Source of the DNA: an uncultured Bdellovibrionales bacterium
GTDB taxonomy: Bacteria > Bdellovibrionota > UBA1018 > CAIPTA01
Direction: 5' to 3'
DNA length: 64,000 nt
Assembly: GCA_964551325.1 (NCBI GenBank)
Contig: CAZKBU010000008.1
Location: forward strand, 82 to 64,081
Shown: one piece after another, positions 1 through 64,000 of the stretch
How positions within the stretch are numbered: position 1 is the first letter of the stretch
Layout of the letters: each line of letters starts with the position of its first letter
Notes under the pieces: model-generated
Told to the model about the DNA's origin: nothing
Databases searched by the model: none
The model's input: the letters and a program-made list of their open reading frames with translations, nothing else
Translations under genes and position numbers: made by a program

Positions 1-54
1 TAGGCCTAATAAATGAAAAAATCGTCAATTATATAAATTAATGAATAAAATAAG

Positions 55-248
55 TGACCTTGGCCCCGAAAACTGGAGCAGTTGATTCCTCCCAACATAC
101 CGCGTAAAAGGCGGTAAGAGAGGGAGTAAAAATGAAAAAGGGAAGATTCAGCGATGAGCAGATCGCTGGGATTTTGGCGGAATCTAGGGCCGGAGCATCA
201 ACACAAGAGCTTTGCCGGAAACACGGAATTCCACGACGAGATAACTAA
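55..248 (+). mobile_element. IS3-family insertion sequence remnant (left end plus truncated orfA)
   Basis: TG-initiated terminus-like sequence TGACCTTGGCCCCGAAAACTGG starts at 55. ATG at 132, preceded by GAGGGAG, encodes MKKGRFSDEQIAGILAESRAGASTQELCRKHGI, the conserved N-terminal HTH of IS3/IS911-type OrfA. It then runs into PRRDN-stop (TAA 246-248). No orfB/DDE region follows. Confidence 0.6.
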
Positions 249-360
249 GCCGACTCTGTATCAACTCTGTGATGATAAAAGAGATATGAAATTTTCAACC
301 CTCTTGGGCCTTAGCCGCGCTTTGGAGGTTTCCGTCTGCGACTTGCTGCGCTGGCTTTAG
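232..360 (+). pseudogene. XRE/Cro-C1-type HTH fragment (C-terminal part only)
   Basis: The frame of ORF 154..360 reads ...KPTLYQLCDDKRDMKFSTLLGLSRALEVSVCDLL, which matches the recognition helix and following helices of Cro/C1 HTH domains. The N-terminal helices and a credible start are absent. It directly abuts the IS3 fragment in a different frame. Confidence 0.4.
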
Positions 361-1521
361 TGCGGGCAAACAGGCAACTGCGGCCAGCACGAAACATACG
401 GCGGAAATTCCCCAAGCCGCCGAAACCGGAAGCCTGTCCAAAATCGGCGCCGAAACAAAATAACTCGCGGCGATCATGACTTCAGTGGAAAAGTTCATCA
501 CGGATAACCCCGTTGTCCGCACGTTTTCTGGAAATTCTTCATGTTGAATCGCCTGGACCGCCGGGAGAAACGCGCCTCGAGCTCCGGCCATTGTCCATAC
601 ACCCAAAAGCGCCAGCCACACGTTTTGAGCGAACACACAAATAAGAGAGCCGAGTGCCATGCACGCCAGCGCATAGGTGACCCGTGGAATGTAATGGTGC
701 GGCCTAGGTTTTCCCGAAAAGTAGTGGTTCACGACGTATCTAAGCAGATATGAGCCCGTAGCAAGAACGGAGAACCACCTGTCATCTCCACCACCAAGTT
801 CACGAATCCACGGCAACCAGAGAATTCCGAGAATGGTTTCGACCTGGTGGAGCATCCTCACGGGAAGAAGAACTTTGAGCTGTAAGGATTGCCTGATTCC
901 CGAAAAACCAATTACGACCCGCGAGAAAAATTCTTTTCGCAATGATTTGTGATTTCTTTCTGGGTGAAGTTCGCGCAATGAAAACGCAACAAAAATGGCA
1001 GCGAGAAGAAAGAATGCCCCAGCAAACAGAAAGGACTGTCGGCCAAACCACTCACTGAGAAATCCAACTGAGACGCTGCCAAGCACATAGCTTGCGACTG
1101 CCACTTTTTCGATCACCGAAAAATAACGGTTTGAGTTGAAAGCGTCGCCATCGTCGGCCTTAGCCGTGGCGAACATGAGCGCCGAAAGCGCCCCCGAGAC
1201 GAAGCTGGAACCAAGTCCGTAAAGAGCGAAACCGAAAAGAATCTGATATGGCTCAGTTGTGCCATAACCAAGAACCACCATTGCTGAAAACTGCAAGATT
1301 CCGCCGAATACGGAAGATTTCTTTGAGCCGAAAATATCAGCCCAAACGCCGGTCGGGATTTCAGCCAGAGCAAGAATCGAGTAAAGTATCCCAAAGCCCA
1401 AGGAAATAGTCTGAAAGCTTACCCCTTGGGCGTGAAGAACTGGGGACGCTGCGATAGTAAACACCATCGCAGCAAATCCCCTAAGACCCGTTACTACTTG
1501 TGCTTTGAAAAGAGCCTTCAC
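295..1521 (-). CDS. MFS transporter
   Basis: 408-aa ORF that is hydrophobic throughout, with about 12 predicted helices. MFS motif-A-like GVWADIFGSKKS lies after the second helix. The GTG start overlaps the upstream stop (GTGA at 1518-1521). Confidence 0.75.
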   Translation of the reverse strand: MKALFKAQVVTGLRGFAAMVFTIAASPVLHAQGVSFQTISLGFGILYSILALAEIPTGVWADIFGSKKSSVFGGILQFSAMVVLGYGTTEPYQILFGFALYGLGSSFVSGALSALMFATAKADDGDAFNSNRYFSVIEKVAVASYVLGSVSVGFLSEWFGRQSFLFAGAFFLLAAIFVAFSLRELHPERNHKSLRKEFFSRVVIGFSGIRQSLQLKVLLPVRMLHQVETILGILWLPWIRELGGGDDRWFSVLATGSYLLRYVVNHYFSGKPRPHHYIPRVTYALACMALGSLICVFAQNVWLALLGVWTMAGARGAFLPAVQAIQHEEFPENVRTTGLSVMNFSTEVMIAASYFVSAPILDRLPVSAAWGISAVCFVLAAVACLPALKPAQQVADGNLQSAAKAQEG

Positions 1522-2645
1522 TCAGTCCTCTGAGACTGGAGTTCGATCACCATTCCTTCAATTTGGTAAAGAACAGCATTGCAGACTTCTTCACCAAGCG
1601 CATCGCAATCGCTCAAAAAGTCGATGAGCCGATGCAATTTACAAAGCCGTGGATTCTTGATTTCGATTAATCTGCCTTCGATCTTCAGAACGCAGGAGTT
1701 AGGTCCATTGCTATTGTTGTCGGCTGGATCATGTCCGCCACCGCCAGTTTGAGGACCACATTCACAAGGATCGTGTCCACCACCACCGCAGTTGATGGGG
1801 TCGAATCCGACATGGGAGCGAGCAGTAGTAGTCGGCTCATACGACATCATTCCCGTGGGATCATTGCCCCCACCCGAAAACCGAGCCATCGCAATCTCAG
1901 CGTTCCTGATAATCTGTGCCCGCATGGTTGGATCATTACCGCCTGCTCCAGCATATGAATTCTGCGAAATACCAAGACTCAACAGGATTGCCAGCATAAG
2001 ACCGAATGTCATATCGAAAAACTTCATCCGGCGGAACCGGAGTCCCTTAATGGATTTCTTTTTCGCATTTTCGTTCGCGTATTCCTTCGCCTTTATTTTG
2101 ATAGCCTTGAACATTTCAAGAAGCTCTTTGCTCTGCTCCTCTGAATAGAACGCGTCCATTGAAAAGTAAGTCTTGTCTCTCCAAAACTCGGATTTGCCAG
2201 TCTGCTCCTTCATCACTTGGAAAACCTTGGAGTCTTTTCTTGCTTCAAGGTCAGAGTCATATCTGTAGTGGGAATAGTTGATGTAGTTTTCGGGATAGTT
2301 GGAATAAAACTTTCCCTCGGGCGTGATATGAACAAGCCCCACTTTTATATAACGGTCCATGACCGATTGGACCTTCTTGGGTTCCGGCTCAGGAAATTGT
2401 CGCTTCATTTCCAGAAGACTTAACGGCTCCATGCGAGTCGCATAGAATAAAGTCAGCGAATACTCGTCCGTGTGAATTTCTTCAATCTGCTCAGGCGAGA
2501 GCCGGATACTCGGCACCTCCTGCTGGACTGCCTTCGGCGCGTCCGCGTTCTTGGAATTGAGTCTTCCCTCGCGAACAGAAATCTCTTTTTTAACTTCGTT
2601 CTTGCCACCCACCTTGGAGCGGGTACGATTTGTTTCCAGTTCCAT
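1518..2645 (-). CDS. single-pass membrane protein: cytoplasmic N-domain, one TM helix, extracytoplasmic GG[NH]DP-repeat and Cys-rich domain
   Basis: 375-aa ORF with an ATG start 1 nt after the stop of the XRE gene. Hydrophobic segment FDMTFGLMLAILLSLGISQNSYA spans aa 210-232. Four G-G-[NH]-D-P repeats follow (GAGGNDPT, GGGNDPT, GGGGHDP, GGGGHDP; nt 1725-1949), then 7 Cys. Confidence 0.55.
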   Translation of the reverse strand: MELETNRTRSKVGGKNEVKKEISVREGRLNSKNADAPKAVQQEVPSIRLSPEQIEEIHTDEYSLTLFYATRMEPLSLLEMKRQFPEPEPKKVQSVMDRYIKVGLVHITPEGKFYSNYPENYINYSHYRYDSDLEARKDSKVFQVMKEQTGKSEFWRDKTYFSMDAFYSEEQSKELLEMFKAIKIKAKEYANENAKKKSIKGLRFRRMKFFDMTFGLMLAILLSLGISQNSYAGAGGNDPTMRAQIIRNAEIAMARFSGGGNDPTGMMSYEPTTTARSHVGFDPINCGGGGHDPCECGPQTGGGGHDPADNNSNGPNSCVLKIEGRLIEIKNPRLCKLHRLIDFLSDCDALGEEVCNAVLYQIEGMVIELQSQRTE

Positions 2646-2646
2646 A

Positions 2647-3108
2647 TTATCCCCCTGTTCCTGTTTTTCTTGCCCGTTTCATATCCGCAACGCGACCACG
2701 AGGACGCCTGTCCGCCTGAGCGAGATTGGTCAGAGCCGCTACTAAATCCTGCAAGTGCGGTTTCAAGGGGGCCTCTGCATCTTTCGCGGCAAAATACACT
2801 TGGGCCTCAAGTGTCCGGAGAATCCTTTGATATTCTTCAAAAGGAATCTCGCGGAGAGCTTCAATCACCTTGATCTCTTCCAGATAGACAAATGCGTTGT
2901 CCCCGCTCACGAGCATATCAAGAGTCACGCCAAGAGCTTGCGCTATGCGAACAAGCTCACTGGCTGTGGCCTCTCTTTTTTCTAATTCGATCTTGGAAAC
3001 AGAAGATCGCGGCAGTCCAGCCGCTTCATCCAATTCCGCCTGCCTCAGATTTTTTGCCATCCGCAGGGATCGAATTCTGTTTGCAATGTGAGCAGAGTCG
3101 CTTTGCAT
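2647..3108 (-). CDS. XRE-family HTH transcriptional regulator
   Basis: N-terminal IANRIRSLRMAKNLRQAELDEAAGLPRSSVSKIELEKREATASELVRIAQALGVTLDMLV is a classical Cro/C1 HTH. First gene of the 3108..295 minus-strand operon. Confidence 0.8.
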   Translation of the reverse strand: MQSDSAHIANRIRSLRMAKNLRQAELDEAAGLPRSSVSKIELEKREATASELVRIAQALGVTLDMLVSGDNAFVYLEEIKVIEALREIPFEEYQRILRTLEAQVYFAAKDAEAPLKPHLQDLVAALTNLAQADRRPRGRVADMKRARKTGTGG

Positions 3109-3224
3109 GGATGGTGATTAACCATTTCAGCGAATTAAAAGCAACCAAAAATCATTGACCATAACTTTTTGTTTAGTTAAAACCCCTCCCGAACGGGCTA
3201 ATACACGTTTTAAGGGGGTCTTAT

Positions 3225-3431
3225 ATGAAAAATTGTGGATTCGCTAAATTAGCGAATTATTCTAACGATGGAAGTGAGGTGGCTAAGAATCGCCAGCTAT
3301 CCAAGGCGCTGGACATGCTTTCCGAGATATTGGAGATCGAGTTCGGCAGCCTTACCGTTCGATTCTTTGACGGTACGTGGAGCCCGAAAATAGAAATCCA
3401 AAAAAACGTCGTGAAAAAGATTAAGGGATAA
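3225..3431 (+). CDS. small protein, YezD/DUF2292-like
   Basis: 68 aa, AAGGGGG Shine-Dalgarno 7 nt upstream. ...EILEIEFGSLTVRFFDGTWSPKIEIQKNV... follows the YezD pattern (...yGsvtivvqdGkvvqiek...). Confidence 0.45.
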   Translation: MKNCGFAKLANYSNDGSEVAKNRQLSKALDMLSEILEIEFGSLTVRFFDGTWSPKIEIQKNVVKKIKG

Positions 3432-3575
3432 ATTTTTTACAAAAGCTGACCCGATATCGGGAGGCAACTGAAAGCGTGGGATTGACCCTACCTCACACGA
3501 GGATGCTGTCCCGTGAAGCTGGCAAAAAAATCGGAATAGGAACCGATAGCGTGGCTTCCGAAAGGAGAACCCATC

Positions 3576-4148
3576 ATGGGATCTCAAATCACAAACGTCC
3601 AGCAGGACAAGCAATGTACCATCAGTCAAGGAAATCACCCTTGGCTCGACGAGCGCGGATTCCCGCTCTCGGACGAACAACTGAGAAGCGTCTCCCGATC
3701 CTGGGACGAGGCTACATGGAACAAATATCTTGAGTGGCATGAAACTCCACGAGCCGAATCGCTGCTCCGTCCGCAGGAATATGACGAGGCTTGCGAAAAA
3801 CTAGAGGAGTCTGTGTTCGTGGACGCCCAGTCAAGTGCCGATGATGAGCTGAAAACACGGATCGGAATGCTGCTCTCGTCTTTGACGGATCAGCAACGCC
3901 GCGTTCTGGAGCCCATTTTCTGGCAGGGGTGGAGCGAACGGCGTGTCGCCCAGGAATTGAAACTGAACCATAAGTCCGTCCATAGGCTGAAAGAACGCGC
4001 TCTCAATAAAATCAGCAAGTTGCTCAAGGGGGGCCCCAGTTCCCGTATTATGAGAGGGGAAATTTCTCCCCTCCATAAAGAAACGGGGGAAATGGATGGC
4101 AAAAAGGTTCTGGGCCTGGCTGATAGAAAAATTCAAAAGGCTGGGTAA
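3576..4148 (+). CDS. sigma-70 region-4-like HTH protein (no region 2 recognisable)
   Basis: AAGGAG Shine-Dalgarno. LTDQQRRVLEPIFWQGWSERRVAQELKLNHKSVHRLKERALNKISKLL matches sigma70_r4/LuxR-type HTH. The N-terminal 100 aa show no region-2 motifs. Confidence 0.6.
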   Translation: MGSQITNVQQDKQCTISQGNHPWLDERGFPLSDEQLRSVSRSWDEATWNKYLEWHETPRAESLLRPQEYDEACEKLEESVFVDAQSSADDELKTRIGMLLSSLTDQQRRVLEPIFWQGWSERRVAQELKLNHKSVHRLKERALNKISKLLKGGPSSRIMRGEISPLHKETGEMDGKKVLGLADRKIQKAG

Positions 4149-4226
4149 GACCGAAGATAACATTGAAAGCTGGCAACGCCTGGAGTTCAAAGACCGAAAA
4201 CGAATCTCTGCCCACCGGGAGAGTTC

Positions 4227-4508
4227 ATGAAACGCGCGGTCGATAGCCAGGTAAGCCGGTTTCTACCCGCGAGAAGCGCTGAGAAAGAAAAAGACATTCA
4301 AACACTTCATGAGCTGCTGCCGAGCCTTGGCGATGAGGAGATCATCGCGGTCTACTTCCGATTTTGGGAGAGCCTGCTGATCGAGGACATCGCCAACATT
4401 CTCGGCTGCTCATGGCACTACACTGACCAACTGATCGAGCGATCCATCCGGAAACTGCGCCAGGGATTCATTGAACTCCCGGCAAAGCGGCAAGCAATCG
4501 CCGCCTAA
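4227..4508 (+). CDS. sigma-70 region-4-like HTH protein (93 aa)
   Basis: EEIIAVYFRFWESLLIEDIANILGCSWHYTDQLIERSIRKLRQGF follows the sigma70_r4_2 pattern. Confidence 0.5.
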   Translation: MKRAVDSQVSRFLPARSAEKEKDIQTLHELLPSLGDEEIIAVYFRFWESLLIEDIANILGCSWHYTDQLIERSIRKLRQGFIELPAKRQAIAA

Positions 4509-4553
4509 GACACCAATAAGTTTAACGCGCAAAAACGCGAAGGAGTTTTTTCT

Positions 4554-4991
4554 ATGGAAAAACAAGTGATCTCTCATGCCAAAAACGACGAATCGAAAAA
4601 ATACTACCGCTTTCAAGTCTTCCAAGGCGAGGAGGACGGCCAAGGCAAAATCCAGAAAACCAAGAGCGTTGGCATGGCATATCTCAAAGACGGCCAGAAC
4701 ATTTTCACACTCAGGCTCTGGATGTTCTCGTGGGAGCGGTACTACATCCTGCCGAACAAGCAAGATTCCTCGAAGTATCTCGTGATGACGCGGGAACCGA
4801 ACAAGAATCCCGGGGCCAAGAACAAATACTTCTGGAACATCGTTGGAAACGGAGTTGTGAAAACCGCCTTAGGTGTGATCCGTTTGGAGTTCGATCTTCT
4901 GAGCAATCCCGTTTACGTGAATACGCATCCTGAGTCGTCGGCCTTTTCGATGAGCCTGCCTGAGCCCGAGGTGCTGCCAGACGCGGCCTAA
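4554..4991 (+). CDS. hypothetical protein (weak DUF736-like pattern)
   Basis: AAGGAG Shine-Dalgarno, 145 aa. IFTLRLW...YILPNK...KNKYFWNIVGNG...GVIRLEFDLLSNPVYVN loosely follows the DUF736 pattern seen on proteobacterial ICEs and plasmids. Confidence 0.35.
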   Translation: MEKQVISHAKNDESKKYYRFQVFQGEEDGQGKIQKTKSVGMAYLKDGQNIFTLRLWMFSWERYYILPNKQDSSKYLVMTREPNKNPGAKNKYFWNIVGNGVVKTALGVIRLEFDLLSNPVYVNTHPESSAFSMSLPEPEVLPDAA

Positions 4992-5048
4992 AGGCCAAAT
5001 TACTTGCGCGTTCATTTGAGCTTCTTCGTCCCCATTGAAGGAGTGCAA

Positions 5049-5336
5049 ATGAAGCACCAAAAAATCTTTCTTGTCCTAGGACTTTTCGTTCTGAGCCTGA
5101 TGTTCGTCCCCGACCTCGCGCATGCGGGGCTGGAGTCGAGCCTCATGGGAATTAAGACGAAGCTGACAGGAGTGATCCTGCCGCTTCTCTCGGTGATCGG
5201 GATTGCCATTGCGGCGATCTCGTTCTTCACCGGGAATCCAAACGCGAAACAGCACATCGTTTACGCGGTGCTGGGCTGTATGTTTGGATTCGGAGCGCAA
5301 GCCATCGTCGATTTCATCGCGCAAACCGTTCGCTGA
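5049..5336 (+). CDS. virB2: T4SS pilin, VirB2/TrbC family
   Basis: ATG at 5049 follows GAAGGAG. Signal peptide MKHQKIFLVLGLFVLSLMFVPDLAHA, then two hydrophobic helices (GVILPLLSVIGIAIAAISFF and VYAVLGCMFGFGAQAIV). Size and topology are typical of VirB2. Confidence 0.7.
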   Translation: MKHQKIFLVLGLFVLSLMFVPDLAHAGLESSLMGIKTKLTGVILPLLSVIGIAIAAISFFTGNPNAKQHIVYAVLGCMFGFGAQAIVDFIAQTVR

Positions 5337-5345
5337 CGGGAGGCG

Positions 5346-5669
5346 ATGATGGAAGACGATGGACTCCTGACAAGCCGGGTTCCAAGAGCCCTGGAGATGA
5401 AGTCGAAGCTGTTCGGATACGAGTTGCCGGACCTTTTGCTCATCTTTATGAATCTTGCGATCACGAACCTTGTCTTCGGTGCAACGTCCTTCCGCTACCT
5501 CTTGGTATGGGGAACAACGCTATCGCTGGCGTTGTTCCTCTTTTTCGCCAAGCGCGGAAGGCCCGACAACTACCTGCAACACCTGATCGAGCATTTTGTC
5601 CATCCCGCGCACTTCGCTGCCGGGCGCGGCGACCGAATCTATCGGCGCTTTAAGAGGAACCATGAATAA
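5346..5669 (+). CDS. VirB3/TraL-like inner-membrane T4SS protein
   Basis: 107 aa, sits directly between the pilin and VirB4. Two TM segments followed by KRGRPDNYLQHLIEHFVHP, which resembles the TraL motif (KKGRG..WLRDLIYWYMP). Confidence 0.5.
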   Translation: MMEDDGLLTSRVPRALEMKSKLFGYELPDLLLIFMNLAITNLVFGATSFRYLLVWGTTLSLALFLFFAKRGRPDNYLQHLIEHFVHPAHFAAGRGDRIYRRFKRNHE

Positions 5670-8175
5670 GCAAAAAGACACCTCGCTTTGCGAGGAGCTT
5701 CCGTATTGGGATTTCATCGACGGCCCCAAGGCCCATGCCGTACTCCACGACGGCTCGCTCGTCGCGGGCCTGCGCGTTGGTCTGATCGACATTGAGTGTT
5801 TTGACGAGGCGGAAACGAACAACCTCACGATAGGGCTGCGCTCGGCGCTGAACTCCGTTGCGGAGGGCATCTCACTCCAGTTCGTGCTTCGGGTGCGTTC
5901 CGACTTCGCTGACGTGATTGATGCCCACGAGAAAGGCAAGACCGAGAACATTCACCCGCTAGTAAAAAGTATCGCTACTTATCGAGAGAACGCGCTTCGA
6001 TCGGCAATTGAGGCCGGAACACTCTACCGTCCAGAACTCCTGATCTACGTTCGCACGCCTGCGGTCGAGACCAAGAAGGTTAGCATCTTAAAAAAAAAGG
6101 AGCTGTTCTCAGAGGAATCTGCGAAGGCGTACCAGGAAACTCTCGAAGTCTTGGGTCAGAACCTTGAAACGCTGGTTTCTTCGCTTCATGGCCTCGGGTT
6201 CTCCTGCAAAGAACTCACGCGGGAGGAGATGGTCGCGAACGTCTATGAGTTTCTAAACCCTCGGCGCTCGCGCACCGAGCCCGCGCCGATGGTGAAGACA
6301 TTCAATGAACTCGACATTGAGAAGGATGTACTTCAGGAGGTGGAGTGGCTTGCGGCGCAATCCCCTCGGGAACAACTTGTCTTTGGTGATCTTATGATGG
6401 GATTCGAGCAGTTCACGCTCGACGGTTTCTATCACCGGGTTATCACGCTCAAGACTTTACCGGAAATGACTTTCGCGGGCCAGCTCGCGCATTTCCTGCG
6501 CCTGCCGTTCCACTATGACTTGATCCTTTCGCTCGACGTGCCTCCCCAGGCGTCGGAAATGTCGAAGCTCCAGCAAAAACGCAAGATGGCTCACTCGATG
6601 GCCGTAACCTCCGGCGGCAAGGCAAGCGATCTCGAAAGTGAAACGAAGCTCTCTTCCACGGAAGAACTGATCCGCGAGCTTTTGAACACCGGTCAGCGCA
6701 TTTTCGCCGTCCAGATGAGCGTAATCCTGAAGGCCCCGGCAACTCCAGAGGGTACGAAGAAGCTCAACCGCGACGCCCGCGAAGTCCTGGCTCGCTTCCG
6801 CTCACTTCAGGGTGCGGAAGGCTTGGAAGAAAGCGTTGGCGCATGGAAGGTGCTGAAAGGCTCCCTTCCTGCGGCACCTCTGACTTTGGAGCGTGCCCGA
6901 AAGTTGAAGACGAACAACCTGGCCGACTTCCTCCCGGTCTACGGACCTCGGGAGGGTGACAAGAACCCGGTTGTTATCTTCCGAAACCGTTTGAATGGAC
7001 TGGTGAGTTACGACGGCTTCGATGCGGGCCTTGGGAATTACAACATTCTCTGCACCGGTTCATCCGGCGCAGGAAAGAGCTTCTTGAACAATGCCATTTT
7101 GATGCAGGAACTCGCGCGGGGCTTGCGCGTCTTCATTATCGACATCGGCGGCTCCTACAAGAAACTCACTGAAACACTGGGAGGTCAGTACCTCGAGATC
7201 AATCTCTCCGACAATTATCGAATCAACCCGTTCGACATTCCCAATCCGAGAGAGGAACCGAGCAACCAAAAGCTGAAATCCCTACTTGCCTGCGTGGAGA
7301 GCATGGTGAGCGAGGACGAAAAAGCGAAGCTCCCAAAGCTCGACCGCGCCCTCCTGGAACGGGCAATCATCGAGCTTTACAAAAGCCGGAGAGCCAAAGG
7401 TGAGGTGCCCGTTCTGAGCGATCTCGCCCGGTATCTGTCGGCGTTCGAGGAGCCTTCGATGAAGGCCATCTCGAAAATGCTCTATTTGTGGACCGGCGAG
7501 CGCCCGTATGGACGACTCCTCGACGGCCCCGGAAGCCTTCGCACGGATGCACCGATCTGCACCTTCGACCTCAAGGGGCTTTCGGCCTACCCGGACCTTC
7601 AGAGCGTGATGATTTTGATTTTGACGGACTTCATTCTTACGCAGGTCGAAGGCGACCGCACAACGAGAAAGCGAATCATCCTTGATGAAGCCTGGGAGAT
7701 GCTGAAATCGAATGCGGCGGCATCATTCATGGAGTATTGCGCGAGAACGCTTCGTAAAACTGGATCGGGGATCACGTTTATCACTCAAGGCGTGGAAGAA
7801 ATCGTCGCAAGCCCGATCGGGCCAGCGATCCTCAACAACACCGCAACCAAGTTCGTGATGCTCCAGCGGGGCGACTCCGAGGTTCTGCGGGACACCCTGA
7901 AGCTCAACGACCAGGAAATCGCTCTCATCCATTCGCTCGGTCAGAAGAAAGGCGAATTTTCCGAGGGTTTTATGATCGAGGGCGATCATCGCCAAGTCGT
8001 GCGGATTTTCCCTAGCCCGTTTGAATACTGGCTGTCCACCTCGGACTCCCAGGACAACTTGTATCTCTCCGACCTGAGAAACCAGGGGCTGGACCTCGTA
8101 GCGGCCATCGAGAAAGCGGCCGGGGTCTATCCAAATGGCGTGGCTCATGGCCGTGCCGTGAAGGAGGTAGCATGA
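5662..8175 (+). CDS. virB4: T4SS ATPase VirB4/TraC
   Basis: ATG 5662 overlaps the upstream stop. Walker A CTGSSGAGKSF, Walker B RIILDEAWEML. Size (~837 aa) and position after the B3-like gene fit VirB4. Confidence 0.9.
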   Translation: MNKQKDTSLCEELPYWDFIDGPKAHAVLHDGSLVAGLRVGLIDIECFDEAETNNLTIGLRSALNSVAEGISLQFVLRVRSDFADVIDAHEKGKTENIHPLVKSIATYRENALRSAIEAGTLYRPELLIYVRTPAVETKKVSILKKKELFSEESAKAYQETLEVLGQNLETLVSSLHGLGFSCKELTREEMVANVYEFLNPRRSRTEPAPMVKTFNELDIEKDVLQEVEWLAAQSPREQLVFGDLMMGFEQFTLDGFYHRVITLKTLPEMTFAGQLAHFLRLPFHYDLILSLDVPPQASEMSKLQQKRKMAHSMAVTSGGKASDLESETKLSSTEELIRELLNTGQRIFAVQMSVILKAPATPEGTKKLNRDAREVLARFRSLQGAEGLEESVGAWKVLKGSLPAAPLTLERARKLKTNNLADFLPVYGPREGDKNPVVIFRNRLNGLVSYDGFDAGLGNYNILCTGSSGAGKSFLNNAILMQELARGLRVFIIDIGGSYKKLTETLGGQYLEINLSDNYRINPFDIPNPREEPSNQKLKSLLACVESMVSEDEKAKLPKLDRALLERAIIELYKSRRAKGEVPVLSDLARYLSAFEEPSMKAISKMLYLWTGERPYGRLLDGPGSLRTDAPICTFDLKGLSAYPDLQSVMILILTDFILTQVEGDRTTRKRIILDEAWEMLKSNAAASFMEYCARTLRKTGSGITFITQGVEEIVASPIGPAILNNTATKFVMLQRGDSEVLRDTLKLNDQEIALIHSLGQKKGEFSEGFMIEGDHRQVVRIFPSPFEYWLSTSDSQDNLYLSDLRNQGLDLVAAIEKAAGVYPNGVAHGRAVKEVA

Positions 8176-8879
8176 AACGATTCAAGAAATGGATTGTGAT
8201 GGGAATGGTGGGTTTGTGCCTCACCATTCCTAAGCCCGCCAAGGCCGACTTGTTCGGCGGTGACGTGGTGATCCTGACTCAAATTCTTGCGAACGCCATT
8301 CAGCAGCTTGTTCAACTGAGACAAATTCTCTCGACTGGATCAGACACGCTCACTCTCATGCGCGACATCAATCGAGGGATCAGGGACGGACTCGCGGCCC
8401 TTCAGATAATTAACCCGAGATTCAATCCGGGAATTTACGGGAATCTCGAAACCGCGGATCGAGTCTTGAGCATTATCAATGACCTGTACGGGAGAATCCC
8501 CGAGACAACGGAAGCGAGGCTTCAACAGGCGCAGGACCAGTCGGCCTCTGAAAGCATCGCCATGAACGGACCGATGTTTCGCTTTGCTGACGAGGCGGAT
8601 GAGGAGAGCCGGAGAATTTTCGCCCATTCACAGAATGTAAACCCGCAGGGGGCGGCGAAACTCACGGCGCAATCCTTGGCAATTTTGATCGGTGTCACAA
8701 CTCAAGTGCTTCGATCCAATTCGATGATCTTAAAAGCAATGGGCGAAAACATGGCCCTCCAAAACAGAAAAGAAAAGCTCCAGTCGCTGCAATTCAAAAC
8801 CCAATACGAAGGCATCTCCGGCGCGCTTGGCTCTCTCCCTAGGGACACAAAGCTGAACACGCTGAGATCGGGAGAGTGA
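8172..8879 (+). CDS. secreted T4SS component, VirB5/TrbJ-like
   Basis: ATGA overlap with virB4. Signal peptide ...PKPAKA, then DLFGGDVVILTQILANAIQQLVQLRQIL, which resembles the TrbJ N-terminal helix. Helical, about 210 aa mature. Confidence 0.45.
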   Translation: MKRFKKWIVMGMVGLCLTIPKPAKADLFGGDVVILTQILANAIQQLVQLRQILSTGSDTLTLMRDINRGIRDGLAALQIINPRFNPGIYGNLETADRVLSIINDLYGRIPETTEARLQQAQDQSASESIAMNGPMFRFADEADEESRRIFAHSQNVNPQGAAKLTAQSLAILIGVTTQVLRSNSMILKAMGENMALQNRKEKLQSLQFKTQYEGISGALGSLPRDTKLNTLRSGE

Positions 8880-8882
8880 CCT

Positions 8883-9770
8883 ATGCCGGACTTTGGACTT
8901 TTAGGTTCACTCATGGTGGACCTTCATCGGGAGTTCGTGCGGATTTTCTACTTGATGCTTCCCGTATTCTTCTGCTTGTCGATTGCGGTGACTTGGTTCC
9001 GCAATCCCGGAAATCTTGAGTTCTTGGATGTTTTGAAAAGAGCAGTGATTTCAACTCTTCTCCTTGCAGCATTTCCCGAGATCAGCCAGGCAATTATTTT
9101 CATTGCCGATGGTATTGCGGAAAGAGTCGATCAGATGCAGGGACTTGACGTATTCCTGCGAATGGCAAAAGAGAAGGCGCTAAGTTTCACCTTCGTGAAA
9201 AACACACTTCTTCTACAGTTTCCAGACCTCATCATCGCACTCCTTTCTTTCGTGAGTTACCTGATCCTCTATATCGCGCGATACCTCACCATTGCGATGT
9301 ACCACTTTTATTGGATCTTCTACATGGTGTCCGCTCCACTCCTGCTGCTGTTCAACTTATTTCCGTCCACGAGCCAAATTACGGCGAATTTGTTTCGGGG
9401 AATGGTGGAAATTGCTAGCTGGAAGATCGTTTGGGCGATTCTTGGTGCGATGCTGACGGCGCTTTCGTTCGGGGACAGTTACCGCGCCCAAGATGACTAC
9501 CTGATTCTGATGGTGATGAATTTCGTCATCGCCATTTCGATGTTGAAAACGCCTTCCGTCGTGTCCTCTTTGGTTGGAGCGGGACTCAACTCTATGGCTC
9601 CGAGTGTTGGCGCGGATGCAGCGATGACGATGGCGGCGGTTCCGGCGAAGGCCGCAATGGTCTACACCAAAGGGAAAGTAATTGCGGGTGGTGCCAAGAA
9701 TTTCGCTGGAACCCGAATTGCGAATCATCGGGCTGAGAAAGAAAAACGCGCAGCTATGTATCGCTATTAA
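8883..9770 (+). CDS. polytopic membrane T4SS component, VirB6/TrbL-like
   Basis: 295 aa with at least 5 hydrophobic helices. Sits in the canonical position after the B5-like gene. Confidence 0.6.
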   Translation: MPDFGLLGSLMVDLHREFVRIFYLMLPVFFCLSIAVTWFRNPGNLEFLDVLKRAVISTLLLAAFPEISQAIIFIADGIAERVDQMQGLDVFLRMAKEKALSFTFVKNTLLLQFPDLIIALLSFVSYLILYIARYLTIAMYHFYWIFYMVSAPLLLLFNLFPSTSQITANLFRGMVEIASWKIVWAILGAMLTALSFGDSYRAQDDYLILMVMNFVIAISMLKTPSVVSSLVGAGLNSMAPSVGADAAMTMAAVPAKAAMVYTKGKVIAGGAKNFAGTRIANHRAEKEKRAAMYRY

Positions 9771-9781
9771 GGAACTAAAAA

Positions 9782-10369
9782 ATGAACCAAACAATTCAGC
9801 TAAAGCTCAAGAAACTTCCCAAAGCACTTGGGGAACTCGCTCACTCGAATCAGTTTTTGAAAATGTCGGCATTTTCCTCCTATGGAATTTGCGTTCTTTT
9901 GATCGGAATTATTTTCTATCAGGCCGGAAAGCCTCCAATGGTCCTGCCGCTCGCTCCGGACGCTTCCCTCTATCAGAGCACGGAACAACCAAAGCCGGAA
10001 ATTGAGGTACGGCAAGCAATCAGGGAGTATTTAGAAAGGCGTTACAAATGGGAGCCAAAAACCATTTTGAAGCAACTGGCGGCGGCGCAGGTATTTATTC
10101 TTCCAAGTACGAAAAGGACGTTTGAGGTTTCCACCGCTGGCGTGGCGAAATTTTCCCAGGAAAAACTTGTTTCCCAGCGGGTTTACGCGGACCAGATTCA
10201 AGTGGATACCACCAAAAAGCTCGTCATGATCCGAGGTGATCGCGTGACGGAAATCCAAGGAATGAAAGCAGCCGGTGATTTGCGGCTTGAATTATCTTTC
10301 GAGTACGGCCCAAGGACCGCGCAAAACCCCTGGGGAGTGTACGTCCTAAAAGAACGCGAAGAACTCTGA
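9782..10369 (+). CDS. bitopic T4SS component, VirB8/TrbF-like
   Basis: N-terminal TM (SAFSSYGICVLLIGIIFY) plus a ~140-aa periplasmic domain ending in ...AQNPWGVYVLK, like the NPLG-type motif of VirB8. Confidence 0.55.
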   Translation: MNQTIQLKLKKLPKALGELAHSNQFLKMSAFSSYGICVLLIGIIFYQAGKPPMVLPLAPDASLYQSTEQPKPEIEVRQAIREYLERRYKWEPKTILKQLAAAQVFILPSTKRTFEVSTAGVAKFSQEKLVSQRVYADQIQVDTTKKLVMIRGDRVTEIQGMKAAGDLRLELSFEYGPRTAQNPWGVYVLKEREEL

Positions 10370-10415
10370 AAAACCAAATGAGCCACTAAAAAACCCTCTA
10401 TCCAAAGGAGGGCCC

Positions 10416-11126
10416 ATGAATCCTTTTCTCTGGATTCTGTTGCTCGCATTTTCCCTTCCCCATACTGCATGGGGAAGGGTCCGAAAAATTGAAGTTGGCC
10501 AAGATCAAATTGTCACCGTCAGAACCGCCATTGGAATCGCCACGATCATTCAGGTGCCGGATCGTCCGAATAGCATCGTGGTTGGCGACCAAGCCGGATT
10601 CAAGGTCGAATATCTCGACCAGGCGATCACGATAAAACCTCTTCACGGGGGCGCGAAGAGCAACCTGTATGTCTATACGGATTATCGGCGTTTCAATATC
10701 CAGCTTGTTACCGGCGGCGAAGCATCCGCCGATTATGTCGTCTATCTTGAAAACCCAAAAGAGAAACCACAGAAATCTTCTCTCGTCTGGACGACTTTCA
10801 AAAATCATCTGAACAACGACGGACTTAAATTTGAAGTGAAGCGCCTGGGCCGAACCAAAGATGGGCTGCTCATCGTCGAATTTGCAATTCTGTCGGAGAA
10901 AAAAGAGAAATTGAAACCGGATTGGATTTGGTTAACCCAAAGCGGAGTCACCCGTCCGATTCACAATCTGATTCTTTCGGGCCAAGAGCTGCGCCCGAAC
11001 CAAGGCATCCAGGGAATGATGCAGATTCTGAAAGGCGATGTCTCCGACACCGATCCTTTGCAAATTGAATTGAGACGGCAAAAGACCTCCTATCTCACAA
11101 TTCCAAAGGTAACAGCATGGAAGTAA
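10416..11126 (+). CDS. virB9: T4SS outer-membrane core component, VirB9/TrbG-like
   Basis: AAAGGAGG Shine-Dalgarno and a signal peptide. IEVGQDQIVTVRTAIGIATIIQVPDRPNSIVVGDQAGFKVEYLDQAITIKP...NLYVYTDYRRFNIQL follows the VirB9/CagX N-domain pattern. Confidence 0.7.
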   Translation: MNPFLWILLLAFSLPHTAWGRVRKIEVGQDQIVTVRTAIGIATIIQVPDRPNSIVVGDQAGFKVEYLDQAITIKPLHGGAKSNLYVYTDYRRFNIQLVTGGEASADYVVYLENPKEKPQKSSLVWTTFKNHLNNDGLKFEVKRLGRTKDGLLIVEFAILSEKKEKLKPDWIWLTQSGVTRPIHNLILSGQELRPNQGIQGMMQILKGDVSDTDPLQIELRRQKTSYLTIPKVTAWK

Positions 11127-12094
11127 CTGAAAAAATGCCTTTTAAAGAAAGGCTTTCGGGCCTCTTTTTCAAAGAGAAAGCGTATTTCCTCGCTCGCAGG
11201 GAGATTAAATGGAAGAGCATTCAGAAATGCGCGATTGCGGCAGTCGCTGTAGGAGTCATAGTTGTACTTTTCCTTCCGAATCCTGAGCAACCGCAGGGAT
11301 CATTTCACGAACGAGCTGAAGCAGGTTCAATTTCCCGGTCAAGGTCTATAGAAGGTGATCCCACTCAGGAAGCTATTGCACAAATGCAAGGCGGAGGATC
11401 AGGACGTTATGTCCCTGGATCGCTCGATCATCTATACGTCAACAATAGTGGTTCCGGCCCGAGTTCGGCTGCGCCCGATCGCAGTAGTTCGATGGTTCTC
11501 ACGAGAGGCGGCGGCGACACAAAGACGCAAATTCCTCCTGGCTCCCGTTTAGCTGTTCGACTTTATGAAAAAGCTGTTGTGGCAAGCCAGGGAATGCCCA
11601 TCATTGGCATGGTGACCCGCGACTATGTGCATGAAGATGCCGTAGCCGTCCCCCAGGGGTCAAAGCTATTTGGCGAGATTTCCTTTGATGATGGCGGTGA
11701 CCGGGCACGAATTGATTGGCGTGTCATTCAGCTTCCCGATCGAAGAGAGCGTCCGATTTCCGCGCTGGGAATCGGGGCGGACGGCCAAGTGGGTGTGGCC
11801 GGAAAAGTTCATTCCGAGGCGCTAAAAAACACGATTGGACAGACTCTTACCCGATTCATCGGCGCTTACGCCGAGGGCTCCATGCAGCGCGGACCAATGG
11901 GATCAAACCAAGGTGGTAGCGACAACGGATTGAGAAACGCGGTGGCCGAAACCGCCAAGGACCGCGCCGAAGCGTGGGCCGATGATCTGAAAAAAGAAAA
12001 CCGCTGGATTGAGGTTTCAAACGGCACGGAATTTTACGCCGTTCTCACGCAAAGCTTTGCATTCAGGGACCCAGGAGCAACTTATGGCAGATAA
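11117..12094 (+). CDS. virB10: T4SS core component, VirB10/TrbI-like
   Basis: 10-nt overlap with the B9-like gene. N-terminal TM, low-complexity linker, and a C-terminal domain IPPGSRLAVRLYEKAVVASQGMPIIGMVTRD...VPQGSKLFGE...GQVGVAGKVHSE typical of TrbI/VirB10. Confidence 0.7.
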   Translation: MEVTEKMPFKERLSGLFFKEKAYFLARREIKWKSIQKCAIAAVAVGVIVVLFLPNPEQPQGSFHERAEAGSISRSRSIEGDPTQEAIAQMQGGGSGRYVPGSLDHLYVNNSGSGPSSAAPDRSSSMVLTRGGGDTKTQIPPGSRLAVRLYEKAVVASQGMPIIGMVTRDYVHEDAVAVPQGSKLFGEISFDDGGDRARIDWRVIQLPDRRERPISALGIGADGQVGVAGKVHSEALKNTIGQTLTRFIGAYAEGSMQRGPMGSNQGGSDNGLRNAVAETAKDRAEAWADDLKKENRWIEVSNGTEFYAVLTQSFAFRDPGATYGR

Positions 12095-13694
12095 AAACGA
12101 AAAGGCCCAAGCTAGCGACCACACGCTGATTTGGGGAGCCGGAATATTTTTCGGCGTCATGATTCTGGATAAGCTGTGTAACCTTTTTTTGAAATGGATC
12201 AAATCACCTCAAAACCAGATGTTCTTTATCGGAGCGATCATCGCGGGGCTTACCGCCCTCTTTTATTGGGCGGCGAGAAAACGGGAAATCGCCCTTGCGA
12301 GGAGAAAGCAAGCAGCGGCGGTTCTTGGTCCCGCCGAAGGCTCCGTGTTTTGCGGGGTAACTGATAAGCGCAAGCCTGTTCACATCAAACCAAAACAGCG
12401 GGCCATGCACACCCAAGTCATTGGCACCACGAACGCTGGTAAAACGGAGTCTGTGATTCTTCCCTGGGCCATTCAGGATATTGAAAAAGGGCGCGGTCTT
12501 GTCTTAATTGATGGAAAAGCGGATCGAAGCTTACTTGATAAGCTCTGGGCGTATGCGGTGAAACACAAGCGCGAAAAGGATTTTCGCTTGTTTTCCCTGA
12601 GCCACATTGAGGAATCGCATCAGTTTAATCCTCTCGTGGGCGGAACTCCCGAAGAAGTTTCAGAGCGGGTCTTTAATTCTTTCGAGTTTGAAAATGCCTA
12701 TTACCGAAGCGTCCAGTTTGAGATTTTCTCACAGGTTTTGCGAATCTTCGCGGCTGCCAATGAAATTCCAACTTTTTTGAAGATTCATCAGGCAATCACT
12801 GAACCCAATAAACTGGTGGCTCTCAGCCGGGAAACGGGAGACGACTCGCTCAAACAATGGGCGGCCTACTACCGGGATCTTCCGCCGAGTGAACGCACCC
12901 AGCGCATCAGCGGCTTGACCGCGGCCTTGAGCCATTTTGCCTTTGGAAAAACCGCGAGTCTCTTTAATACCGAAGCACCGACCATAACGCTTGACGAGAC
13001 ACTGGGAAAAAATCTGATCGTATATTTCCAGCTTCCGGTGCTTCTCTCCCCCTTTCTAGGAAAGGCATCGGGAAAAATGATTCTACAGTGCTTACAAAGC
13101 GCCGTAGCCAATCGCCACCGTGGAACTAACCGGCAGCACAAGTTTTTCTCCGTCTTTCTGGATGATTTTTCCGAGTACCTGTATCCGGGGTTCGTTTCGG
13201 TTCTGAACAAATCAAGAAGCGCCAATGTCGGCGTCGTGTTCGCGCACCAGGCTCTCGGGGATATTAAAACGATGGGCGATGCCATTGCCAATTCCATTCT
13301 GACAAACGCAAATTTGAAAGTTTTCATGCGCGGCAACGATCCTGAGTCGGCGGAATACTTCGCCAAGGTCATTGGAACGATGAAGGGGCAAAAATTCACT
13401 GAAAGAACAAAAAGAAGCCTTTGGAACAACCAAACGACGGGAGACGGGTCAATCCGCGAAGTCGAAGAGTTCATCATCCACCCGAATAAATTCAAAAGTG
13501 AACTTGGTGTCGGCGAGGCCGTCATGGTCATTCCCCACGAGGCCGGAAGTACCGCCATCAATATCAAATTCCAAAAATTCGACGATCTTGAGGCAAAAGA
13601 ACTTGAGCTGATTCACAAAGAGGCACCGAAGGGTCTTGTCCTTCGGGAGCTGAAAGTTCCTGAGAACAAGGAACCAAAAATGGAGGCCGCATGA
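12084..13694 (+). CDS. virD4: type IV coupling protein VirD4/TraG family
   Basis: ATG 12084 follows AGGAG and overlaps the B10 stop. Two N-terminal TM helices, Walker A VIGTTNAGKTES, Walker B FFSVFLDDFSEY, and VVFAHQALGD. Confidence 0.85.
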   Translation: MADKNEKAQASDHTLIWGAGIFFGVMILDKLCNLFLKWIKSPQNQMFFIGAIIAGLTALFYWAARKREIALARRKQAAAVLGPAEGSVFCGVTDKRKPVHIKPKQRAMHTQVIGTTNAGKTESVILPWAIQDIEKGRGLVLIDGKADRSLLDKLWAYAVKHKREKDFRLFSLSHIEESHQFNPLVGGTPEEVSERVFNSFEFENAYYRSVQFEIFSQVLRIFAAANEIPTFLKIHQAITEPNKLVALSRETGDDSLKQWAAYYRDLPPSERTQRISGLTAALSHFAFGKTASLFNTEAPTITLDETLGKNLIVYFQLPVLLSPFLGKASGKMILQCLQSAVANRHRGTNRQHKFFSVFLDDFSEYLYPGFVSVLNKSRSANVGVVFAHQALGDIKTMGDAIANSILTNANLKVFMRGNDPESAEYFAKVIGTMKGQKFTERTKRSLWNNQTTGDGSIREVEEFIIHPNKFKSELGVGEAVMVIPHEAGSTAINIKFQKFDDLEAKELELIHKEAPKGLVLRELKVPENKEPKMEAA

Positions 13695-14137
13695 AAAAAG
13701 AAACGGCGAACTTCTATTGTTTTTCGATGATTCATTTGCTTGCTTTCGCTTTAGCGATGGCCGGATGCGCCACACAGAACAAAAGCGCGGGATTGGGTGG
13801 AATGATCGGCGTCGGAACGGGAGCCGCTTTGGGCGGAATCGCTGACCCTGGAAAAAATGGAGAGTATCGCACGAGGAATGTCATCGTGGGCGCAACTCTT
13901 GGCGGGATGACCGGGCTCGTTGCGGGATCAGTCATCCACGACGAGATGGAGTCACAAAAGAAGGAGGCATTTTTGAAAGGACGCGCATCGGCTTCCCCAG
14001 CCCAGGCGGGAGCCATGCCGTCCTTGAAAAATCCTAAAGTGGAATCACGGTGGATTGAGGGCCGGGTGGTTGGAAACCGATTTATCGAAGGGCATTTTGA
14101 ATACGTCATCATTGAACCAGCAAAGTGGGACAACTGA
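13691..14137 (+). CDS. glycine-zipper lipoprotein (possible VirB7 analogue)
   Basis: ATGA overlap with virD4. Lipobox LAMAGC. Gly-zipper GLGGMIGVGTGAALGGI...GATLGGMTGLVAGSV. Confidence 0.6.
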   Translation: MKKETANFYCFSMIHLLAFALAMAGCATQNKSAGLGGMIGVGTGAALGGIADPGKNGEYRTRNVIVGATLGGMTGLVAGSVIHDEMESQKKEAFLKGRASASPAQAGAMPSLKNPKVESRWIEGRVVGNRFIEGHFEYVIIEPAKWDN

Positions 14138-14874
14138 TGCGTCCCTTGAAAGTGCCCGAAGCGGAGATTCGCTATGCGGCTAAAACAGGATTTCTGACGA
14201 AAAGAATCTGGGAAGATTTTTTTGCGGGCGATATTCCGGGCTGGAAGCGGCGTCGCTTATGGAGATGCTTTGCAGTGAGAGGCTTCTTCCGGCCACACCC
14301 ATCATCACTTGCGAAGCAAGTCCTAATACTAAACCGAAAATCGCCAATGGTTTTTAAACTTGTAGGCGATGAAATTTCCTCACCGCCATTCGTTTCGCAA
14401 CTGGAACACGACGAGACTGTTGCGCGGATTCTTTTGGACCTGAAAAAGGCGGGAGTCATCCAGTCCTTTACAACCGAGATGGAACTGAAAAGGGAAATCA
14501 AAGAAAAACAGCGTTACGATGGGTCCGTTAAAATGAAATATCCAGACGCGATTATTGAAGTCAGCGGACCTATGACCAAAATAAAAGTTGCCCTGGAACT
14601 TGAACTGACCCGCAAAGACCCGAAGCGATACAGGCAATGCCTGAACACTTACGCTGCCCGAAGGGAAGTAAGCCAGGTTGTTTTCATTGCGAGAGCCAAT
14701 GCCGTCTTCGATTCCCTTCGCAGGGCGATGCGGGAAACCTACTATCCTGATTGGGAGCGTCCTATCGGCTTTTCTCCTCTTGAGGAATGGAAGCGGAATC
14801 CCGCCGAAGCGGCAATCTGCTTTAGCGAAACGCAAACGTCATTGAGATCAATCCACAAAAAAATGAACTCTTGA
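14137..14874 (+). CDS. Replic_Relax (replication-relaxation, PD-(D/E)xK-like) family protein
   Basis: ATG 14137 shares its A with the upstream TGA (a GTG at 14125 is also possible). LEHDETVARILLDL..., then KYPDAIIEV...KVALELELTRK (a PD...ExK nuclease-type motif). The overall pattern recalls Pfam Replic_Relax. Confidence 0.5.
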   Translation: MRPLKVPEAEIRYAAKTGFLTKRIWEDFFAGDIPGWKRRRLWRCFAVRGFFRPHPSSLAKQVLILNRKSPMVFKLVGDEISSPPFVSQLEHDETVARILLDLKKAGVIQSFTTEMELKREIKEKQRYDGSVKMKYPDAIIEVSGPMTKIKVALELELTRKDPKRYRQCLNTYAARREVSQVVFIARANAVFDSLRRAMRETYYPDWERPIGFSPLEEWKRNPAEAAICFSETQTSLRSIHKKMNS

Positions 14875-14966
14875 GTTTCGGTTCTCAAAGTGTTCACTGC
14901 GGACTAAAACTCCGAAGCAGCTCATCATACCGACAATCCGGAATTGAATGAATTTCTAACAAGTTA

Positions 14967-15076
14967 GCCGCCGCCGCCTCACCAAGCCAGTCCCCTAATC
15001 GCAAAAGACCACTCCCCCCCAACATTAGTTGAGTGGAAGTGGTCTTTTGCTGGTGACTGACAAGGATCGGCGGCGG
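14967..15076. promoter_or_regulatory. candidate oriT: long imperfect inverted repeat
   Basis: Perfect 13-bp stem GCAAAAGACCACT (15001-15013) / AGTGGTCTTTTGC (15038-15050). It is extended by CAGTC (14988-14992) / GACTG (15055-15059) and CCGCCGCC (14968-14975) / GGCGGCGG (15069-15076). Lies in the only sizeable intergenic gap of the transfer region. Confidence 0.35.
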
Positions 15077-15078
15077 TG

Positions 15079-15528
15079 ATGTATGTGAATGGGGAAATTA
15101 TGGATAAGAATAATAATATTTTTAATACGGGAACGGGATCGGGTGCGGGAACAGAAGACGGGAACGAAAGCCATCGGTTGACGATTACGAAAGCGGCGGA
15201 GCAAGCTCTCGTATCGGCTGTTGACCGGATCAACGATGGCTTTCAAGGGGGAAAGGTCAATCGGAACCAAGTCGCAATCTGGGCGCTCTCGCGCTTTGGC
15301 GAAACCCTTGGTCCCGACGAAATCAGGGAAATCCGCGCGGAGTTCTTGGACGAGTTTTCGGCCTTGGATGCCATCCTGCGCCGAGCCAAGAACACCGGAA
15401 AAATGCCTCCTGAATTAAAAGCCTTTTTGCAAAGACAGATGGGGCTAGATGATTCACCGAAGAAAAAAAGCAAAAAGGGCTTGCAGGATAATGTAATCAA
15501 TGATTACATTGAAGATAACAAGGTCTGA
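15079..15528 (+). CDS. hypothetical protein (possible relaxosome or regulatory accessory)
   Basis: 149-aa ORF with no recognisable motif. The start is ambiguous (GTG 15076, ATG 15079, ATG 15100). Co-directional with the downstream XRE and recombinase genes. Confidence 0.45.
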   Translation: MYVNGEIMDKNNNIFNTGTGSGAGTEDGNESHRLTITKAAEQALVSAVDRINDGFQGGKVNRNQVAIWALSRFGETLGPDEIREIRAEFLDEFSALDAILRRAKNTGKMPPELKAFLQRQMGLDDSPKKKSKKGLQDNVINDYIEDNKV

Positions 15529-15538
15529 GTGAAAGTTG

Positions 15539-15760
15539 ATGGAAGCGGAAGAGATCAAACGGATCAGAGACAAACTCGGCATGAGCAGGGACGGACTCGC
15601 GCAACTGATGTGTCTTGGCTATCGAAGCCTCATGCACATTGAGCTTGGAACGAGGAACCCGAGCAAACTGACTATCCGTCTCCTCCGCTATATCGACTCA
15701 CTCCCTAAGACGAAAGCCCTGGCCTTTATTGAGGAACTGAAACGACATGAACCTAAATAA
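15539..15760 (+). CDS. XRE-type HTH protein
   Basis: IKRIRDKLGMSRDGLAQLMCLGYRSLMHIELGTRNPSKLTIRLLRYI is a Cro/C1-like HTH. 73 aa. Confidence 0.7.
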   Translation: MEAEEIKRIRDKLGMSRDGLAQLMCLGYRSLMHIELGTRNPSKLTIRLLRYIDSLPKTKALAFIEELKRHEPK

Positions 15761-15989
15761 GTTCGTCAAAATACTTAGGAGCTTTATGGCTCGCAGAGAA
15801 AGTCGCAGCGGCAAAAGAGCCGCCATCGCCAATCTGCGCGTTCAGTTGATCCCGGTCCGCAAAGAAAATTTCGATGTCACGACTCACCGACAAGTGATCG
15901 GGCATTTATTAAGTATGATGGTCCTCAACCTGCACAAGCGGGGTCGGCCAAAGAAGAACGAGGAAGGAGAACTCAGCTATGCGATATAA
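15747..15989 (+). CDS. small basic protein (possible recombination directionality factor or regulator)
   Basis: 80 aa. Overlaps the XRE gene by 14 nt and the recombinase gene by 11 nt. Contains the AT-hook-like KRGRPKK. Confidence 0.4.
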   Translation: MNLNKFVKILRSFMARRESRSGKRAAIANLRVQLIPVRKENFDVTTHRQVIGHLLSMMVLNLHKRGRPKKNEEGELSYAI

Positions 15990-17739
15990 GGTTGGAGTTT
16001 ACGTCCGTGTCAGCACCGACGAACAAGCCCTCCGCTCGGAGGGCTCGCTTGAGACGCAAAAACACAGAATCCTGGCCGAAGTAGAGAACCGCAACAGGCG
16101 CGAGAGCGGATGGGGCAAGGTTTTTGATGTTTATGAAGATGACGGTTATTCGGCGGCTGGATACCGTCCCGCCTATGAGCGCCTGATGGCGGACATTCGC
16201 AAAGGGAAAGTGAATTTGATTTTCGTGGCCGACTATTTCCGGTTTTGCCGCCACTTGCTTGATTATCTGAGTCTTGCGGAGGATTTGAAAAAGATTGGCG
16301 CAAAGATTCTCTCCGTCAAAGACAACTTTGATACCGAGACCGCGATGGGCCAGTCCATGATCCGCAACTATATCAATATGGCGCAGACAGAGCGGGAACT
16401 GACGGCTGAAAGGGTTGCCACCAACTTCCATGCCCGTGCTCTTCGCGGACTTAGGAATGGCGGGCGCATCCTTTATGGATTTGACCGGAACGACAAGGAC
16501 TTGGCCCGCCTAATGATCAATGAAAGCGAGGCACGGGAGATTCGGGAAGTTTTCCGCGTCTACTTGGAGGAAGGAACCTGCGGCAAGGCAACGGATCGTC
16601 TCAACCAGAAGGGCCTTCTCAGAAAGACCAAAAGCTACAAGGACGACAGCATCGTAAAGGCCGAGCCGTGGACCCGCTCTGCGGTTCACTACGTCTTAAG
16701 AAACCCGGCATACGCTGGCCTCCGTGAGATCAACAGGAAGAACAAGGACCAGGATCAGACGACCTTGAAGGAATCAGCGCAATACAAAGTTGTTCCCGCA
16801 TCGTGGCCCGCCATTGTTGACCAAACGACCTGGAATACGACGCAGGAAAGTCTCAACTTCGCGCTGTCCAAGGCGCGCGAACGGATGAAAGGAAAAACGA
16901 AAAGAGATTTTCTCCTCTCGGGCATCCTCAAATGCGCGGAGTGCGGCGGCTCCCTTATGGGGGCAACGGGACACGGAACAAAGTCCGTCCACAGATACTA
17001 CGTCCACCGCCATGTAAAAGGGAGAGCAATCGAATGCTCGATGGACTGGATTCCCGCCGACGACTTGGAGACGGCGATCCTTGAAAAATTGGACCTCGTT
17101 TTAACAGACGAAGGGTACCTCAACAATCTTGAGGTCACGATGGAAAAGATTGCAACAGACCGCCAATCCGATCTGCGACTGGAAAAGGAAACCCTGGAAT
17201 CAGGGTACTCGAAAATCGAAGCGGAAATCCGAAAGACAATCCAAGTCCAGGCGCAATGCGCTGATGTGACAGTGGATGATGTTTTCCGGGATCAGCTCCG
17301 AACCCTTGGCGACGAGAAACGAATCATGAAAGTCCGACTGGACGAAATTGAGAACCAGCTTAGAGATTTCATCGCGCCGAAGGAAGCGCGGAACGCGATC
17401 AAAATTAACGTGACCGTCTTTAAGAAGGCATACACCAAAGCCAAAAACGTCGTTCGCAAGCGTCTGCTTGGAACCGTTTTTGATTCTCTCACTTTAGGCA
17501 ACTGTGAACTGAATCTGTATTTCAATCAGACCGTCGGTTCAGCGGAAGCCGTCCACTATGCACAAAACAAAAAGTCCTCGGGGGTTTCCTCCGAGGACTC
17601 TCTTCTCGTTGCAAAAATCCTACAATTTAAAAGACCAGTTCGTGAGGCTTCCGCCCCCGGTCTGACCGGAGCCCTTTCCCGGGATGAAAGGGTCATTTTA
17701 CGTGAAGTTGTTGGAATTGGTCGGGGTGGCGGGATTTGA
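15979..17739 (+). CDS. large serine recombinase
   Basis: AAGGAG Shine-Dalgarno. N-terminal resolvase catalytic motif YKVGVYVRVSTDEQ, recombinase domain, Cys-containing LKCAECGGSLMG...H zinc-ribbon-like segment, and a long coiled-coil region. 586 aa. The stop TGA at 17737-17739 lies inside tRNA-Pro(CGG). Confidence 0.9.
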   Translation: MRYKVGVYVRVSTDEQALRSEGSLETQKHRILAEVENRNRRESGWGKVFDVYEDDGYSAAGYRPAYERLMADIRKGKVNLIFVADYFRFCRHLLDYLSLAEDLKKIGAKILSVKDNFDTETAMGQSMIRNYINMAQTERELTAERVATNFHARALRGLRNGGRILYGFDRNDKDLARLMINESEAREIREVFRVYLEEGTCGKATDRLNQKGLLRKTKSYKDDSIVKAEPWTRSAVHYVLRNPAYAGLREINRKNKDQDQTTLKESAQYKVVPASWPAIVDQTTWNTTQESLNFALSKARERMKGKTKRDFLLSGILKCAECGGSLMGATGHGTKSVHRYYVHRHVKGRAIECSMDWIPADDLETAILEKLDLVLTDEGYLNNLEVTMEKIATDRQSDLRLEKETLESGYSKIEAEIRKTIQVQAQCADVTVDDVFRDQLRTLGDEKRIMKVRLDEIENQLRDFIAPKEARNAIKINVTVFKKAYTKAKNVVRKRLLGTVFDSLTLGNCELNLYFNQTVGSAEAVHYAQNKKSSGVSSEDSLLVAKILQFKRPVREASAPGLTGALSRDERVILREVVGIGRGGGI

Positions 17740-17795
17740 ACCCACGACCTCTTCGTCCCGAACGAAGCGCGCTAGCCAGGCTGCGCCACACCCCG
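17718..17795 (-). tRNA. tRNA-Pro (anticodon CGG)
   Basis: The reverse complement reads CGGGGTGTGGCGCAGCCTGGCTAGCGCGCTTCGTTCGGGACGAAGAGGTCGTGGGTTCAAATCCCGCCACCCCGACCA. 7-bp acceptor stem, anticodon stem CTTCG/CGAAG with loop TTCGGGA, GGTTCAAATCC T-loop, encoded CCA. Confidence 0.9.
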
Positions 17796-17880
17796 ACGAC
17801 CAATGAAACGGGAAACCATCGGTTACCAAAAACCGCCCGAATTTTGAACGGATTTGAAAGAAACCGTAGTCGCTCGCACG

Positions 17881-17934
17881 ATACGGAATTCAGTACTGAA
17901 TACGGTATACGGTATTCAGTATACCGTATTCAGT
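17881..17934. repeat. array of four 14-mers ATAC[CG]G[TA]ATTCAGT (orientations +,-,+,+)
   Basis: Copies are atacggaattcagt (17881-94), actgaatacggtat (17895-908, inverted), atacggtattcagt (17907-20) and ataccgtattcagt (17921-34). This gives a perfect 15-bp inverted repeat, 17895-17909 / 17920-17934. Confidence 0.85.
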
Positions 17935-17941
17935 CTTTGAA

Positions 17942-18019
17942 TGGTCGGGGCGGCGGGATTTGAACCCACGACCCCCTGCTCCCAAAGCAGGTGCGCTAGC
18001 CAGGCTGCGCCACACCCCG
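17942..18019 (-). tRNA. tRNA-Pro (anticodon UGG)
   Basis: The reverse complement reads CGGGGTGTGGCGCAGCCTGGCTAGCGCACCTGCTTTGGGAGCAGGGGGTCGTGGGTTCAAATCCCGCCGCCCCGACCA. Anticodon loop TTTGGGA. D and T arms are identical to the CGG isoacceptor. Confidence 0.9.
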
Positions 18020-18068
18020 ACACTTCCCCCTTTAATAACCCTAACGGGGCGCGCTAAACTAGAGGCTC

Positions 18069-18614
18069 ATGAAAGCTTTTCGCTCATTGATGGTGTTTTT
18101 GGCGGCTCTCGCTGGGTCAAACCCCTCCTTGGCCTCCGATACGGTCGACACTTGCCCGGGCGCACTTGATTTCGACATTCAGGCCACCCTGGAAAAGCAG
18201 GGCCTCACGAGCCTGGAAAAACGGGGCTGCCGCTTTCGGTTCGCGATCATCGGTGGAAAGGGTGAGCGCTGGCAGGTGGACGTGTGCGACCCCCTGGTGG
18301 GGATTCTCAATTTCGAAGGCATCGACGACGAAAAGCCGAAATTCATTCGGGCCGGCAGCGAAGGCTGCCCGGAACCACTCTTCGGTGCGGATATCGCCAC
18401 CAGCTCTGATGCCTCGGCGAAATACATGGAGCTCCGTCGCAAGACGATGCGAAACATGGAAGAGATTCGCTTCTTCCACACGCCGCAAAAGGGCGACCCG
18501 TTTGCCAAGAAAGCGTCTACGTCGATTGAAAAAATGCGGTGCCTGGAGAGAGTTCTCCGCAGGTATCTCAGCGACTGCGAATCCTACGAAGCTCCGGCGA
18601 AAAAGCCCGAATAA
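18069..18614 (+). CDS. secreted hypothetical protein
   Basis: Signal peptide MKAFRSLMVFLAALAGSNPSLA. 181 aa with several Cys. No recognisable family. Confidence 0.55.
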   Translation: MKAFRSLMVFLAALAGSNPSLASDTVDTCPGALDFDIQATLEKQGLTSLEKRGCRFRFAIIGGKGERWQVDVCDPLVGILNFEGIDDEKPKFIRAGSEGCPEPLFGADIATSSDASAKYMELRRKTMRNMEEIRFFHTPQKGDPFAKKASTSIEKMRCLERVLRRYLSDCESYEAPAKKPE

Positions 18615-18617
18615 TTC

Positions 18618-19346
18618 TTAGAATTTCAGCCCGCGCTCCACGGCCTGCTGCTGCAGTTCCGTGAGACGTTTAATTCCGGTGGCGCCGAAGCCGAGCATCG
18701 CATCGAGGTCCTTCTGCTCGAAGGGATTCCGTTCAGCGGTGCCCTGCACTTCGATGAACTTGCCGGCGCCGGTCATCACCACGTTCATGTCGACCTCGCA
18801 TTGGGAGTCTTCGTCGTAGTCGAGGTCGAGAAGGTGGATGCCTTTGTGCATGCCCACGCTCACGGCGGCCACGGAATCGAGGAGCGGGTTCTGGGAAAGA
18901 TCGCCTTTCCCCAGCATCTTTCTCACGGCGATGGAGAGGGCCACATAGGCGCCGGTGATGGAGGCGGTGCGGGTGCCGCCGTCGGCCTGGAGCACATCGC
19001 AATCGAGCATGATCTGCTGCTCGCCGAGTTTTTTGAAATCCAAAGCGGCGCGAAGAGCGCGGCCGATCAAACGCTGGATCTCCATCGTGCGTCCACCGAC
19101 CTTATCTCGCTCGCGGCGAGTGCGGTCGTGAGTGGCGCGAGGGAGCATCGAGTATTCAGCCGTGACCCAGCCCTCGCCCTTTCCCTTCAAGAAAGGAGGA
19201 ACGCCTTTCTCCACGGAGGCCGTGCAGAGCACTTTCGTGTGGCCGAAGCTCACGAGGCAGCTTCCTTCCGCGTAGCGGTTCACGCCCACTTCGAAAGTAA
19301 CGGGGCGAAGTTCGTTGGGAAGACGGTCAAATGATCTCTTGCTCAC
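18618..19346 (-). CDS. rph: ribonuclease PH
   Basis: ...[34 protein letters not shown]...[15 protein letters not shown]...[16 protein letters not shown] is the conserved RNase PH sequence. GTG start in a GTGA overlap with nth. Confidence 0.9.
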
Positions 19347-20008
19347 AAAATCTCCTTACTACCGTAGTCGCACACGCGCCGCAGGGCGCATTCCACGCAC
19401 TTCGGGCGGCGCGCGATGCAGGTTCTTCTACCATGAAGAATCAGCCAATGCGCGAACTTCGTCCAAAACTCCCGGGGCAAAATTTCCATCAGCTCCTGCT
19501 CGATTTTTTCGGGGTTCTCCTGACGCGTAAGTCCCAGAAGGTTCGTGATTCGCTTGACGTGGGTGTCGACGACGACCCCGGCCTGCAGGCCGAAGGCATC
19601 ACCCAAGACCACATTGGCGGTTTTTCGTCCCACCCCGGGCAGCTTCACGAGCTCTTCCATCGTGCCGGGAAGCACGCCACCGTGCTCGTTTTGGATTTTC
19701 TTCGACGCCTCGATCAGGCTCTTGGCTTTGTTCTTGTAGAAACCGGTGCTGAAAATGAGTTTCTCCACCTCTGGGGCGCGGGCCTTGGCCAGTTCCTTCG
19801 ACGACGGATATCTTGCGAAGAGCGCCGGTGTGGTGGCGTTGACCCGCTCGTCGGTGCACTGGGCGGAGAGAATCGTGGCGAAGAGAAGCTGCTCGGGCGT
19901 GGAGTAGTGGAGGGCGCAGCGAGCGTCGGGGAATTCCTTCTCCAGAATCCGCGCCACGGACAGGGCCTTGGCGCGGAGAGAGTCTGTTACTTTCTGCTTT
20001 CGAGCCAT
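19343..20008 (-). CDS. nth: endonuclease III
   Basis: HhH-GPD motif [14 protein letters not shown]-terminal Fe-S loop [17 protein letters not shown] (C-x6-C-x2-C-x5-C). Confidence 0.9.
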
Positions 20009-21543
20009 GCCTTCATCTCGCGGGCGGTTTTGGTGTTGCTCACATCGGCCGGGCCCAAGCCCGCTTTACGCGCCATCATCACGCCCCACTTCACGTCGTG
20101 AAGACCGGCCACGCTGTGAGCGTCGGGAAAAACGCCCACGGGAATGCGGCGGCGGCGGACTTCGGGAAGCAGGCGCCAGTCTACGTCGAGCCGATAGGGA
20201 TTGGAGTTGAGTTCAAGACCGGCACCGGTTTTTTCGGCGGTCCGGAGAATTTTTTCGAAATCCACCGGGTAGCTTGGGCGGCCGAGGAGAAGGCGTCCGG
20301 TCATGTGGCCGAGCCAGGTGGTGTGAGGGTTCTCGAGGGCGCGGCAGATTCGGTCGGTCATGGCGGCGCGATCCATTTTCATTTGGCCGTGCACGCTGGC
20401 GACCACGAAGTCGAACTCTCGAAGCACGGATTCCGGGTAGTCGAGAGAGCCGTCGGCGAGGATGTCGCTCTCGATGCCGTGGAAGATGGTGATGCCGGGA
20501 AATTTTTCCCGCAGGTCGTTGATCGTGGCTCTTTGCCGTTTGACGTCGGGGGCCTTGAGGCCGCCGGCATAGAAGGCGCTTTGGGAGTGATCCGACACGC
20601 CCACGTATTCCCAGCCGCGAGCCACGCAAGCGGCCACCATTTCCTCTAGGGAATTTTTTCCGTCGCTGGCGGTGGTGTGGAGGTGGAACACGCCGCGAAT
20701 GTGTTTTTCTTCGAGGAGCGGGCCTTGGATGGGGCCGGTGGAGATCTCGCGGGCTTCCGGAGGAACCGGGTTGACGCCGAGGGCCCGAAAGATTTCCGCT
20801 TCCGAGGCGGCCTCGTGCCAGTTGCCGGACGGAAGGGCCTGGAGCCATTCCGGCGAACTTTCGAGGCGAAACTTGGCGGCGGCGAAGGTTTCCCCTTTCG
20901 CCGGTGTGTGGACGACGATGGGGAGCCCGCCGGAGGAGCGCGGAGGGGCGTGCAGGGGTTTCGGGGCGAGCAGCTCGATGCGGTCCACGGTTTCGAGGAA
21001 GCGCGCGAGATCGCCCACGATCACGGTGCCGGGGAGATCGAGAGCTTCGGCGTCTTGGAGGGCCCGCGGAAGGAGCGCGCGGCCGCGCACGCTCTTGAGG
21101 TGGTGGATGCTTTTGAGAATGTTTTCCTGCGTTTTTCCGCCGAAGCCTTTGAGTTCCACGAGTCGGTTTTCGTGGCAGGAGTATTCGAGCTCGGCGAGGC
21201 TGGAAATCTGGAGTTGTTCGTAGAGGGCTTTGATTTTCTTGGCGCCGAGTCCGCGCACTTCGCGTAGTTCGAGGATGCCGGGAGGAAAGGCGGCGCGAGC
21301 CTCTTCGAGTTCGGCGATCTTGCCTGTGTGGATGCGTTCTTCGATGAGCGCGCGGGAGCCTTTTCCGATGCCTTCGATGGATTCCAGGGTGCCGTTGGCT
21401 ACGAGGGTTTCCACGGGGTCGGGGAGTTCGGCGAGTAGGCCAGCCACCTTCTGAAATGCGCGGATCTTGAACGGATTTTCGCCTTGGAGTTCGAGTAGAA
21501 ACGCGAGTGTTTCGAGATCTTGGGCTATGGCCTCGTTTTGCAT
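19987..21543 (-). CDS. polX: family X DNA polymerase with PHP domain (PolX)
   Basis: N-terminal HhH/pol-beta-like region (FKIRAFQKVA..., LREVRGLGAKKIKALYE). C-terminal PHP motifs (GVFHLHTTASDG, VASVHG, FPDAHS). ATG 21543 is preferred over the TTG at 21570. Confidence 0.85.
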   Translation of the reverse strand: MQNEAIAQDLETLAFLLELQGENPFKIRAFQKVAGLLAELPDPVETLVANGTLESIEGIGKGSRALIEERIHTGKIAELEEARAAFPPGILELREVRGLGAKKIKALYEQLQISSLAELEYSCHENRLVELKGFGGKTQENILKSIHHLKSVRGRALLPRALQDAEALDLPGTVIVGDLARFLETVDRIELLAPKPLHAPPRSSGGLPIVVHTPAKGETFAAAKFRLESSPEWLQALPSGNWHEAASEAEIFRALGVNPVPPEAREISTGPIQGPLLEEKHIRGVFHLHTTASDGKNSLEEMVAACVARGWEYVGVSDHSQSAFYAGGLKAPDVKRQRATINDLREKFPGITIFHGIESDILADGSLDYPESVLREFDFVVASVHGQMKMDRAAMTDRICRALENPHTTWLGHMTGRLLLGRPSYPVDFEKILRTAEKTGAGLELNSNPYRLDVDWRLLPEVRRRRIPVGVFPDAHSVAGLHDVKWGVMMARKAGLGPADVSNTKTAREMKAWLESRK

Positions 21544-21642
21544 GGGCGCATCTAACCACAGGGCCCCCAACGACTTGGCGCATCAAACTCTATGACATTG
21601 ACTTGGGTGTGGGATTCTGGTGTATTCCCCCAACGACGTTGA

Positions 21643-21719
<77 letters not shown>

Positions 21720-21726
21720 TTTCAAA

Positions 21727-21756
21727 CCCGACTCGCCTATCAGGCGGGCGGGTTTT
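21727..21756 (+). terminator. intrinsic terminator after tRNA-fMet
   Basis: Imperfect GC-rich hairpin CCCGACTCGCCT-ATC-AGGCGGGCGGG followed by TTTT. Confidence 0.6.
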
Positions 21757-21768
21757 GAAGTTTCTGGA

Positions 21769-21896
21769 GATAGGATTTGAAGGGGACGCGCCGCCATCCA
21801 GCGGATGGTGAGTGAGCGTGACGCGAACGAAAGGCGCGGACCCAGGGCCGAGCGGAGTCCGAGCCCGACGCGAGGACGAGCGCTTGGCCAAATCCT
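21769..21896 (+). repeat. direct repeat, copy 1 (111-bp identical core 21786-21896)
   Basis: The core acgcgccgccatccagcggatggtgagtgagcgtgacgcgaacgaaaggcgcggacccagggccgagcggagtccgagcccgacgcgaggacgagcgcttggccaaatcct is identical to 22708-22818. About 17 bp upstream are similar but degenerate. Ends carry the 8-bp inverted AGGATTTG (21772-79) / CAAATCCT (21889-96). Confidence 0.9.
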
Positions 21897-21913
21897 GAGC
21901 CCGCAGCTATTTC

Positions 21914-22633
21914 CTACTTCCCCTTTTTCAGCGCGGCCAAGGCGCCGAATGGATCGCAGCTGCACCCGTCCCTGGACTTACTTGCCGCGATGGAGCGTTC
22001 GTAATCCGCGATTGCTGGGTCGATCTGATTCAATTTTTGTTTTTCGTTCCCTCTCAAGCAGTAAGCATCGGCCAATCGCATTGCGCCTCGCTTAGGATCC
22101 AAGCGACTTTCCCGCTCAAAATCAACGATCGCCTTATCCAGGTCGCCAAGGCTGATAAACGTGAGGCCCCGGTAATCCAAGGCCATTACGTGATTTTCTT
22201 GTAACCCTAGCGCACGGTTAAAATCTTCGAGAGCAAGCACCCCGAAGGTCTTCTCGGGCGTCTTCATCGGATCTCCCATAAAAGCTCTGGCATAGTAGGT
22301 AAGACCGCGACTGTAGAACTGATCCGCGTCGAGGGGGGCAAGAGCAATACCTTGCTCGTGGTCCTTCAGTGCTCGCGCGAATACGTCTTCATACTCCTGG
22401 TCCAAGAGCATTCCGGAAAAGCGCCCATATCTTGCCTTCTCACTCAGTGCGTTCGCTCTCTCCATGAGGGCCGCTGCTTTTTCCTGTTCTGATTTCGCTG
22501 AGGAAAGAGCAGCTGTTCCTTTTTCTACCGCGCGTTCATACTGACGAAAGTTAAACCTCCTGGCATCGCAGGTGGGAATGCAACCAATGAGGCAGAAGGC
22601 GGCTAAACAGAGAAGAAGACGGCCCAAGAGCAT
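21914..22633 (-). CDS. TPR-repeat lipoprotein
   Basis: Lipobox CLIGC in MLLGRLLLCLAAFCLIGC. Repeated A/Y/L-rich TPR-like helices (...YSRGLTYYARAF..., ...ALDYRGLTFISLGDLDKAIVDFERE...). Confidence 0.7.
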   Translation of the reverse strand: MLLGRLLLCLAAFCLIGCIPTCDARRFNFRQYERAVEKGTAALSSAKSEQEKAAALMERANALSEKARYGRFSGMLLDQEYEDVFARALKDHEQGIALAPLDADQFYSRGLTYYARAFMGDPMKTPEKTFGVLALEDFNRALGLQENHVMALDYRGLTFISLGDLDKAIVDFERESRLDPKRGAMRLADAYCLRGNEKQKLNQIDPAIADYERSIAASKSRDGCSCDPFGALAALKKGK

Positions 22634-22691
22634 AGGAAAAGTCTAACCCACAGGGAAACCTACTGGTAGGTCACAGGCCAATCGTTTAGGG

Positions 22692-22818
22692 GATAGACTT
22701 AAAGGGTACGCGCCGCCATCCAGCGGATGGTGAGTGAGCGTGACGCGAACGAAAGGCGCGGACCCAGGGCCGAGCGGAGTCCGAGCCCGACGCGAGGACG
22801 AGCGCTTGGCCAAATCCT
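22692..22818 (+). repeat. direct repeat, copy 2 (111-bp identical core 22708-22818)
   Basis: See copy 1. The cores are identical base for base when aligned by hand. Confidence 0.9.
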
Positions 22819-22858
22819 AGTCTAATTCCGCTTTTTTAAAGCATATCGGAGAGGTTGA

Positions 22859-23485
22859 TTAGCCGACGCGATCTTTCCTACCCATCACATCCATAAGAAG
22901 AGTTCCTTTAAAGCTCCCCCGCAACTTTCGCAGCTGGGTTTCTCGACGAGGGTAGTTTCCGAACGTTTGAAAGATCCAATCGTACCACTTGTGATAGCGA
23001 TCGTGCTCGATGTCGCTCATAACACATAGGTTTTCAGGGCGGTTATCGTCTTCACGTCCGTTAATATGATGAACCACTTCTCCCCGCTTCAACGGTCGAC
23101 CGAGAAACTGTTCAGCAACTAGTCTGTGCTCAAGTCGCTCACGCCCCAGAGAGTCTCGCGCCAATATGTATCCGTTTCCTGTATATCGCCGCCCTTCCAA
23201 CTGCCTGCTTTCTGACCGACCGTGTTCGGACTGTCCGCCATCCCGTCTTCCTTCATCTGACCTTCTATGTCCCGATCGCCTGGCTAACAGAACGAACAGA
23301 GCAAGCACTAAGACAATTGGCACAACTATCGACGCGCTAGGATGGAAGGAAGCACTAAGCTCCTTAATATCGGGGGTGGTGCCTTGGATTTGATCGACTG
23401 TGGTCTTCTTTGCTCGCTTCACACTCGACTTATCGGTGGAGCAATTAGTCACAAAAGCCGGAAGCAGGTAGAACGTCCAGAACAA
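22859..23485 (-). CDS. HNH endonuclease with N-terminal hydrophobic anchor
   Basis: HNH motif [30 protein letters not shown]. It is preceded by the hydrophobic [16 protein letters not shown] and an R/G/S/E-rich linker. No ATG occurs before the HNH domain, so the start (TTG 23485 or an internal GTG) is uncertain. Confidence 0.65.
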
Positions 23486-23519
23486 TTTTTATTGCTTTGA
23501 GACTAAGCCAAATCCCCTC

Positions 23520-23828
23520 TCAACGCCTCCGCCCTTCGCACTTCCCCCGCTCGCACCGAACCTGCACGTCCTTAATGGAGCAAGCCTCACAGGCCGCATG
23601 AAAATTCGCGGCCGCGCGCAACTTTGCGTCGAGCGCTTCCACGTCTTTGAGATGCTTTTTATTCACCACGATGGGTGGGCCGCAGCTACGGCAACCGTCG
23701 CCCGCGGCGGCGCAGTCGGCGGCGACTTTACAGCTACGCCACGCAGGGGGCACTTCCAAAATCGGAAGGCCGAGAAGAACGATCAGAAGGACGAGGGTCG
23801 AACGGATCTTGGAAAGTGAGAGCGCCAT
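23520..23828 (-). CDS. small secreted Cys-rich protein
   Basis: 102 aa. N-terminal hydrophobic signal (LVLLIVLLGLPIL) and 8 Cys. Confidence 0.45.
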   Translation of the reverse strand: MALSLSKIRSTLVLLIVLLGLPILEVPPAWRSCKVAADCAAAGDGCRSCGPPIVVNKKHLKDVEALDAKLRAAANFHAACEACSIKDVQVRCERGKCEGRRR

Positions 23829-23865
23829 GGGGAAATAGTACCACGGCGCGGGTTCCTCAAAAGAT

Positions 23866-24054
23866 CTAATCCTTCTTCTGCAACCGCACGAGGATCATTT
23901 CCAGCGGGCAGAATCCGGTAAACGCCGACTGCAAAAGATTGGCGCCCACGAAGGCGGTGAATCCCAGCCAGAGGGGCGACACGTAGTAGGCCAGCGCGAG
24001 GCTGATAAGAATGAAGGTTCCGGCGAAGGCTCTGATTTGATTTTCAACTTTCAT
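23866..24054 (-). CDS. DUF2892 (YgaP-like) small membrane protein
   Basis: 62 aa with two TM helices and the C-terminal ...SAFTGFCPLEMIL motif typical of DUF2892. Overlaps the RND gene end by 11 nt. Confidence 0.6.
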   Translation of the reverse strand: MKVENQIRAFAGTFILISLALAYYVSPLWLGFTAFVGANLLQSAFTGFCPLEMILVRLQKKD

Positions 24055-27000
24055 GTGTTTCTCCTTTAGTTTCGTTTGCGATTATGCGGGCTCGGGATTG
24101 CCCGACCATCCAGTAGTAGAACACGGGCACGGCGAAGCGGCTGAGCACGGTGGCGGCCACCTCTCCGAAGATCAGGCTTACGGCGAGGCCCTGGAAGATG
24201 GGGTCGAAGAGCATCACGGAACTTCCTACGACCACGGCGGCGGCGGTGAGGAGCATCGGACGAAACCGCAACACACCGGCACTGATCACGGCATCGCGCA
24301 GCGGCATCCCGGTGCGGAGCTGATGCTCCACGAAGTCCACGAGGATGATGGAGTTACGCACGATGATTCCCGCGCCGGCGATGAAGCCGATCATGGAGGT
24401 AGCGGTGAAGTAGGAGCCGAGGACGGCGTGACCGGGCAAAATACCGATCAAGCTGATGGGAATGGGCGCCATGATCACGAGCGGCACGCTGAAGCTGCGG
24501 AACCAGCCGAGCACGAGCACATAAATGAGCACCATCACCACCGCAAAAGCGCCGCCGAGGTCGCGGAAGACTTCGTAGGTAATGAACCACTCCCCGTCCC
24601 ACTTTACCACCGGCTTGGACGTGTCGGACGGCACTTCGGCGGTGCGAATCTCGTAGGGAATCTTCGGTTCTAGTTTGAGGATTCCGTAAACCGGCGCCTC
24701 CTCCGCCCCGGAGAGCTCACTCATCACGTAGCTCACAGGCTTAAGGTTTTTACGATGAAGCACGTCGGTTTCTTCCACCTGGGCGGGCTTCAGAACCTTC
24801 GCGGCCTCCACGCTCCCCGACTCGAAGGAAGGAATCCGCAACCCGGAGAAAGGCTGGGCGTGGGAGCGAGCGGATTGCGCGAGCGACAGATCCACGCTGA
24901 CGTCCTCGGGCGACGACACGTCGCTCAGAGATGTAAGCGGAGTTTCGGAGAACACGAGGCGGCCGAGCTGCATGACTTCGGAGGCGCGGGTGCCGAGGAT
25001 GCCGCCGAGGGCTTGGTCGTATTGGTAAACGGCGCGGGGGCGTCCGGTGCGGAGGGTGGTATCGAGGTCCACTACGCTGGGTTCGGCGGCAAATACGGAG
25101 TGCACCTCGTTGGCCACGCGGCTGCGGGTGGCTTCGTCGGGTCCGTAAATTTCCGCGAGCATGGTGGCGAGCACGGGCGGGCCGGGCGGAATCTCGAGCA
25201 CTTTGGTGATCGCTTTCTTTTCGTCGCCGAATTTTTTAACCGCGGGGCGAATCCGCTCGATGATTTCGTGGCTGGAATGCTTTCGCTTTCCTTTGTCCTT
25301 GAGCACCACCTGGAGGTCGCTCAGGTGGTCGCCCTGGCGAAGGAAAGTGTGCTTCACCATGCCGGAGAAGGAATACGGTGCGGCCTCACCGGAATAGACC
25401 TGCACGGTTTCCACTTCCTCGTCCTGAAGCAGGCGTTGGGCGAGTTCCCGGGTGAGAGCCTTATTCGCGGCCAGCGTGGTGGTGGGCGGATAGTCCACGA
25501 GCACTTGAAACTCTTGCTTATTGTCGAACGGAAGCATCTTCACCTTCACGGCCTTGAAGTAGACGAGGGAAGCGGCGGCGAAGAAGAGAGCGGTAATGAG
25601 GGCTACGAACTTAGCCGACTTACGCCAGTTGCCGAGCAAGCCTTCCATCACCTTTTGGTAAGCGATGTCGAGTTTGCCGTGACTCTCCTCGTGGGCGCTC
25701 TGGTGATTCTTGAGGAGTTTCACCGCAGCCCAGGGCGTAACGATGAAGGCAACGAAGAGCGACAGAATCATCGCAAAGCTCGCGCCTACGGGGATCGGCG
25801 CCATGTAGGGTCCCATGAGACCGCGCACGAAGGCCATCGGAAGAATCGCCGCGATCACGGTGAAGGTGGCAAGGATGGTGGGATTGCCGACCTCGGAAAC
25901 GGCGCGAATGGTGGCTTTCAGGATCCCGTCGCCTTTCTTCATCTTCAGGTGACGTTCGATGTTTTCCACGACCACGATCGCATCGTCGACCAGGATTCCG
26001 ATGGAAAAGATGAGAGCGAAGAGCGTGACTCGGTTGAGGGTGTAGCCGAGGAACCAGTAGATGGCGAGAGTGAGCGCCAGGGTTACGGGAATGGCGGTGG
26101 CCACCACGAGCGCCGACCGCACTCCCATCACGATCGCGATGAGTACGGACACTGAAAGCGTGGCGAGGATGAGGTGCTCGATCAGCTCCATGGACTTATC
26201 GGCGGCGGTGGTGCCGTAGTTCCGCACCACAGTCATTTTCACGTCGGACGGGAGCGGGAGAGCCTCGGCGCGGTTCATGATGTCTTTCGCTAGCTCTACT
26301 ACGTTGGTGCCTTTCCGCTTGGCAAAAACGATGGAAACGGCCTCTTCGGGCCCGCGTTCTTTGGTTACGAGAACAGACGAGCGAACGAGTTCCTCGGGTC
26401 CGTCGGTCACTTGCGCTACGTCGCGCACTTGCACCACGCCGCCGCCGCGTTGGCCAACGGAGAGAGCCGCCACGTCGGCGGCGGATTTCAGTCGTCCACC
26501 GACCTCTACGTCGAACGCATTCGTTTCGCCCCAGTTTTTCCCGGAGGGGCCGTGGGCGTCGTTGGCGCGAATGGCTTCAGCGAGGGAGAGAAGCGACACT
26601 CCGCGGTTCGCCATGCGCACAGGATCCGCGATCACGCGCACGGCTCGCTTTTGCCCGCCGAGGAGATCGATGCGGGAAAGGTCGGGCGTGCTGGAAAGTT
26701 CCCGGGCGAGCGGCGCCACCAGGCTTCGGAGTTCGTATCCGGACTTCTGCGCCGAACTGAAGGAAACCACGAGGAAGGGCACGTCGTCGATCGAGAAGGC
26801 CTTTACGACCGAAGGCATCGATTCCCGCGGAAGCTCCTGCCGCACCAGCATGAGCTTGTGGTGAATTTTCACCAGGCTCGGCTCCATCGGCTCACCTACT
26901 TTGAACCGCACGGTCACAAGGCTGCCGTGGGCCTGGCTGCTGGAATACACGTATTCCACACCGTCGAGTCCCCAGACCGCGCGTTCGATCGGCTCCGTAA

Positions 27001-27205
27001 CTTTGCGCTCCACTTCCCGAGCGGTAAAGCCCGGGGCGGCGGTGCGAATGTCGATCATCGGCACGGAGATCTGCGGCTCCTCTTCTTTCGGCGTCATCCA
27101 CACGGCCATAAGACCGAGCAGAATGCTGGTGATCGCGATCACCGGAGTGAGCTTGGATTCGGCGAAGAGCGCCGCGAGTTTTCCTGCAAATCCTTGGTTT
27201 TTCAT
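24044..27205 (-). CDS. RND efflux transporter permease (AcrB/CzcA superfamily)
   Basis: 1053 aa. N-terminal TM, then a large periplasmic loop, and the duplicated 6-TM architecture. ...FSIGILVDDAIVVVENIERH... is the conserved TM4 region. Confidence 0.9.
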   Translation of the reverse strand: MKNQGFAGKLAALFAESKLTPVIAITSILLGLMAVWMTPKEEEPQISVPMIDIRTAAPGFTAREVERKVTEPIERAVWGLDGVEYVYSSSQAHGSLVTVRFKVGEPMEPSLVKIHHKLMLVRQELPRESMPSVVKAFSIDDVPFLVVSFSSAQKSGYELRSLVAPLARELSSTPDLSRIDLLGGQKRAVRVIADPVRMANRGVSLLSLAEAIRANDAHGPSGKNWGETNAFDVEVGGRLKSAADVAALSVGQRGGGVVQVRDVAQVTDGPEELVRSSVLVTKERGPEEAVSIVFAKRKGTNVVELAKDIMNRAEALPLPSDVKMTVVRNYGTTAADKSMELIEHLILATLSVSVLIAIVMGVRSALVVATAIPVTLALTLAIYWFLGYTLNRVTLFALIFSIGILVDDAIVVVENIERHLKMKKGDGILKATIRAVSEVGNPTILATFTVIAAILPMAFVRGLMGPYMAPIPVGASFAMILSLFVAFIVTPWAAVKLLKNHQSAHEESHGKLDIAYQKVMEGLLGNWRKSAKFVALITALFFAAASLVYFKAVKVKMLPFDNKQEFQVLVDYPPTTTLAANKALTRELAQRLLQDEEVETVQVYSGEAAPYSFSGMVKHTFLRQGDHLSDLQVVLKDKGKRKHSSHEIIERIRPAVKKFGDEKKAITKVLEIPPGPPVLATMLAEIYGPDEATRSRVANEVHSVFAAEPSVVDLDTTLRTGRPRAVYQYDQALGGILGTRASEVMQLGRLVFSETPLTSLSDVSSPEDVSVDLSLAQSARSHAQPFSGLRIPSFESGSVEAAKVLKPAQVEETDVLHRKNLKPVSYVMSELSGAEEAPVYGILKLEPKIPYEIRTAEVPSDTSKPVVKWDGEWFITYEVFRDLGGAFAVVMVLIYVLVLGWFRSFSVPLVIMAPIPISLIGILPGHAVLGSYFTATSMIGFIAGAGIIVRNSIILVDFVEHQLRTGMPLRDAVISAGVLRFRPMLLTAAAVVVGSSVMLFDPIFQGLAVSLIFGEVAATVLSRFAVPVFYYWMVGQSRARIIANETKGETHES

Positions 27206-28494
27206 AGACGTTGTTCCTTCGTGATGCGGGCGGCCTCGGTTTCGAGGAGCGCGATGCGGGCTTCCGTAGCGGAGGTGATGAGGTCGGTGCGGCGGGCTAA
27301 GGCCTCCACCAGCTGGAGCGCATTGATCGATCCGTTGCGAAACAGCCCTTCCGCCACTTTGGTTTGTTCGGTGAGAAGTTCGAGGCTCTTGTCCATGAGC
27401 GCGATGTTTTTCTTAAGGGCGGCGGCGCCTTCACGCAGGCCTCTGCGCTCGGCGCGTTCTCGCTCGGCGCTGGAGAAGGCGAAATTTTCGGCGGACGAGG
27501 CCAGAAGACGAGCTTCCTTCACTGCTCCGAACTGGGCAGGATTGAAAAGGCTCCACGAGAGATACACTCCCACGGCCTGCGCCGTTTCCGTCTTTCGACT
27601 TCCGCTCACGAGTTGTTGTTCCGCGAAAAGTCCTACGCGCGGAAGGAATCGCGAGCGCTCCACGGCGACCATCCGCGCGGCAGCGTCGGCCTTGGCGCGC
27701 TCAGCAAGGAGGCCGGGAGACTCGGAGTCGGCGCCTTCGGGAAACACTTCGTTCGCAAATTCCAGAATGCCTTGGGTGGAGGGCTGCCACCCGTCGCGCT
27801 CCATCCCCATCTCCTCCAGAGCGGCGCGGTTGGCGGAGGCAAGGGCTTTGTTCTGGGCGATCAGTCCCTCCAAGCGATGCGAGAGAGTGCGCAACCCCAG
27901 TAGCCCGGAATATCCCACAGGGTTTTGCTTGTTTCCCACCTCATAGCGTTGCAGCAGACGAAGAACACTTTGGTGAAGATCGCTGAGTTCACGGCGCTCG
28001 CTTTCGAGCGCCAGTAGTGAACCGTAGCTCTTTGCGGTTTCGGAGAAATGTTTTGTTTCGGCAGCCCTCGCCTCCCACTCCGCCGCGGTTTGCAGGTGAT
28101 CCGCGCCTTGAGCCATGGCCACCGGACCTCCTCCCTCAAAGAGCGGCAGGTCGATTCCCACGGCACCTCGGGTAAAGGTTTGGTGTCCAGGGTTGTTGAG
28201 TCGATCTGGAGCGAAGTCTTGGGCTTCCACGGCGCGTTGGCCGATGAGACCGAAGAGATTCTGACCGCCGTCGTTGGTGCGGTAGGTTTGCGCGCCGAGG
28301 TAAACGCGAGGAAGCCAGTGACGCGAGAAGCGCGAGGAAGCTGCGCCGGCAGCTTCCGCCTTTGCGTTGGCCGATTTTATTATTTTCGATCCCTCGCTCA
28401 CGGTGCGCCAGACCTGAGGAAAGGTGACCTCACGGGCCTGAGCGGGAACGGCTGCTAGGGCCACATTTGCCGCGATCAAAATTAAAATTCTCAT
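27202..28494 (-). CDS. TolC-family outer membrane efflux protein
   Basis: Signal peptide ...AAVPAQA. 430 aa with two helical-repeat halves (QTAAEWEARAAE..., ...RIALLETEAARI). ATGA overlaps with both the arsR-like and RND genes. Confidence 0.75.
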   Translation of the reverse strand: MRILILIAANVALAAVPAQAREVTFPQVWRTVSEGSKIIKSANAKAEAAGAASSRFSRHWLPRVYLGAQTYRTNDGGQNLFGLIGQRAVEAQDFAPDRLNNPGHQTFTRGAVGIDLPLFEGGGPVAMAQGADHLQTAAEWEARAAETKHFSETAKSYGSLLALESERRELSDLHQSVLRLLQRYEVGNKQNPVGYSGLLGLRTLSHRLEGLIAQNKALASANRAALEEMGMERDGWQPSTQGILEFANEVFPEGADSESPGLLAERAKADAAARMVAVERSRFLPRVGLFAEQQLVSGSRKTETAQAVGVYLSWSLFNPAQFGAVKEARLLASSAENFAFSSAERERAERRGLREGAAALKKNIALMDKSLELLTEQTKVAEGLFRNGSINALQLVEALARRTDLITSATEARIALLETEAARITKEQRL

Positions 28495-28850
28495 ATCGAT
28501 CCCTTCTTCAATTCTTTCTTGAGCGCCTGATTTTCACGCTCGATCAACTCCAAACGTTCCACCAGCAGGGACTGCACGAGATTGCAGGCGTCTTTGATGC
28601 GGGGAAGCGCCAGACTCAGCACTTGAAATGTTCCTTCGCGATGCCCTTTCACCAGACCGGCCTCACGGAGCACGGAAAGATGCTGGGAGAGATTCGCCTT
28701 CGGGATTTCGAGCTCCTCGAGCAGGTCCGTGCTCGTGAGCTCCTTTTGGGCGAGAAGATCGAGGATCTGGAGCCGAGTGGGATTGGCGAGCGCGCCGCAG
28801 ATTTGGGCCTGCATTTCGTAAACCTGATGTGTCTTCGATTTCACGGCCAT
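28491..28850 (-). CDS. ArsR/SmtB-family transcriptional regulator
   Basis: ICGALANPTRLQILDLLAQKELTSTDLLEELEIPKANLSQHLSVLREAGLV is the canonical ArsR wHTH. Confidence 0.85.
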   Translation of the reverse strand: MAVKSKTHQVYEMQAQICGALANPTRLQILDLLAQKELTSTDLLEELEIPKANLSQHLSVLREAGLVKGHREGTFQVLSLALPRIKDACNLVQSLLVERLELIERENQALKKELKKGSI

Positions 28851-28864
28851 AACTCCATTACTCC

Positions 28865-28890
28865 GTTAGTTTATATTTTTATATACTAAC
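28865..28890. promoter_or_regulatory. candidate ArsR operator (11-4-11 inverted repeat)
   Basis: GTTAGTTTATA-TTTT-TATATACTAAC, with one mismatch, lies 15 nt upstream of the arsR-like start in an AT-rich stretch. Confidence 0.45.
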
Positions 28891-28946
28891 ACACAAAAGA
28901 ACCAAGCGCCAGCCCGACTGGGGGATCTTTATATATCTATTTGATT

Positions 28947-29618
28947 TTATTCTGTTTTATTCGCGCTGGCCGGGTCGCCGAGCACCATCTCGCCCGTGCG
29001 CTTACAGGTTACATAGTCGTCGGCAAACACCCCGGCGCCCTCGGCCCGGGCGGTGGCGGAAATCGGCTTTTTGGCATCACTCTCCGGCGCCCAGCCGATG
29101 ATTCGGTAAGAGATCTCAAACAACACGTCGCCGGAGCTCGTGGTGCGCGCTTCCACGATCGAAGCCATCGAGCCCGGTTTCCCGGGATAACTCCGGGTGC
29201 GAATCACGGAAACAAATTGCCCGGTGGCGGGGTCTTTCTTCATCTGCTGAGCGGTGGCGTCCTCGTAGTGGGAACGAAAACGATCCACGGACTCGGGAAT
29301 CGACTGGTAGTGAAACTCCGTAGCCGTCACCTTGCGAGTCACGAAATCGTCGCTCTTAAACACGTGGCCTTTTTGCTTTTGGGTGCGGACGTCGCGGATC
29401 GCCCGTTCGTCTTGGTTGTTGTAGGTGATCGGCGCAAAGGTGGCCACTTCGCAGCGGAATCGCACGTGTTCCAGAGAGCCGGAAGCGGCGCCGAAGGGTT
29501 TTGCGGCTTGAAACTGCTCGCGGTAGTGGGTGATGGGCTCGGCCTTTCGCAAGGCACCGTCGGGGACAGAGTCGGCGAACGCGGGAATTGCAGCGAGAAG
29601 AACCAGAACGCGAATCAT
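28947..29618 (-). CDS. secreted hypothetical protein
   Basis: Signal peptide MIRVLVLLAAIPAFA and a balanced composition. The opposite-strand ORF 28941..29723 is R/G/H-rich shadow. Confidence 0.55.
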   Translation of the reverse strand: MIRVLVLLAAIPAFADSVPDGALRKAEPITHYREQFQAAKPFGAASGSLEHVRFRCEVATFAPITYNNQDERAIRDVRTQKQKGHVFKSDDFVTRKVTATEFHYQSIPESVDRFRSHYEDATAQQMKKDPATGQFVSVIRTRSYPGKPGSMASIVEARTTSSGDVLFEISYRIIGWAPESDAKKPISATARAEGAGVFADDYVTCKRTGEMVLGDPASANKTE

Positions 29619-29684
29619 GCGTTCAGGCTATCAGAAAGGTGGAGGGACTTCTTGTCGATTTCCCACACCTATAGGTTGGGTCGC

Positions 29685-30617
29685 TTACAACAAACCGAGA
29701 CGGGCGGCCGTGGAGAAAAATGATTCCACCCGGGCTGTAAGCCGAGCGCGTCCTGCGCTGGAGGCGGGGCTCGCGTCGATCGAAGCTTGAATGGCCGGGC
29801 GCCGGGCGTTCATCTCGCGGAGCAAACCGCTCACCAGATCTTTACCGTAGGCCCGGGCGATTTCTTCGAGACGCCAATCGTCGGACCAATCGTTGTCTTT
29901 GTTTTTGAAAAACTCCGGGTTCACCAGATTGGTGAGATCGAAGTCGTAGGCCACGTAAGCCACGAGCTCCTCTTTGGCATTCCGAAGCGCCCACACATTG
30001 TGTTCCATGGTGATATTTGCATCGGCGTTCTGCACGAAAAGCAGCGCCAGACGAATTTCCGCCATCACCAGATCGTAGGAACGGGCGGCGGTATCGGGCC
30101 CGACGCCGAGGCGACGAGCCGTGTCTTTCAGGTGCTCGGGAATCATGCCCGGTGCCTCGGTGAGGGAGCCGGAGTCGCTCGTGTAGCGGGCGTGAGTAAG
30201 TCGCACCATGGACGCGGGTAAGCCGCTTTCAAACAGCATGCGATAGACGGAGTATTCCAAATGCAGGCGCTCGATATACTCGGCAGAGTTTCGACAGTGG
30301 GTCACGTAGTGAATCGAGTTGTCGGCCCCGGCGAAAATCGTGCCCTCAAGCCCCGACTTCGGCAGCTTGATCTTAAAGGGCGGAACTTCCTCGCACATCT
30401 CCCGGCGTGCGTTGCCACGAGGCGACAGCTTCACGGAAATGGGACCAGTGTGGACATGCAAAGTGCCCTGGGTGTCTTGATTCACCTGAGGCAGGCCCGG
30501 CGCGCGGATCTCCCAGCGCAGCGGCTCCACAGAGGAATAAAGCGGAAGCGCGGAAGGGCGGTACCAGTCGGCGGCGGCCAGGAGGGGGGCTAAGGCCAGT
30601 AGCCAGATGTGTTTCAT
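29685..30617 (-). CDS. secreted hypothetical protein (weak CotH-like pattern)
   Basis: Signal peptide MKHIWLLALAPLLAAA. FKIKLPK..., LHLEYSVYRMLFESGLPAS..., EAPGMIPEHL... and AYVAYDFDLT loosely follow the CotH kinase-like family pattern. Confidence 0.3.
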   Translation of the reverse strand: MKHIWLLALAPLLAAADWYRPSALPLYSSVEPLRWEIRAPGLPQVNQDTQGTLHVHTGPISVKLSPRGNARREMCEEVPPFKIKLPKSGLEGTIFAGADNSIHYVTHCRNSAEYIERLHLEYSVYRMLFESGLPASMVRLTHARYTSDSGSLTEAPGMIPEHLKDTARRLGVGPDTAARSYDLVMAEIRLALLFVQNADANITMEHNVWALRNAKEELVAYVAYDFDLTNLVNPEFFKNKDNDWSDDWRLEEIARAYGKDLVSGLLREMNARRPAIQASIDASPASSAGRARLTARVESFFSTAARLGLL

Positions 30618-30692
30618 AGGGTCGGAATATAACCGACTTTAACGCTCCGCACAATCCTTGGTCTGGCGCCGCTCGCAGGATAAAAGTGATGT

Positions 30693-32150
30693 ATGTCCGG
30701 TAGCTTACCCATTCTCGACTACCTCCGCAGTTCGCCCGAGAGCGAAGGCCTCTACGATTTAGAGGGGGACGGCGGCCATGTGTGGCGCTGGAGCGACGGA
30801 CCAGAAACCACCCTCCACTTTCCGGCCGGCGAAGGGCAGTCTCTGAAGGCGAAACTCTATTCTCCCGTGACCGGCCTCCGCATCACTCTCTCTGCCAACG
30901 GGCAAACCCTCGATGAGTTCACTGTGGAGTCGGGCGGATCCGGATTCGAAACGCTGGTGAATCTTCCCGCCAGCGCCACTTCGTGTTCCTTCCGTTACTC
31001 GAAGTGGAACGCGGCCGGCACGGACATTCCCTCCGACCCTCGCGCCCTCGCCGTGAGCTTCAGCGTGCTGAAAATCGCGCCGAGGCGATTTTTCGAAACC
31101 AAGGTGTGCCCGTATCCGTTTTCCCAAATGGACATTCCTCCCTACGGCCCGTTCATCCCCTGCTGCTACACCTGGCTCACCGAGGAGTACTACGACTCCG
31201 AACCGCGGGAGTTCTACGAAACCACCCACGGACGGCACGACGCCTGGAACGGTCCCTGCGCCGTGGGCCTTCGCGACAAGATTCTCCAAGGCGACTACTC
31301 CTGGTGCCGCCGGGAAATCTGCAACGCCCGCCTCTATACTCTTGAGGAACTGGCACAGTATGCAGAGCGCCCCGAGCATCATGTGCCTCCCGTGAGTCCC
31401 GGCAATATCGCCGCCATGGCGCGCGGCGAGCACGTGCTCCCCGACGGCCCGGCCTACGCATCGATCACCGGAGATCCGCGCTGCAACCTCGCCTGCCCGA
31501 GCTGCCGGAAGGAAAAGATCGTTAAACTCGACGCCTACGGCGAAGAACTTCTCGGCCGCCTCGACGCCACTCTGAAAAAGCACGCCGCCACGATCCAGAT
31601 CATGAAGCTCGCCGGCGACGGTGAGGTGTTCTTCAGCCCCTACCTGCGCGATCTTCTGCAAAGTGCCGGAGATCGCTCGCGGTTCCCCGCTCTCCGCCAG
31701 ATCGACCTCATCACCAACGGCCTGCTTTGCACGCCAGACGCCTGGGAGCGTCTGCGGCCGGGCACCGATTTAATCAAGCGCATCTCCGTGAGCATCGACG
31801 CGGGCACCGCCGAAGTCTATCGCACCGTAAGAGGCGGTGACTGGGATCGGCTGGTGAAAAACCTCGAGTGGATGGGAGAAATGCGAAGGCAGGGAAAAAT
31901 CGAAGACCTCACGCTTCGCTTCGTAGTGCGGAAGGAAAACTTCCGCACGATCCCTGATTTTGTGAAGCTCGCCGAACGCGTAGGCGCCGACAGCGTGGAC
32001 CTCTCCCAGTTCGTGGAGTGGCGTACGTCGGGTCTTTCGTTCCGCGACGAAGCCGTTCACCTCCCCAGCCACCCGCTTCACAAGGAGCTCCTCGAGATCA
32101 CTCACAAAGCGCGCGACGGAGCGAAGGTAGGAGTCTATGCGAATTTCTAA
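30693..32150 (+). CDS. radical SAM enzyme with N-terminal extension
   Basis: CX3CX2C motif CNLACPSC at aa 264-271 (nt 31482-31505), followed by the glycine-rich AGDGEVF. An upstream Cys-rich segment spans aa 139-210. The N-terminal ~130 aa are unassigned. Confidence 0.75.
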   Translation: MSGSLPILDYLRSSPESEGLYDLEGDGGHVWRWSDGPETTLHFPAGEGQSLKAKLYSPVTGLRITLSANGQTLDEFTVESGGSGFETLVNLPASATSCSFRYSKWNAAGTDIPSDPRALAVSFSVLKIAPRRFFETKVCPYPFSQMDIPPYGPFIPCCYTWLTEEYYDSEPREFYETTHGRHDAWNGPCAVGLRDKILQGDYSWCRREICNARLYTLEELAQYAERPEHHVPPVSPGNIAAMARGEHVLPDGPAYASITGDPRCNLACPSCRKEKIVKLDAYGEELLGRLDATLKKHAATIQIMKLAGDGEVFFSPYLRDLLQSAGDRSRFPALRQIDLITNGLLCTPDAWERLRPGTDLIKRISVSIDAGTAEVYRTVRGGDWDRLVKNLEWMGEMRRQGKIEDLTLRFVVRKENFRTIPDFVKLAERVGADSVDLSQFVEWRTSGLSFRDEAVHLPSHPLHKELLEITHKARDGAKVGVYANF

Positions 32151-32595
32151 GCGGCATCTGGTGCTGGGCGGATCGGCCGCGCTCCTGGCCTGGGGCGCTG
32201 TGGCCGCGCTTCGCTTCTCCTCCCTCGCCCGCTTTTTTCCTACGGTCACGGCGATTTCTCCGCCGATGGTGCGGGTGCAGTTTCGGGTAGATGCTCCGGC
32301 TCGCGAGGGCGACCGTTATGCGGCCACACTTTTTGCACTCACATCGACAGGCCCAAAGGTATTTAAAGCAGGCGCATGGAATACCACCGAGGCCCGTCAG
32401 GGAGTGGAACTCACATTCTTTCCCGATGAATTGAAAAGCTTTGGAGCTAAACGTCTGGAGTTGAGCGTGTTTCGTTGCGCCAGCACTCACAATTGCAATG
32501 ATCCGGCGAATCGAGTGCGGATGGAGATCGAGGCGAGCGAGATTCCCTCCGCTCGTGACCACACGATTCAGTTGGATCCGATTTCAATTCCCTGA
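32137..32595 (+). CDS. membrane-anchored hypothetical protein
   Basis: AGGTAGGAG Shine-Dalgarno. Overlaps the radical SAM gene end by 14 nt. N-terminal hydrophobic LVLGGSAALLAWGAVAAL. Confidence 0.5.
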   Translation: MRISKRHLVLGGSAALLAWGAVAALRFSSLARFFPTVTAISPPMVRVQFRVDAPAREGDRYAATLFALTSTGPKVFKAGAWNTTEARQGVELTFFPDELKSFGAKRLELSVFRCASTHNCNDPANRVRMEIEASEIPSARDHTIQLDPISIP

Positions 32596-34236
32596 GGTGA
32601 GTGCCGCCGCTCGGAAAAGAGACCGAATTGGACGAAAAGCCCCCTGAACAAAACTAGATTCCAGCTCGATTTGATGAATTCCCAAATCCGGTCCCACGAA
32701 CCAAATCTTTTTGTTCCAAGCCACCGGATGGGACGCTAACCATCGACCGCTCATGGGAACAGAAGCGACAATACCCCCACCCGCGACATCGATTAAAAGC
32801 ATTTCCGCCACGTCATTGCGCGGCTTTGTGATCTGAGCCCAGATGGCTTCATCTGACTCATCCGGCGGATACAATATGGATCCTGGCGAACCCCAGAGAC
32901 GGCCGGGGTACTTATAGGAATGTTTATGAGCAAGATTCCCCTCAAGGTCACTCTTCAATAGATGGAACCGCCAATTTCCATCTGATTCGCCCGAAATCGC
33001 CACCAGCGCTCCCTCACCGTGCGCCCAGAGGCGTGGCGCACCAGAAAGGCTGCTGTTTAATTTCGTCCACCTGCGATCTTCAAGAACATCGTAGTGAAAT
33101 TTCGGATCTAAATTATTTCCGCCACGAATCATTCCTCCCTGAGTAGCAAACATCAGTAACAAACGATCCGAGAGATGAAGCCCCCCGAGCCATTGAGCCA
33201 CCGGCTTGCGAAATGAGTTCTCGCAAAAAAGATGGCGGTTCACTTCACCTTCAACCATAGGACGCAGAATCCAGCCCATCGGCTCCCATCGCCCGCCAAC
33301 ACGATCCATCCTTACATAAGAACAGCCAAAATTACGTTGGTCTGCTCCCATTGGCCCGGGACCACCAGCCGCCACAAGAAAATCGTTCTGCCCGTTGCTC
33401 GAAAGGAGAAACTCCGACACCTCAGCCGAGGACGCTTCAGCCCCCTCCGAGTTCAATCCCGCAATAGGCAAAGCACGAAGTATGGGCTTGTCTAGGTTCT
33501 CTATCAAGAGTATCCCGCCACGCGCACCGGGAGGCAGACTACCCAATCCATCGGGGGCGATTCTGGCCTCCGGGCCACAACCGATGGCGAGATAATCCCC
33601 TCGCTGCGACTTTGCAAACTGTACGCTCGTTCCGCAGCGACCCCACTCGTTTAAAAAATCTCTGCCGTGTTTTTGCCCAGAAAAAAGTGCACCAACTTCA
33701 AGGCGCATCCATTTCATTTTTCGAGTGGCCAGATCGATACGCCAGAGCCAGTTTGTGCTTTTTTCCCAACCGGTGTTCAATGCCCCCCAGATTGCTCCTC
33801 GCTCAAAGTCGAGCGCCATTCCTCCTGGACTCAGGTAGCTCGACGGATTTTTCCCATCGATAAATGGAAATTTTATATCGTGAAGGACCGAAAAATTCTC
33901 CCCGTCTAGCAGGATTAAACCCATCGTGGTTCGAACTGCCAGAATCGGAAGCTCACTCTTGCCATTTGGCTCGCGAAGAAAGCCTCGTGGGAATACGACT
34001 GGTGGTGTGGCCAAAACGCCACCCTCAGGATAGAGAACTTTCAGTTCCTTCACTCGAGACCACTTCCCTGAAGCACATGTCGGATACGATCCGGACCGAG
34101 GCCACACTCCCTCGCCCGAGGCAAGCGCCGGAATTTTCTCTGCCTTTGAACACGAAGATTGATGATCGAGATAGCCGGAACCCTGCCATCCGACCCATCC
34201 AATAAGCACTGCTACGAGGGTCATAAAAACTTTCAT
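32584..34236 (-). CDS. membrane-anchored hypothetical protein (W/G-rich, possibly beta-propeller)
   Basis: ATG 34236 forms an ATGA overlap with the upstream gene. N-terminal MKVFMTLVAVLIGWVGW anchor. 550 aa, no recognised motif. Confidence 0.5.
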   Translation of the reverse strand: MKVFMTLVAVLIGWVGWQGSGYLDHQSSCSKAEKIPALASGEGVWPRSGSYPTCASGKWSRVKELKVLYPEGGVLATPPVVFPRGFLREPNGKSELPILAVRTTMGLILLDGENFSVLHDIKFPFIDGKNPSSYLSPGGMALDFERGAIWGALNTGWEKSTNWLWRIDLATRKMKWMRLEVGALFSGQKHGRDFLNEWGRCGTSVQFAKSQRGDYLAIGCGPEARIAPDGLGSLPPGARGGILLIENLDKPILRALPIAGLNSEGAEASSAEVSEFLLSSNGQNDFLVAAGGPGPMGADQRNFGCSYVRMDRVGGRWEPMGWILRPMVEGEVNRHLFCENSFRKPVAQWLGGLHLSDRLLLMFATQGGMIRGGNNLDPKFHYDVLEDRRWTKLNSSLSGAPRLWAHGEGALVAISGESDGNWRFHLLKSDLEGNLAHKHSYKYPGRLWGSPGSILYPPDESDEAIWAQITKPRNDVAEMLLIDVAGGGIVASVPMSGRWLASHPVAWNKKIWFVGPDLGIHQIELESSFVQGAFRPIRSLFRAAALTSGN

Positions 34237-35534
34237 CGTTCGCCCCCCCACTTTACAGCAATTGTGCGATCCTCGATGCGACCGGATTCCCGAGAGGATC
34301 GACGCTTTAGGCGCCACATTCGCGCCAATTCCTTCACGATTTTCCGGCTCATGTGACGATACCCTGGACTATCTCCGTCCTCGGAAAAGATGCAATGGAC
34401 TTGATCTGAATACACTTGTTCACGGATCCCGGAAAATACTTCAAGCAAGCTTGAGGTGTTTACGCCCCTCTTTTCCGCCCGGGCTCGGGCTTGTTCCAGC
34501 CCAAGAATTACTTCCTTGTCGACATTCGGAACCGCTTTCCGCTCTTCGCTTGTCATCTCCTTCCCGATGAACGGAACAGGCTGCAAAAAGTGCGCGTGGC
34601 GAATTCCGTGAGCGTCGGAAATTCCCTTCAAGTTATAGAGATACTGTTCATATCGCGCATAGTTCCAATCCCGCTTTCGATCCTTTGACCAGTTCGCAGG
34701 AAGATCAAAGTGCTGCATCAAGGGGGCCATCGCCTCGCGAAATAAGGAGCTTCTGTCGAACCATCCAAGCGCCGCGTGAAATGCAGAATAAAAAAACACT
34801 GAGTTCTTTCGCCACGAACTCGTAGTGATCCAAACGCGAGCACGAGCCAGCCCGGCCATTATCTCCGCCACAAGCCAGCTATGACGGGGGCGTGTGGTCA
34901 TGAAGTAAGTGTTCAGATCGGGAGCGTATAGGGGGAATTCTGCAGTAATTCGATTTGCTTCATTATTGCCGTCCACAGCAACGACGGCATCCAAAGACGG
35001 ACCATGTAGCGCCAAAAAATTGATTTGGGCGGGGTAGTTCCATCCTCCGAGCGCTCCGGCCACCACGCGAAAGGGCTTTCCATTTGGGCTTTCAAAATTC
35101 TGATTCAGTTCCTCTTCAATCCAGCTGAGTCCAGTATGGAGGTGCCCCATAGCCAACTGTCCCGCTACAGATCCCCCCAGCACCGCTACTGTAAAATAGC
35201 TTTTGCTAAGGTTCGATCCAAGCGCCCAGCGTCCCAGGGTTCCGAGGTCATTGATGTGTCCCTGCGAGCAAGGCGAGGCCGAGTCAAGAAGATAGCCAAG
35301 CCAAGGGTGAGCACTCAGTGTCAGTCCAAATACACACCCAGAATCTCGCCGGGAAACCTCCTTCGTGTAGTGATTGGCTGTATTTTCCCAAAGACGAGCC
35401 GCGCCCTCCCGCTTCATCTCCGGCGACGCCATGATCCGCGCGCCGATCTCCAAAGTGCCGATCAAAACAGTCACGGCCAACGCCGCCGCCATGGCCGGAA
35501 AGAGCACTTTTTTAATGGGAAGATTCACCACCAC
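34233..35534 (-). CDS. membrane-anchored hypothetical protein
   Basis: N-terminal hydrophobic FPAMAAALAVTVLIGTL. 433 aa. GTG start at 35534 (an ATG at 35495 is also possible). No firm family assignment. Confidence 0.45.
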   Translation of the reverse strand: MVVNLPIKKVLFPAMAAALAVTVLIGTLEIGARIMASPEMKREGAARLWENTANHYTKEVSRRDSGCVFGLTLSAHPWLGYLLDSASPCSQGHINDLGTLGRWALGSNLSKSYFTVAVLGGSVAGQLAMGHLHTGLSWIEEELNQNFESPNGKPFRVVAGALGGWNYPAQINFLALHGPSLDAVVAVDGNNEANRITAEFPLYAPDLNTYFMTTRPRHSWLVAEIMAGLARARVWITTSSWRKNSVFFYSAFHAALGWFDRSSLFREAMAPLMQHFDLPANWSKDRKRDWNYARYEQYLYNLKGISDAHGIRHAHFLQPVPFIGKEMTSEERKAVPNVDKEVILGLEQARARAEKRGVNTSSLLEVFSGIREQVYSDQVHCIFSEDGDSPGYRHMSRKIVKELARMWRLKRRSSRESGRIEDRTIAVKWGGER

Positions 35535-35575
35535 AATCTACGATTGGAACAGCTCACGCGCAAAGGAGCAGTGCA

Positions 35576-36619
35576 TTGGGGAAGTGGTTTCGCAGGGGAG
35601 CTTGGCTCTTAGCTTGGACGGGGGTGTCCCTTTTGGGGGCTGAGACGGGTGTTCGCCTCGCCTTCGGCCCTCGACTTCAGATTATTGCACCTGATCCTAT
35701 GCTGGGCTGGCGAATGAAGCGCAACGCCGATTTCCGGGGCAGTCTCCACACCAATTCCTCCGGATTCCACGACCGTGAGCACAACTCGTCCACCGCAAAG
35801 CCACGGGTGGTGGTGATCGGCGACTCCTACGTGGCCGGCCTGGCCATGAAACGAGAGGAGCTTCTCCACTCACGTCTGGAGTCGAACCTCGGTAACGCAG
35901 AGGTGATCGCGGCCGCATCCCCCGCCTGGAGCACAGGGCAACAGCTGATCTGGTGGGAAGAAGAAGGTGCTGGTCTCGGCGCGCGGGCGGTCGTTCTTCT
36001 GGTGGCTCCCAACGACATTCGAGAATCCTTTGCCAACGGCTTTCACCGTATCGACGAGCGAGGTGCACTGGCTCGGAATTCGCCCAGGTCGATTTCGTGG
36101 CTATCCCAGGTTCATTGGTTTCTCCTAAATCACTCCACAGTTGCCAATCACTTGAGCGACCTTTGGTCCACCAACAACGCGTTCGCCCTCGTGCGCCGCC
36201 ATTGGCCATTTACCTTCACCACCGAATACGGCACCTGTCAGGATGAGGACCTGTTTCGTCGTCAACCGGCCAAAGAGGTGCTAGCGGCTCAGGAGTTTTT
36301 TGCCCAAGAGCTCTCGGCCTTTCAAGCGGCCGTGAAGTTGAGCGGCGCCCGTTTGCTCGTGGCGGTGCTACCCACGAAAACAGAGTGGGAAGACCCGGTG
36401 GCCCGAGGGTCCAATTACCGGCCGGGCCGAGTGGCGGAGTGGGTGAATCAAACGGCAAAGAACCTGGGCATCGAGGTGGTGGACCTCACGGGCCCCGCTT
36501 TGAAAACGTTGAAGAAGGAAAACCTCTTTCTCCACGACGACTATCATTTCAGCGCCGCGGGACACGATTGGGTAGCTCGAATGCTCACTCAGAGGGTAAA
36601 CGCCCTGGTTCGCCCCTAA
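35576..36619 (+). CDS. SGNH/GDSL-family hydrolase or acyltransferase
   Basis: TTG start 7 nt after AAGGAG. Block I VVVIGDSYVAG and block V DDYHFSAAGH (DxxH). N-terminal anchor. Confidence 0.7.
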   Translation: MGKWFRRGAWLLAWTGVSLLGAETGVRLAFGPRLQIIAPDPMLGWRMKRNADFRGSLHTNSSGFHDREHNSSTAKPRVVVIGDSYVAGLAMKREELLHSRLESNLGNAEVIAAASPAWSTGQQLIWWEEEGAGLGARAVVLLVAPNDIRESFANGFHRIDERGALARNSPRSISWLSQVHWFLLNHSTVANHLSDLWSTNNAFALVRRHWPFTFTTEYGTCQDEDLFRRQPAKEVLAAQEFFAQELSAFQAAVKLSGARLLVAVLPTKTEWEDPVARGSNYRPGRVAEWVNQTAKNLGIEVVDLTGPALKTLKKENLFLHDDYHFSAAGHDWVARMLTQRVNALVRP

Positions 36620-36633
36620 CACCTTACCTGCTA

Positions 36634-36788
36634 AAAGCTGGCCTACTTGCGTGTTGTTGGCCAACAAGTTTTCCCGAGAAATCCGGCAACTTGCCGACCG
36701 TTGGTTCAGATTCTGTGCCGAACTTCTGTTTTCACTATTCATTTCAACACAATTGGAGGCCCCAACAACACGCAAGTAGGCCAGCTCA
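36634..36788. mobile_element. MITE-like element: 25-bp terminal inverted repeats, 9-bp target-site duplication
   Basis: AGCTGGCCTACTTGCGTGTTGTTGG (36636-36660) is the exact reverse complement of CCAACAACACGCAAGTAGGCCAGCT (36762-36786). TACCTGCTA occurs at 36625-36633 and again at 36789-36797. No ORF of coding quality lies inside. Confidence 0.65.
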
Positions 36789-36856
36789 TACCTGCTACCG
36801 GTGGCAACCCGGCCAACATCGGTGGCAGAATCTTTCGAATCGCGGATAATAAGAGA

Positions 36857-37474
36857 ATGACGCAGCAGCCACTCAAGCAGTGGATCTACAACCTGATTCC
36901 CTATGCGATATTCCTTTTCTGCTCGCTATGGATCTGCAACACCTTTCTCACCTGGGTGGAAACGCGCCAGGGCGTGCAAATTGCCGATCCGCTCCTCCAA
37001 ATGCTTCCCACGATCCGCACCGATGCGATTCTCTTTCTCTTCGTTTATTCCGCGGTGTTCGCAGCGATCTACGACAACTTCCGTCGCCCCGACTTCTGCC
37101 ACGCCATGGAGAGCTACGCCTGGATGATTCTCTTGCGCACGCTGGCGATGTGGCTTCTTCCGCTCGATCCGCCCGCCGACATGATTGTGCTCCGTGATCC
37201 ACTGGTGGAGTTTGTGGGCGATTCCCGAGTGCTTACCCGCGATCTCTTCTTCTCCGGACATACGGCCACGAGCTTTCTGATGTATCTACACACGAAGCAC
37301 AAACACCTTAAGACAATGATCGGTGCCTTCGTGGTCATCATTGCCGTGGGAGTGCTTCTCCAGAAGGTACACTACGCGATCGACGTGCTGGCCGCGCCAT
37401 TTTTTGCTTACGGTGCGTTTCGTTTTTCCGGCTGGCGCCGAAAATTCTTCCGAAACCTACGAATCATTTCCTAA
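36857..37474 (+). CDS. PAP2_C / sphingomyelin-synthase-like phosphotransferase
   Basis: About 6 TM helices. RDLFFSGHTATS and KVHYAIDVLAAPFFAY match the D3 (SGHT) and D4 (HYxxDV) motifs of the SMS/PAP2_C family. ATG 36857 is preferred over the TTG at 36647, which lies inside the MITE. Confidence 0.65.
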   Translation: MTQQPLKQWIYNLIPYAIFLFCSLWICNTFLTWVETRQGVQIADPLLQMLPTIRTDAILFLFVYSAVFAAIYDNFRRPDFCHAMESYAWMILLRTLAMWLLPLDPPADMIVLRDPLVEFVGDSRVLTRDLFFSGHTATSFLMYLHTKHKHLKTMIGAFVVIIAVGVLLQKVHYAIDVLAAPFFAYGAFRFSGWRRKFFRNLRIIS

Positions 37475-38211
37475 CGAAGCTGCTTTGCCGCGCGAGAATC
37501 CACTGTTGCTGATGTGGCGGAATACACGGCCAACATCGTGGGCAGAAGAAATCCTGCATACTCGAACTTCGCGTAGACGAATGCCCCCACAAATCCACCA
37601 ACCGTGAAGCTCAGGATCGTGCCGATCCGGAGGAATGTGCCACGAGCCTCCGCGGCTTCGTCTTCCGCGTGCCGCTGATGCTTTCTCCACCAGCGCACGA
37701 TCCCAAGACCGAGATCAGTGGTGATGCCCGTGAGGTGAGTAGTCCGCACTGTGGCTCCAGAAGCAGATGTAATGGCAGCGTTTTGCAGTCCACAGGCGCC
37801 GCAAAGCGCCGCAAGAAGAATGAAATCATGCTCCATTCTCGCCTCCCACCCAAAAGTCCCGAAATATCCCGTGTGCCCGGCCCAGCTCACGAACAAGAGC
37901 AGCCCCGCCACGAGAAGCATCACCGGACCGTAGCGATAGCCGCGAGCGTAACGATCACTCTCGGTGATCAGCGCCGCAGTCACCACGCCCGCAAGGAAAA
38001 AGAAAGGAATTGCCAGCGCCCCCCCCATCTCGATCCACGCCCGCTCTTCGGCCGCCACACCGGCAAGTGTGGCAAAGCCGGTTACGTGGCTCACGAACCG
38101 ATGGCAAGCCATCCACCCGCCCACGTTCACGTTTCCGGCAAGAAAGGCCAGAAGGAACCACTCGAACCACGTCTTGCGGGATGGGTTGTCGGAGAGTCGA
38201 TGCTCAAACAT
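37471..38211 (-). CDS. YoaK/DUF1275-family membrane protein
   Basis: ...LLAFLAGNVNVGGWMACHRFVSHVTGFATL... and a later ...TTHLTGITTDLG... repeat are typical of DUF1275. Confidence 0.65.
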   Translation of the reverse strand: MFEHRLSDNPSRKTWFEWFLLAFLAGNVNVGGWMACHRFVSHVTGFATLAGVAAEERAWIEMGGALAIPFFFLAGVVTAALITESDRYARGYRYGPVMLLVAGLLLFVSWAGHTGYFGTFGWEARMEHDFILLAALCGACGLQNAAITSASGATVRTTHLTGITTDLGLGIVRWWRKHQRHAEDEAAEARGTFLRIGTILSFTVGGFVGAFVYAKFEYAGFLLPTMLAVYSATSATVDSRAAKQLR

Positions 38212-38256
38212 AAGGTGATTCTACCCCTCCGCCGCCCTCAGTGGTAGAAACTTCCC

Positions 38257-39531
38257 ATGAAGATCCTTCGCACGGCCGATGAACTGATTGCCCATGTTCC
38301 TGCTACTGGAACTCTCTTTCTTCACGGAGCGGCGGCCACACCGCTTCCCCTTGTGAAGGAGTTGGTAAACCAAGCGGATCGCTTCAAAAATCTGGAAATC
38401 ATTCACCTGCACACCTCGGGACCGGGGGAATATGCCGATGCCAAATTTGCCGGACATTTCAGAGTTACGAATCTTTTTGTGGGCGAAAATATGCGTCGCC
38501 ATTTCGACTACGACCGGGTGGACTACCTCCCCTGCTTCCTCTCTGAAATGCCGTCGCTGTTCCGGAGGGGCTTAAAAAAACTCGACGTGGCGCTCGTGCA
38601 GGTTTCGCCACCCGACTCCCACGGCTTCTGCTCCCTGGGGACCAGCGTGGATGCGGCGCGCGCGGCGGTTGAGGCGGCGGATCTCGTGCTGGCACAGATC
38701 AATCCGCGCATGCCACGCACCCTGGGCGACGGTGTGGTTCCCGTGGACGCAATTCACTTCGCCGTTGAAATCACCCACGAGCTTCCAGAAAGCCGATGCG
38801 CCGCCGCTGATGCGGTGGAAAACAAAATCGCTCAGCAGGTGGCGGGCCTGATCGAAGACGGTTCTTGCCTGCAAATGGGAATCGGCGCCATTCCCGACGC
38901 GGTTTTGGCCGCGCTAAAAAATCACCGCCACCTAGGCGTGCATACGGAAATGTTTTCAGATGGCGTGCTTCCCCTGGTGGACTGCGGGGCTATCGATAAC
39001 TCACGAAAAGTAAACCATCCGGGAAAGATCGTGGGAAGTTTTGTGACCGGGTCGAGGAAACTCTTCGACTTTGTGCACGATAATCCGGCCACTCTGCTCC
39101 TAGAGGCGGGTTATGTGAACAGTGTTCACAACATTGCCAGAAATCCACTTGCCGTGGCGATCAACTCGGCAGTGGAAGTGGACCTTACCGGCCAGGTTTG
39201 TGCCGATTCAATCGGGTCGCGCATCATCAGCGGCGTGGGCGGGCAAATGGACTTTATCCGCGGCGCAACGATCTCTGAAGGTGGCAAGGCAATCATCGCC
39301 CTCACAAGCCGAACCAAGAAAGGGTTCCCGCGCATCGTGCCGCAACTCAAGCTCGGTGCGGGGGTGGTCACAACCCGGGCCCACGTGCACTATGTGGTTA
39401 CGGAACACGGAGTGGCCGATCTCTACGGAAAAACAATCGGCGAGCGCGCGAAGGCCTTGATCAGTATTGCTCATCCCGACGACAGAGCGTCGCTGGATCG
39501 CACCTGGCACGAGCTGATTAAAAAGGTTTAA
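38257..39531 (+). CDS. acetyl-CoA hydrolase/transferase family protein (4-hydroxybutyrate CoA-transferase-like)
   Basis: 424 aa. ...LQMGIGAIPDAVL...HTEMFSDG...VNSAVEVDLTGQV...SGVGGQMDF... follow the family motifs. Confidence 0.8.
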   Translation: MKILRTADELIAHVPATGTLFLHGAAATPLPLVKELVNQADRFKNLEIIHLHTSGPGEYADAKFAGHFRVTNLFVGENMRRHFDYDRVDYLPCFLSEMPSLFRRGLKKLDVALVQVSPPDSHGFCSLGTSVDAARAAVEAADLVLAQINPRMPRTLGDGVVPVDAIHFAVEITHELPESRCAAADAVENKIAQQVAGLIEDGSCLQMGIGAIPDAVLAALKNHRHLGVHTEMFSDGVLPLVDCGAIDNSRKVNHPGKIVGSFVTGSRKLFDFVHDNPATLLLEAGYVNSVHNIARNPLAVAINSAVEVDLTGQVCADSIGSRIISGVGGQMDFIRGATISEGGKAIIALTSRTKKGFPRIVPQLKLGAGVVTTRAHVHYVVTEHGVADLYGKTIGERAKALISIAHPDDRASLDRTWHELIKKV

Positions 39532-40667
39532 TCCCTCGAAAGCTCGCGGGAAATGATGATTCGCTGAATCTCGTTGGTGCCCTCATAGATCTGCAGCACT
39601 TTGGAATCGCGATAGAGCTTTTCTACGGAATACTCCGGCGAGTAGCCCATACCACCGTGGACCTGCACCGCCTCGTTGGCGCAAAACACAGCGGCGTCGG
39701 CGGCAAAGGTTTTTGCCATCGATGCCATCATCGTGTTCGGTAGGTCGTGATCTAGGAGACAGGCGCTCTTGTAGGTAAGAAGGCGAGCCGCCTCCGTGCG
39801 CATCGACATTTCGGCAATCTTCGCCGCCACAAGCTGATGGGAGACAATCGGCTTCCCTTTCGATTCGCGGGTCTTGGCATACTTCAACGATTCGTCCACG
39901 CACCGTTGGGAAATCCCCACTCCGAGGGCGGCCACCATCGGGCGCGACCGATCAAAAACTTTCATCGCAATCAGAAAGCCCTGCCCCTCAGCGCCCAATC
40001 TCTGAGAGTCCGGTACCTCAACATTTTCGAGAAAGATCTCGCAGGCGGGAAATGCCTTCTGCCCCATCTTTCCCAGCGGGTTTCCAATCTTCAATCCCGG
40101 GGTGTTCCGTTCCACCAGGAAAGCGGTGATGCCGCGATTGCCAGCATTCGCATCTGTTTTGGCAAAGATGATGAAAAACGTTCCGACCGTGGAATTCGAA
40201 ATCCAAGTCTTGGCGCCGTTGATCGTCCAACGGTCACCCTTTTTTACGGCGGAGGTGGAAATCCCCCCCACATCACTCCCGGCTCCTGGTTCGGTGAGGC
40301 CGTAGCAACCCACCTCTCCCTTCACCAGACGACCAATATATTTTTTCTTCTGCTCCTCGGATCCGCCCACGAGCAAAACATCGGCGATCATCGAATTGAG
40401 ACTCATGGCCCCGGCGATAGCCGAGCACGCCCAAGCCAACTTTTCCGTGACCATTACGAAATCAAGATAACCGAGGCCGGGCCCCCCGTAGGCTTCCGGA
40501 ACGGGAAGGTTCATCAACCCGGCATCAATGGCCTTCTGATAAATGGCAGTGGGATACTCACCAGATTTTTCAAGCCTTTCCACATGGGGAAGGATTTCCT
40601 TGCGAGCAAATTCCGCGGCCAGCTGCTGAACCGCTTCTTGAGATTCCGTGAGTTGAGAAAAATTCAT
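39528..40667 (-). CDS. acyl-CoA dehydrogenase
   Basis: 379 aa. ...YGLTEPGAGSD..., ...GGMGYSPEYSVEKLYRDSKVLQIYEGTNEIQR... are canonical ACAD motifs. Confidence 0.9.
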   Translation of the reverse strand: MNFSQLTESQEAVQQLAAEFARKEILPHVERLEKSGEYPTAIYQKAIDAGLMNLPVPEAYGGPGLGYLDFVMVTEKLAWACSAIAGAMSLNSMIADVLLVGGSEEQKKKYIGRLVKGEVGCYGLTEPGAGSDVGGISTSAVKKGDRWTINGAKTWISNSTVGTFFIIFAKTDANAGNRGITAFLVERNTPGLKIGNPLGKMGQKAFPACEIFLENVEVPDSQRLGAEGQGFLIAMKVFDRSRPMVAALGVGISQRCVDESLKYAKTRESKGKPIVSHQLVAAKIAEMSMRTEAARLLTYKSACLLDHDLPNTMMASMAKTFAADAAVFCANEAVQVHGGMGYSPEYSVEKLYRDSKVLQIYEGTNEIQRIIISRELSRD

Positions 40668-41329
40668 CAGTTCTCCTTGGCGAGGGAAAGCGTCTCCTTC
40701 ACAAGGCTTTCAATGCCCTCGAAAACCTCGTGAAGTGCGGCGCCATCATACATGTAGGCCGGGGTCGAAACCACCTTGTGACGGCGGTCCACATGGCACT
40801 CACGGACCGTTTTCACCACGTGCCTCTGCCCGAGCTTTTCTATCTCTCCAGCCGCCTCACCGGCGGCCCCCAGGGTGAGCTCTACGCCTTTGCCGCGCAG
40901 CGCGAGGGCCACGATCGCGGGAGCGATGCACACCGCTCCCACAGGTTTACCGGAGTCGTGAAACTCATGGATTATCTTTTGCACAGCGGGATTTACACTT
41001 CCCTTCGACCCCTCAAAGGCAAAGGTGCAAAGATTCTTCGCCGCGCCGTATCCACCGGGAATCACCAAAGCCTGAAACCGGTCGGGACGTAGCTCGCTGA
41101 GTGGTGCCACCTTCCCTCGAGCGATACGGGCCGCCTCCACGATCTGGGAACGACTCTCTGTGGTGGCCTCTCCGGTGAGGCAATTTATTACGTCGTGCTG
41201 CTTTTCGTTGGGAGCAAAAATCTCCACCTCCGCTCCGTGCCGCGAAAGCGCCCAGAGCACCGCCACGCTTTCCCGAATTTCGCTTCCGTCTTTGAATCCA
41301 GACCCGCAAAGAATCACTGCAACCTTCAT
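40667..41329 (-). CDS. elbB: ElbB-like DJ-1/PfpI-family protein
   Basis: ATG 41329 follows AGGAGGAA, in an ATGA overlap with the upstream gene. MKVAVILCGSGFKDGSEIRESV...LVIPGGYGAAKNL...VCIAP matches ElbB. Confidence 0.75.
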   Translation of the reverse strand: MKVAVILCGSGFKDGSEIRESVAVLWALSRHGAEVEIFAPNEKQHDVINCLTGEATTESRSQIVEAARIARGKVAPLSELRPDRFQALVIPGGYGAAKNLCTFAFEGSKGSVNPAVQKIIHEFHDSGKPVGAVCIAPAIVALALRGKGVELTLGAAGEAAGEIEKLGQRHVVKTVRECHVDRRHKVVSTPAYMYDGAALHEVFEGIESLVKETLSLAKEN

Positions 41330-42111
41330 CGTTCCTCCTTCGGCTCGGTATCCTCGAAACAAAGGCCCTTCGGGCTGCCCGGAATCTGCCGCCATCCCTT
41401 GCCGCGCCGGCGACAATCTTCTGCGGTTTCACCCGGAGCCTTTGTTGCGGGCCCCAAGTCATTCAGTTCCAGATCCTGAAGAAAAGGCTTTCCGTCGTGA
41501 GGCAAAGGTCCCGAATCCGGCAATCCCGATTTTTTCTCCGAAGTGATCTCTCCCCACTCACGGGTTTTCACTTCCTTGTAGCTACCCTCCACAAAATCCG
41601 GGTCACGCCCAAACCAGGTGAGCCCTTCCAAAACATAAATCTTCGACGAGGAATCATTTTCCGCATGAGTGAAGATGAAATCGGTGCCCCGAACCGCCAT
41701 GGCTGCGATCTTTGTTTTCACCTTCAATTTCGGATCAGAGCCTTGGGCCGCTTTTTCAATCACTCCATGAATAGCTCCCTTGGTAAGTCCCACCACCCAG
41801 GTGGCCTGCTGGGTTTTCTGCGGCACTCTCGCTTCGAGCTTGATGTGGGTGTTTGGGCCGAGCCGCAGGAGCGAGCCGTCGTATTGCATGAGATCCAATC
41901 TCATACGCGCGCCGGTGCGCACTTCGTCGCCCACGAACAACTCGTCGCCCAGCTGGGCTTTCTGTTCCACCCCAGGTTTACGATAGCTCACGAAGGCAAC
42001 CTCGGAGGCTCCCTGAATCAATGATATCCGCATTCGATTGGAGGCCGCAGGCTTCAGCGAGGCAAGCGCGGAGGTACCAAGAACCAACGATAGGAGAATC
42101 CACTTAATCAT
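41326..42111 (-). CDS. FecR-domain secreted protein
   Basis: Signal peptide MIKWILLSLVLGTSALA. ...LGDELFVGDEVRTGARMRLDLMQYDGSLLRLGPNTHIKLE follows the FecR domain pattern. Confidence 0.6.
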   Translation of the reverse strand: MIKWILLSLVLGTSALASLKPAASNRMRISLIQGASEVAFVSYRKPGVEQKAQLGDELFVGDEVRTGARMRLDLMQYDGSLLRLGPNTHIKLEARVPQKTQQATWVVGLTKGAIHGVIEKAAQGSDPKLKVKTKIAAMAVRGTDFIFTHAENDSSSKIYVLEGLTWFGRDPDFVEGSYKEVKTREWGEITSEKKSGLPDSGPLPHDGKPFLQDLELNDLGPATKAPGETAEDCRRRGKGWRQIPGSPKGLCFEDTEPKEER

Positions 42112-42135
42112 GGATGAATTGTATGCCGAATCCCC

Positions 42136-43176
42136 TCAGCGGGTAAATCGATGGATCGCAAAGGTTGCCAGCCAATGCTCCCCGCCATAACCGGAATCAA
42201 ACATCTTTTCGAGGCCAAGCGAAGTCATCCGGCGGGAGGCCTGCAGGAGTTGTTCGCGACGAGCGTCTCCGGTCGGAAGATTCTCCGCGATTCTTTCAAA
42301 ATTTCCACTTTTGGAAAATAGAAGTCCGATGAGGTGTCCAAGATATGGGTCGTGAGGATCGGAGGGCATCACTGGCTCCAACGCTTTTTTCGTGAGGCGA
42401 GGCAGGAATGCTTGTAGCCACTTTCCATATTCCTTCGGCGGCATCACGTCGGCCATAAGCGCCGCCTCCATGAAGCACGGCGAGACAAAATCCATTGAAC
42501 CAGGCTCGTAGTCGATCGGACAGTTTTTATCCCCCCCAAAGAGGCGACGAGCGTGTTTCACCACGAATGCGTCGAGTTCCGTGTGGCCCGTGGTGCGAGC
42601 CCAGGATAAAACGTGGGCCAGTGAGTAGGCGGTATTGAGGTGCATGGGTTCCCGATCGGGGCCCGTGAGCGTCGGAAGCCAAGCCTGAAGACGAGCAATG
42701 ATCAGTTTTTCGAGAGGCTCTAACCCCTTCAGCCAATCCTTCGCCCCAGGTAAATCGCTCTGACGAAGCTCCGCCGTGAGGCGCAGAAACCAACCCCAGC
42801 CGTAGGGACTTTCAAAGTGCTTGAATTTTTCGAAGTGTGGAAGCTCTCCCTTCAAGGCATCGGCCTGAAGTTTCTTCGTCAATAGGTCGATCACCTTGGA
42901 ACGGCTAGGGAGATCAGGAAACTCTCTCGCCACTCGGGCCATGGCCCAATGACCGTGGACGGCGGAATGCCAGTCGTAGCAGCCAAAAAAGACCGGATGG
43001 ATTTCACGGGGGGTTTTGCTCGGATAGAACCGCTCCCAATGGTTGGGAAACTCCTTGTCGACGCAGGCGAGCGACATCTGCACGAGCTTCTCCGCCAGAT
43101 CCCTGCCCCAAACGGGTGCGGCGGCGTTCGCGCCCGTCATCCATAGTATTCCTACACAAATGAACCATTGTTTCAT
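42136..43176 (-). CDS. DUF2891-family protein
   Basis: Signal peptide from ATG 43176 (MKQWFICVGILWMTGANA). ...HPVFFGCYDWHSAVHGHWAMARV... matches the DUF2891 signature. Confidence 0.6.
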   Translation of the reverse strand: MKQWFICVGILWMTGANAAAPVWGRDLAEKLVQMSLACVDKEFPNHWERFYPSKTPREIHPVFFGCYDWHSAVHGHWAMARVAREFPDLPSRSKVIDLLTKKLQADALKGELPHFEKFKHFESPYGWGWFLRLTAELRQSDLPGAKDWLKGLEPLEKLIIARLQAWLPTLTGPDREPMHLNTAYSLAHVLSWARTTGHTELDAFVVKHARRLFGGDKNCPIDYEPGSMDFVSPCFMEAALMADVMPPKEYGKWLQAFLPRLTKKALEPVMPSDPHDPYLGHLIGLLFSKSGNFERIAENLPTGDARREQLLQASRRMTSLGLEKMFDSGYGGEHWLATFAIHRFTR

Positions 43177-43237
43177 GCCCTCCACGATACCTGGAAATTC
43201 TCTTGCGAGCACCGTGAACCCTTGGGAACATAGCCTC

Positions 43238-43873
43238 ATGAGCAAAAATGAAGTGCCGCACTACGATTTTTCCGTTTTAGACACGATCAAGTCCGGATTT
43301 GAGCTTTTCGCAAAGAATCCCGGCATCTTTATCGCCTATCTGGTGATTGGATGGGTGGTGAGCTGGGTGGTGGGACACATTCCTTTTCTAGGCCCGCCGA
43401 TGGGACTGCTTATTGGAATCATCCATGCTCTCGGATTCTATACCTTGATTCACCGGGCTCACGAGCGCGGAGTGGTGAAACTGGAAGAGTGTCTGGATGC
43501 GATGGAACTTTTTGGACAAGCGGCGCTGGCGAGCACCGTAAAGATCTGTTTGATTTTTCTCGGCTGCTTGGCTTTGCTCCTCCCGGGGCTCTACCTTTGG
43601 GTGGCGTATTCGTTCATGATGCCGGTGCTGGTGGTGGAGAAGTGGAAGTTCTGGGATGCCCTGGAACAGAGCCGCCGACTGGTTACGAAGCGGTGGTTCA
43701 AGGTGGCGCTCTTCTGGGTTGCGATTATCTGCTTCAATATGCTTGGATTTTTGGCGCTGGGGATCGGCCTCTTGATCACGGTGCCCACGAGCTATGCAGC
43801 GCTGTATCTCCTTTATAGGGACGTGCGCAGGCAGACATTGGCGCCTGCGGCGATTGAGCCGATTGTCCTTTAA
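43238..43873 (+). CDS. polytopic membrane protein (DUF975-like?)
   Basis: ATG 43238. 4-5 hydrophobic helices. No catalytic motif recognised. Confidence 0.4.
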   Translation: MSKNEVPHYDFSVLDTIKSGFELFAKNPGIFIAYLVIGWVVSWVVGHIPFLGPPMGLLIGIIHALGFYTLIHRAHERGVVKLEECLDAMELFGQAALASTVKICLIFLGCLALLLPGLYLWVAYSFMMPVLVVEKWKFWDALEQSRRLVTKRWFKVALFWVAIICFNMLGFLALGIGLLITVPTSYAALYLLYRDVRRQTLAPAAIEPIVL

Positions 43874-43897
43874 ATGCGCGACGGAGAGTAGGATCTG

Positions 43898-44344
43898 ATG
43901 GCCGGTCTATTTCTAATGGCATTTTTTGTTGGTTCGCTCGGGGTCTTCCAAAACACCGTCAACAAGCTCATCTCCGACGATTGGGGCCTTCCCCTCGCCC
44001 TCGTGGCCAACGGCGTGGTGCTCCTGGCGGCAAGCCTCATCCTTTTCGTCGCCCTCAAGTTCGTGCCTGAGGAGTCGCTTCATCCCATTTTTCGCACCCG
44101 CACTCAGTTAACGGGACTCTCCTGGATTCACCTTCTCCCGGGCCTCTTCGGCCTCACCGTGATCACCCTCATCCCCTATTCCATCGACCGCATGGGTGCC
44201 ACCCGCGTGTTCATCGCCCTCGTGGCGGCGCAAATCGTGGCGAGCATGGCTTGGGATAAGTTCACTACCGACGCCACCCTCTCGCCCATGCGAATTTTCG
44301 GAGCCGTGCTCACTTTTCTGGGAGCTCTTCTAGCTGCCCGATGA
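43898..44344 (+). CDS. DMT-superfamily small membrane protein (YdcZ/DUF606-like)
   Basis: 148 aa, 5 TM helices. N-terminal ...GSLGVFQNTVNKLIS... follows the DUF606 pattern. Confidence 0.55.
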   Translation: MAGLFLMAFFVGSLGVFQNTVNKLISDDWGLPLALVANGVVLLAASLILFVALKFVPEESLHPIFRTRTQLTGLSWIHLLPGLFGLTVITLIPYSIDRMGATRVFIALVAAQIVASMAWDKFTTDATLSPMRIFGAVLTFLGALLAAR

Positions 44345-44739
44345 AGGTAGACGTAATGCTCCAAAACGGTGAGCTCGCGGCGTCCGACGGATCCACGATC
44401 CGTGATGATGCTTTTCTCCCCTGGAGGGATTCTTCCGTAGAGCTGCTGTGTTTTCCGGAAACTCTCGCTCAGGTACGGATGGATCAGCTCTACATGCTTT
44501 TGAGCGAAGCACGCAGAGTCGTAAAAAAAGACGGCGTTTTGCAAATCCGTGGACCAGCCCCCAGCCGAGTGCCTTGGAAAGGCGTGATCCATAGTCTCAT
44601 TGGCTCGGCGTCACGACTCGTCTTTCCGGAACACTATCTATCGCCTGAGCACTGGGAAGAGATCTCCCGCACCGAAACGCCCAAAGGACTGATCACCCAA
44701 CTGTCGGCGGACTACCGCAGAACTTCTTTTCCCGCTTAA
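44341..44739 (+). CDS. methyltransferase-like protein lacking motif I
   Basis: ATGA overlap with the upstream gene. ...LPWRDSSVELLCFPETLAQV..LYMLLSEARRVVKKDGVLQIRGP resembles the distal half of class I SAM-MTases (Methyltransf_11). No GxGxG motif is present. Confidence 0.4.
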   Translation: MKVDVMLQNGELAASDGSTIRDDAFLPWRDSSVELLCFPETLAQVRMDQLYMLLSEARRVVKKDGVLQIRGPAPSRVPWKGVIHSLIGSASRLVFPEHYLSPEHWEEISRTETPKGLITQLSADYRRTSFPA

Positions 44740-46501
44740 GTAATCGACGCCACTGGCGAAGTTCTTCTCGATCCGCGCCTGTGGGTTCCCGTGAGCCAAA
44801 CCGCAACTCCCAGTAGCGCGCCATCCAAGCAGAATCGCTCCCCACTTCACGCTCAAACGCCGTTCGTTCATCCGCTAACTGCGCGCGCACCGACCTTCCC
44901 ATCCTTATCCATCCAATTCGAGCAAGCATCGCTCCCCACCAGAGAATCACAATCACCCCCCCAAGGATCATCACCAGCAGCACTGCGCGCCAGGCGAATT
45001 CCTTCGACGAGATTTCGCGCGGATGAAAGTCGAGTACCCACCGGTACCAAAGGCTATTGAGCTGATCCAAAAGATCCTCAAACTCACCGAACGGGGAGTC
45101 TTCCACGAGAATCACGGGAGTGGGGTCGAACTCCTTCCATTCCTTTCCGTTCCAAAACTCCAGCCAAGCGTGAGAGTCGCGTCCCTTCACCTCTAAGAGC
45201 CCCTCTTCCGGCGCCCGCAAGGGACGAAAGCCAACGACGAGGCGGGACGGCACGCCCATCTTTCGAAGTAAAACCGCGGCTGCCGTGGCGAACATTTCAC
45301 AATGTCCCGCTCGCGACTGAAATAGAAAGTGATCGAGCGGATCGCGACCAAGCGGGGCCGTATCGGTGGCCCGAAGCTGCGCCGTGAATCCTCGCCGGAA
45401 AAATGAGGACACGGAAAGCACTTTCGCCTCCGCGGTTGTGGCACCTCGAGAAAGCTGCCGAGCAAGATCAATCTGCCTGCTGGAGGCTTCCGTCTCACGA
45501 TGTACCTCTCGTGGCGGATCGCTCAACGGAGCTCGGTTCGACGAAAGCTGAAACCGATACTCTGCTCTACTGCGTCCGGGATTGAACTCCACCCACTCTC
45601 CCGTGGCTTGGCGCTTTGATCGCGCCCCCGCGAGTTCCACCTGAAAGGCACCGTAGGGAACGGGAAGAATGTCACTGCCGATAGATTCGCGGGTTGCCAA
45701 CACAGGCACTCCGCCCTCATCGCTCGATTCATCTGAGAGCGCCGGATACTTCACGCCGGGACGCCAGCGGCTACCGTCGAATTTTTCCAGGACTTTTCCG
45801 CGAATCAGGCGCCACTGATCCGCGCTGAAATCGGCGCTCATCGGCCAGGAGAACCGCATGAGTACCCGTGGATTGTCCTGTAGCTGGGTGATATTCCAAT
45901 CGGAAAATCGCACCTCTTCGGTATAGCCCACGTCGACTCGCCGCGAGTCCGCGAGAAAGCTCCAGTTTGTTCTCGGAAGAAATGGAAAAATAGCGGCGGC
46001 CACGAGAAGAGCTCCCAGCGAAAGAAATATTCCAGGGCTCACGGTTTCGGAAACCGGCGTGGTGTGGCCATGAGCGGCTGCGTCGCTCTCCCGCTGCAGA
46101 CGAATGCCGAGCACTGAACCTACAAAAAGAAATACCAGCGCCAGTGCGAAGTGATGCACTCCTGGCGACAAAGACACTGCGATCAAAAGGTCGAGAAACG
46201 CCAATCCGATTCGCCAGTAGCGATAGTTCCAGGGTTGACTGCTGGCCCATAGGAGGCCGTGAAAACACGCCACCCCGTGGGCCGCAAGGAGCACGGGCGG
46301 AGTATCCTTCCGGAACCAAACGGTGGCCGCGCCCAGAACCACACATCCCAATGCTCCGAGCAGGATCCGTGGCGGCAACCGCCATAGCAGGGAAATGATC
46401 AAGGGAATGAAGAGGGCTGGGTAGAAAACTTTTACGTTCAGCTCACCGGAGGTAGTCAGTGCTGCGAGACCGAGAAGTTCGAGAATCAGAAGGAGCTTCA
46501 C
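44693..46501 (-). CDS. transglutaminase-domain membrane protein (TgpA-like)
   Basis: GTG 46501 in a GTGA overlap with the DUF58 gene. N-terminal multi-TM region. Transglutaminase core GHCEMFATAAAVLLRKMGVPSRLVVGF. Confidence 0.8.
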   Translation of the reverse strand: MKLLLILELLGLAALTTSGELNVKVFYPALFIPLIISLLWRLPPRILLGALGCVVLGAATVWFRKDTPPVLLAAHGVACFHGLLWASSQPWNYRYWRIGLAFLDLLIAVSLSPGVHHFALALVFLFVGSVLGIRLQRESDAAAHGHTTPVSETVSPGIFLSLGALLVAAAIFPFLPRTNWSFLADSRRVDVGYTEEVRFSDWNITQLQDNPRVLMRFSWPMSADFSADQWRLIRGKVLEKFDGSRWRPGVKYPALSDESSDEGGVPVLATRESIGSDILPVPYGAFQVELAGARSKRQATGEWVEFNPGRSRAEYRFQLSSNRAPLSDPPREVHRETEASSRQIDLARQLSRGATTAEAKVLSVSSFFRRGFTAQLRATDTAPLGRDPLDHFLFQSRAGHCEMFATAAAVLLRKMGVPSRLVVGFRPLRAPEEGLLEVKGRDSHAWLEFWNGKEWKEFDPTPVILVEDSPFGEFEDLLDQLNSLWYRWVLDFHPREISSKEFAWRAVLLVMILGGVIVILWWGAMLARIGWIRMGRSVRAQLADERTAFEREVGSDSAWMARYWELRFGSREPTGADREELRQWRRLLKREKKFCGSPPTVG

Positions 46502-47391
46502 GGCCTCTCCAGTGCGAGCCAGTTCAGAGCTTTCACTCGCCCGTCTACTTCGTGCCTCCCGTTGGCCTGAATCACTACGAGACGCACGGCGGGTGACTCT
46601 CGCCGGTAAAATGCACCGGCAGCTCGCGCCACCTCGCGCTCCCATTCGTCGTGATCGGAACAACGGCGCAGCTCCACGGCCTCGCAGCTCAGGCCCTTTC
46701 CTCTCACCCGTCCCATCCATCTCTGAGAGCGTGCGGAAAGTGGCCCGTGCACGAGACGAAAATCATCGTCCCATCCGAGTTCCCTCACTTCGCCTTCCAC
46801 AATTTCTCCGGAACCCGATCGCCCGATGGATTCGGCCGCCTCCTTTGGTGTCAAAGCCCGCGGCCACACCAAACGGGAACCTTCGCCTCCTAGAAATCTG
46901 ATCTTTTTCCCGAGCCCGAAGGGAAATGAGGTGGCCACATACATTCGATCCCACTTCCATTCCCCGCGACGCGCAGCCACGAGAACTCCACGGCAGGCTA
47001 ACTGGGTCCCTCCCTCCAGCACGGGCAGCCAACCGCCCGTCACCAGCGATCCAGCCCTCAGAACTCCCACCTCCAACCCGAACACGGGCAGGCGCGATTG
47101 GTTTTTCACGAGGAATACATCGGGCATCGTTTCTCCGGCGCGCGCCTGACCGCGCTGCCAGACCAATGAAATGTTTTTCACGATGTGCTCGGAGATCAAT
47201 CCAGACACCACCATCACACCGAGCAGGAGACTTTCCATGAGGTAGATCACGTTGTTTCCGGAGCTAACGGCGGCGAGGCCCACGAGGATTGTGAAAGCTA
47301 CGTACCACTTTCCGCCGGTGGACAACTCCAGCTTACGATCAGCGGGGCGGAACCACATGGCGAATCCAATCTTCCACCTGAGGACGGCCAA
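46498..47391 (-). CDS. DUF58-domain protein
   Basis: Sits between the MoxR and transglutaminase genes. N-terminal TM pair (...WYVAFTILVGLAAVSSGNNVIYLMESLLLGVMVV...). The start is either TTG 47391 or ATG 47358. Confidence 0.7.
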   Translation of the reverse strand: MAVLRWKIGFAMWFRPADRKLELSTGGKWYVAFTILVGLAAVSSGNNVIYLMESLLLGVMVVSGLISEHIVKNISLVWQRGQARAGETMPDVFLVKNQSRLPVFGLEVGVLRAGSLVTGGWLPVLEGGTQLACRGVLVAARRGEWKWDRMYVATSFPFGLGKKIRFLGGEGSRLVWPRALTPKEAAESIGRSGSGEIVEGEVRELGWDDDFRLVHGPLSARSQRWMGRVRGKGLSCEAVELRRCSDHDEWEREVARAAGAFYRRESPAVRLVVIQANGRHEVDGRVKALNWLALERP

Positions 47392-48256
47392 GCCCTCCCG
47401 AACTCACTCGGTGGAGAAAAACATCGGTAGCAAGGTCGCTGATGTCCTGAGGGATCACAAAATCCCGGCCCTGCAAATAAGCCCACGCTCGTGCCGCCTT
47501 CAACAGGTCCACGCCCGCACGCACCGAAGCTCCCGCCTGCACGCCGGCCGCAACCCGAGTGGCTTCCACGAGTGCGCGCACATAGCCGAGAATGGAACTC
47601 TCCACATGAACGCGCTCCACTTCCGCCTGCACCGCGCGAAGTTCTTCCAACGAAAGCACCGGCCTCGCCACGCTGGCCGCTGTGCCTCGCTCGAGATTTC
47701 TTCGATACACTTCTGTTTCCGCCTCGGCGCTCGGGTGCCCGAGTTTCACTTGAAGCATGAAACGATCGCGCTGAGCTTCTGTGAGAGGATACACACCGGA
47801 AAACTCCTCCGGGTTTTGCGTGGCCACCACGAAGAAAGGGCTCGGCAGAGGATGCGATACCCCGTCAACAGTGACCTGGCCTTCGGCCATTGCTTCCAGG
47901 AGCGCGGTTTGAGTTTTGGCGCTTGTGCGATTGAGTTCGTCGGCCAAGACCACGTGGGAAAAGATAGGGCCCTGGCGGAAGTCGAGCTCACTCGACCGAG
48001 GATTCAAGCGGAGTACTCCCAGAATATCGCTCGGAAGGAGGTCGCTCGTCATTTGCACGCGACGAAAGGTTCCGCCGAACGACCCGGCCAACGCCTCGGC
48101 TAACGTTGTTTTCCCCACACCGGGAGGCCCTTCAATGAGAAGGTGCCCTCCGCCGAGGAAACACGCCAGGGCGCGGTCCACTACGGCCGGTTGCCCGGTA
48201 AGCGCCTGATTGAGATGGTCTCGCAGCTTCTTTGCCGCTTCTCGGGCCTGGGTCAC
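47339..48256 (-). CDS. MoxR-family AAA+ ATPase
   Basis: Walker A LIEGPPGVGKTTLAEALA and Walker B VVLADELNR. Typical ~305-aa size. Confidence 0.9.
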   Translation of the reverse strand: MTQAREAAKKLRDHLNQALTGQPAVVDRALACFLGGGHLLIEGPPGVGKTTLAEALAGSFGGTFRRVQMTSDLLPSDILGVLRLNPRSSELDFRQGPIFSHVVLADELNRTSAKTQTALLEAMAEGQVTVDGVSHPLPSPFFVVATQNPEEFSGVYPLTEAQRDRFMLQVKLGHPSAEAETEVYRRNLERGTAASVARPVLSLEELRAVQAEVERVHVESSILGYVRALVEATRVAAGVQAGASVRAGVDLLKAARAWAYLQGRDFVIPQDISDLATDVFLHRVSSGGLGRPQVEDWIRHVVPPR

Positions 48257-48317
48257 ATTCGCCTCCGAACAGGCTTATCGGCAGGCGGAGTTAGTTCGAA
48301 TACCTGCTGGCGTGTGC

Positions 48318-50000
48318 CTAAGAAGTCTGCTCCAAGATTCGCTTCGTGAGAGAGCGATGACCTTCGTCGGGATGGAGAAAACCGGCCAATCCGCGCGCAA
48401 TCCAGCGACGCGCCCGCTCCCGGGCGAGGTCGGTGCCAAGATGCTGGGCGAACTCGAGAAAGAGCGACGCCGCATAAACACGGGCCACCGAGTAGGCAAA
48501 CCGGCGGGCCGCCGCCTGTTGGAAGTCGCCGCCTCTTCCAGCGGAATCTTCAGCGAAAGATCGGAGTTCTCCCAAGGCGGATTTCACGCGCGCCACTTCC
48601 CCTGCGAGGGAAGGCTCCGTCACCAGCGAGAGGCGCTCCGTCACATCCTTTATAAACGGCGGAAACGCGCCCTCCTTTTCCATCGCCCGGAGCACATCGA
48701 GACTGAGCACGTTCGTGGTGCCCTCCCAAATCGAAAACACCTGGGCTTCACGAAGCAATCGGGGAATTCCCGTGTCTTCGCAGTAACCGGCACCGCCGAA
48801 AATCTCCACGCACTCACTCGTGATCGCCATGGCGCTCTTTCCCGTGTAGAGCTTGGCGATCGGCGTGAGCATACGAAGAAGAGCGCTCTCCTCGGGTGTG
48901 GCCGCGCCGGTTTCGTCGCGTCCGAGGAGCTCACCGAGACGGAAGGTGAGAAGGAAATTTCCCTCAAACTCCACCCAGAGATCAGCCAGTGTTTCTGCGT
49001 GAAGCGGAAGTTCCGTGAGCGCATGGCCGAAGGCACGGCGACGGTGTGAATAGTCGTGGGCCAGAGCCAGGGAGCGGCGAGCATTGGCCATCGCACAAAC
49101 GGAGTTGTAAACGCGGGTGATATTAAAGAGCGACGAGATCTTTCTCACGCCGTGTCCCTCGCCGCCTACCAAGCGCGCCCGAGTGCCGTTCAAGGTGAGC
49201 TCCGCCGTGGGCAGCGCGCGGGTGCCGAGCTTATCCTTGAGGCGATGAACCTCCACACCGTTGAGACGCCCCTGGGAGTCGCGCAGCTCGAGATAAAACA
49301 AACTCAAGCCGCGCGAGCCTTCCGGCGCTCCTTCGATGCGAGCGAGCGTCATCGCCATCGGCGCCGTGGTGGCACTCGTAAACCATTTGCTGCCGTTGAG
49401 GGAGAAATTTCCGTCACTGAGCGATTTGGCCACGGTTGCGGTGCCGCTCACGTCTGATCCGCCGCTCTTCTCCGTCATCCACTGGCCCGACGTCCAAAAC
49501 TCCTTCGGGTTTCGGCTCGTTAGGTGACGAAAGGCCCGCTGCTTAAGCTCTTCGTCGCCGTAGAGCTCGATCGCGCGGGCGGCACCGTCGGTCATTGCGA
49601 GCGGGCAGGAAAAAATCGCGCTCGACGGACTGTAGAGATAGAGCTTCGCAAACTGCACCAAACGCGACAGGGCGCCGAACTTCCGTTCATAACCGGTGGC
49701 CACGATGCCTTCCTCGGCGGCAATGTCTTGCAGGCGATTCCACGCAGAACTTACACTCACCTCGTCGATCCGTCGCCCCCAGGGATCAAAGCAGTTCAAA
49801 ACCGGCGGCACTGTTTCACATTGATCGGCCAATGGAATCATTTCGCCTATAACTCGGGCACCAAAGCGCCGGAGATCCGGCTCCACTTCCGCGAGCGCTG
49901 GGCGCGGGAGCCGCCACGCAAGGAACTCTCGCAGCACCCGATCCGATTCATACTGATTGGAAAGACGAGGACCATCCTGAAAAAATTCGTGCGTTGCCAT
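48318..50000 (-). CDS. acyl-CoA dehydrogenase family protein (AidB-like)
   Basis: ~560 aa. ...LTEKSGGSDVSG... and the C-terminal ...CVEIFGGAGYCEDTGIPRLLREAQVFSIWEGTTNV... are ACAD motifs. The extended N and C termini resemble AidB. Confidence 0.75.
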   Translation of the reverse strand: MATHEFFQDGPRLSNQYESDRVLREFLAWRLPRPALAEVEPDLRRFGARVIGEMIPLADQCETVPPVLNCFDPWGRRIDEVSVSSAWNRLQDIAAEEGIVATGYERKFGALSRLVQFAKLYLYSPSSAIFSCPLAMTDGAARAIELYGDEELKQRAFRHLTSRNPKEFWTSGQWMTEKSGGSDVSGTATVAKSLSDGNFSLNGSKWFTSATTAPMAMTLARIEGAPEGSRGLSLFYLELRDSQGRLNGVEVHRLKDKLGTRALPTAELTLNGTRARLVGGEGHGVRKISSLFNITRVYNSVCAMANARRSLALAHDYSHRRRAFGHALTELPLHAETLADLWVEFEGNFLLTFRLGELLGRDETGAATPEESALLRMLTPIAKLYTGKSAMAITSECVEIFGGAGYCEDTGIPRLLREAQVFSIWEGTTNVLSLDVLRAMEKEGAFPPFIKDVTERLSLVTEPSLAGEVARVKSALGELRSFAEDSAGRGGDFQQAAARRFAYSVARVYAASLFLEFAQHLGTDLARERARRWIARGLAGFLHPDEGHRSLTKRILEQTS

Positions 50001-50151
50001 GGCTACAGTGTAACCCGACCTGGATTTCTCCGAGCGAGGCAATTTTTCTCGCTCTTTGCCATATCCGACGGTTACACTGCTTCCGTTACGCGTGGTTTCC
50101 CTGGTTTTGGTCCGAGGAAATGACCGTGTTCTTAAACAGGGAGACTGAACA

Positions 50152-50487
50152 ATGGGAAAGAAGCTTTACGTAGGGAATCTCTCGTATTCCACCTCCGACT
50201 CGAGCCTCACGGAAGTATTCACGCAGGCCGGCCAAGTGGCATCCGCCCGCGTGATCATGGACCGAGAGAGCGGACGGAGCAAAGGTTTCGCGTTCGTGGA
50301 GATGGCCACTGATGAAGACGCCGCTAACGCACTAAAAATGTTCGACGGACAAGTGGTCGACGGTCGCCCGATCCGCGTGTCGGAAGCCAAGGATCAAGCT
50401 CCTGGCGGTGGTGGCGGCGGCGGACGCCGTGGCGGATTCGGCGGAGGCGGTGGTGGCGGCGGCTACAATCGCGGTCCGCGGTATTGA
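50152..50487 (+). CDS. RRM-type RNA-binding protein with Gly-rich tail
   Basis: RNP-2 KLYVGNL and RNP-1 KGFAFVEM. C-terminal GGGGGGRRGGFGGGGGGGGYNRG. Confidence 0.9.
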   Translation: MGKKLYVGNLSYSTSDSSLTEVFTQAGQVASARVIMDRESGRSKGFAFVEMATDEDAANALKMFDGQVVDGRPIRVSEAKDQAPGGGGGGGRRGGFGGGGGGGGYNRGPRY

Positions 50488-50494
50488 TTTCTTC

Positions 50495-50515
50495 GGGGCC
50501 CGCAAGGGCCCTTTT
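50495..50515. terminator. bidirectional intrinsic terminator
   Basis: GGGCCC-GCAA-GGGCCC hairpin (50496-50511) followed by TTTT. It sits between the convergent RRM and Fic genes and overlaps the Fic stop codon. Confidence 0.7.
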
Positions 50516-52386
50516 CATTTGGGTTGATTTACCAGTTGCGGAAATAAGGCCATCAGTTCCGGATTCACTTTTTCCATAGCGGAGGCAGCTACATTTACCC
50601 GCTCCAAAAATTCTTGATCCGACTTGGCCTGTCGAATCCAAGCACGAGTGACGGCTCCCATTACGAGCGCCTCCTCCAACTGTTCCGGCTTTCCCATTAG
50701 GTCCAAGTCAAAAACCGGAAGGCTCACCCCACCTTTCGGACGAAGCTCGGAATACGGAAAATTCGCACGCGTCTCCAATACCTCAAAAAACAAGCGCCCC
50801 AGCCTTCCGTTTCCGTCTTGGAAGGGGTGATATTCCATGAATCCGACATAAGCATCGAGAAGCTGCTTGGTGGATCTGACATGATTCACCCCATCTTGTC
50901 GCAGGTACTCGCCGATATAATTTCGGTAAATTTGCTCGGCCACGGCCGCCACGTCGGGATGGCTGGGATCAACCGCGTCTCCTTCAATGCTGTTTCTCGC
51001 TCGCTCGTAGAGTTCCTGTGATACCAGACGTTTGTTTTCAGCCGCATCCTTCAAGTCCCAGGGAGAGGGGATATGGTAAGACACAACCACCCGCTTCAGC
51101 GCTGGATCGGAAGGCTGCGTTGGCGCCAAAAAAACCTTCAGCTGTGATCGTTTTTGGAGACGGTCGACCAACCACGCGGGCAAAATCTGTTCTGGATTCC
51201 CCTCGTTGGTCATCACTACACCCATCTTTCGAAACTCCATGTCGAATCCGTAGATTTGCTTATAGGCCGCGATGAGTTCGTCTACGGAGCTGATCTTGCT
51301 GAGATCTATTTTTTTCTTTTTAGTTAAATAAGATGCGGCATTGGCCTTCATTTCCCGGAGTGCCGCGATCGTATCACTGGAATCAAAGGCCTGAATTCTA
51401 GCCAGATCCTTAAGGTCGTAGTTGGCCAGCAAAGAGTCATAAACCTTCTCACGACGGGACGCCGATGGTGCCAGTGCCAAGTTCCGCCGCACCTGATCTA
51501 GTGAGGTAGGGAATGGTAAGGCTCCCTCTCTAACTTTGAGCAGTAATGCCGTTAGCTGTTTCTCGGTTCTTGCAGTCCCAACCCCTCGAGTAACGGTGAG
51601 GTACCGTCGATCACTCTTAAGAAGCCTTTCCCACTGGTCGAGGTAAACGGCTTTGACATTATGCCCAGCGGCGGACGAATTGGGCCCACCGATTTGCTTC
51701 AAAAATATCCACGAAAGCACATCTTCCGGCGTGTCGATTACTTCGCGAAGATTCGCGCCGCGGATCATGCTGATCCATTTGTCGTGATAGCCCTGGATCC
51801 GAAGCCCATCGATTCCCACACTAGCCAGTTCCTTTACAAACGAGGCATCACTGCCAAGTTGTGGAGACGACAGCTCTAAAACATAAAGTGGCTTTCTTAC
51901 ATTGAAGACGGTAACCAAAGATCCGAAATATTGACTATCGTAGGGATGGGTGGAAACGTAAAAACCCTTTCCCGCCAGCTGCGGCCCCTGTTCCAGAATA
52001 TTCTCCATAAAACGACGATCCGCTCCGTGCGTGGCGAGATAGGAGTAGACATCGTCGTTAGCCCACTCGAACAGATGCTTTGTACGAATGGTCATGAGGG
52101 TTCCGACCGTGGACCACGAACCATCGGAGTTCAACTTCTCGAGACTCCGATTCTCTCCAATGCGAAATCCTTTCCTCGCCAGCAACGAGGGGGACAGACC
52201 GCGTTCATAGGCTTCAAGAACGGGGGGCCCGGGCCAGGGCCGCTCCCAAACCGTTGGCTCCCTCAAATGACTGAATTTCTCGCCGCAGTTCCCCTGCGCC
52301 CATACATGGGCCGAGACCGCCACCAGTGATACCAGTGCGACCTTTTGAGCGATAGAAATCAAAATTCTTCTACACGACATCCCCAA
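50515..52386 (-). CDS. Fic-domain protein with predicted signal peptide and large N-terminal domain
   Basis: Exact Fic motif HPFQDGNGRLGR at aa 520-531 (nt 50794-50829). N-terminal hydrophobic ...VALVSLVAVSAHVWAQG. The first ~480 aa are unassigned. Confidence 0.8.
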   Translation of the reverse strand: MGMSCRRILISIAQKVALVSLVAVSAHVWAQGNCGEKFSHLREPTVWERPWPGPPVLEAYERGLSPSLLARKGFRIGENRSLEKLNSDGSWSTVGTLMTIRTKHLFEWANDDVYSYLATHGADRRFMENILEQGPQLAGKGFYVSTHPYDSQYFGSLVTVFNVRKPLYVLELSSPQLGSDASFVKELASVGIDGLRIQGYHDKWISMIRGANLREVIDTPEDVLSWIFLKQIGGPNSSAAGHNVKAVYLDQWERLLKSDRRYLTVTRGVGTARTEKQLTALLLKVREGALPFPTSLDQVRRNLALAPSASRREKVYDSLLANYDLKDLARIQAFDSSDTIAALREMKANAASYLTKKKKIDLSKISSVDELIAAYKQIYGFDMEFRKMGVVMTNEGNPEQILPAWLVDRLQKRSQLKVFLAPTQPSDPALKRVVVSYHIPSPWDLKDAAENKRLVSQELYERARNSIEGDAVDPSHPDVAAVAEQIYRNYIGEYLRQDGVNHVRSTKQLLDAYVGFMEYHPFQDGNGRLGRLFFEVLETRANFPYSELRPKGGVSLPVFDLDLMGKPEQLEEALVMGAVTRAWIRQAKSDQEFLERVNVAASAMEKVNPELMALFPQLVNQPK

Positions 52387-52490
52387 CGTATCGGCTCATT
52401 CCGCCCCCTTCAAAACTGGCCTGATTCGGGCGGACATTTCACCGTTACACGGTCTCGCGTTGAACGTTTCTCCAAACACAACCGACAAGA

Positions 52491-53177
52491 ATGGCTATGA
52501 ACACCGTATTTTGGGTAGGTCAGGCGGCCTACCTTCTCACCTTTGTTTCCTTTCTCTTTCGCAATATCACCTGGCTTCGGGCGATGGCGATCCTGTCAAG
52601 CGCATTAGCCGTTGGGTATTGCCTTCGAGCAGCTGGAGAACCGCTCTGGATCCCGCTCGCGTGGAACGCGGCATTCATTGTGGTGAACATCGCTCAGCTC
52701 GGCCTCCAGCGCTGGCGCTCCCGAGCCGTACGCCTCGATCCGCTCGAGGACTTTCTCGGAAAAACAGTGCTCCACTGTTTCCCTCCCGCCGAAGTGAAAA
52801 GCTTTGCTGCCGTGGCAAAGGAAGGGAATCTCCCCGCTGGCCACCAGTTCATCGAAGCGGGCCAGGATCTGAAACATCTCTTCTGCATCGTCCGGGGCGA
52901 GGTGGATGTGATGGTGAAAGGCGAGAAGTGCGCGGAACTTTCGCCCGGATTCTTTGTGGGCGAAATGAGCTTGCTGACCAAGGCACGCGCGCGAGCCAAC
53001 GTGGTGGCAAAGTCCGACATTCGTCTTCTCGTGTGGCCTCACGAAGAAATCGAGAAATGGGTGGATTCCGATGCCCAGCGTCTCACGATTCTTCAGCAGG
53101 CCCTCGGGTCTCAAGTGGTGAACCAGCTGCTGCGCCAAAACGACGCCCTCCTCGAAGAGCTCCGGGAGCGCGAATAG
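52491..53177 (+). CDS. membrane protein with C-terminal cyclic-nucleotide-binding-like (Popeye-like) domain
   Basis: Three N-terminal TM helices, then ...HQFIEAGQDLKHLFCIVRGEVDVMV...FFVGEMSLLT..ARANVVA... following the cNMP-binding beta-roll pattern. Confidence 0.6.
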   Translation: MAMNTVFWVGQAAYLLTFVSFLFRNITWLRAMAILSSALAVGYCLRAAGEPLWIPLAWNAAFIVVNIAQLGLQRWRSRAVRLDPLEDFLGKTVLHCFPPAEVKSFAAVAKEGNLPAGHQFIEAGQDLKHLFCIVRGEVDVMVKGEKCAELSPGFFVGEMSLLTKARARANVVAKSDIRLLVWPHEEIEKWVDSDAQRLTILQQALGSQVVNQLLRQNDALLEELRERE

Positions 53178-53714
53178 ATGGCTCGATTTTCCCCTGCTGT
53201 GATGGCCTCGATTCGAAATCGCGAGGCATTGGCGAAGGCTCTCGACGAGCAGGAGCGCGACATCGCGTTTCGCAACATGCTCTACCGCGGACTCACCCTG
53301 GCAGCACCCATCGCGGCCACTTGGTATTTCGTGAAGTATCAGGAACACCCGCTGATCCGGGAACTCTCCGGATTGTTTTCGAAAAAAAATGTGGTGGCTC
53401 GGGCGGAAAAGCAGGGCCAAAACAGTCGCAACGTGATGGTAGCGAGTTCACCCACTCCCCCGCCGGCCGACGAAATCTCTGACGCCACCGAAGGGCTCGA
53501 CGCGCGAAACGTCCAAATGCAAAAAATCGTGAACAGCGTACCGAAAGTGAATCTCACCGAAGCGCAGGTGATGGAGATGTCGCGGCGGGCGGAGCAAAAC
53601 GGCGAGGCGAAGAACTCCACAGAACCGCAGCCCACCGTGACCCAGCAGCAGGAAGAGCGGAAGGATAAGCTCGACGAAGCCTCCGACGCCGACGTGCCAA
53701 CCGAAAAGAAGTAG
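53178..53714 (+). CDS. hypothetical membrane-anchored protein
   Basis: Starts immediately after the upstream stop. One hydrophobic segment (GLTLAAPIAATWYFV) and a charged, low-complexity C-terminus. Confidence 0.45.
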   Translation: MARFSPAVMASIRNREALAKALDEQERDIAFRNMLYRGLTLAAPIAATWYFVKYQEHPLIRELSGLFSKKNVVARAEKQGQNSRNVMVASSPTPPPADEISDATEGLDARNVQMQKIVNSVPKVNLTEAQVMEMSRRAEQNGEAKNSTEPQPTVTQQQEERKDKLDEASDADVPTEKK

Positions 53715-54671
53715 TTAGCCGGTAACCTTAAGGCGCTGTTCGCCAAGATCGATAGAACCGTCGGGACTCCGGATCGTGCTCTCGATCAAGTCGCCGTTCT
53801 TGAGGTAACGCGGGCTCCGCATCTGTTCCTCCAAGAAAATTTCCATCTTCTCGTGTTCTTCCAAAAATTTACCGCGGAGCTGGCTCCAAAATGTCTTCTC
53901 GATTCGCATGGCCACTCCCCCGGGCGTGCCGGTGAGAAGCAAGTCGCCGCGACGGAGGTCCATGATCGAGGAAAGCTCCGTGAGCGTTTCCTCTGGCTTG
54001 TGCATCAGCTGACGGGTGCTCGCCTTCTGGCGCACCTGGCCGTTCACGCGAAGCTCCAACTGCAAATCGTGGAGCTTCGCCGCCTCGCCGGGTGAGAAGA
54101 GCCAAAGCACCGGCCCCACAGGGCAAAAACCCCGGAAACTTTTCCCCTTGAACCACTGCCGCTCGGGCACTTGCACATCGCGCGCCGAAACATCGTTGGC
54201 CATCACCACGCCGGCCACGAACTCGTCGAGATTCCCGGCGTCGACTGGCCCGGTGATGTCCTTGGTGAGCACCACCCCGAGTTCAAGCTCGTAGTCGAGG
54301 AGACGCACCTTCGGCGGTCGCACCAGATCTCCCAGCGGCGGCGCGAGCGTGCTCGACGCCTTCGTGAAGATCAGATTGAATTCTTTGTTCTCCGGCTTCA
54401 CGCCGGTTTCCTTCAAGTGGGCCAGGTAGTTTTTCCCTTGGCAAAAAATCTGCGCTTCCTGGGTCACGGGGCTCACAAACCGCACTTCCGCTTCCGGTAT
54501 CGCATCCGCGCGATGATCGCGCACTCGGTCCAGAAGGCCACGCCAGTCTTCCGCCAGAAGATCGCGAAGCGAGTCGAAGTGTTTGGAGAGAGGAATTACT
54601 CCATGAGAGGTGCGAAGGCCCCAAAGTCCGGGCATGCCGCGAAAATCGAACCTAACCAGGGCGTATCCCAT
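53715..54671 (-). CDS. fumarylacetoacetate hydrolase (FAH) family protein
   Basis: ...IFCQGKNYLAHLKE..., ...LLDYELELGVVL..., ...GDLLLTGTPGGVA... are FAH-family motifs. Confidence 0.8.
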   Translation of the reverse strand: MGYALVRFDFRGMPGLWGLRTSHGVIPLSKHFDSLRDLLAEDWRGLLDRVRDHRADAIPEAEVRFVSPVTQEAQIFCQGKNYLAHLKETGVKPENKEFNLIFTKASSTLAPPLGDLVRPPKVRLLDYELELGVVLTKDITGPVDAGNLDEFVAGVVMANDVSARDVQVPERQWFKGKSFRGFCPVGPVLWLFSPGEAAKLHDLQLELRVNGQVRQKASTRQLMHKPEETLTELSSIMDLRRGDLLLTGTPGGVAMRIEKTFWSQLRGKFLEEHEKMEIFLEEQMRSPRYLKNGDLIESTIRSPDGSIDLGEQRLKVTG

Positions 54672-54696
54672 GCCCTGATTCTAGCAGACGTGGGAG

Positions 54697-55236
54697 TTAC
54701 TTCGCGAATGGTCCGCGGAGATTGCTGCCGTTCACGGTGCAGCCGTTCTCAGGATAAATCATCCGCACATGCACGGTCTCCCCGTCCACATCGATGCTCA
54801 TCGTAATGGCCCGCTCCACGTACTGCCCGGCCGGATTCTGGTTGATGATCCGCTCGCTCCACACGCCGAAGGGCGCCAGCTTTACGCCTTCATGGGTTTG
54901 CACGTCGTCGGTTCCGTAACACTCGAAGCGAAATCCGTCGTGAATCGTGCACTTGTTCTTGGGCCAGGAGAACGTGGTGGATTCTGGAATCTTCTTTAGT
55001 GCAGCCACTTTTTTAGGCAGATAGTTCACCACATCATTCGGCGTAATCATCCGCACGTCGAGAGGAGCGTACTCCATACCGTTCGCGTGGATCGTAGTTA
55101 CCTCGAAACGTTCGTCCTTTTCCTCGATCACGAAGATCGTGGTCGCAAAGGGTTCGGTGCTGCAGGTGACTTTCAGCGGCAGGGCCAAGGCGGAGGTGGA
55201 GGAAAGGGTCAAAAGGGTCAAAAGAATGTGTTTCAT
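54697..55236 (-). CDS. secreted hypothetical protein
   Basis: ATG 55236 gives the signal peptide MKHILLTLLTLSSTSALA. 179 aa. Confidence 0.5.
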   Translation of the reverse strand: MKHILLTLLTLSSTSALALPLKVTCSTEPFATTIFVIEEKDERFEVTTIHANGMEYAPLDVRMITPNDVVNYLPKKVAALKKIPESTTFSWPKNKCTIHDGFRFECYGTDDVQTHEGVKLAPFGVWSERIINQNPAGQYVERAITMSIDVDGETVHVRMIYPENGCTVNGSNLRGPFAK

Positions 55237-55326
55237 GAGGCGTTTATAGAAGAAATAACGCGCAGCATCAATATCTTTCTCCTGAGCTTGCCTGACGGGT
55301 CGCCCCCGGCATATACCCCCTCCCAT

Positions 55327-55749
55327 ATGAAAACTTTCCTTTTCGTTCTCGGCCTCTTCACCACTTTCTCGGCCCACGCCCTCGTGTTTGAGGTGCGCGG
55401 CTGGAACGACGAAGCCCTGTTTCGCCAGTATTATCCCATGGCCGACGGGGTAAACGCGGGCCGCGCTACGGTGGATTTTCTAGAGCTGGCCAGAACCCGT
55501 GACGGAATCGCATGGGAAGGCAATGAAAGAGGAGTTCTCAGCATCGCCGGACTTGGCAATCAGGTGGTGCAGGAGGGCAACGAGATCCGTGCCTACGGCT
55601 GGTGCTATTCAGTGAACGGAGTGGAACCCGATCGCACCCCCGACCAAGTGATCATCCCCCACGACATGAGCCGCCTCGTTTGGTTCTACGCCTACGGCCG
55701 CATGGTCGATGGCGAGTGGCGCGAGCAGTGCGTGCCCGCCGCACGATAG
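55327..55749 (+). CDS. secreted protein, DUF4430-like
   Basis: ATG 55327 gives the signal peptide MKTFLFVLGLFTTFSAHA. ...YGWCYSVNGVEPDRTPDQVIIPHDMSRLVWFY resembles the DUF4430 pattern. Confidence 0.4.
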   Translation: MKTFLFVLGLFTTFSAHALVFEVRGWNDEALFRQYYPMADGVNAGRATVDFLELARTRDGIAWEGNERGVLSIAGLGNQVVQEGNEIRAYGWCYSVNGVEPDRTPDQVIIPHDMSRLVWFYAYGRMVDGEWREQCVPAAR

Positions 55750-55759
55750 CTCCCGTTAC

Positions 55760-56431
55760 TCAAAGCAACTTTTTCGCCAATCCTGCCAGCCACTCCTCAT
55801 CGGCGCCGAGGAAGTTAGGAATTTGAGCGTCGGCACCACTCAGATCGTGCCCGAAATGATTCGCGTGAGTTACCGCCACCACTTTAGCGCCGGCCGCCCG
55901 CCCGGAAGCAATCCCGGCCTCCGAGTCTTCGAACACGAGAGTTTCGCTCGCCGGCAATCCGAAGTTCGCGATCGCTTTCGCAAACCCGTCGGGAGCTGGT
56001 TTGCTTTTCGGGTAGTCTTCCGCTCCGAGTACCAGCTGAAAAAGTGGTCGCACTTTCAGGTGGTCCAAGGCCCAGAAAATCTCAGCCCGGTGGGACCCCG
56101 ACACCAACGCAATCGGCCCCCGCTGGGCCATCCGACGCACCATTTCGGGGGCTCCAGGAATGATCTCGATCTCTTTTTCGAGCTTTTTTTTGTAGCGAGC
56201 CACCACAGTGTGGGTGAATTCTTCTTTGGTTACAGGTATTTGATAGCGATCAAAGAGAAGGTCCACGGCCACCTCCCACTTCTTGCCAGCCACCTGGGAG
56301 GCATCGGACTTGGCCACCGGCACCCCCCACTCCCCGCAACATTCCAATACCGCACGAAAAGCGACCGGTTCGGAGTCGATTAACGTACCGTCAAGGTCAA
56401 ACAATACTAAGGAAAATCCTTTGTTTTTCAT
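55760..56431 (-). CDS. HAD-superfamily hydrolase
   Basis: Motif I LVLFDLDGTLIDSE. Later ...LVSGS... and ...VFEDSEAGIASGRAAGA... motifs. Confidence 0.85.
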   Translation of the reverse strand: MKNKGFSLVLFDLDGTLIDSEPVAFRAVLECCGEWGVPVAKSDASQVAGKKWEVAVDLLFDRYQIPVTKEEFTHTVVARYKKKLEKEIEIIPGAPEMVRRMAQRGPIALVSGSHRAEIFWALDHLKVRPLFQLVLGAEDYPKSKPAPDGFAKAIANFGLPASETLVFEDSEAGIASGRAAGAKVVAVTHANHFGHDLSGADAQIPNFLGADEEWLAGLAKKLL

Positions 56432-56485
56432 ATGTTAAACCCTAAAACAACCCTGACCCGATCCTGACACGGTTCAGGGAGAGCC

Positions 56486-57394
56486 ATGGAACAATGGTAT
56501 TCAGGAGGACATCATATGCTGGCAGCCCTCAAAACCAAAAAGTTCCCACGGTCGGTCCGCAAGATTCGCCCGCGGGCTCGCGCTCGCGCCACACTCCGTC
56601 TTTTGAAGACCCTCCCCCCCTTCCGTCGCCACCCCCTCGTGGCCATCAAGGACTTCCAACCCAAGCAGCTGATCCGGGTGGAAACCGAGAATTTCATTTT
56701 GAAAACTGCAGAGACCCAGTTTGAGCTCCGCGAAGTGCTCAAACTGCGCCATGAGATTTTCTACGAAGAGCTCCAGGGCAAGAGTCACGAAAATCGCGTG
56801 GACGTGGACGAGTTCGACCAGCTCTGCGATCACCTCGTGATCATCGACAAAAAGAACTTCCGCGTGGTGGGCACCTACCGGGTGATCTCCTCGCTCTACT
56901 CGCAAAAATTCTACTCCGAGGGCGAATTTCAGATCGGTGAATTCCTCGCTCAGCCTGGAAACAAACTGGAGCTAGGCCGGGCCTGCATCCACAAGGATTT
57001 CCGCACGGGAGCCGTGATCCAGCTTCTTTGGAAAGGTATCTGCGAATACATCAAGCGCACCGACACGAAATTCCTCTTCGGCTGCGCAAGCGTGCAAACC
57101 GTGGACCCGTGGGTGGCCGGTTTGATCCTGCAATACCTGAAGCGCGAGGGTCTTTCGAAGGACGACTTCCACGTGAGCCCCACGGAAAAATACACCCTCG
57201 CTCTGCCGGAGCCTGAAATCACCACCAACGTGGAAGAACTGATTCCGCCGCTCGTGCACTCCTATGTGAAGGCCGGCGCGAAATTCCACGGCGCTCCCGC
57301 CTGGGACGCCGACTTCAACTGCTTCGACTATTTCATGGTGCTCAATGTGGACGAAATGAGCCGCCTCTTTAAGCGCCGCTTCGGACTCGGCTAA
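56486..57394 (+). CDS. GNAT-type N-acyltransferase (OlsB/hemolysin-like, Acetyltransf_5)
   Basis: ...FELREVLKLRHEIFYEELQG...DEFDQLCDHLVIIDKKNFRVVGTYRV...LELGRACIHKDFR follows the lyso-ornithine-lipid synthase-like family pattern. Confidence 0.65.
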   Translation: MEQWYSGGHHMLAALKTKKFPRSVRKIRPRARARATLRLLKTLPPFRRHPLVAIKDFQPKQLIRVETENFILKTAETQFELREVLKLRHEIFYEELQGKSHENRVDVDEFDQLCDHLVIIDKKNFRVVGTYRVISSLYSQKFYSEGEFQIGEFLAQPGNKLELGRACIHKDFRTGAVIQLLWKGICEYIKRTDTKFLFGCASVQTVDPWVAGLILQYLKREGLSKDDFHVSPTEKYTLALPEPEITTNVEELIPPLVHSYVKAGAKFHGAPAWDADFNCFDYFMVLNVDEMSRLFKRRFGLG

Positions 57395-57400
57395 GCCGTC

Positions 57401-58213
57401 TCACTCTCCGAGCAGGAACGGGGCCAGGGTCGAGGAGACCTTGGCCCAATTTTTTTCCCCCACGCTGGCGGCATCGATGATCAGGTGATGATGACGGCCC
57501 TCCACGGAGATTTCCTCCACGCGCGCGCCGCGCGATCTCGCCAACGCCTTCACCCCCGGCCCATCCACCAATTCATCCTGGAGATCCACAAACACGAGCG
57601 TGGCCGGGGAAATCGATTCTTCGCTAAAACCACGCATCAAATCATCGAGGGCGAGCATCGGAGCGGGGCCGGTGCGATCGTTGGCCCGATAGCCATCCGG
57701 AACCACCGACGATAACCAGATCGAAGCGGGCAACCTCCGCGCCAGCCAGATCGCCGCCGGATACCACCAACGAGTGGCGAAGGCGGGAGCAAAAAGTGCA
57801 GCCCGCTCAAATGGCAAATCCAAAAACACCAGCGCCGAAAAGCTGTAGGCCACGAGCACGAGCGGCACTTTCAGTTTTTGCGCGCGCCTGGAGGCTTCTG
57901 TATGAAACGCTCGCGCGTCCGCACGGAATGCTTCCGCCGTGACAGAGAAAAACTCATCACCACCGCAATGTCCGGCGAGCCCCACTTGCATTACGGCCAC
58001 GCCAGCCTTCTGTAAAAGGCGTGAGACCTCTCCCATCCGCTCCGGACGAAGATTCAGCCCGTGCGCAACAATCGCCACGGCCCGAGGCTTTCCAGAGGGC
58101 TCCAGCCATTCACGACAACGAGCTTCCGCCGGAAGCATCCAGAAAAACATCAACAGGATCAAACCCTTCAACAGGTAGACTCTTTCTCTCAGGTGACAGA
58201 CTTGCTGCTCCAT
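57401..58213 (-). CDS. alpha/beta hydrolase-fold protein
   Basis: ...AVAIVAHGLNLRPERM...LAGHCGG...LVLVAYSFSALV... The start is set at ATG 58213 (signal-like LLKGLILLMFFWMLPAEA). The ORF extension to 58642 overlaps the divergent PhoX start and is G/R-rich. Confidence 0.5.
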   Translation of the reverse strand: MEQQVCHLRERVYLLKGLILLMFFWMLPAEARCREWLEPSGKPRAVAIVAHGLNLRPERMGEVSRLLQKAGVAVMQVGLAGHCGGDEFFSVTAEAFRADARAFHTEASRRAQKLKVPLVLVAYSFSALVFLDLPFERAALFAPAFATRWWYPAAIWLARRLPASIWLSSVVPDGYRANDRTGPAPMLALDDLMRGFSEESISPATLVFVDLQDELVDGPGVKALARSRGARVEEISVEGRHHHLIIDAASVGEKNWAKVSSTLAPFLLGE

Positions 58214-58472
58214 TCCAATTGATGCTAGCATTTTCATATGGTCCCTATACGGGATCGGGAAGGGGGTGGTCACCGACATGTGTAGTAGTAAATCACACAA
58301 ATGCGTGACCATCCTCTGCTTGATCGCTTGATCAGGTAGAGGTTGGTCGCCCAAAACGTCGGGGAGCTGTAGGTACTTGTTGGTGTTCGCCACTCTCTGG
58401 TAAATACAGCTCCCTTTTAATTTTCTCATTTTGACCATGTTCCCTCCCCCACATCTGCGATAATTTTCTTCC

Positions 58473-60086
58473 ATGGACAGACGAACGTTCCTCTCCTTCC
58501 TCGGCCGCGCCGCCATGGTCACGCCGTTTCTTTCCGCGTTTCCGCTGTTGCCCGGTTGCAGCTCCAAAACCGCGGCTCCGCAGCTGCCGCCGCCGCCCTT
58601 TCCTCCCCTGGGAGTTTCCCAGGCCGACGACTTTCTCCTCACGGAAGGCCTAAGCTACGCGATCGTGGCGGTTCAAGGTCAGCCGATCAACAAGAAGGGC
58701 GATCTCTTCGGCTGCGACAACGACTACCTAGCGTTTCTCCCCTTGGCTGGAAAAAAGAACGAAGCCCTCCTCTGGGTGAACCACGAAAACACTTCCGAGT
58801 TGTTCGTCTCCGGCTACACCGGAGGGGTGAAGACTAAGGAACAGGTCACACTCGAACAAAAGAGCGTGGGAGGCTCGATTCTCCATCTGCGCCACGAAGA
58901 AGGCGGTTGGAAATTCGTTCCGAACAGCACCTACAATCGCCGCCTCGACGCCACCACGCGAATGCCCTTTGTGACGGAACGTCCGATCATGGGCTCCGAC
59001 CACGCCACCGGCACGCTGGCTAACTGCGCCGGCGGGGTCACTCCTTGGGGCACCGTGCTCACCTGCGAAGAAAACTACGACATGTATTACGGTGAGATGA
59101 CCTACGACGAATCAGGCAAACGCACTTGGCGCCCAGGCCGCTATCGTGCCTTCGGATGGGAAAAGCACTTCGCGTATCCGCCGGAGCACTACGGCTGGGT
59201 GGTGGAGGTCGACCTTCGAATCGGCCGCGCCAAGAAGCTCACCGCCATGGGACGATTCGCTCACGAGGGCGCCACCGTGGTGAAAGCGAAAAACGGCCGC
59301 GCCGTGGCCTATATGGGCGACGACTCCAGCGACGAGTGTCTCTATAAGTTCATCGCCAGCGCTCCCGGCACGCTCGACTCTGGGACGCTCTACGTAGCTG
59401 ATCTAGCCCGCGGAAAGTGGATCCCGCTGGTGCGCGACAAAAACCCCGCTCTCCGAAAAGCCTTCAAGGATCAAACGGAACTCCTTATCCGCACCCGCGA
59501 AGCAGCTACGATCGTGGGTGGTACCAAGCTTGATCGCCCGGAAGACATTGAAGTGGACCCCAACACAGGCGCCATTCTCGTGGCCCTCACCGGAAATCCC
59601 AAGAAGGGAAATTTCCACGGTTCGATCCTGCGCGTGATGGAAAAAGACGCCGACCCGCTCTCCATGGAATTCACTCACTCCACTTTTCTTACGGGAGGAG
59701 AAGAACTCGGATTTTCCCATCCCGACAATCTGGCCTTCGATATGCGGGGGAATCTCTGGTTCACCACCGACGTGCCGGATCTTCTTCTGGAGCGCGGTCC
59801 CTGGGAAAAGATGGGGCACAACAGTTTGTTCTACGTGCCGATGTCTGGGGAAAATGCGGGGCGCCCCTTCCGTGTGGCTTCGGCGCCAAAGGAAGCGGAA
59901 CTCACTGGTCCCTATTTCTCACCAGACGGCGACACTCTCTTTCTCAGCGTGCAGCATCCGGGGCTCATGTCTTCGGACCTGGCGAACCCCACGAGTCGAT
60001 GGCCCGAGAAAGGCCCTACGTCCACACCGAAGAGTGCCGTGGTGGCGATCACGGGACCGCTTCTCGACAAGCTGGTGAGAGGATAG
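58473..60086 (+). CDS. phoX: PhoX-family (DUF839) secreted phosphatase with Tat signal
   Basis: Twin-arginine MDRRTFLSFLGRAAM. ...WVNHEN..., ...NCAGGVTPWGTVLTCEEN..., ...PDNLAFD... are PhoX/DUF839 motifs. Confidence 0.75.
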   Translation: MDRRTFLSFLGRAAMVTPFLSAFPLLPGCSSKTAAPQLPPPPFPPLGVSQADDFLLTEGLSYAIVAVQGQPINKKGDLFGCDNDYLAFLPLAGKKNEALLWVNHENTSELFVSGYTGGVKTKEQVTLEQKSVGGSILHLRHEEGGWKFVPNSTYNRRLDATTRMPFVTERPIMGSDHATGTLANCAGGVTPWGTVLTCEENYDMYYGEMTYDESGKRTWRPGRYRAFGWEKHFAYPPEHYGWVVEVDLRIGRAKKLTAMGRFAHEGATVVKAKNGRAVAYMGDDSSDECLYKFIASAPGTLDSGTLYVADLARGKWIPLVRDKNPALRKAFKDQTELLIRTREAATIVGGTKLDRPEDIEVDPNTGAILVALTGNPKKGNFHGSILRVMEKDADPLSMEFTHSTFLTGGEELGFSHPDNLAFDMRGNLWFTTDVPDLLLERGPWEKMGHNSLFYVPMSGENAGRPFRVASAPKEAELTGPYFSPDGDTLFLSVQHPGLMSSDLANPTSRWPEKGPTSTPKSAVVAITGPLLDKLVRG

Positions 60087-60095
60087 AATCCCTTT

Positions 60096-61460
60096 ATGTC
60101 ACTCACCACCTCACAGATCGCACGTCATCTGGGAATCCCCGCCCCGCCCAAGGAAGCCTCCTTCTCTGCCGTCTGTTACGATACCCGGACGCTTCAACCG
60201 GGCGACCTCTTCGCCGCGATGAAAGGCGACGTCACCGACGGCCACGCCTACATCGAAGATGCGATAAAAAAGGGAGCCGGTGCGGTGATGCACGAGGCGG
60301 GACATCCGATTCCGTCGGGAGTAGTGAGCCTTCCGGTGAAGGATGCTCTTCACGGATACCGCGAAACCGCGCTTCTATGGCGCCGGCAATTTTCCTATCC
60401 CGTAGTGGCCGTGGGCGGCAGCGCGGGGAAAACCACGTCAAAAGAACTCATCGCCGCGCTCCTGCGAGGAAAATGGACCGATGCGGTCGCTACCGAAGGC
60501 AACAAAAACGGATTTCACGGAGTTCCTAACACTCTCATCCGCCTGCGACCGTCCAGTGGCGCGGGAGTGGTGGAAATCGGGATCGATGAAACCGGCGCCA
60601 TGGAACAGCACGCACGAATCGTGGAGCCCTCGATCGCCATTCTCACGTCGATCGGGCCGGAACATCTGGAAAAGCTGGTCGACGTAGACACCGTGGAACG
60701 TGAAGAGGCCAAACTTTTTGAGCAGGTGGAACGTACCGGTGGAGTTGTTTGCGTGAACTGCGACGACGAGAGAATCTACCGCCGCGGCCTTCGCCTCTCC
60801 CATGCACGGCCTGTTTTCTACTCCCTCGGAAAAGTTCCCTCCGAGTTCGACGGTCTCGAGGGAAAGCTTCTTGATGATCGAATCGTAGTGAAGTTCCCCC
60901 AAGGTCCAGTGGAGTTCCCCCTCCCCCTCGAAGGGCGCCACAACGCTCTCAATCTGCTAGGGGCCATCACCGTGGCGTGGACCGCCGGAGTGACCCCCGA
61001 GGAAATGCGCGCGGGTCTCGCGAAGTTCACCCCTCCTCCGGGCCGCAGTGAGGTGCACGACTGGAACGGGGTGAAGGTCTTTGCCGACTTTTATAATGCA
61101 AACCCGGTGTCGGTCGGCGCGTCACTCGAAACGATCTGCAAGGGAGGCGGCGACCGGGTGTGGGCTTGCCTCGCCGACATGCTGGAGCTCGGAAAATTTG
61201 AAGAGGAGCTGCACCGGGGACTGTCTGATCCGATCCTCCACCACAAAGTGGGGCACGTACTCCTCTTCGGCCCCCGCATGAAACACCTGGAAGGCGAGCT
61301 TCGCAAACGAGGCTATTCCGGGGAGCTCCGACACTTCGAAAACAAACCCGACCTCACCTCCCACCTCCAAGCCCGGATAAAACCTGGCGACCGTGTAGTG
61401 ATCAAAGGCTCCAAGAGTATGGCCATGGGTGAGGTGTGGGAAGCGCTGCGGCGCGGTTGA
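60096..61460 (+). CDS. murF: UDP-N-acetylmuramoyl-tripeptide--D-alanyl-D-alanine ligase
   Basis: N-terminal ...DTRTLQPGDLFAAMKGDVTDGHAYIEDAIKKGA... P-loop GGSAGKTTSKE. Mur ligase middle and C-terminal domains. Confidence 0.85.
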   Translation: MSLTTSQIARHLGIPAPPKEASFSAVCYDTRTLQPGDLFAAMKGDVTDGHAYIEDAIKKGAGAVMHEAGHPIPSGVVSLPVKDALHGYRETALLWRRQFSYPVVAVGGSAGKTTSKELIAALLRGKWTDAVATEGNKNGFHGVPNTLIRLRPSSGAGVVEIGIDETGAMEQHARIVEPSIAILTSIGPEHLEKLVDVDTVEREEAKLFEQVERTGGVVCVNCDDERIYRRGLRLSHARPVFYSLGKVPSEFDGLEGKLLDDRIVVKFPQGPVEFPLPLEGRHNALNLLGAITVAWTAGVTPEEMRAGLAKFTPPPGRSEVHDWNGVKVFADFYNANPVSVGASLETICKGGGDRVWACLADMLELGKFEEELHRGLSDPILHHKVGHVLLFGPRMKHLEGELRKRGYSGELRHFENKPDLTSHLQARIKPGDRVVIKGSKSMAMGEVWEALRRG

Positions 61461-61495
61461 CCATCCCCGGGGGGGATTTGGTAGTTTCCTCACCT

Positions 61496-62215
61496 ATGGG
61501 TGCACAATGGAAAGCAGCAAGTAAGTCGGACGCGGCCGCCAAACGCGGAGCCGTTTTTTCAAAACTAGCGAAGGAAATCGCCGTGGCAGCGAAACTGGGC
61601 GATCCGAATCCGGAATCGAACCCGCGCCTTCGTGCTGCCGTGGAAGCGGCCAAGAAAGCCTCCATGCCTCGCGATACGATCGAGCGCAACATCAAGAAGG
61701 GCGCCGGCCTTCTCGACGAAGCGATGAACTTCGAGACCGTGCTCTACGAAGGATTCGCTCCCCACAAGGTGCCTGTGATCGTGGAGTGCCTCACCGAAAA
61801 CAAGAATCGAACCGCCGCCGATGTGCGTGTGCTGTTCCGCAAAGCCCAGCTTGGATCGGCCGGATCCGTAGCCTGGATGTTTGACCGCTTGGCGGTAGTG
61901 GAAGCGAATGCTGCCGGCGCGAAGGACATCGAGGAGGCCGCGATCGAGGCGGGCGCGCAAAACGTGGAGCCCCTGGAAAAGGGAGACCATCCCGACGGCA
62001 CCACGGGTGCGCGTTTCTTCGGCGACCCGACGGACCTTGCGTCGATGTCGAACTGGCTTTCAAAAAACGGGTGGAGCGTAACGGCCGCGGAGATCAGTTA
62101 CCTCGCCAAAAACGGCGTGGATCTCACGCCCGATCAGCGTAAAGAGGTCGAAGAGTTTCTCGGATCCGTGGACGACCACGACGACGTTCACCGGATTTAT
62201 ACGGCAATTAAGTAG
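61496..62215 (+). CDS. yebC: YebC/PmpR-family transcriptional regulator
   Basis: ATG 61496: MGAQWKAASKSDAAAKRGAVFSKLAKEIAVAAKLGDPNPESNPRLRAAVEAAKKASMPRDTIERNIKKG is a canonical YebC N-terminus. Confidence 0.9.
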   Translation: MGAQWKAASKSDAAAKRGAVFSKLAKEIAVAAKLGDPNPESNPRLRAAVEAAKKASMPRDTIERNIKKGAGLLDEAMNFETVLYEGFAPHKVPVIVECLTENKNRTAADVRVLFRKAQLGSAGSVAWMFDRLAVVEANAAGAKDIEEAAIEAGAQNVEPLEKGDHPDGTTGARFFGDPTDLASMSNWLSKNGWSVTAAEISYLAKNGVDLTPDQRKEVEEFLGSVDDHDDVHRIYTAIK

Positions 62216-62240
62216 CCACGCCTCACAGTACGCCCAGCCA

Positions 62241-64000
62241 TCATCTCGGTGCTACGGGCACTCCGAGGCCCTCTACCCCGCAACGTCCACTCTGGTCCCG
62301 AACGTTTGCGGATCCCGGGATATCGGCACATCCGTTCCCGTCCCAGTCGATCCGAGTTTGTACGTTCTTCTCGTTTAGCCCCTTGTTTTGGGCGGCCAGT
62401 GGATTCCGAAGGAGCCCCCCCGTGGCGCTGTCCATCGACCCCGGAAGGTCCACGATTCCACCCTTAGAGCGGAACGTGCACTCTGAAAATGATGCCCACA
62501 CGTGAGGTTGCAACATTAACGACGCCTCCGGGTTCGTGTCGAACTCACTGCGAGAAAAATGGGCCACCGTCGGCGCGTCGGCAGCGCCGTTAAGAATAAG
62601 AGGCATCCATGCGAGTGGCGCCGAGAACAAGGAATCGTCAACGTTCAGCAACACGTTTTTGGGAATGATCGGCTGTGACACCGGCCCCTTCAGCAAGACC
62701 TTCACATTCTTGATTGTCGCCGTGGTGACACTGTCGAGAGAAATTCCCACACAACCCGCTGCGCAGGTCTTCTCTGCCCGAATCGTGGTGTTGGTGATGG
62801 AAACTTCCCCCGCAACTCTCTCGGCCAAGATACCCCAGGACGAAGATCCCGCCCCTTCTCCGGCATCAATCTCAACGCCATCCACGATCACGCTTCCGGA
62901 AAAATCAGAGACATGAATGTGAGAGCCAGCTCCAACGAGTTTCGCGTTTCGGACCTGAATCACGCCGGGCTCCGAAAGAGCCGGATTCAGAACCAACGAG
63001 TTGAGGCGATTCTCCTCACCCGTTCCTACGCGGAATCTGCTTGGACCGTCAAACGTGGTGCCAAAAACGCCAATCTGTACCTTTCCCAGATACTGGCTCT
63101 CCACCTCGTAGTTGGCCCCAACCTTTCCTCCAAACTGATTCCATGTAACCCCGGCAGAAACAGCGCCTCCGGCTACCGCGCCGCGAATCACGAAATTGCC
63201 CTTTGTCTCTAGGTTGTGAGCCTCACCGGTTAACTTGCCGCGATTGGTGACCATACCTTCGCCGTGCATCGTAACGCGGTTCAGCTTCACATCGGCCTCA
63301 CCGCTGGCTTCAAAGCCGAACTTCTGCTTTACCTCAAACGCCTCGCCGTGGAGCTTCACGCGCACGTTGGCGTTTTTGTATTCCACATTGAGCTGACCAA
63401 ACTCGGAGTTGAACGGGCTGATGGAAACATCGACGGCCAGATTTCCCGTGTCGAGAAGTTTCAGTGAATTGAAGCTTGCGCCGTCGAAATCGATGTTCAG
63501 CTTCGACGTGAGATTGCCGGCGCAACGCGCGGTATCTACCACGGCCCTGCCGAGCTTCCCGCCATCGAGCTTCATGGATCCGTCTTTGAGGGCGAAGTTG
63601 ATCTTCGCATCCTTTGCGTGAATCTCGTTCAAAGAAAAAACTCCCGCCTCAGCGGCGCAAAGCACCGCGTCCAGCTTGTCGAGCACACTCTTATCGGCCG
63701 ATACGTTGAGCTCCGTTGTGCCCTTGGGCAGGTCGAGCTTCAGACTTCGTAGGGACGACTCATCGAACTTGAAATTACCGGCAATCGGCGTCAGGGATTC
63801 GAGTGAGAGATCGCCAGTGGGGGCCGCCATCGGAGCGGCGGCCAACAGAGAGGAAACCCCGTGATTTCCGCGCGCATCCAGCTCCGCCGCACTCACACCG
63901 TTCAAAGAGATCTTCATGGTCTGCAATGAGTTTTCACTGATAACGAATTGAGCGCCTCCCCCCAGCACCACTGTGACCTTTTGGAAGGAGTTACCGGAAA
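62241..64000 (-). CDS. large repetitive surface or secreted protein, 5-prime truncated by the window edge
   Basis: The frame stays open from 63971 to the window end (upstream codons ...SGNSFQKVTV...). G/N/V/S-rich and repeat-like (beta-helix-like). Cys occur mostly in the C-terminal part, five in the last ~150 aa. Confidence 0.5.
   Translation of the reverse strand, partial: SGNSFQKVTVVLGGGAQFVISENSLQTMKISLNGVSAAELDARGNHGVSSLLAAAPMAAPTGDLSLESLTPIAGNFKFDESSLRSLKLDLPKGTTELNVSADKSVLDKLDAVLCAAEAGVFSLNEIHAKDAKINFALKDGSMKLDGGKLGRAVVDTARCAGNLTSKLNIDFDGASFNSLKLLDTGNLAVDVSISPFNSEFGQLNVEYKNANVRVKLHGEAFEVKQKFGFEASGEADVKLNRVTMHGEGMVTNRGKLTGEAHNLETKGNFVIRGAVAGGAVSAGVTWNQFGGKVGANYEVESQYLGKVQIGVFGTTFDGPSRFRVGTGEENRLNSLVLNPALSEPGVIQVRNAKLVGAGSHIHVSDFSGSVIVDGVEIDAGEGAGSSSWGILAERVAGEVSITNTTIRAEKTCAAGCVGISLDSVTTATIKNVKVLLKGPVSQPIIPKNVLLNVDDSLFSAPLAWMPLILNGAADAPTVAHFSRSEFDTNPEASLMLQPHVWASFSECTFRSKGGIVDLPGSMDSATGGLLRNPLAAQNKGLNEKNVQTRIDWDGNGCADIPGSANVRDQSGRCGVEGLGVPVAPR

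Follow-up and report, generated by a model that had tools for sequence, protein, structure and literature searches.

CloDF13 MobC, the prototype of the MOB_C relaxases, is a non-HUH enzyme of the PD-(D/E)XK type, and pAD1 TraX is also classed as MOB_C. Relaxases of the MOB_C group belong to the PD-(D/E)XK enzymes, bear a wHTH at the N terminus and are present on ICEs (PMC12857230). Among the mating-pair-formation (MPF) classes, VirB11 is rare outside MPF_T (PMC4027160), the F system works without it (PMC12857230), and VirB1 is non-essential (PMC4027160, PMC10018362). MPF_G systems have VirB2-like pilins and TraL/TraE/TraK/TraB/TraV-like cores (PMC4027160; PMC10018362).

In the 64,000-nucleotide stretch of DNA from an uncultured Bdellovibrionales bacterium that was analysed here (the window), positions ~1-17717 very probably represent the right-hand part of an ICE in a Bdellovibrionota chromosome, running a MOB_C-like relaxase and a two-ATPase mosaic channel. 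Its operon is predicted to be a real, unusually small DNA-transfer (conjugation) machine on the mobile element of a Bdellovibrio-like bacterium, and the element apparently represents an undescribed, self-sufficient ICE family whose mating apparatus is minimal.

Conserved core operon and accessory genes

The core comprises 12 genes, encoding in order a 145-aa protein, a VirB2 pilin, a TraL/VirB3-like protein, a TraC-type VirB4, a 235-aa protein, VirB6, VirB8, VirB9, VirB10, the type IV coupling protein (T4CP), a lipoprotein and a 245-aa protein. This order was identical, with intact ORFs, in 78 related loci, of which almost all belong to Bdellovibrionota MAGs, and nearly all copies of the element come from MAGs or metagenome contigs. 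Because the order recurs in 78 independent loci, the operon is far beyond chance. The eleven genes and start/stop junctions at 5049-14874 described in an earlier sequence-only reading were reproduced by gene calling: the B3-like gene (5349-5669) and VirB4 (5662-8175) share 8 nt; an ATGA overlap joins the end of VirB4 (8175) to the 8172-8879 gene; 10416-11126 overlaps 11117-12094, the end of which is overlapped by the T4CP gene (12084-13694); the lipoprotein gene (13691-14137) starts inside the end of the T4CP gene (13694); and 13691-14137 and 14137-14874 overlap by 1 nt in TGATG. All eleven genes are real. The core also includes the 145-aa gene (4554-4991), and beyond 14874 the operon goes on with genes for a 150-aa protein, an HTH protein and a serine recombinase.

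The conserved block opens with the gene for the 145-aa protein (4554..4991, + strand), which lies directly upstream of the pilin gene in 73 loci; its product had no Pfam match and no hhalign match to R388, F or Thermus reference proteins. The VirB2/TrbC-type pilin (5049..5336, + strand) matched Pfam TrbC above cutoff (8e-10), and gene calls on identical contigs give it a length of 95 aa. The TraL/VirB3-like small membrane protein (5349..5669, + strand) gave weak signals: Pfam TraL and DUF3487 matches that recur in 5-8 members of its family, an hhalign match of the family profile to F TraL (62%, E 7.4e-5), and 10 members matched at 2e-4 by F TraL as phmmer query. In the VirB5 position, the 235-aa protein (8172..8879, + strand; 77 loci) has an N-terminal hydrophobic leader. 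Pfam, NCBIfam and PDB-sequence searches returned no match to it, and hhalign against R388 TrwJ gave 2.5%; its position would suggest a VirB5 role.

The roles previously proposed for the remaining components also hold, by family-level profiles for VirB6 (and for TraL/VirB3), by fold for VirB8 and by Pfam for VirB9, VirB10 and the T4CP as for the pilin. The VirB6/TrbL-like polytopic inner-membrane protein (8883..9770, + strand) belongs to a family in which Pfam TrbL matched 14 scanned sequences (attributed to this family, of 27 sequences), with a best E of 1.1e-5 and 0.091 for the window copy. The VirB8/TraE homologue (195 aa; 9782..10369, + strand) comprises an N-terminal TM helix and an NTF2-like periplasmic domain; with its AF2 model (pLDDT 84.9), all 48 Foldseek PDB matches at E<=1e-3 were VirB8-family proteins (R388 TrwG, A. 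tumefaciens, Brucella and pKM101 TraE; TM ~0.7), and many homologues carry a weak PF05309 TraE signal. The VirB9-like outer-membrane core protein (10416..11126, + strand) matched Pfam CagX (1e-10), TIGR02781 VirB9 (1.3e-10) and, in hhalign, R388 TrwF (89%), and the VirB10/TrbI-like core protein (11117..12094, + strand) matched Pfam TrbI (4e-15) and, by phmmer, R388 TrwE (7.9e-8). The glycine-zipper lipoprotein (13691..14137, + strand) has a lipobox-like ...LAMAGC and a Pfam Gly-zipper match (1.4e-4); Gly-zipper_YMGG matched 26 scanned sequences (attributed to its family, of 27 sequences; best 3.2e-7), and faint TraV and TraT matches were found in 2 and 3 members, respectively. It is possibly a VirB7/TraV-like outer-membrane anchor.

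Upstream, an XRE-type HTH regulator (2647..3108, - strand; Pfam HTH_3 6.8e-14) and a 375-aa membrane protein (1518-2645) form a pair that is kept in 8 loci and makes up the regulatory/accessory module of the window's subfamily. A Sigma-70 region-4 domain protein (3576..4148, + strand; Pfam Sigma70_r4 3.5e-7), encoded in ~20 loci and without exception upstream of the transfer operon, is likely a transcription factor for that operon. Downstream lie genes for a 150-aa conserved protein (15076..15528, + strand), a small HTH protein (15536-15760, + strand; Pfam HTH_3 6.6e-6) and an 80-aa protein (15747-15989, + strand). In related loci, too, the latter two accompany the recombinase. The 150-aa protein, which follows the hairpin described below in 31 loci and had no match in the Pfam scan, is by its position possibly a relaxosome accessory factor.

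MobC homologue and adjacent hairpin

The last core gene (14137..14874, + strand) encodes the 245-aa protein, in which profile, hhalign and fold evidence indicates a MOB_C-like putative relaxase with a PD-(D/E)XK nuclease domain; its N-terminal region is winged-helix-like, as the order of helices and strands in the model suggests. The 55-sequence family aligned in hhalign with three MobC proteins (CloDF13-type, Salmonella and Vibrio) over 157 columns (98.4%, E 5.5e-15), and a MobC phmmer query matched 17 members (best 2.6e-6). NCBIfam NF041423, 'MobC family replication-relaxation', matched 23 of 27 homologues (best 2.5e-8) and the window copy at 4.5e-5, a score of 22.9 bits that is far below the curated cutoff of 200. 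Pfam Replic_Relax itself, the name used in the earlier reading, matched neither the window protein nor, at E<=1, any of 27 + 37 relatives. Identity to plasmid MobC is ~18%, a distant relationship. The AF2 model (pLDDT 93.8) had mostly restriction-endonuclease-fold proteins as top Foldseek matches (FokI, YaeQ, SfsA, EcoT38I and PaqCI), and BamHI was also matched. Residues H91, D92, K134, D137, E154, E156 and K160 are invariant in the family, and its K-x-PD ... E-x-E-x-x-x-K lines up with PD ... E-x-E-x-x-x-K of MobC. The gene adjoins the T4CP gene in every locus retaining the core.

The conclusion that the operon has no MOB relaxase was therefore wrong, since the 245-aa protein is homologous to CloDF13 MobC, has a PD-(D/E)XK fold and is encoded next to the T4CP. 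We regard it as a distant MobC homologue and a relaxase candidate with putative nicking activity. Because a candidate DNA-nicking enzyme is encoded, the machine would be a lean form of a known kind of conjugation rather than a new kind.

Just downstream, a conserved imperfect hairpin (14968..15076) is formed by inverted repeats with inner arms at 15001-15023 and 15028-15050. More than 50 loci have one + strand match each, every time just downstream of the MobC-like gene, and the 13-bp stem shows compensatory changes at 8 of its 13 pairs, with very few pairs broken. On this basis the hairpin is a candidate oriT and a possible substrate of the MobC-like protein; it could instead be an RNA element, for which a comparison with Rfam gave no match, or a single-strand replication signal.

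Integration at tRNA genes and proposed transfer

The integrated element is of low GC (~0.50, compared with ~0.58 in the host), and GC climbs from ~0.50 to ~0.59-0.62 rightward of tRNA-Pro. At its right edge lies a large serine recombinase (integrase) gene (15979..17739, + strand; Pfam Resolvase 2.6e-25, Recombinase 1.4e-18, Zn_ribbon_recom 2.5e-12), the ORF of which terminates 22 nt within the tRNA-Pro(CGG) gene (17718..17795, - strand; ARAGORN, Rfam), the integration target and right junction. As expected of an ICE, a site-specific recombinase at the element edge thus abuts a chromosomal target, and this layout is repeated in 9 relatives at tRNA-Ala, His, Phe and Met. Depending on the locus, the integrase at the right end is of the serine or the tyrosine type. 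The left end lies beyond the window; one related locus (L084) reaches 2.7 kb further left and is low-GC throughout. No att repeat or tRNA-fragment repeat was found in the available left flanks, and an exact-match search of JGI metagenomes for the host junction gave no match. Left-side cargo differs among loci, with an MFS transporter here and metal-efflux genes in another locus (L003), and about half of the loci have a two-component system together with a sigma-54 activator on that side. Genomes carry multiple copies of the element.

That the hosts are Bdellovibrionota might suggest a non-conjugative T4SS serving effector delivery, bacterial killing or DNA uptake or release in a predatory bacterium, and the ComB-type DNA-uptake system is also without VirB11. 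However, coupling protein, relaxase homologue, tRNA-junction recombinase, cargo that varies and the presence of more than one copy per genome together form an ICE signature, and neither effector-like nor immunity genes accompany the core repeatedly, so that we consider a non-conjugative role highly improbable. For the ICE, MOB_C plasmids and VirB/F systems serve as models for a proposed scenario. The large serine recombinase would excise the element from the tRNA-Pro 3' end, and the 245-aa MOB_C-like PD-(D/E)XK protein would nick at oriT, probably the hairpin just downstream of its own gene. The adjacent coupling protein may then pass the DNA to a channel of VirB3/TraL, VirB4/TraC, VirB6, VirB8/TraE, VirB9, VirB10 and the lipoprotein, with a VirB2-type pilin, the whole machine being powered by two ATPases only.

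ATPases, absent components and comparison with known systems

The two P-loop ATPases previously recognised, VirB4 and VirD4, were found with the Walker-type motifs claimed for them. The TraC-type VirB4 (5662..8175, + strand; GSSGAGKS / ILDEAWEM) matched Pfam TraG P-loop (2e-37) and TraC_F_IV (8.6e-15) and, over its full length, the TraC-F-type model TIGR02746 (339 bits, E 4.6e-101), missing the equivalog cutoff of 567; it is thus a relative and not a member of F-type TraC. VirB4_CagE scored 208 bits, the PFL_4706-type model of MPF_G only 69 bits, and the TrbE and VirB4 equivalog models 26-70 bits against the 339 for F-type TraC, which by model scores places it outside the T-clade VirB4s. In phmmer, F TraC (8.5e-29), R388 TrwK (7.9e-12) and Thermus TraC (2.7e-68) matched it. 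The T4CP (VirD4/TraD; 12084..13694, + strand; GTTNAGKT / FLDDFSEY) matched Pfam TraG-D_C (9.7e-12) and T4SS-DNA_transf and TIGR03743 SXT_TraD (1e-33).

The absence of VirB11 and VirB1 was confirmed in the window and 78 relatives. With R388 TrwD and the Thermus VirB11-like ATPase as phmmer queries (E<=1e-3), no VirB11 was found in a set of 4609 ORFs that combined the related loci with the entire window, and T2SSE Pfam matched no element ORF scanned; R388 TrwN, F Orf169 and Thermus SLT queries detected no VirB1 lytic transglycosylase in the same 4609 ORFs. No homologue of TrwC or F TraI (MOB_F) occurred among window ORFs of at least 60 aa (phmmer) or in related loci, and no relaxase appeared when the larger ORFs of the element were scanned with Pfam, the one search that covered other HUH relaxases. 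F-plasmid phmmer queries for TraF, TraH, TraN, TraU, TraW, TrbC and TraG matched nothing in any locus or the window. Within ~10 kb of any of the 78 copies, where a VirB11 or canonical relaxase might have lain just outside the operon, none of VirB11, lytic transglycosylase, MOB_F relaxase and F-specific genes was found. Although the lack of VirB11 had been read as an anomaly, it is not anomalous, since VirB11 is rare outside MPF_T (PMC4027160), F dispenses with it (PMC12857230), and VirB4, TraL and the T4CP of the window are F-like.

The element might still depend on a factor provided in trans, such as a VirB11-like ATPase or peptidoglycan hydrolase of the host or of another element, or on a true relaxase further left, the 245-aa protein having another role. 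In favour of this are a left end beyond the available sequence, the remoteness of the similarity to MobC and the presence of VirB1 and VirB11 in MobC-carrying MPF_T systems. We regard such dependence as improbable, because 0 of 78 loci has VirB11, SLT or a MOB_F relaxase within ~10 kb, the gene clusters that recur in the flanks of 5 or more loci include no further conjugation gene, the MobC-like gene is universally kept beside the T4CP, F-type systems run without VirB11 (PMC12857230), which is rare outside MPF_T (PMC4027160), and VirB1 is non-essential (PMC4027160, PMC10018362).

As the sequence-only reading had noted, the composition matches neither canonical MPF_T nor MPF_F: homologues of VirB2, VirB6, VirB8, VirB9 and VirB10 stand in VirB order without VirB11 and VirB1, and TraL and TraE homologues (weak signals) without the F-specific set. 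A separate ninth MPF class, in which a minimal T4SS of diderms would form a lineage of its own, largely restricted to Bdellovibrionota, and not an offshoot of MPF_F or MPF_T, is therefore conceivable, though somewhat doubtful. For it speak this gene set, the VirB4 score below the F-type cutoff and only 27-28% identity to the nearest plasmid VirB4s (Myxococcus, Thermus), two core genes (235-aa and 145-aa) without detectable homologues outside the family, and a literature search that found no published description of the system. Against it, the same VirB4 matches the F-type TraC model full-length, all components that could be identified fall into known T4SS families, and classifiers may simply assign MPF_T or MPF_F. 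We favour a stripped-down mosaic, as component sequences suggest, with F-like VirB4, TraL and T4CP, T-like pilin, VirB6, VirB9 and VirB10, and a VirB-like order.

Among known systems, the TraC-family T4SS of Thermus/Myxococcus plasmids has the closest VirB4s in the plasmid collection, and the Thermus operon likewise begins with pilin, small protein and TraC. The Thermus locus differs in encoding a VirB11-like ATPase, an SLT and uncharacterised proteins of far greater size. Its annotation lists no VirB8, VirB9 or VirB10, and only its VirB4 and T4CP are detectably related to those of the window. ICEclc and ICEHin1056 (MPF_G) are likewise tRNA-associated ICEs, but MPF_G systems, with >20 genes, also encode TraU/W/F-like proteins, thioredoxins and a PFL_4706-type VirB4. 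F-type MPF_F systems (F, SXT/R391) share the lack of VirB11, the TraC-type VirB4, TraL-like and TraE-like proteins and an SXT_TraD-like coupling protein. In contrast to these, the window pilin matches TrbC/VirB2 and not TraA, VirB9 and VirB10 are closer to T-type proteins, the relaxase is MOB_C-like, unlike MOB_F or MOB_H, and the set is compact, as had been claimed, with ~10 MPF genes against ~20 in F and none of TraF/H/N/U/W, TrbC and TraG detected. The MOB_C/MPF_T plasmids of Enterobacteria (such as Salmonella pSE20-C72-2-2) carry VirB1, VirB11 and a T-type, B3-fused VirB4, whereas the window element lacks VirB1 and VirB11, has a TraC-type VirB4, is integrated with a serine recombinase, and encodes a distant MobC homologue that scores under the curated cutoffs. 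Nevertheless, the relaxase families are homologous, the VirB-order operon (B2, B3/B4, B5, B6, B8, B9, B10, with the 235-aa protein at the B5 position in the window) is alike, and on these plasmids, as in CloDF13 mobB-mobC and the present element, a coupling-protein gene is followed by the gene of a mobC-type PD-(D/E)XK relaxase.

Gene content of the transfer operon

The sequence-only reading had described a VirB/D4-like operon of eleven genes, and the ORF list and translations confirmed these genes with their coordinates, all on the + strand, as well as the Walker A/B strings in VirB4 and the coupling protein. Pfam and NCBIfam agreed with the calls of pilin (5049-5336; TrbC/VirB2), VirB4 (5662-8175), VirB9 (10416-11126; CagX/VirB9), VirB10 (11117-12094; TrbI/VirB10), TraD/VirD4-type coupling protein (12084-13694; best model SXT_TraD) and glycine-zipper lipoprotein (13691-14137). 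VirB4, which overlaps the preceding gene by 8 nt, carries the TraG P-loop and TraC_F_IV matches and scored 339 bits against TIGR02746 'TraC-F-type' (cutoff 567 bits) and 208 bits against VirB4_CagE.

The B3/TraL-like and B6-like calls were borne out at the family level. The family of the 106-aa B3-like membrane protein (5349-5669) matched F TraL by hhalign (62%, E 7.4e-5) and phmmer (2e-4), and Pfam TrbL/VirB6 matched 14 of the 27 scanned members of the 295-aa VirB6-like family (8883-9770 in the window; best 1.1e-5). The AlphaFold model of the 195-aa protein (9782-10369; pLDDT 84.9), called B8-like from its sequence, matched VirB8-family structures only in Foldseek (48/48 matches at E<=1e-3; TM about 0.7), and Pfam TraE is present on many of its homologues. 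Neither the 235-aa protein (8172-8879), which shares an ATGA overlap with VirB4, nor the 145-aa protein (4554-4991) had a match in Pfam or NCBIfam; a VirB5-like role of the former is inferred from its position. Profile searches of PDB sequences with the 235-, 195- and 295-aa families returned no match, and when every core family was compared with R388, F and Thermus proteins by hhalign, matches were limited to TraL, VirB9, VirB10 and MobC.

The operon was also said to lack VirB11 and VirB1, and this held in the window and in the related loci. Phmmer searches with R388 TrwD, a Thermus VirB11-like ATPase, three lytic transglycosylases, TrwC, F TraI and all F-specific assembly proteins found no match to any of these in the 4609 ORFs (60 aa or longer) of the related loci and the whole window. 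The loss of VirB11 and VirB1 is thus a stable family trait and not the decay of a single copy. Among the representatives scanned against Pfam, the recurrent flanking gene clusters contained no transfer genes. VirB11 seldom occurs outside MPF_T (19%; PMC4027160) and the F system works without it (PMC12857230); its absence beside a TraC-type VirB4 is thus no anomaly.

A MobC-like relaxase candidate and a candidate oriT

The reported absence of a MOB relaxase did not stand. The last gene of the operon (14137-14874) encodes a 245-aa protein that is kept in every locus extending that far, with H91, D92, E114, K134, D137, E154, E156 and K160 invariant. Pfam gave no match to the protein, and the distant relatives recovered by a profile search of 1.8-billion proteins (1310 matches) were still without Pfam Replic_Relax. 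NCBIfam NF041423, 'MobC family replication-relaxation protein', matched it at 4.5e-5 and matched 23 of 27 homologues (best 2.5e-8); the mobC gene of CloDF13-type plasmids, typed MOB_C in PLSDB, takes its name from this model. In a profile comparison with three plasmid MobC proteins, the 245-aa family aligned over 157 columns with 98.4% probability (E 5.5e-15), pairing the motifs H, K-x-PD and E-x-E-x-x-x-K-x-x-RY. As the original CloDF13 record contains no intact mobC ORF, a modern CloDF13-like plasmid served as the reference. Searches of plasmids by tblastn with the 245-aa protein and one distant relative found no match.

The AlphaFold model of the protein (pLDDT 93.8) matched FokI, YaeQ, SfsA, EcoT38I, PaqCI, SdaI and BamHI, all of restriction-endonuclease-type (PD-(D/E)XK) fold, with weak E-values but consistently. 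MOB_C relaxases are PD-(D/E)XK enzymes that bear a winged helix at the N-terminus and are found on conjugative plasmids and ICEs (PMC12857230). In CloDF13-like, Salmonella and Vibrio plasmids, mobC immediately follows the coupling-protein gene or lies within two small genes of it; in the window, one lipoprotein gene separates the two. On the grounds of profile homology to MobC, the predicted fold and the proximity to the coupling protein, the element does encode a MOB-family relaxase candidate, which Pfam and curated cutoffs miss because of its divergence. Profile-based pipelines could overlook such a candidate, which has no Pfam match and scores far under the NCBIfam cutoff, and elements of this kind could therefore be wrongly classed as relaxase-less or non-mobilizable.

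The 200-bp gap 3' of the relaxase candidate gene holds nested inverted repeats (hairpin 14968-15076). The inner hairpin occurs once per locus, on the + strand and always at the same position, in more than 50 loci, and its 13-bp stem shows compensatory changes at 8 of 13 pairs, with almost none broken (42-sequence alignment). The most economical reading of the hairpin is a candidate oriT; an RNA element or a single-strand origin is the alternative, and Rfam, whose only matches were two tRNAs, returned none for the hairpin. The imperfect hairpin also has an invariant GACC...C-rich/GGAAG core.

Relatives, flanks and integration

VirB4 has hundreds of close metagenome homologues; most of the named ones come from Bdellovibrionota, and one bears the label Pseudomonadota. 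When GTDB species representatives were scanned, 78 loci emerged, nearly all from Bdellovibrionales, Bacteriovoracaceae, Oligoflexia or Halobacteriovoraceae MAGs. Mapping by tblastn showed one invariant block: the 145-aa gene, pilin, B3-like, VirB4, 235-aa, 295-aa, 195-aa, VirB9, VirB10, coupling protein, lipoprotein and 245-aa genes. A decayed remnant was ruled out, as the 78 loci retain all core ORFs intact and in the same order. Some genomes hold two or three copies, which are diverged within a MAG (loci L019/L026/L027 in JAWXAY01, L036/L039/L046 in JBFWTE01, and L024/L025 in DIUR01). VirB4 is 73-85% identical in the related loci L007 (Fimbriimonadaceae MAG) and L028 ('Streptomyces griseus' MAG), whose contigs are binned to Armatimonadota and Actinomycetota, respectively, reflecting either mis-binning or transfer beyond Bdellovibrionota.

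The left flank is variable, with an MFS transporter in the window and metal efflux genes in the related locus L003. In about half of the loci it carries a histidine kinase, a sigma-54-dependent response regulator and a solute-binding protein; the kinase, NtrC-type regulator and SBP_bac_5 recur about 6 kb upstream of VirB4 in about 36-39 loci (for example, L046:5086-6447, L054:6845-8239 and L056:1000-2556). In their place, the subfamily of the window carries an XRE HTH gene, a 375-aa protein and sigma-70 region-4 proteins. The gene of the 375-aa protein (1518-2645, -) is co-transcribed with that of the XRE regulator; the protein has a single predicted TM helix, four GGG(N/H)DP repeats and no Pfam match, and is conserved together with the HTH gene in 8 loci. 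In several relatives (L060, L061, L062, L067 and L069), 3-5 kb are inserted between the VirB8 and VirB9 genes, at the equivalent of 10370-10415 of the window, a position that appears to be a hot spot for cargo inside the operon. In L061, AcrB-type RND pump and outer-membrane efflux genes follow VirB8, VirB9 lying beyond the locus end. Some copies of the element bear efflux and metal-resistance cargo.

The right end is either a serine recombinase module or a tyrosine integrase accompanied by an HTH_17 gene. In the window, genes for a 150-aa protein, a small HTH protein and an 80-aa protein separate the operon from a large serine recombinase (LSR; 15979-17739), the last 22 nt of whose ORF lie inside tRNA-Pro(CGG) (17718-17795, -); a second tRNA-Pro and then RNase PH lie beyond. 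Up to about position 18000 the GC content is about 0.50, and to the right of this it is about 0.58. This shift and the recombinase ORF ending in tRNA-Pro indicate that the window holds the right part of an integrated element. The identical contig L084 reaches 2.7 kb beyond the left edge of the window, where GC remains low (0.39-0.49), so the left end of the element is outside view. No attL copy of the tRNA end was found in the window, L084 or nine related loci, and the host side of the junction had no exact match in JGI metagenomes. Scans for promoters and terminators did not rise above chance level. The two tRNA-Pro genes have an AT-rich palindromic repeat (AGTACTGAATACGGTATACGGTATTCAGTATACCGTATTCAGT) between them, at 17880-17940.

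The recombinase ORF runs across the junction between element and host and ends 22-181 nt into the tRNA gene in the window and in L003, L012, L032, L041, L053, L054, L056, L058 and L074; its C-terminus would thus change on excision. The junction tRNA is Pro in the window and Ala, His, Phe or Met in relatives, and tRNA-targeting serine integrases with such varied targets seem unusual.

Class of the element and comparison with known systems

The gene set seen in the sequence-only reading was thus confirmed; its interpretation was supported in part, the supposed lack of a relaxase giving way to a MobC homologue. The explanation that fits the locus best is a self-sufficient ICE in which a minimal mating apparatus is combined with a MOB_C-like relaxase. 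It is a member of a widespread ICE family of Bdellovibrionota that appears to be undescribed; a literature search found no paper on conjugative elements of this phylum. The family would be the first of its kind to be characterised in Bdellovibrio-like predators. As a natural minimal double-membrane T4SS, it lets one ask which components cannot be spared, and what energises a VirB-like channel and VirB2 pilus when VirB11 is lacking. It is conceivable, if rather doubtful, that the family forms a distinct MPF lineage with the smallest known diderm conjugative T4SS, in which about ten structural genes and two ATPases, without VirB11, VirB1 or F-type assembly factors, are joined to a divergent MOB_C relaxase and a tRNA-targeting serine recombinase and are spreading in predatory Bdellovibrionota.

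The best VirB4 matches in the plasmid collection, from Myxococcus and Thermus, are only 27-28% identical, and F-type TraC proteins come next (22-25%); in other respects the Thermus locus is unlike the family and has a VirB11-like ATPase and SLT. VirB4, TraL and the coupling protein of the element are F-like, whereas its pilin, VirB6, VirB9 and VirB10 are T-like and stand in VirB gene order. MOB_C is known to occur together with a VirB-type T4SS elsewhere, as in Salmonella pSE20-C72-2-2, which is typed MOBC/MPF_T and, unlike the element, carries VirB1 and VirB11. What is unusual is the combination: F-like and T-like parts stand beside a divergent MOB_C relaxase, F-specific assembly proteins are lacking, and those LSR-bearing members that were seen are integrated at tRNA genes.

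Follow-up and report, generated by a model that had tools for sequence, protein, structure and literature searches.

A large serine recombinase gene that ends inside a tRNA-Pro gene: a probable tRNA-targeting integrase of a conjugative element in Bdellovibrionota

The window, as I call the whole stretch of 64,000 nucleotides analysed here, contains a large serine recombinase (LSR) gene that ends inside a convergent gene for tRNA-Pro(CGG) (Table 1). [quoted passage not shown] On this view an integrative conjugative element of more than 20 kb, in a genome of the Bdellovibrionota type, would have inserted at the extreme 3' terminus of a host tRNA-Pro gene; the recombinase would be its integrase, and the window would hold its right end. 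Classically, it is tyrosine integrases that land at tRNA genes. Judging from the loci compared here, the enzyme appears to belong to a clade of LSRs sited at tRNA genes, a target class earlier linked to tyrosine integrases only. According to the curated island literature, serine recombinases are not known to use tRNA genes (Hudson et al. 2015, PMC4383910), in agreement with the premise of an earlier, sequence-only reading of this DNA that LSRs are rarely tRNA-associated.

That reading had also described a 586-aa recombinase whose last 22 nt lie in the tRNA gene, and the ORF and ARAGORN calls bear this out. The overlap comprises the CCA, the discriminator, the 3' strand of the acceptor stem, the 3' strand of the T-stem and 6 nt of the T-loop; the ORF ends in ...VGIGRGGGI followed by TGA, and this stop codon (17737-17739) falls within the T-loop. 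The acceptor stem of the tRNA pairs throughout. The VRVSTDEQ motif and the zinc-ribbon-like and coiled-coil regions reported earlier are likewise recovered in the Pfam domains and the AF2 helices: Resolvase (PF00239, E 2.6e-25, residues 7-157), Recombinase (PF07508, E 1.4e-18) and Zn_ribbon_recom (PF13408, E 2.5e-12) are all present, and the AF2 model places long helices (380-485) inside the zinc-ribbon region, between its strands. The nucleophile serine S12 in YVRVSTDEQ is invariant across 41 homologues, and the catalytic and invariant residues are all intact in the window protein. Residues 533-586, with pLDDT below 50, form a disordered tail that is poorly conserved. The family profile matches SPbeta SprA (9dxh, E 1.4e-28, profile positions 64-509) and also TP901-1 (3bvp) and A118 (4kis). 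By its domain content the protein is a large serine recombinase, with putative attP x attB catalysis through a 2-bp staggered cut.

Table 1. Features of the window, with positions counted from its first letter
Feature	Position	Strand	Remarks
Cargo-like low-GC region	1..3575		left of the backbone
IS3 OrfA remnant	131-255		in 1..3575
MFS transporter	295-1521	-	
Unknown protein, 375 aa			in 1..3575
HTH repressor-like	2647-3108	-	
Conserved conjugative backbone	3576..15989	+	gene order ending in LSR, common to relatives
Sigma-r4-like protein, 190 aa		+	in backbone 3576..15989
VirB2 (TrbC/VirB2)	5004-5336	+	
VirB3-like	5346-5669	+	
VirB4 (TraC/VirB4)	5596-8175	+	
VirB6-like	8883-9770	+	
VirB9 (CagX/VirB9)	10416-11126	+	
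VirB10 (TrbI/VirB10)	11117-12094	+	
Coupling protein (TraG-D_C/T4SS-DNA_transf)	12009-13694	+	
Lipoprotein		+	in backbone, listed after the coupling protein
MobC-like protein, 249 aa	14125-14874	+	
Small backbone genes: 150 aa, HTH 74 aa, 80 aa		+	ahead of the LSR
Large serine recombinase (LSR) gene	15979..17739	+	ATG start, 586 aa; catalytic domain, recombinase domain, zinc ribbon with coiled coil, disordered tail
Proposed P arm of hybrid site	17678..17721	+	encoded in disordered tail
Overlap of LSR ORF end and tRNA-Pro(CGG) 3' end	17718..17739		22 nt; convergent genes
tRNA-Pro(CGG) gene, probably host	17718..17795	-	ARAGORN; intact, CCA encoded; proposed B' half of junction
Predicted crossover dinucleotide CG	17722..17723		tRNA positions 72/71; by register from relatives
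Proposed B' arm	17724..17760		acceptor 3' strand, T-arm, variable loop and anticodon stem of tRNA-Pro(CGG)
Hairpin ('14-mer array' of the earlier reading)	17895..17934		16-bp perfect inverted repeat between the two tRNA-Pro genes
Second tRNA-Pro gene, UGG (tgg), host	17942..18019	-	ARAGORN; adjoins RNase PH / endonuclease III / PolX, likewise in relatives

The same arrangement recurs well beyond the window. Of the clade loci whose ORF end is complete (39, mostly from Bdellovibrionota), 25 have an LSR ORF that stops within a convergent tRNA gene. Their tRNAs are of 16 anticodon types, and the overlaps share one reading-frame register: almost every offset is a multiple of 3, -21 being the mode, and the offset of the window (-21) is found in 10 other loci. 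The C-termini of the homologues are back-translated tRNA 3' ends. In the controls the ORF end lies inside a convergent tRNA in 0 of 76 viral (phage) LSR loci, which are distant (31% identity or less), and in 2 of 34 other genomic LSR loci. Because the arrangement recurs in the same frame in 25 of 39 clade loci and is so rare in the controls, chance does not account for the overlap, which is a trait of the clade. A scan of metagenomes yielded four short loci.

Both junctions are present in two relatives, L051 and L069, whose recombinases share only about 30% identity with the window enzyme. L051 has an 11-nt core, AAAATGGTAGG, and L069 an exact 12-nt core, GGAAGTGGCTCC; these direct repeats take in the CCA end together with the first three bases of the acceptor, so that 7 nt of the tRNA (x1-x7), and no more, are repeated at the far junction. 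The attP of L051 is GACGCTGGTTCGAACAGCTTGAAAAATGGTAGGCGCGACGATATTGTATTCGAACCAACC and its attB is the 3' end of tRNA-Val(UAC). Its P and P' arms are symmetric about x5.5 (TGGTTCGAA, 9/9), i.e. about tRNA positions 72/71. When whole arms are scored by total counts, dyad symmetry is not significant. The tRNA T-loop motif of L051 is 5 bp closer to the centre than the one in the element arm, as in known serine-integrase sites. With both cores ending at x7 and the dyad axis of L051 lying between x5 and x6, the crossover in the window is predicted at 17722-17723.

The likely course of integration would then be as follows. The element would have its attP at the 3' end of the recombinase gene, within the stretch that encodes the disordered tail, and the crossover would take place only a few bases before the tRNA gene ends, with positions 72/71 as the most likely point, so that the element contributes the discriminator and CCA only. 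The remaining tRNA would be host DNA, and therefore no long displaced tRNA fragment is expected. The ORF would therefore cross the junction, with its last 5-6 codons and its stop being host tRNA sequence; the stop would come from the host T-loop, as TTCAAAT read backwards gives ATT-TGA. The T-arm and anticodon arm of the tRNA would act as the host half-site, and the element arms would be inverted copies of them, with the mimic 5 bp further out in the subgroup that imitates the T-loop, like in known attP/attB pairs of serine integrases.

A serine enzyme could also follow the classical logic of tRNA islands, with a deeper crossover in the T-loop or anticodon loop, the element supplying the 3' 20-45 nt or so of the tRNA and leaving a displaced fragment of equal length at its far end. 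The non-tRNA arm of L011 resembles tRNA-Gln for about 20 nt (16/20) before it diverges, the T-arm is a natural palindrome, and the non-Watson-Crick pairs of L035 (49-65, 5-68 and 1-72) all trace to the 3' strand. A G1.U72 wobble occurs in 4 of the 31 tRNAs that adjoin an LSR, and an A5.C68 mismatch in L035, so that more of the acceptor 3' strand could be element-derived in some loci. However, the far junctions of L051 and L069 repeat just the 7 nt mentioned above, no tRNA repeat of 12 nt or more occurs in any upstream flank, comparison of closely related elements (L021/L022, L023/L025) shows T-stem pairs co-varying within each tRNA, and in the window tRNA-Pro(CGG) has exactly the same T-arm as the host tRNA-Pro(UGG) next to it, which makes a deep crossover unlikely.

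The resemblance between the recombinase gene and its tRNA extends beyond the overlap. Family-wide, the LSR gene finishes with some 40 nt that look like the 3' half of the adjoining tRNA in inverted orientation. In the window, the stretch CGGGATGAAAGGGTC (17680-17694) within the P arm mirrors the tRNA sense sequence CGGGACGAAGAGGTC, which runs from the anticodon to the variable loop on the other strand (17746-17760), and the P-arm mimicry amounts to 13/17 matches. The mimicry co-varies with the tRNA: the P arms match their own tRNA at 13.5 of 30 positions vs 11.1 +/- 0.39 when permuted, a value reached by none of 20,000 permutations, and their anticodon/variable part matches at 7.3 of 17 positions vs 5.05 in the permutations. 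The motif GTTCrnn begins exactly at -19 in 21 loci, and the T-loop motif occupies x18-24 in the real tRNAs vs x23-29 in the non-tRNA arms, positions that match the 5-bp shift of the zinc-ribbon motif known from serine-integrase sites (PMC3783163). In the window the T-loop motif TTTGAAC (17735-17741) is inside the proposed B' arm; its tRNA-Pro subgroup is without a T-loop mimic at -19, and the half-site geometry is carried over to it by register only.

These observations bear on two further readings. The overlap might be a passive relic, with an element that is fixed or was inserted otherwise and an ORF that simply runs to the first stop in the adjoining DNA, with no functional tie to the tRNA. 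No excision product was seen, the island has an IS remnant and the protein tail is disordered and poorly conserved, all of which would suit a relic; this is nevertheless very improbable in view of the single register at 16 tRNA types, the co-variation of the P arm with the tRNA, the paired junctions of L051 and L069, the 76 control loci without any overlap and the intact active site of the window protein. Alternatively, the inverted tRNA-like sequence could act as RNA, controlling expression as a long hairpin formed either at the 3' terminus of the recombinase mRNA or in the tRNA trailer, and not as a protein-binding half-site. The mimic and the antisense tRNA could indeed pair (12/15 Watson-Crick plus 2 G.U in the window), but the mismatches show no wobble-compatible excess on either strand (114 vs 98; 313 transversions), the match extends to about 45% of positions and no more, and the motif spacing obeys the DNA half-site rule, so that for want of a wobble bias I reject this reading as highly improbable.

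The tRNA gene itself, and everything to the right of it, appears to be host DNA. The GC content changes at tRNA-Pro(CGG), its 5' half as well as its T-arm matches the UGG gene, and its 3' half agrees base for base with the chromosomal tRNA-Pro(CGG) gene in the relative L166, which has no recombinase at that place. The sequence-only reading had offered as its second alternative that the tRNA is carried by the element and that the true junction lies further right, at an array of 14-mers; this array turns out to be a simple hairpin (-36.9 kcal/mol, z -7.4) just downstream of tRNA-Pro(UGG), i.e. a host intergenic structure and no junction. That the tRNA is cargo, with the junction at this hairpin or in tRNA-Pro(UGG), deserves hardly any credence. 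In its favour, the tight CGG-UGG pairing is not ancestral synteny, as the two tRNA-Pro genes are 8 kb apart in L166 and L167 has no CGG gene nearby; against it, the tRNA stands in the clade-wide register beside the P arm, its sequence is that of host genes, the array is a mere hairpin, and the tRNA is absent from the unintegrated-type junctions of L029, L038 and L042 and from the L051 attL. No empty site of the same species was retrieved (the flank protein had no record, the closest RNase PH being 79% identical), so that the comparison with genomes lacking the element, as proposed earlier, came down to L166 and L167, which are distant proxies only. Logan contig ends at 17744/17747 were considered as an attP branch and rejected, the tRNA core depth of 300-1500 being due to other community members; the contigs end there because shared k-mers break assemblies.

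To the left stands a conserved type IV secretion (conjugative) backbone, of which the LSR is the closing gene, and the gene order before it recurs in L012-L022, L169, L171, L176 and L178. The genes by which the T4SS of an integrative conjugative element is recognised (VirB4 ATPase, coupling protein and mating-pore genes) are present. The relaxase search gave a sole match, weak and below the cut-off, of the 249-aa protein to the MobC replication-relaxation family (E 4.5e-5, 22.9 bits vs 200), and neither a clear relaxase nor a recombination directionality factor was identified among the element genes of the window; the Phage_integrase domain of tyrosine integrases is absent among the scanned island ORFs. 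The left junction of the element was not found in the window and the 2.7 kb further left (L001) when these were searched for the tRNA end, both exact and degenerate, for the P arm in reverse complement and for the 12-nt core, and by tblastn with the C-terminal extension; nor does either contain a further copy of the tRNA-Pro 3' end. The second att half-site that the sequence-only reading had proposed to look for upstream was thus not found in this stretch, and of the two ends that define such an element (attL and attR) the window has the right one alone. Among other left ends, those of L176 and L179 contain no att-like sequence, and their mutual homology stops at a response-regulator gene. L169 (P0004) was rejected as an attP, as its dyad is not significant and a tyrosine integrase lies 28 nt downstream, as in L181; this locus may be a tandem or nested element. 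L027, where the LSR is followed by left-end backbone genes, was rejected as an attP-type locus for lack of a clear dyad.

In the unintegrated state the ORF would continue into the left end of the element, which in several relatives encodes an extra helix-turn-helix (and recombinase-domain-like) module that integration would cut off. L029 has a natural P-P' ORF that reads in frame into a conserved helix-turn-helix extension, the long isoforms P0007 (67% identical), P0037, P0039 and L013 carry HTH_38/HTH_40 plus a Recombinase-like extension, and the reconstructed free form of L051 has 660 aa vs 613 aa when integrated. As the ORF at unintegrated-type junctions reads on into this module, integration appears to truncate the enzyme in these relatives. 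The first alternative of the sequence-only reading, that the recombinase targets the tRNA 3' region and that its C-terminus crosses the junction, is therefore supported for the clade by comparison, given the common register, the L051 and L069 cores and the longer P-P' C-termini; for the window enzyme a change of the C-terminus on excision, like the mobility of its element, is expected by extension from these relatives.

The clade resembles the large serine integrases (A118/LI integrase, SPbeta SprA, TP901-1, Bxb1, phiC31; CcrA/B, TnpX) in domain order and, in the relatives, in short sites with a small common core and an outer motif displaced by 5 bp when element-type and host-type half-sites are compared. 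However, those enzymes target protein-coding or intergenic sites and not the 3' end of tRNA genes, and they differ from the clade in that here the integrase ORF would contain the attP, the element arms mimic the tRNA as far as the anticodon arm, and the unintegrated forms have an extra C-terminal helix-turn-helix / recombinase-like module. Closer parallels in layout come from tyrosine recombinases. In the myxophage Mx8 the attP is within the 3' end of the integrase gene intP, and the protein acquires a different C-terminus when the phage integrates into a tRNA gene (Tojo et al. 1996, cited in PMC4383910), much as proposed for the clade; IntP, a tyrosine recombinase, has arm sites and a long core, whereas the clade enzyme is a serine recombinase with a short core. 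The 'suicidal' archaeal integrases of the SSV type also have their recombination site in the integrase ORF and a tRNA gene as target (PMC7253208), but these tyrosine recombinases have their gene split near the middle on integration, whereas in the clade only the C-terminal tail or module would be exchanged and the catalytic core stays intact. Islands and conjugative elements of the Islander type, like the window, abut the tRNA 3' end with the integrase gene adjoining and the tRNA still functional; they carry a tyrosine integrase, in place of which the window has a serine recombinase, and they leave a displaced tRNA fragment at the far end, whereas here no fragment of 15-45 nt is found, and the repeat in L051 and L069 takes in only about 7 nt of the tRNA.

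If true, the clade and the tyrosine integrases would be convergent solutions for inserting at a conserved essential gene without breaking it. The clade would also offer a set of related enzymes that nature has retargeted to 16 tRNA types or more, useful for learning how serine integrases encode their specificity, and as serine integrases are widely used DNA-insertion tools, enzymes aimed at near-universal tRNA sequences would be of practical interest. The apparent truncation on integration could be a new route to directionality control. More tentatively, and with rather less than even confidence, I propose that the clade reads tRNA genes as landing sites, that its own site consists of two inverted imitations of the tRNA 3' half, that the C-terminal helix-turn-helix / recombinase-like module of the free form may read the anticodon-arm part and so give tRNA specificity, that loss of this module may be a built-in directionality switch, and that retargeting to another tRNA may proceed by rewriting the imitation.

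The large serine recombinase (LSR) gene of the window ends inside a convergent tRNA-Pro(CGG) gene, as the sequence-only reading had noticed and as the ORF and ARAGORN coordinates confirm. The last 22 nt of the ORF are the reverse complement of the CCA end, the discriminator, the 3' strands of acceptor and T-stem, and part of the T-loop, and the stop codon TGA is the T-loop TTCAAAT read in reverse. Its sequence places the protein in the large serine recombinase family: all three domains are present (Pfam), and the family profile, 584 positions long, matches solved structures of the SPbeta SprA, TP901-1 and A118 integrases as far as position 509. In the AlphaFold model, confidence holds until about residue 531, and residues 533-586 are disordered.

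Features of the recombinase end in the window, and tyrosine integrase genes in two related loci
Feature	Coordinates	Strand	Remarks
Large serine recombinase ORF	15979-17739	+	586 aa, C-terminus VGIGRGGGI
tRNA-Pro(CGG)	17718-17795	-	ARAGORN
'14-mer array', a 16-bp perfect inverted repeat, ACTGAATACGGTATAC / GTATACCGTATTCAGT	17895-17934		between the two tRNA-Pro genes, directly downstream of tRNA-Pro(UGG)
tRNA-Pro(UGG)	17942-18019	-	ARAGORN
Tyrosine integrase gene converging on LSR stop, locus L169	11804-12955
Tyrosine integrase gene converging on LSR stop, locus L181	2765-4080

The overlap is real and non-random, and comparison of related sequences marks it as a trait of the clade. C-termini of homologues (72-35% identity) resemble back-translated tRNA 3' ends (for example GRGDRI*, GRGGGI*, GRGDRIRTCDPLVPNQMRYQTALRP, GCGGRI*). 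From 80 genomic loci collected with the family alignment, overlap was scored in the 39 clade loci whose ORF end is complete; a convergent tRNA is overlapped in 25 of them, and L012, L008 and L032 are additional likely cases. The overlapped tRNAs represent 16 anticodon types (Met, Ala, Gln, Val, Arg, Leu, Pro, Gly, Ser, Asn), whereas a tRNA lies at the LSR end in none of 76 viral and 2 of 34 other genomic control loci. The offset from tRNA end to ORF end is nearly always a multiple of three, most often -21 as in the window; loci whose T-loop reads TTCGAAT and not TTCAAAT lack the stop codon, and their ORF extends deeper into the tRNA.

With all loci anchored at the tRNA 3' end (x1 is the T of TGG, which is CCA on the other strand), the adjoining 40 nt of LSR gene on the left resemble the sense sequence of the abutting tRNA's 3' half, with a mirror centre at x3. 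Own-tRNA matches average 13.5 of 30, versus 11.1 +/- 0.39 with tRNAs permuted (0 of 20,000 permutations reach 13.5), and 7.3 of 17 versus 5.05 in the anticodon/variable part, so that by this permutation test across loci the mimicry co-varies with tRNA type. In the window, 17680-17694 (CGGGATGAAAGGGTC) mirrors CGGGACGAAGAGGTC of tRNA-Pro(CGG), including the anticodon. The mimic might act as an RNA hairpin instead of a DNA half-site, but its mismatches with the tRNA show no wobble bias, and for this reason I prefer the DNA half-site. GTTCrnn in the element arm starts exactly at -19 in 21 loci, and the T-loop motif lies at x18-24 in all real tRNAs and at x23-29 in the right arms of loci L038 and L042, which are not tRNA. 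If the centre is set between x5 and x6, the motif falls at 18-24 in element arms and at 13-19 in the tRNA arm. This spacing, as read from the sequences, matches the structure-based serine-integrase model, in which the zinc-ribbon motif occupies half-site positions 16-24 of attP and, 5 bp nearer the centre, 11-19 of attB (PMC3783163). The tRNA-Pro subgroup of the window has the anticodon/variable-loop mimic and lacks the T-loop mimic at -19, so half-site details may differ from those of its relatives.

Both junctions are present in two relatives. In L051 the element is 8.9 kb long and sits at tRNA-Val(UAC), with Lon protease on its far side; its attL (...gcagAAAA/TGGTAGGcgcgacgatattgtaTTCGAACcaaccc) and attR (...cttgaAAAA/TGGTAGGgagtacaggaTTCGAACctgcg) share a direct repeat of 11 nt (x-3 to x7), and its element arms are mirrored about x5.5 (common TGGTTCGAA, 9/9). 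L069 has an 11.3-kb element at tRNA-Asn, with an exact 12-nt repeat, GGAAGTGGCTCC (x-4 to x7). As only seven tRNA bases are duplicated in either locus, crossover is placed at the very 3' tip of the tRNA gene. That speaks against crossover in the T-loop or anticodon loop, which would leave a long displaced tRNA fragment; none of the upstream flanks examined shows such a fragment. A G1.U72 pair occurs in 4 of 31 LSR-adjacent tRNAs (L021, L022, L034 and L035, the last also with A5.C68) and in 0 of 13 control tRNAs of the same loci; these pairs would fit an element-derived position 72, or a deeper crossover at some loci. The G1.U72 pair could be a scar of an element-supplied tRNA 3' end.

For the window, the register of these relatives with crossover at the 3' end predicts exchange at 17722-17723 (CG, tRNA positions 72/71). 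The element would then supply 17718-17721 (complement of CCA and discriminator), and the ORF part 17724-17739 would be host DNA. The second att half-site, proposed to lie leftward, was not found in the window or in 2.7 kb of L001, the locus extending it to the left, so its length exceeds 20 kb; neither an empty site from the same species nor an excision junction was recovered. Because of these results, and of the missing T-loop mimic, the window crossover is inferred.

The alternative that the tRNA is carried by the element, with the junction at the '14-mer array', is unsupported, since the tRNA is of host type and the array is a hairpin (predicted for RNA at -36.9 kcal/mol, z -7.4). That tRNA-Pro(CGG) is host DNA finds support in sequence comparison: its 22-nt T-arm is identical to that of the adjacent tRNA-Pro(UGG); L166 (RNase PH 78% identical) has a chromosomal tRNA-Pro(CGG) with an identical 3' half and no adjoining recombinase, its flank parting from the window's three bases past CCA; and PolX-Nth-RNase PH-tRNA-Pro(UGG) synteny is kept in L166 and L167. 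The hairpin could serve as a signal for transcription termination or for processing.

Left of the LSR lie type IV secretion genes (VirB2, VirB3-like, VirB4, VirB6-like, VirB9, VirB10) with a coupling protein, a lipoprotein, small helix-turn-helix proteins and one weak MobC-like match; among the element genes, neither a relaxase nor a directionality factor could be recognised with confidence. GC is 0.47-0.55 left of the LSR versus 0.59-0.64 beyond about 18 kb, where RNase PH, endonuclease III and a PolX/PHP polymerase follow; RNase PH homologues (nearest 79% identity) indicate a host within Bdellovibrionota (Bacteriovoracia/Oligoflexia-like). The sequence is present in sequencing runs from bioreactor and wastewater metagenomes. 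As the identical backbone order, with the LSR last, recurs in many other contigs, the LSR is the integrase of a widespread family of conjugative elements, located at their right end. VirB4 (5596-8175) has relatives up to 93% identical, and the nearest LSR is 72% identical; the integrase module apparently evolves or is exchanged faster than the backbone.

Several other regions may be cargo or islands. A short ORF at 131-255 (MKKGRFSDEQIAGILAESRAGASTQELCRKHGIPRRDN*) resembles a truncated IS3-family OrfA (transposase N-terminal HTH) and hints at rearrangement of the cargo region. L001 6864-9545, the 2.7 kb that precede the window on its left, encodes glutathione peroxidase and a large EF-hand-containing protein at GC 0.40-0.49, below both element and host core, and may be more cargo or another island. 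A GC dip (0.52-0.56) at 21643-23900, after an initiator-type tRNA-Met (21643-21719), carries genes for a TPR protein and an HNH endonuclease; it might represent a small island or a remnant. L176 (2108-7643) and L179 (2193-7842) share a left-hand minus-strand module (sigma-54 response regulator, histidine kinase, solute-binding protein, small ORF, YcaO), possibly a RiPP-type or regulatory cargo block.

Some loci are arranged differently. In L169 and L181, whose LSRs share 68-70% identity with that of the window, the LSR stop is followed after 28-59 nt by a tyrosine integrase gene, which in L181 is accompanied by an Xis-like HTH_17 gene; the two integrases are about 32% identical, and the LSR-side arm is tRNA-Pro-like over 10 nt in L169 and over about 36 nt (net +4 nt) in L181. 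From their sequence, these may be tandem or nested elements, and the tyrosine integrases may mark a second integrative element whose site is that tRNA or the tRNA-like arm. In L038 (5956-10693) a CBASS-like defence operon (JAB, E1/ThiF-like protein, SMODS nucleotidyltransferase, SAVED effector) directly follows an LSR with a non-tRNA right arm. In L020 (2293-3185), a 3.2-kb contig, the LSR 3' end abuts VirB4 and the 235-aa backbone gene, which lie inverted there, by inversion or misassembly.

According to the Islander paper (PMC4383910), targeting of tRNA genes is known from tyrosine integrases alone; serine integrases at tRNA genes are undescribed in the later literature searched, though an earlier mention is possible. 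The outcome here resembles that of tyrosine-integrase tRNA islands, and the chemistry and site logic would be those of serine integrases. In Mx8 IntP and the SSV-type integrases, attP lies inside the integrase ORF, as proposed for the LSR clade. When the L051 arms are joined as a reconstructed circular form, the ORF has 660 aa versus 613 aa integrated, and its new tail includes a helix-turn-helix. L029 holds a natural junction of two element arms (P-P' type), where an LSR 3' part with an L021-type arm runs in frame via an L051-like right arm into the conserved extension seen in the L051 circular form (75% identical). Long isoforms without a tRNA tail (P0007, 714 aa and 67% identical to the window LSR; P0037; P0039; L013) have, after the arm-encoded peptide, a C-terminal extension of 150-170 aa that matches HTH_38/HTH_40 and, for a second time, part of the Recombinase domain. 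L029 also has two LSR genes (3854-4837 and 9971-12274), the first a C-terminal remnant entering the helix-turn-helix extension, an arrangement that suggests a tandem array of elements. The clade's overlap register across tRNA types, the paired junctions of L051 and L069 and the long isoforms make targeting of the tRNA 3' region, with the C-terminus spanning the junction, the better of the two readings, for the window by inference. Judged from the long isoforms and the L029 and L051 ORFs, integration at the tRNA would swap the C-terminal module of the recombinase for a few tRNA-encoded residues.
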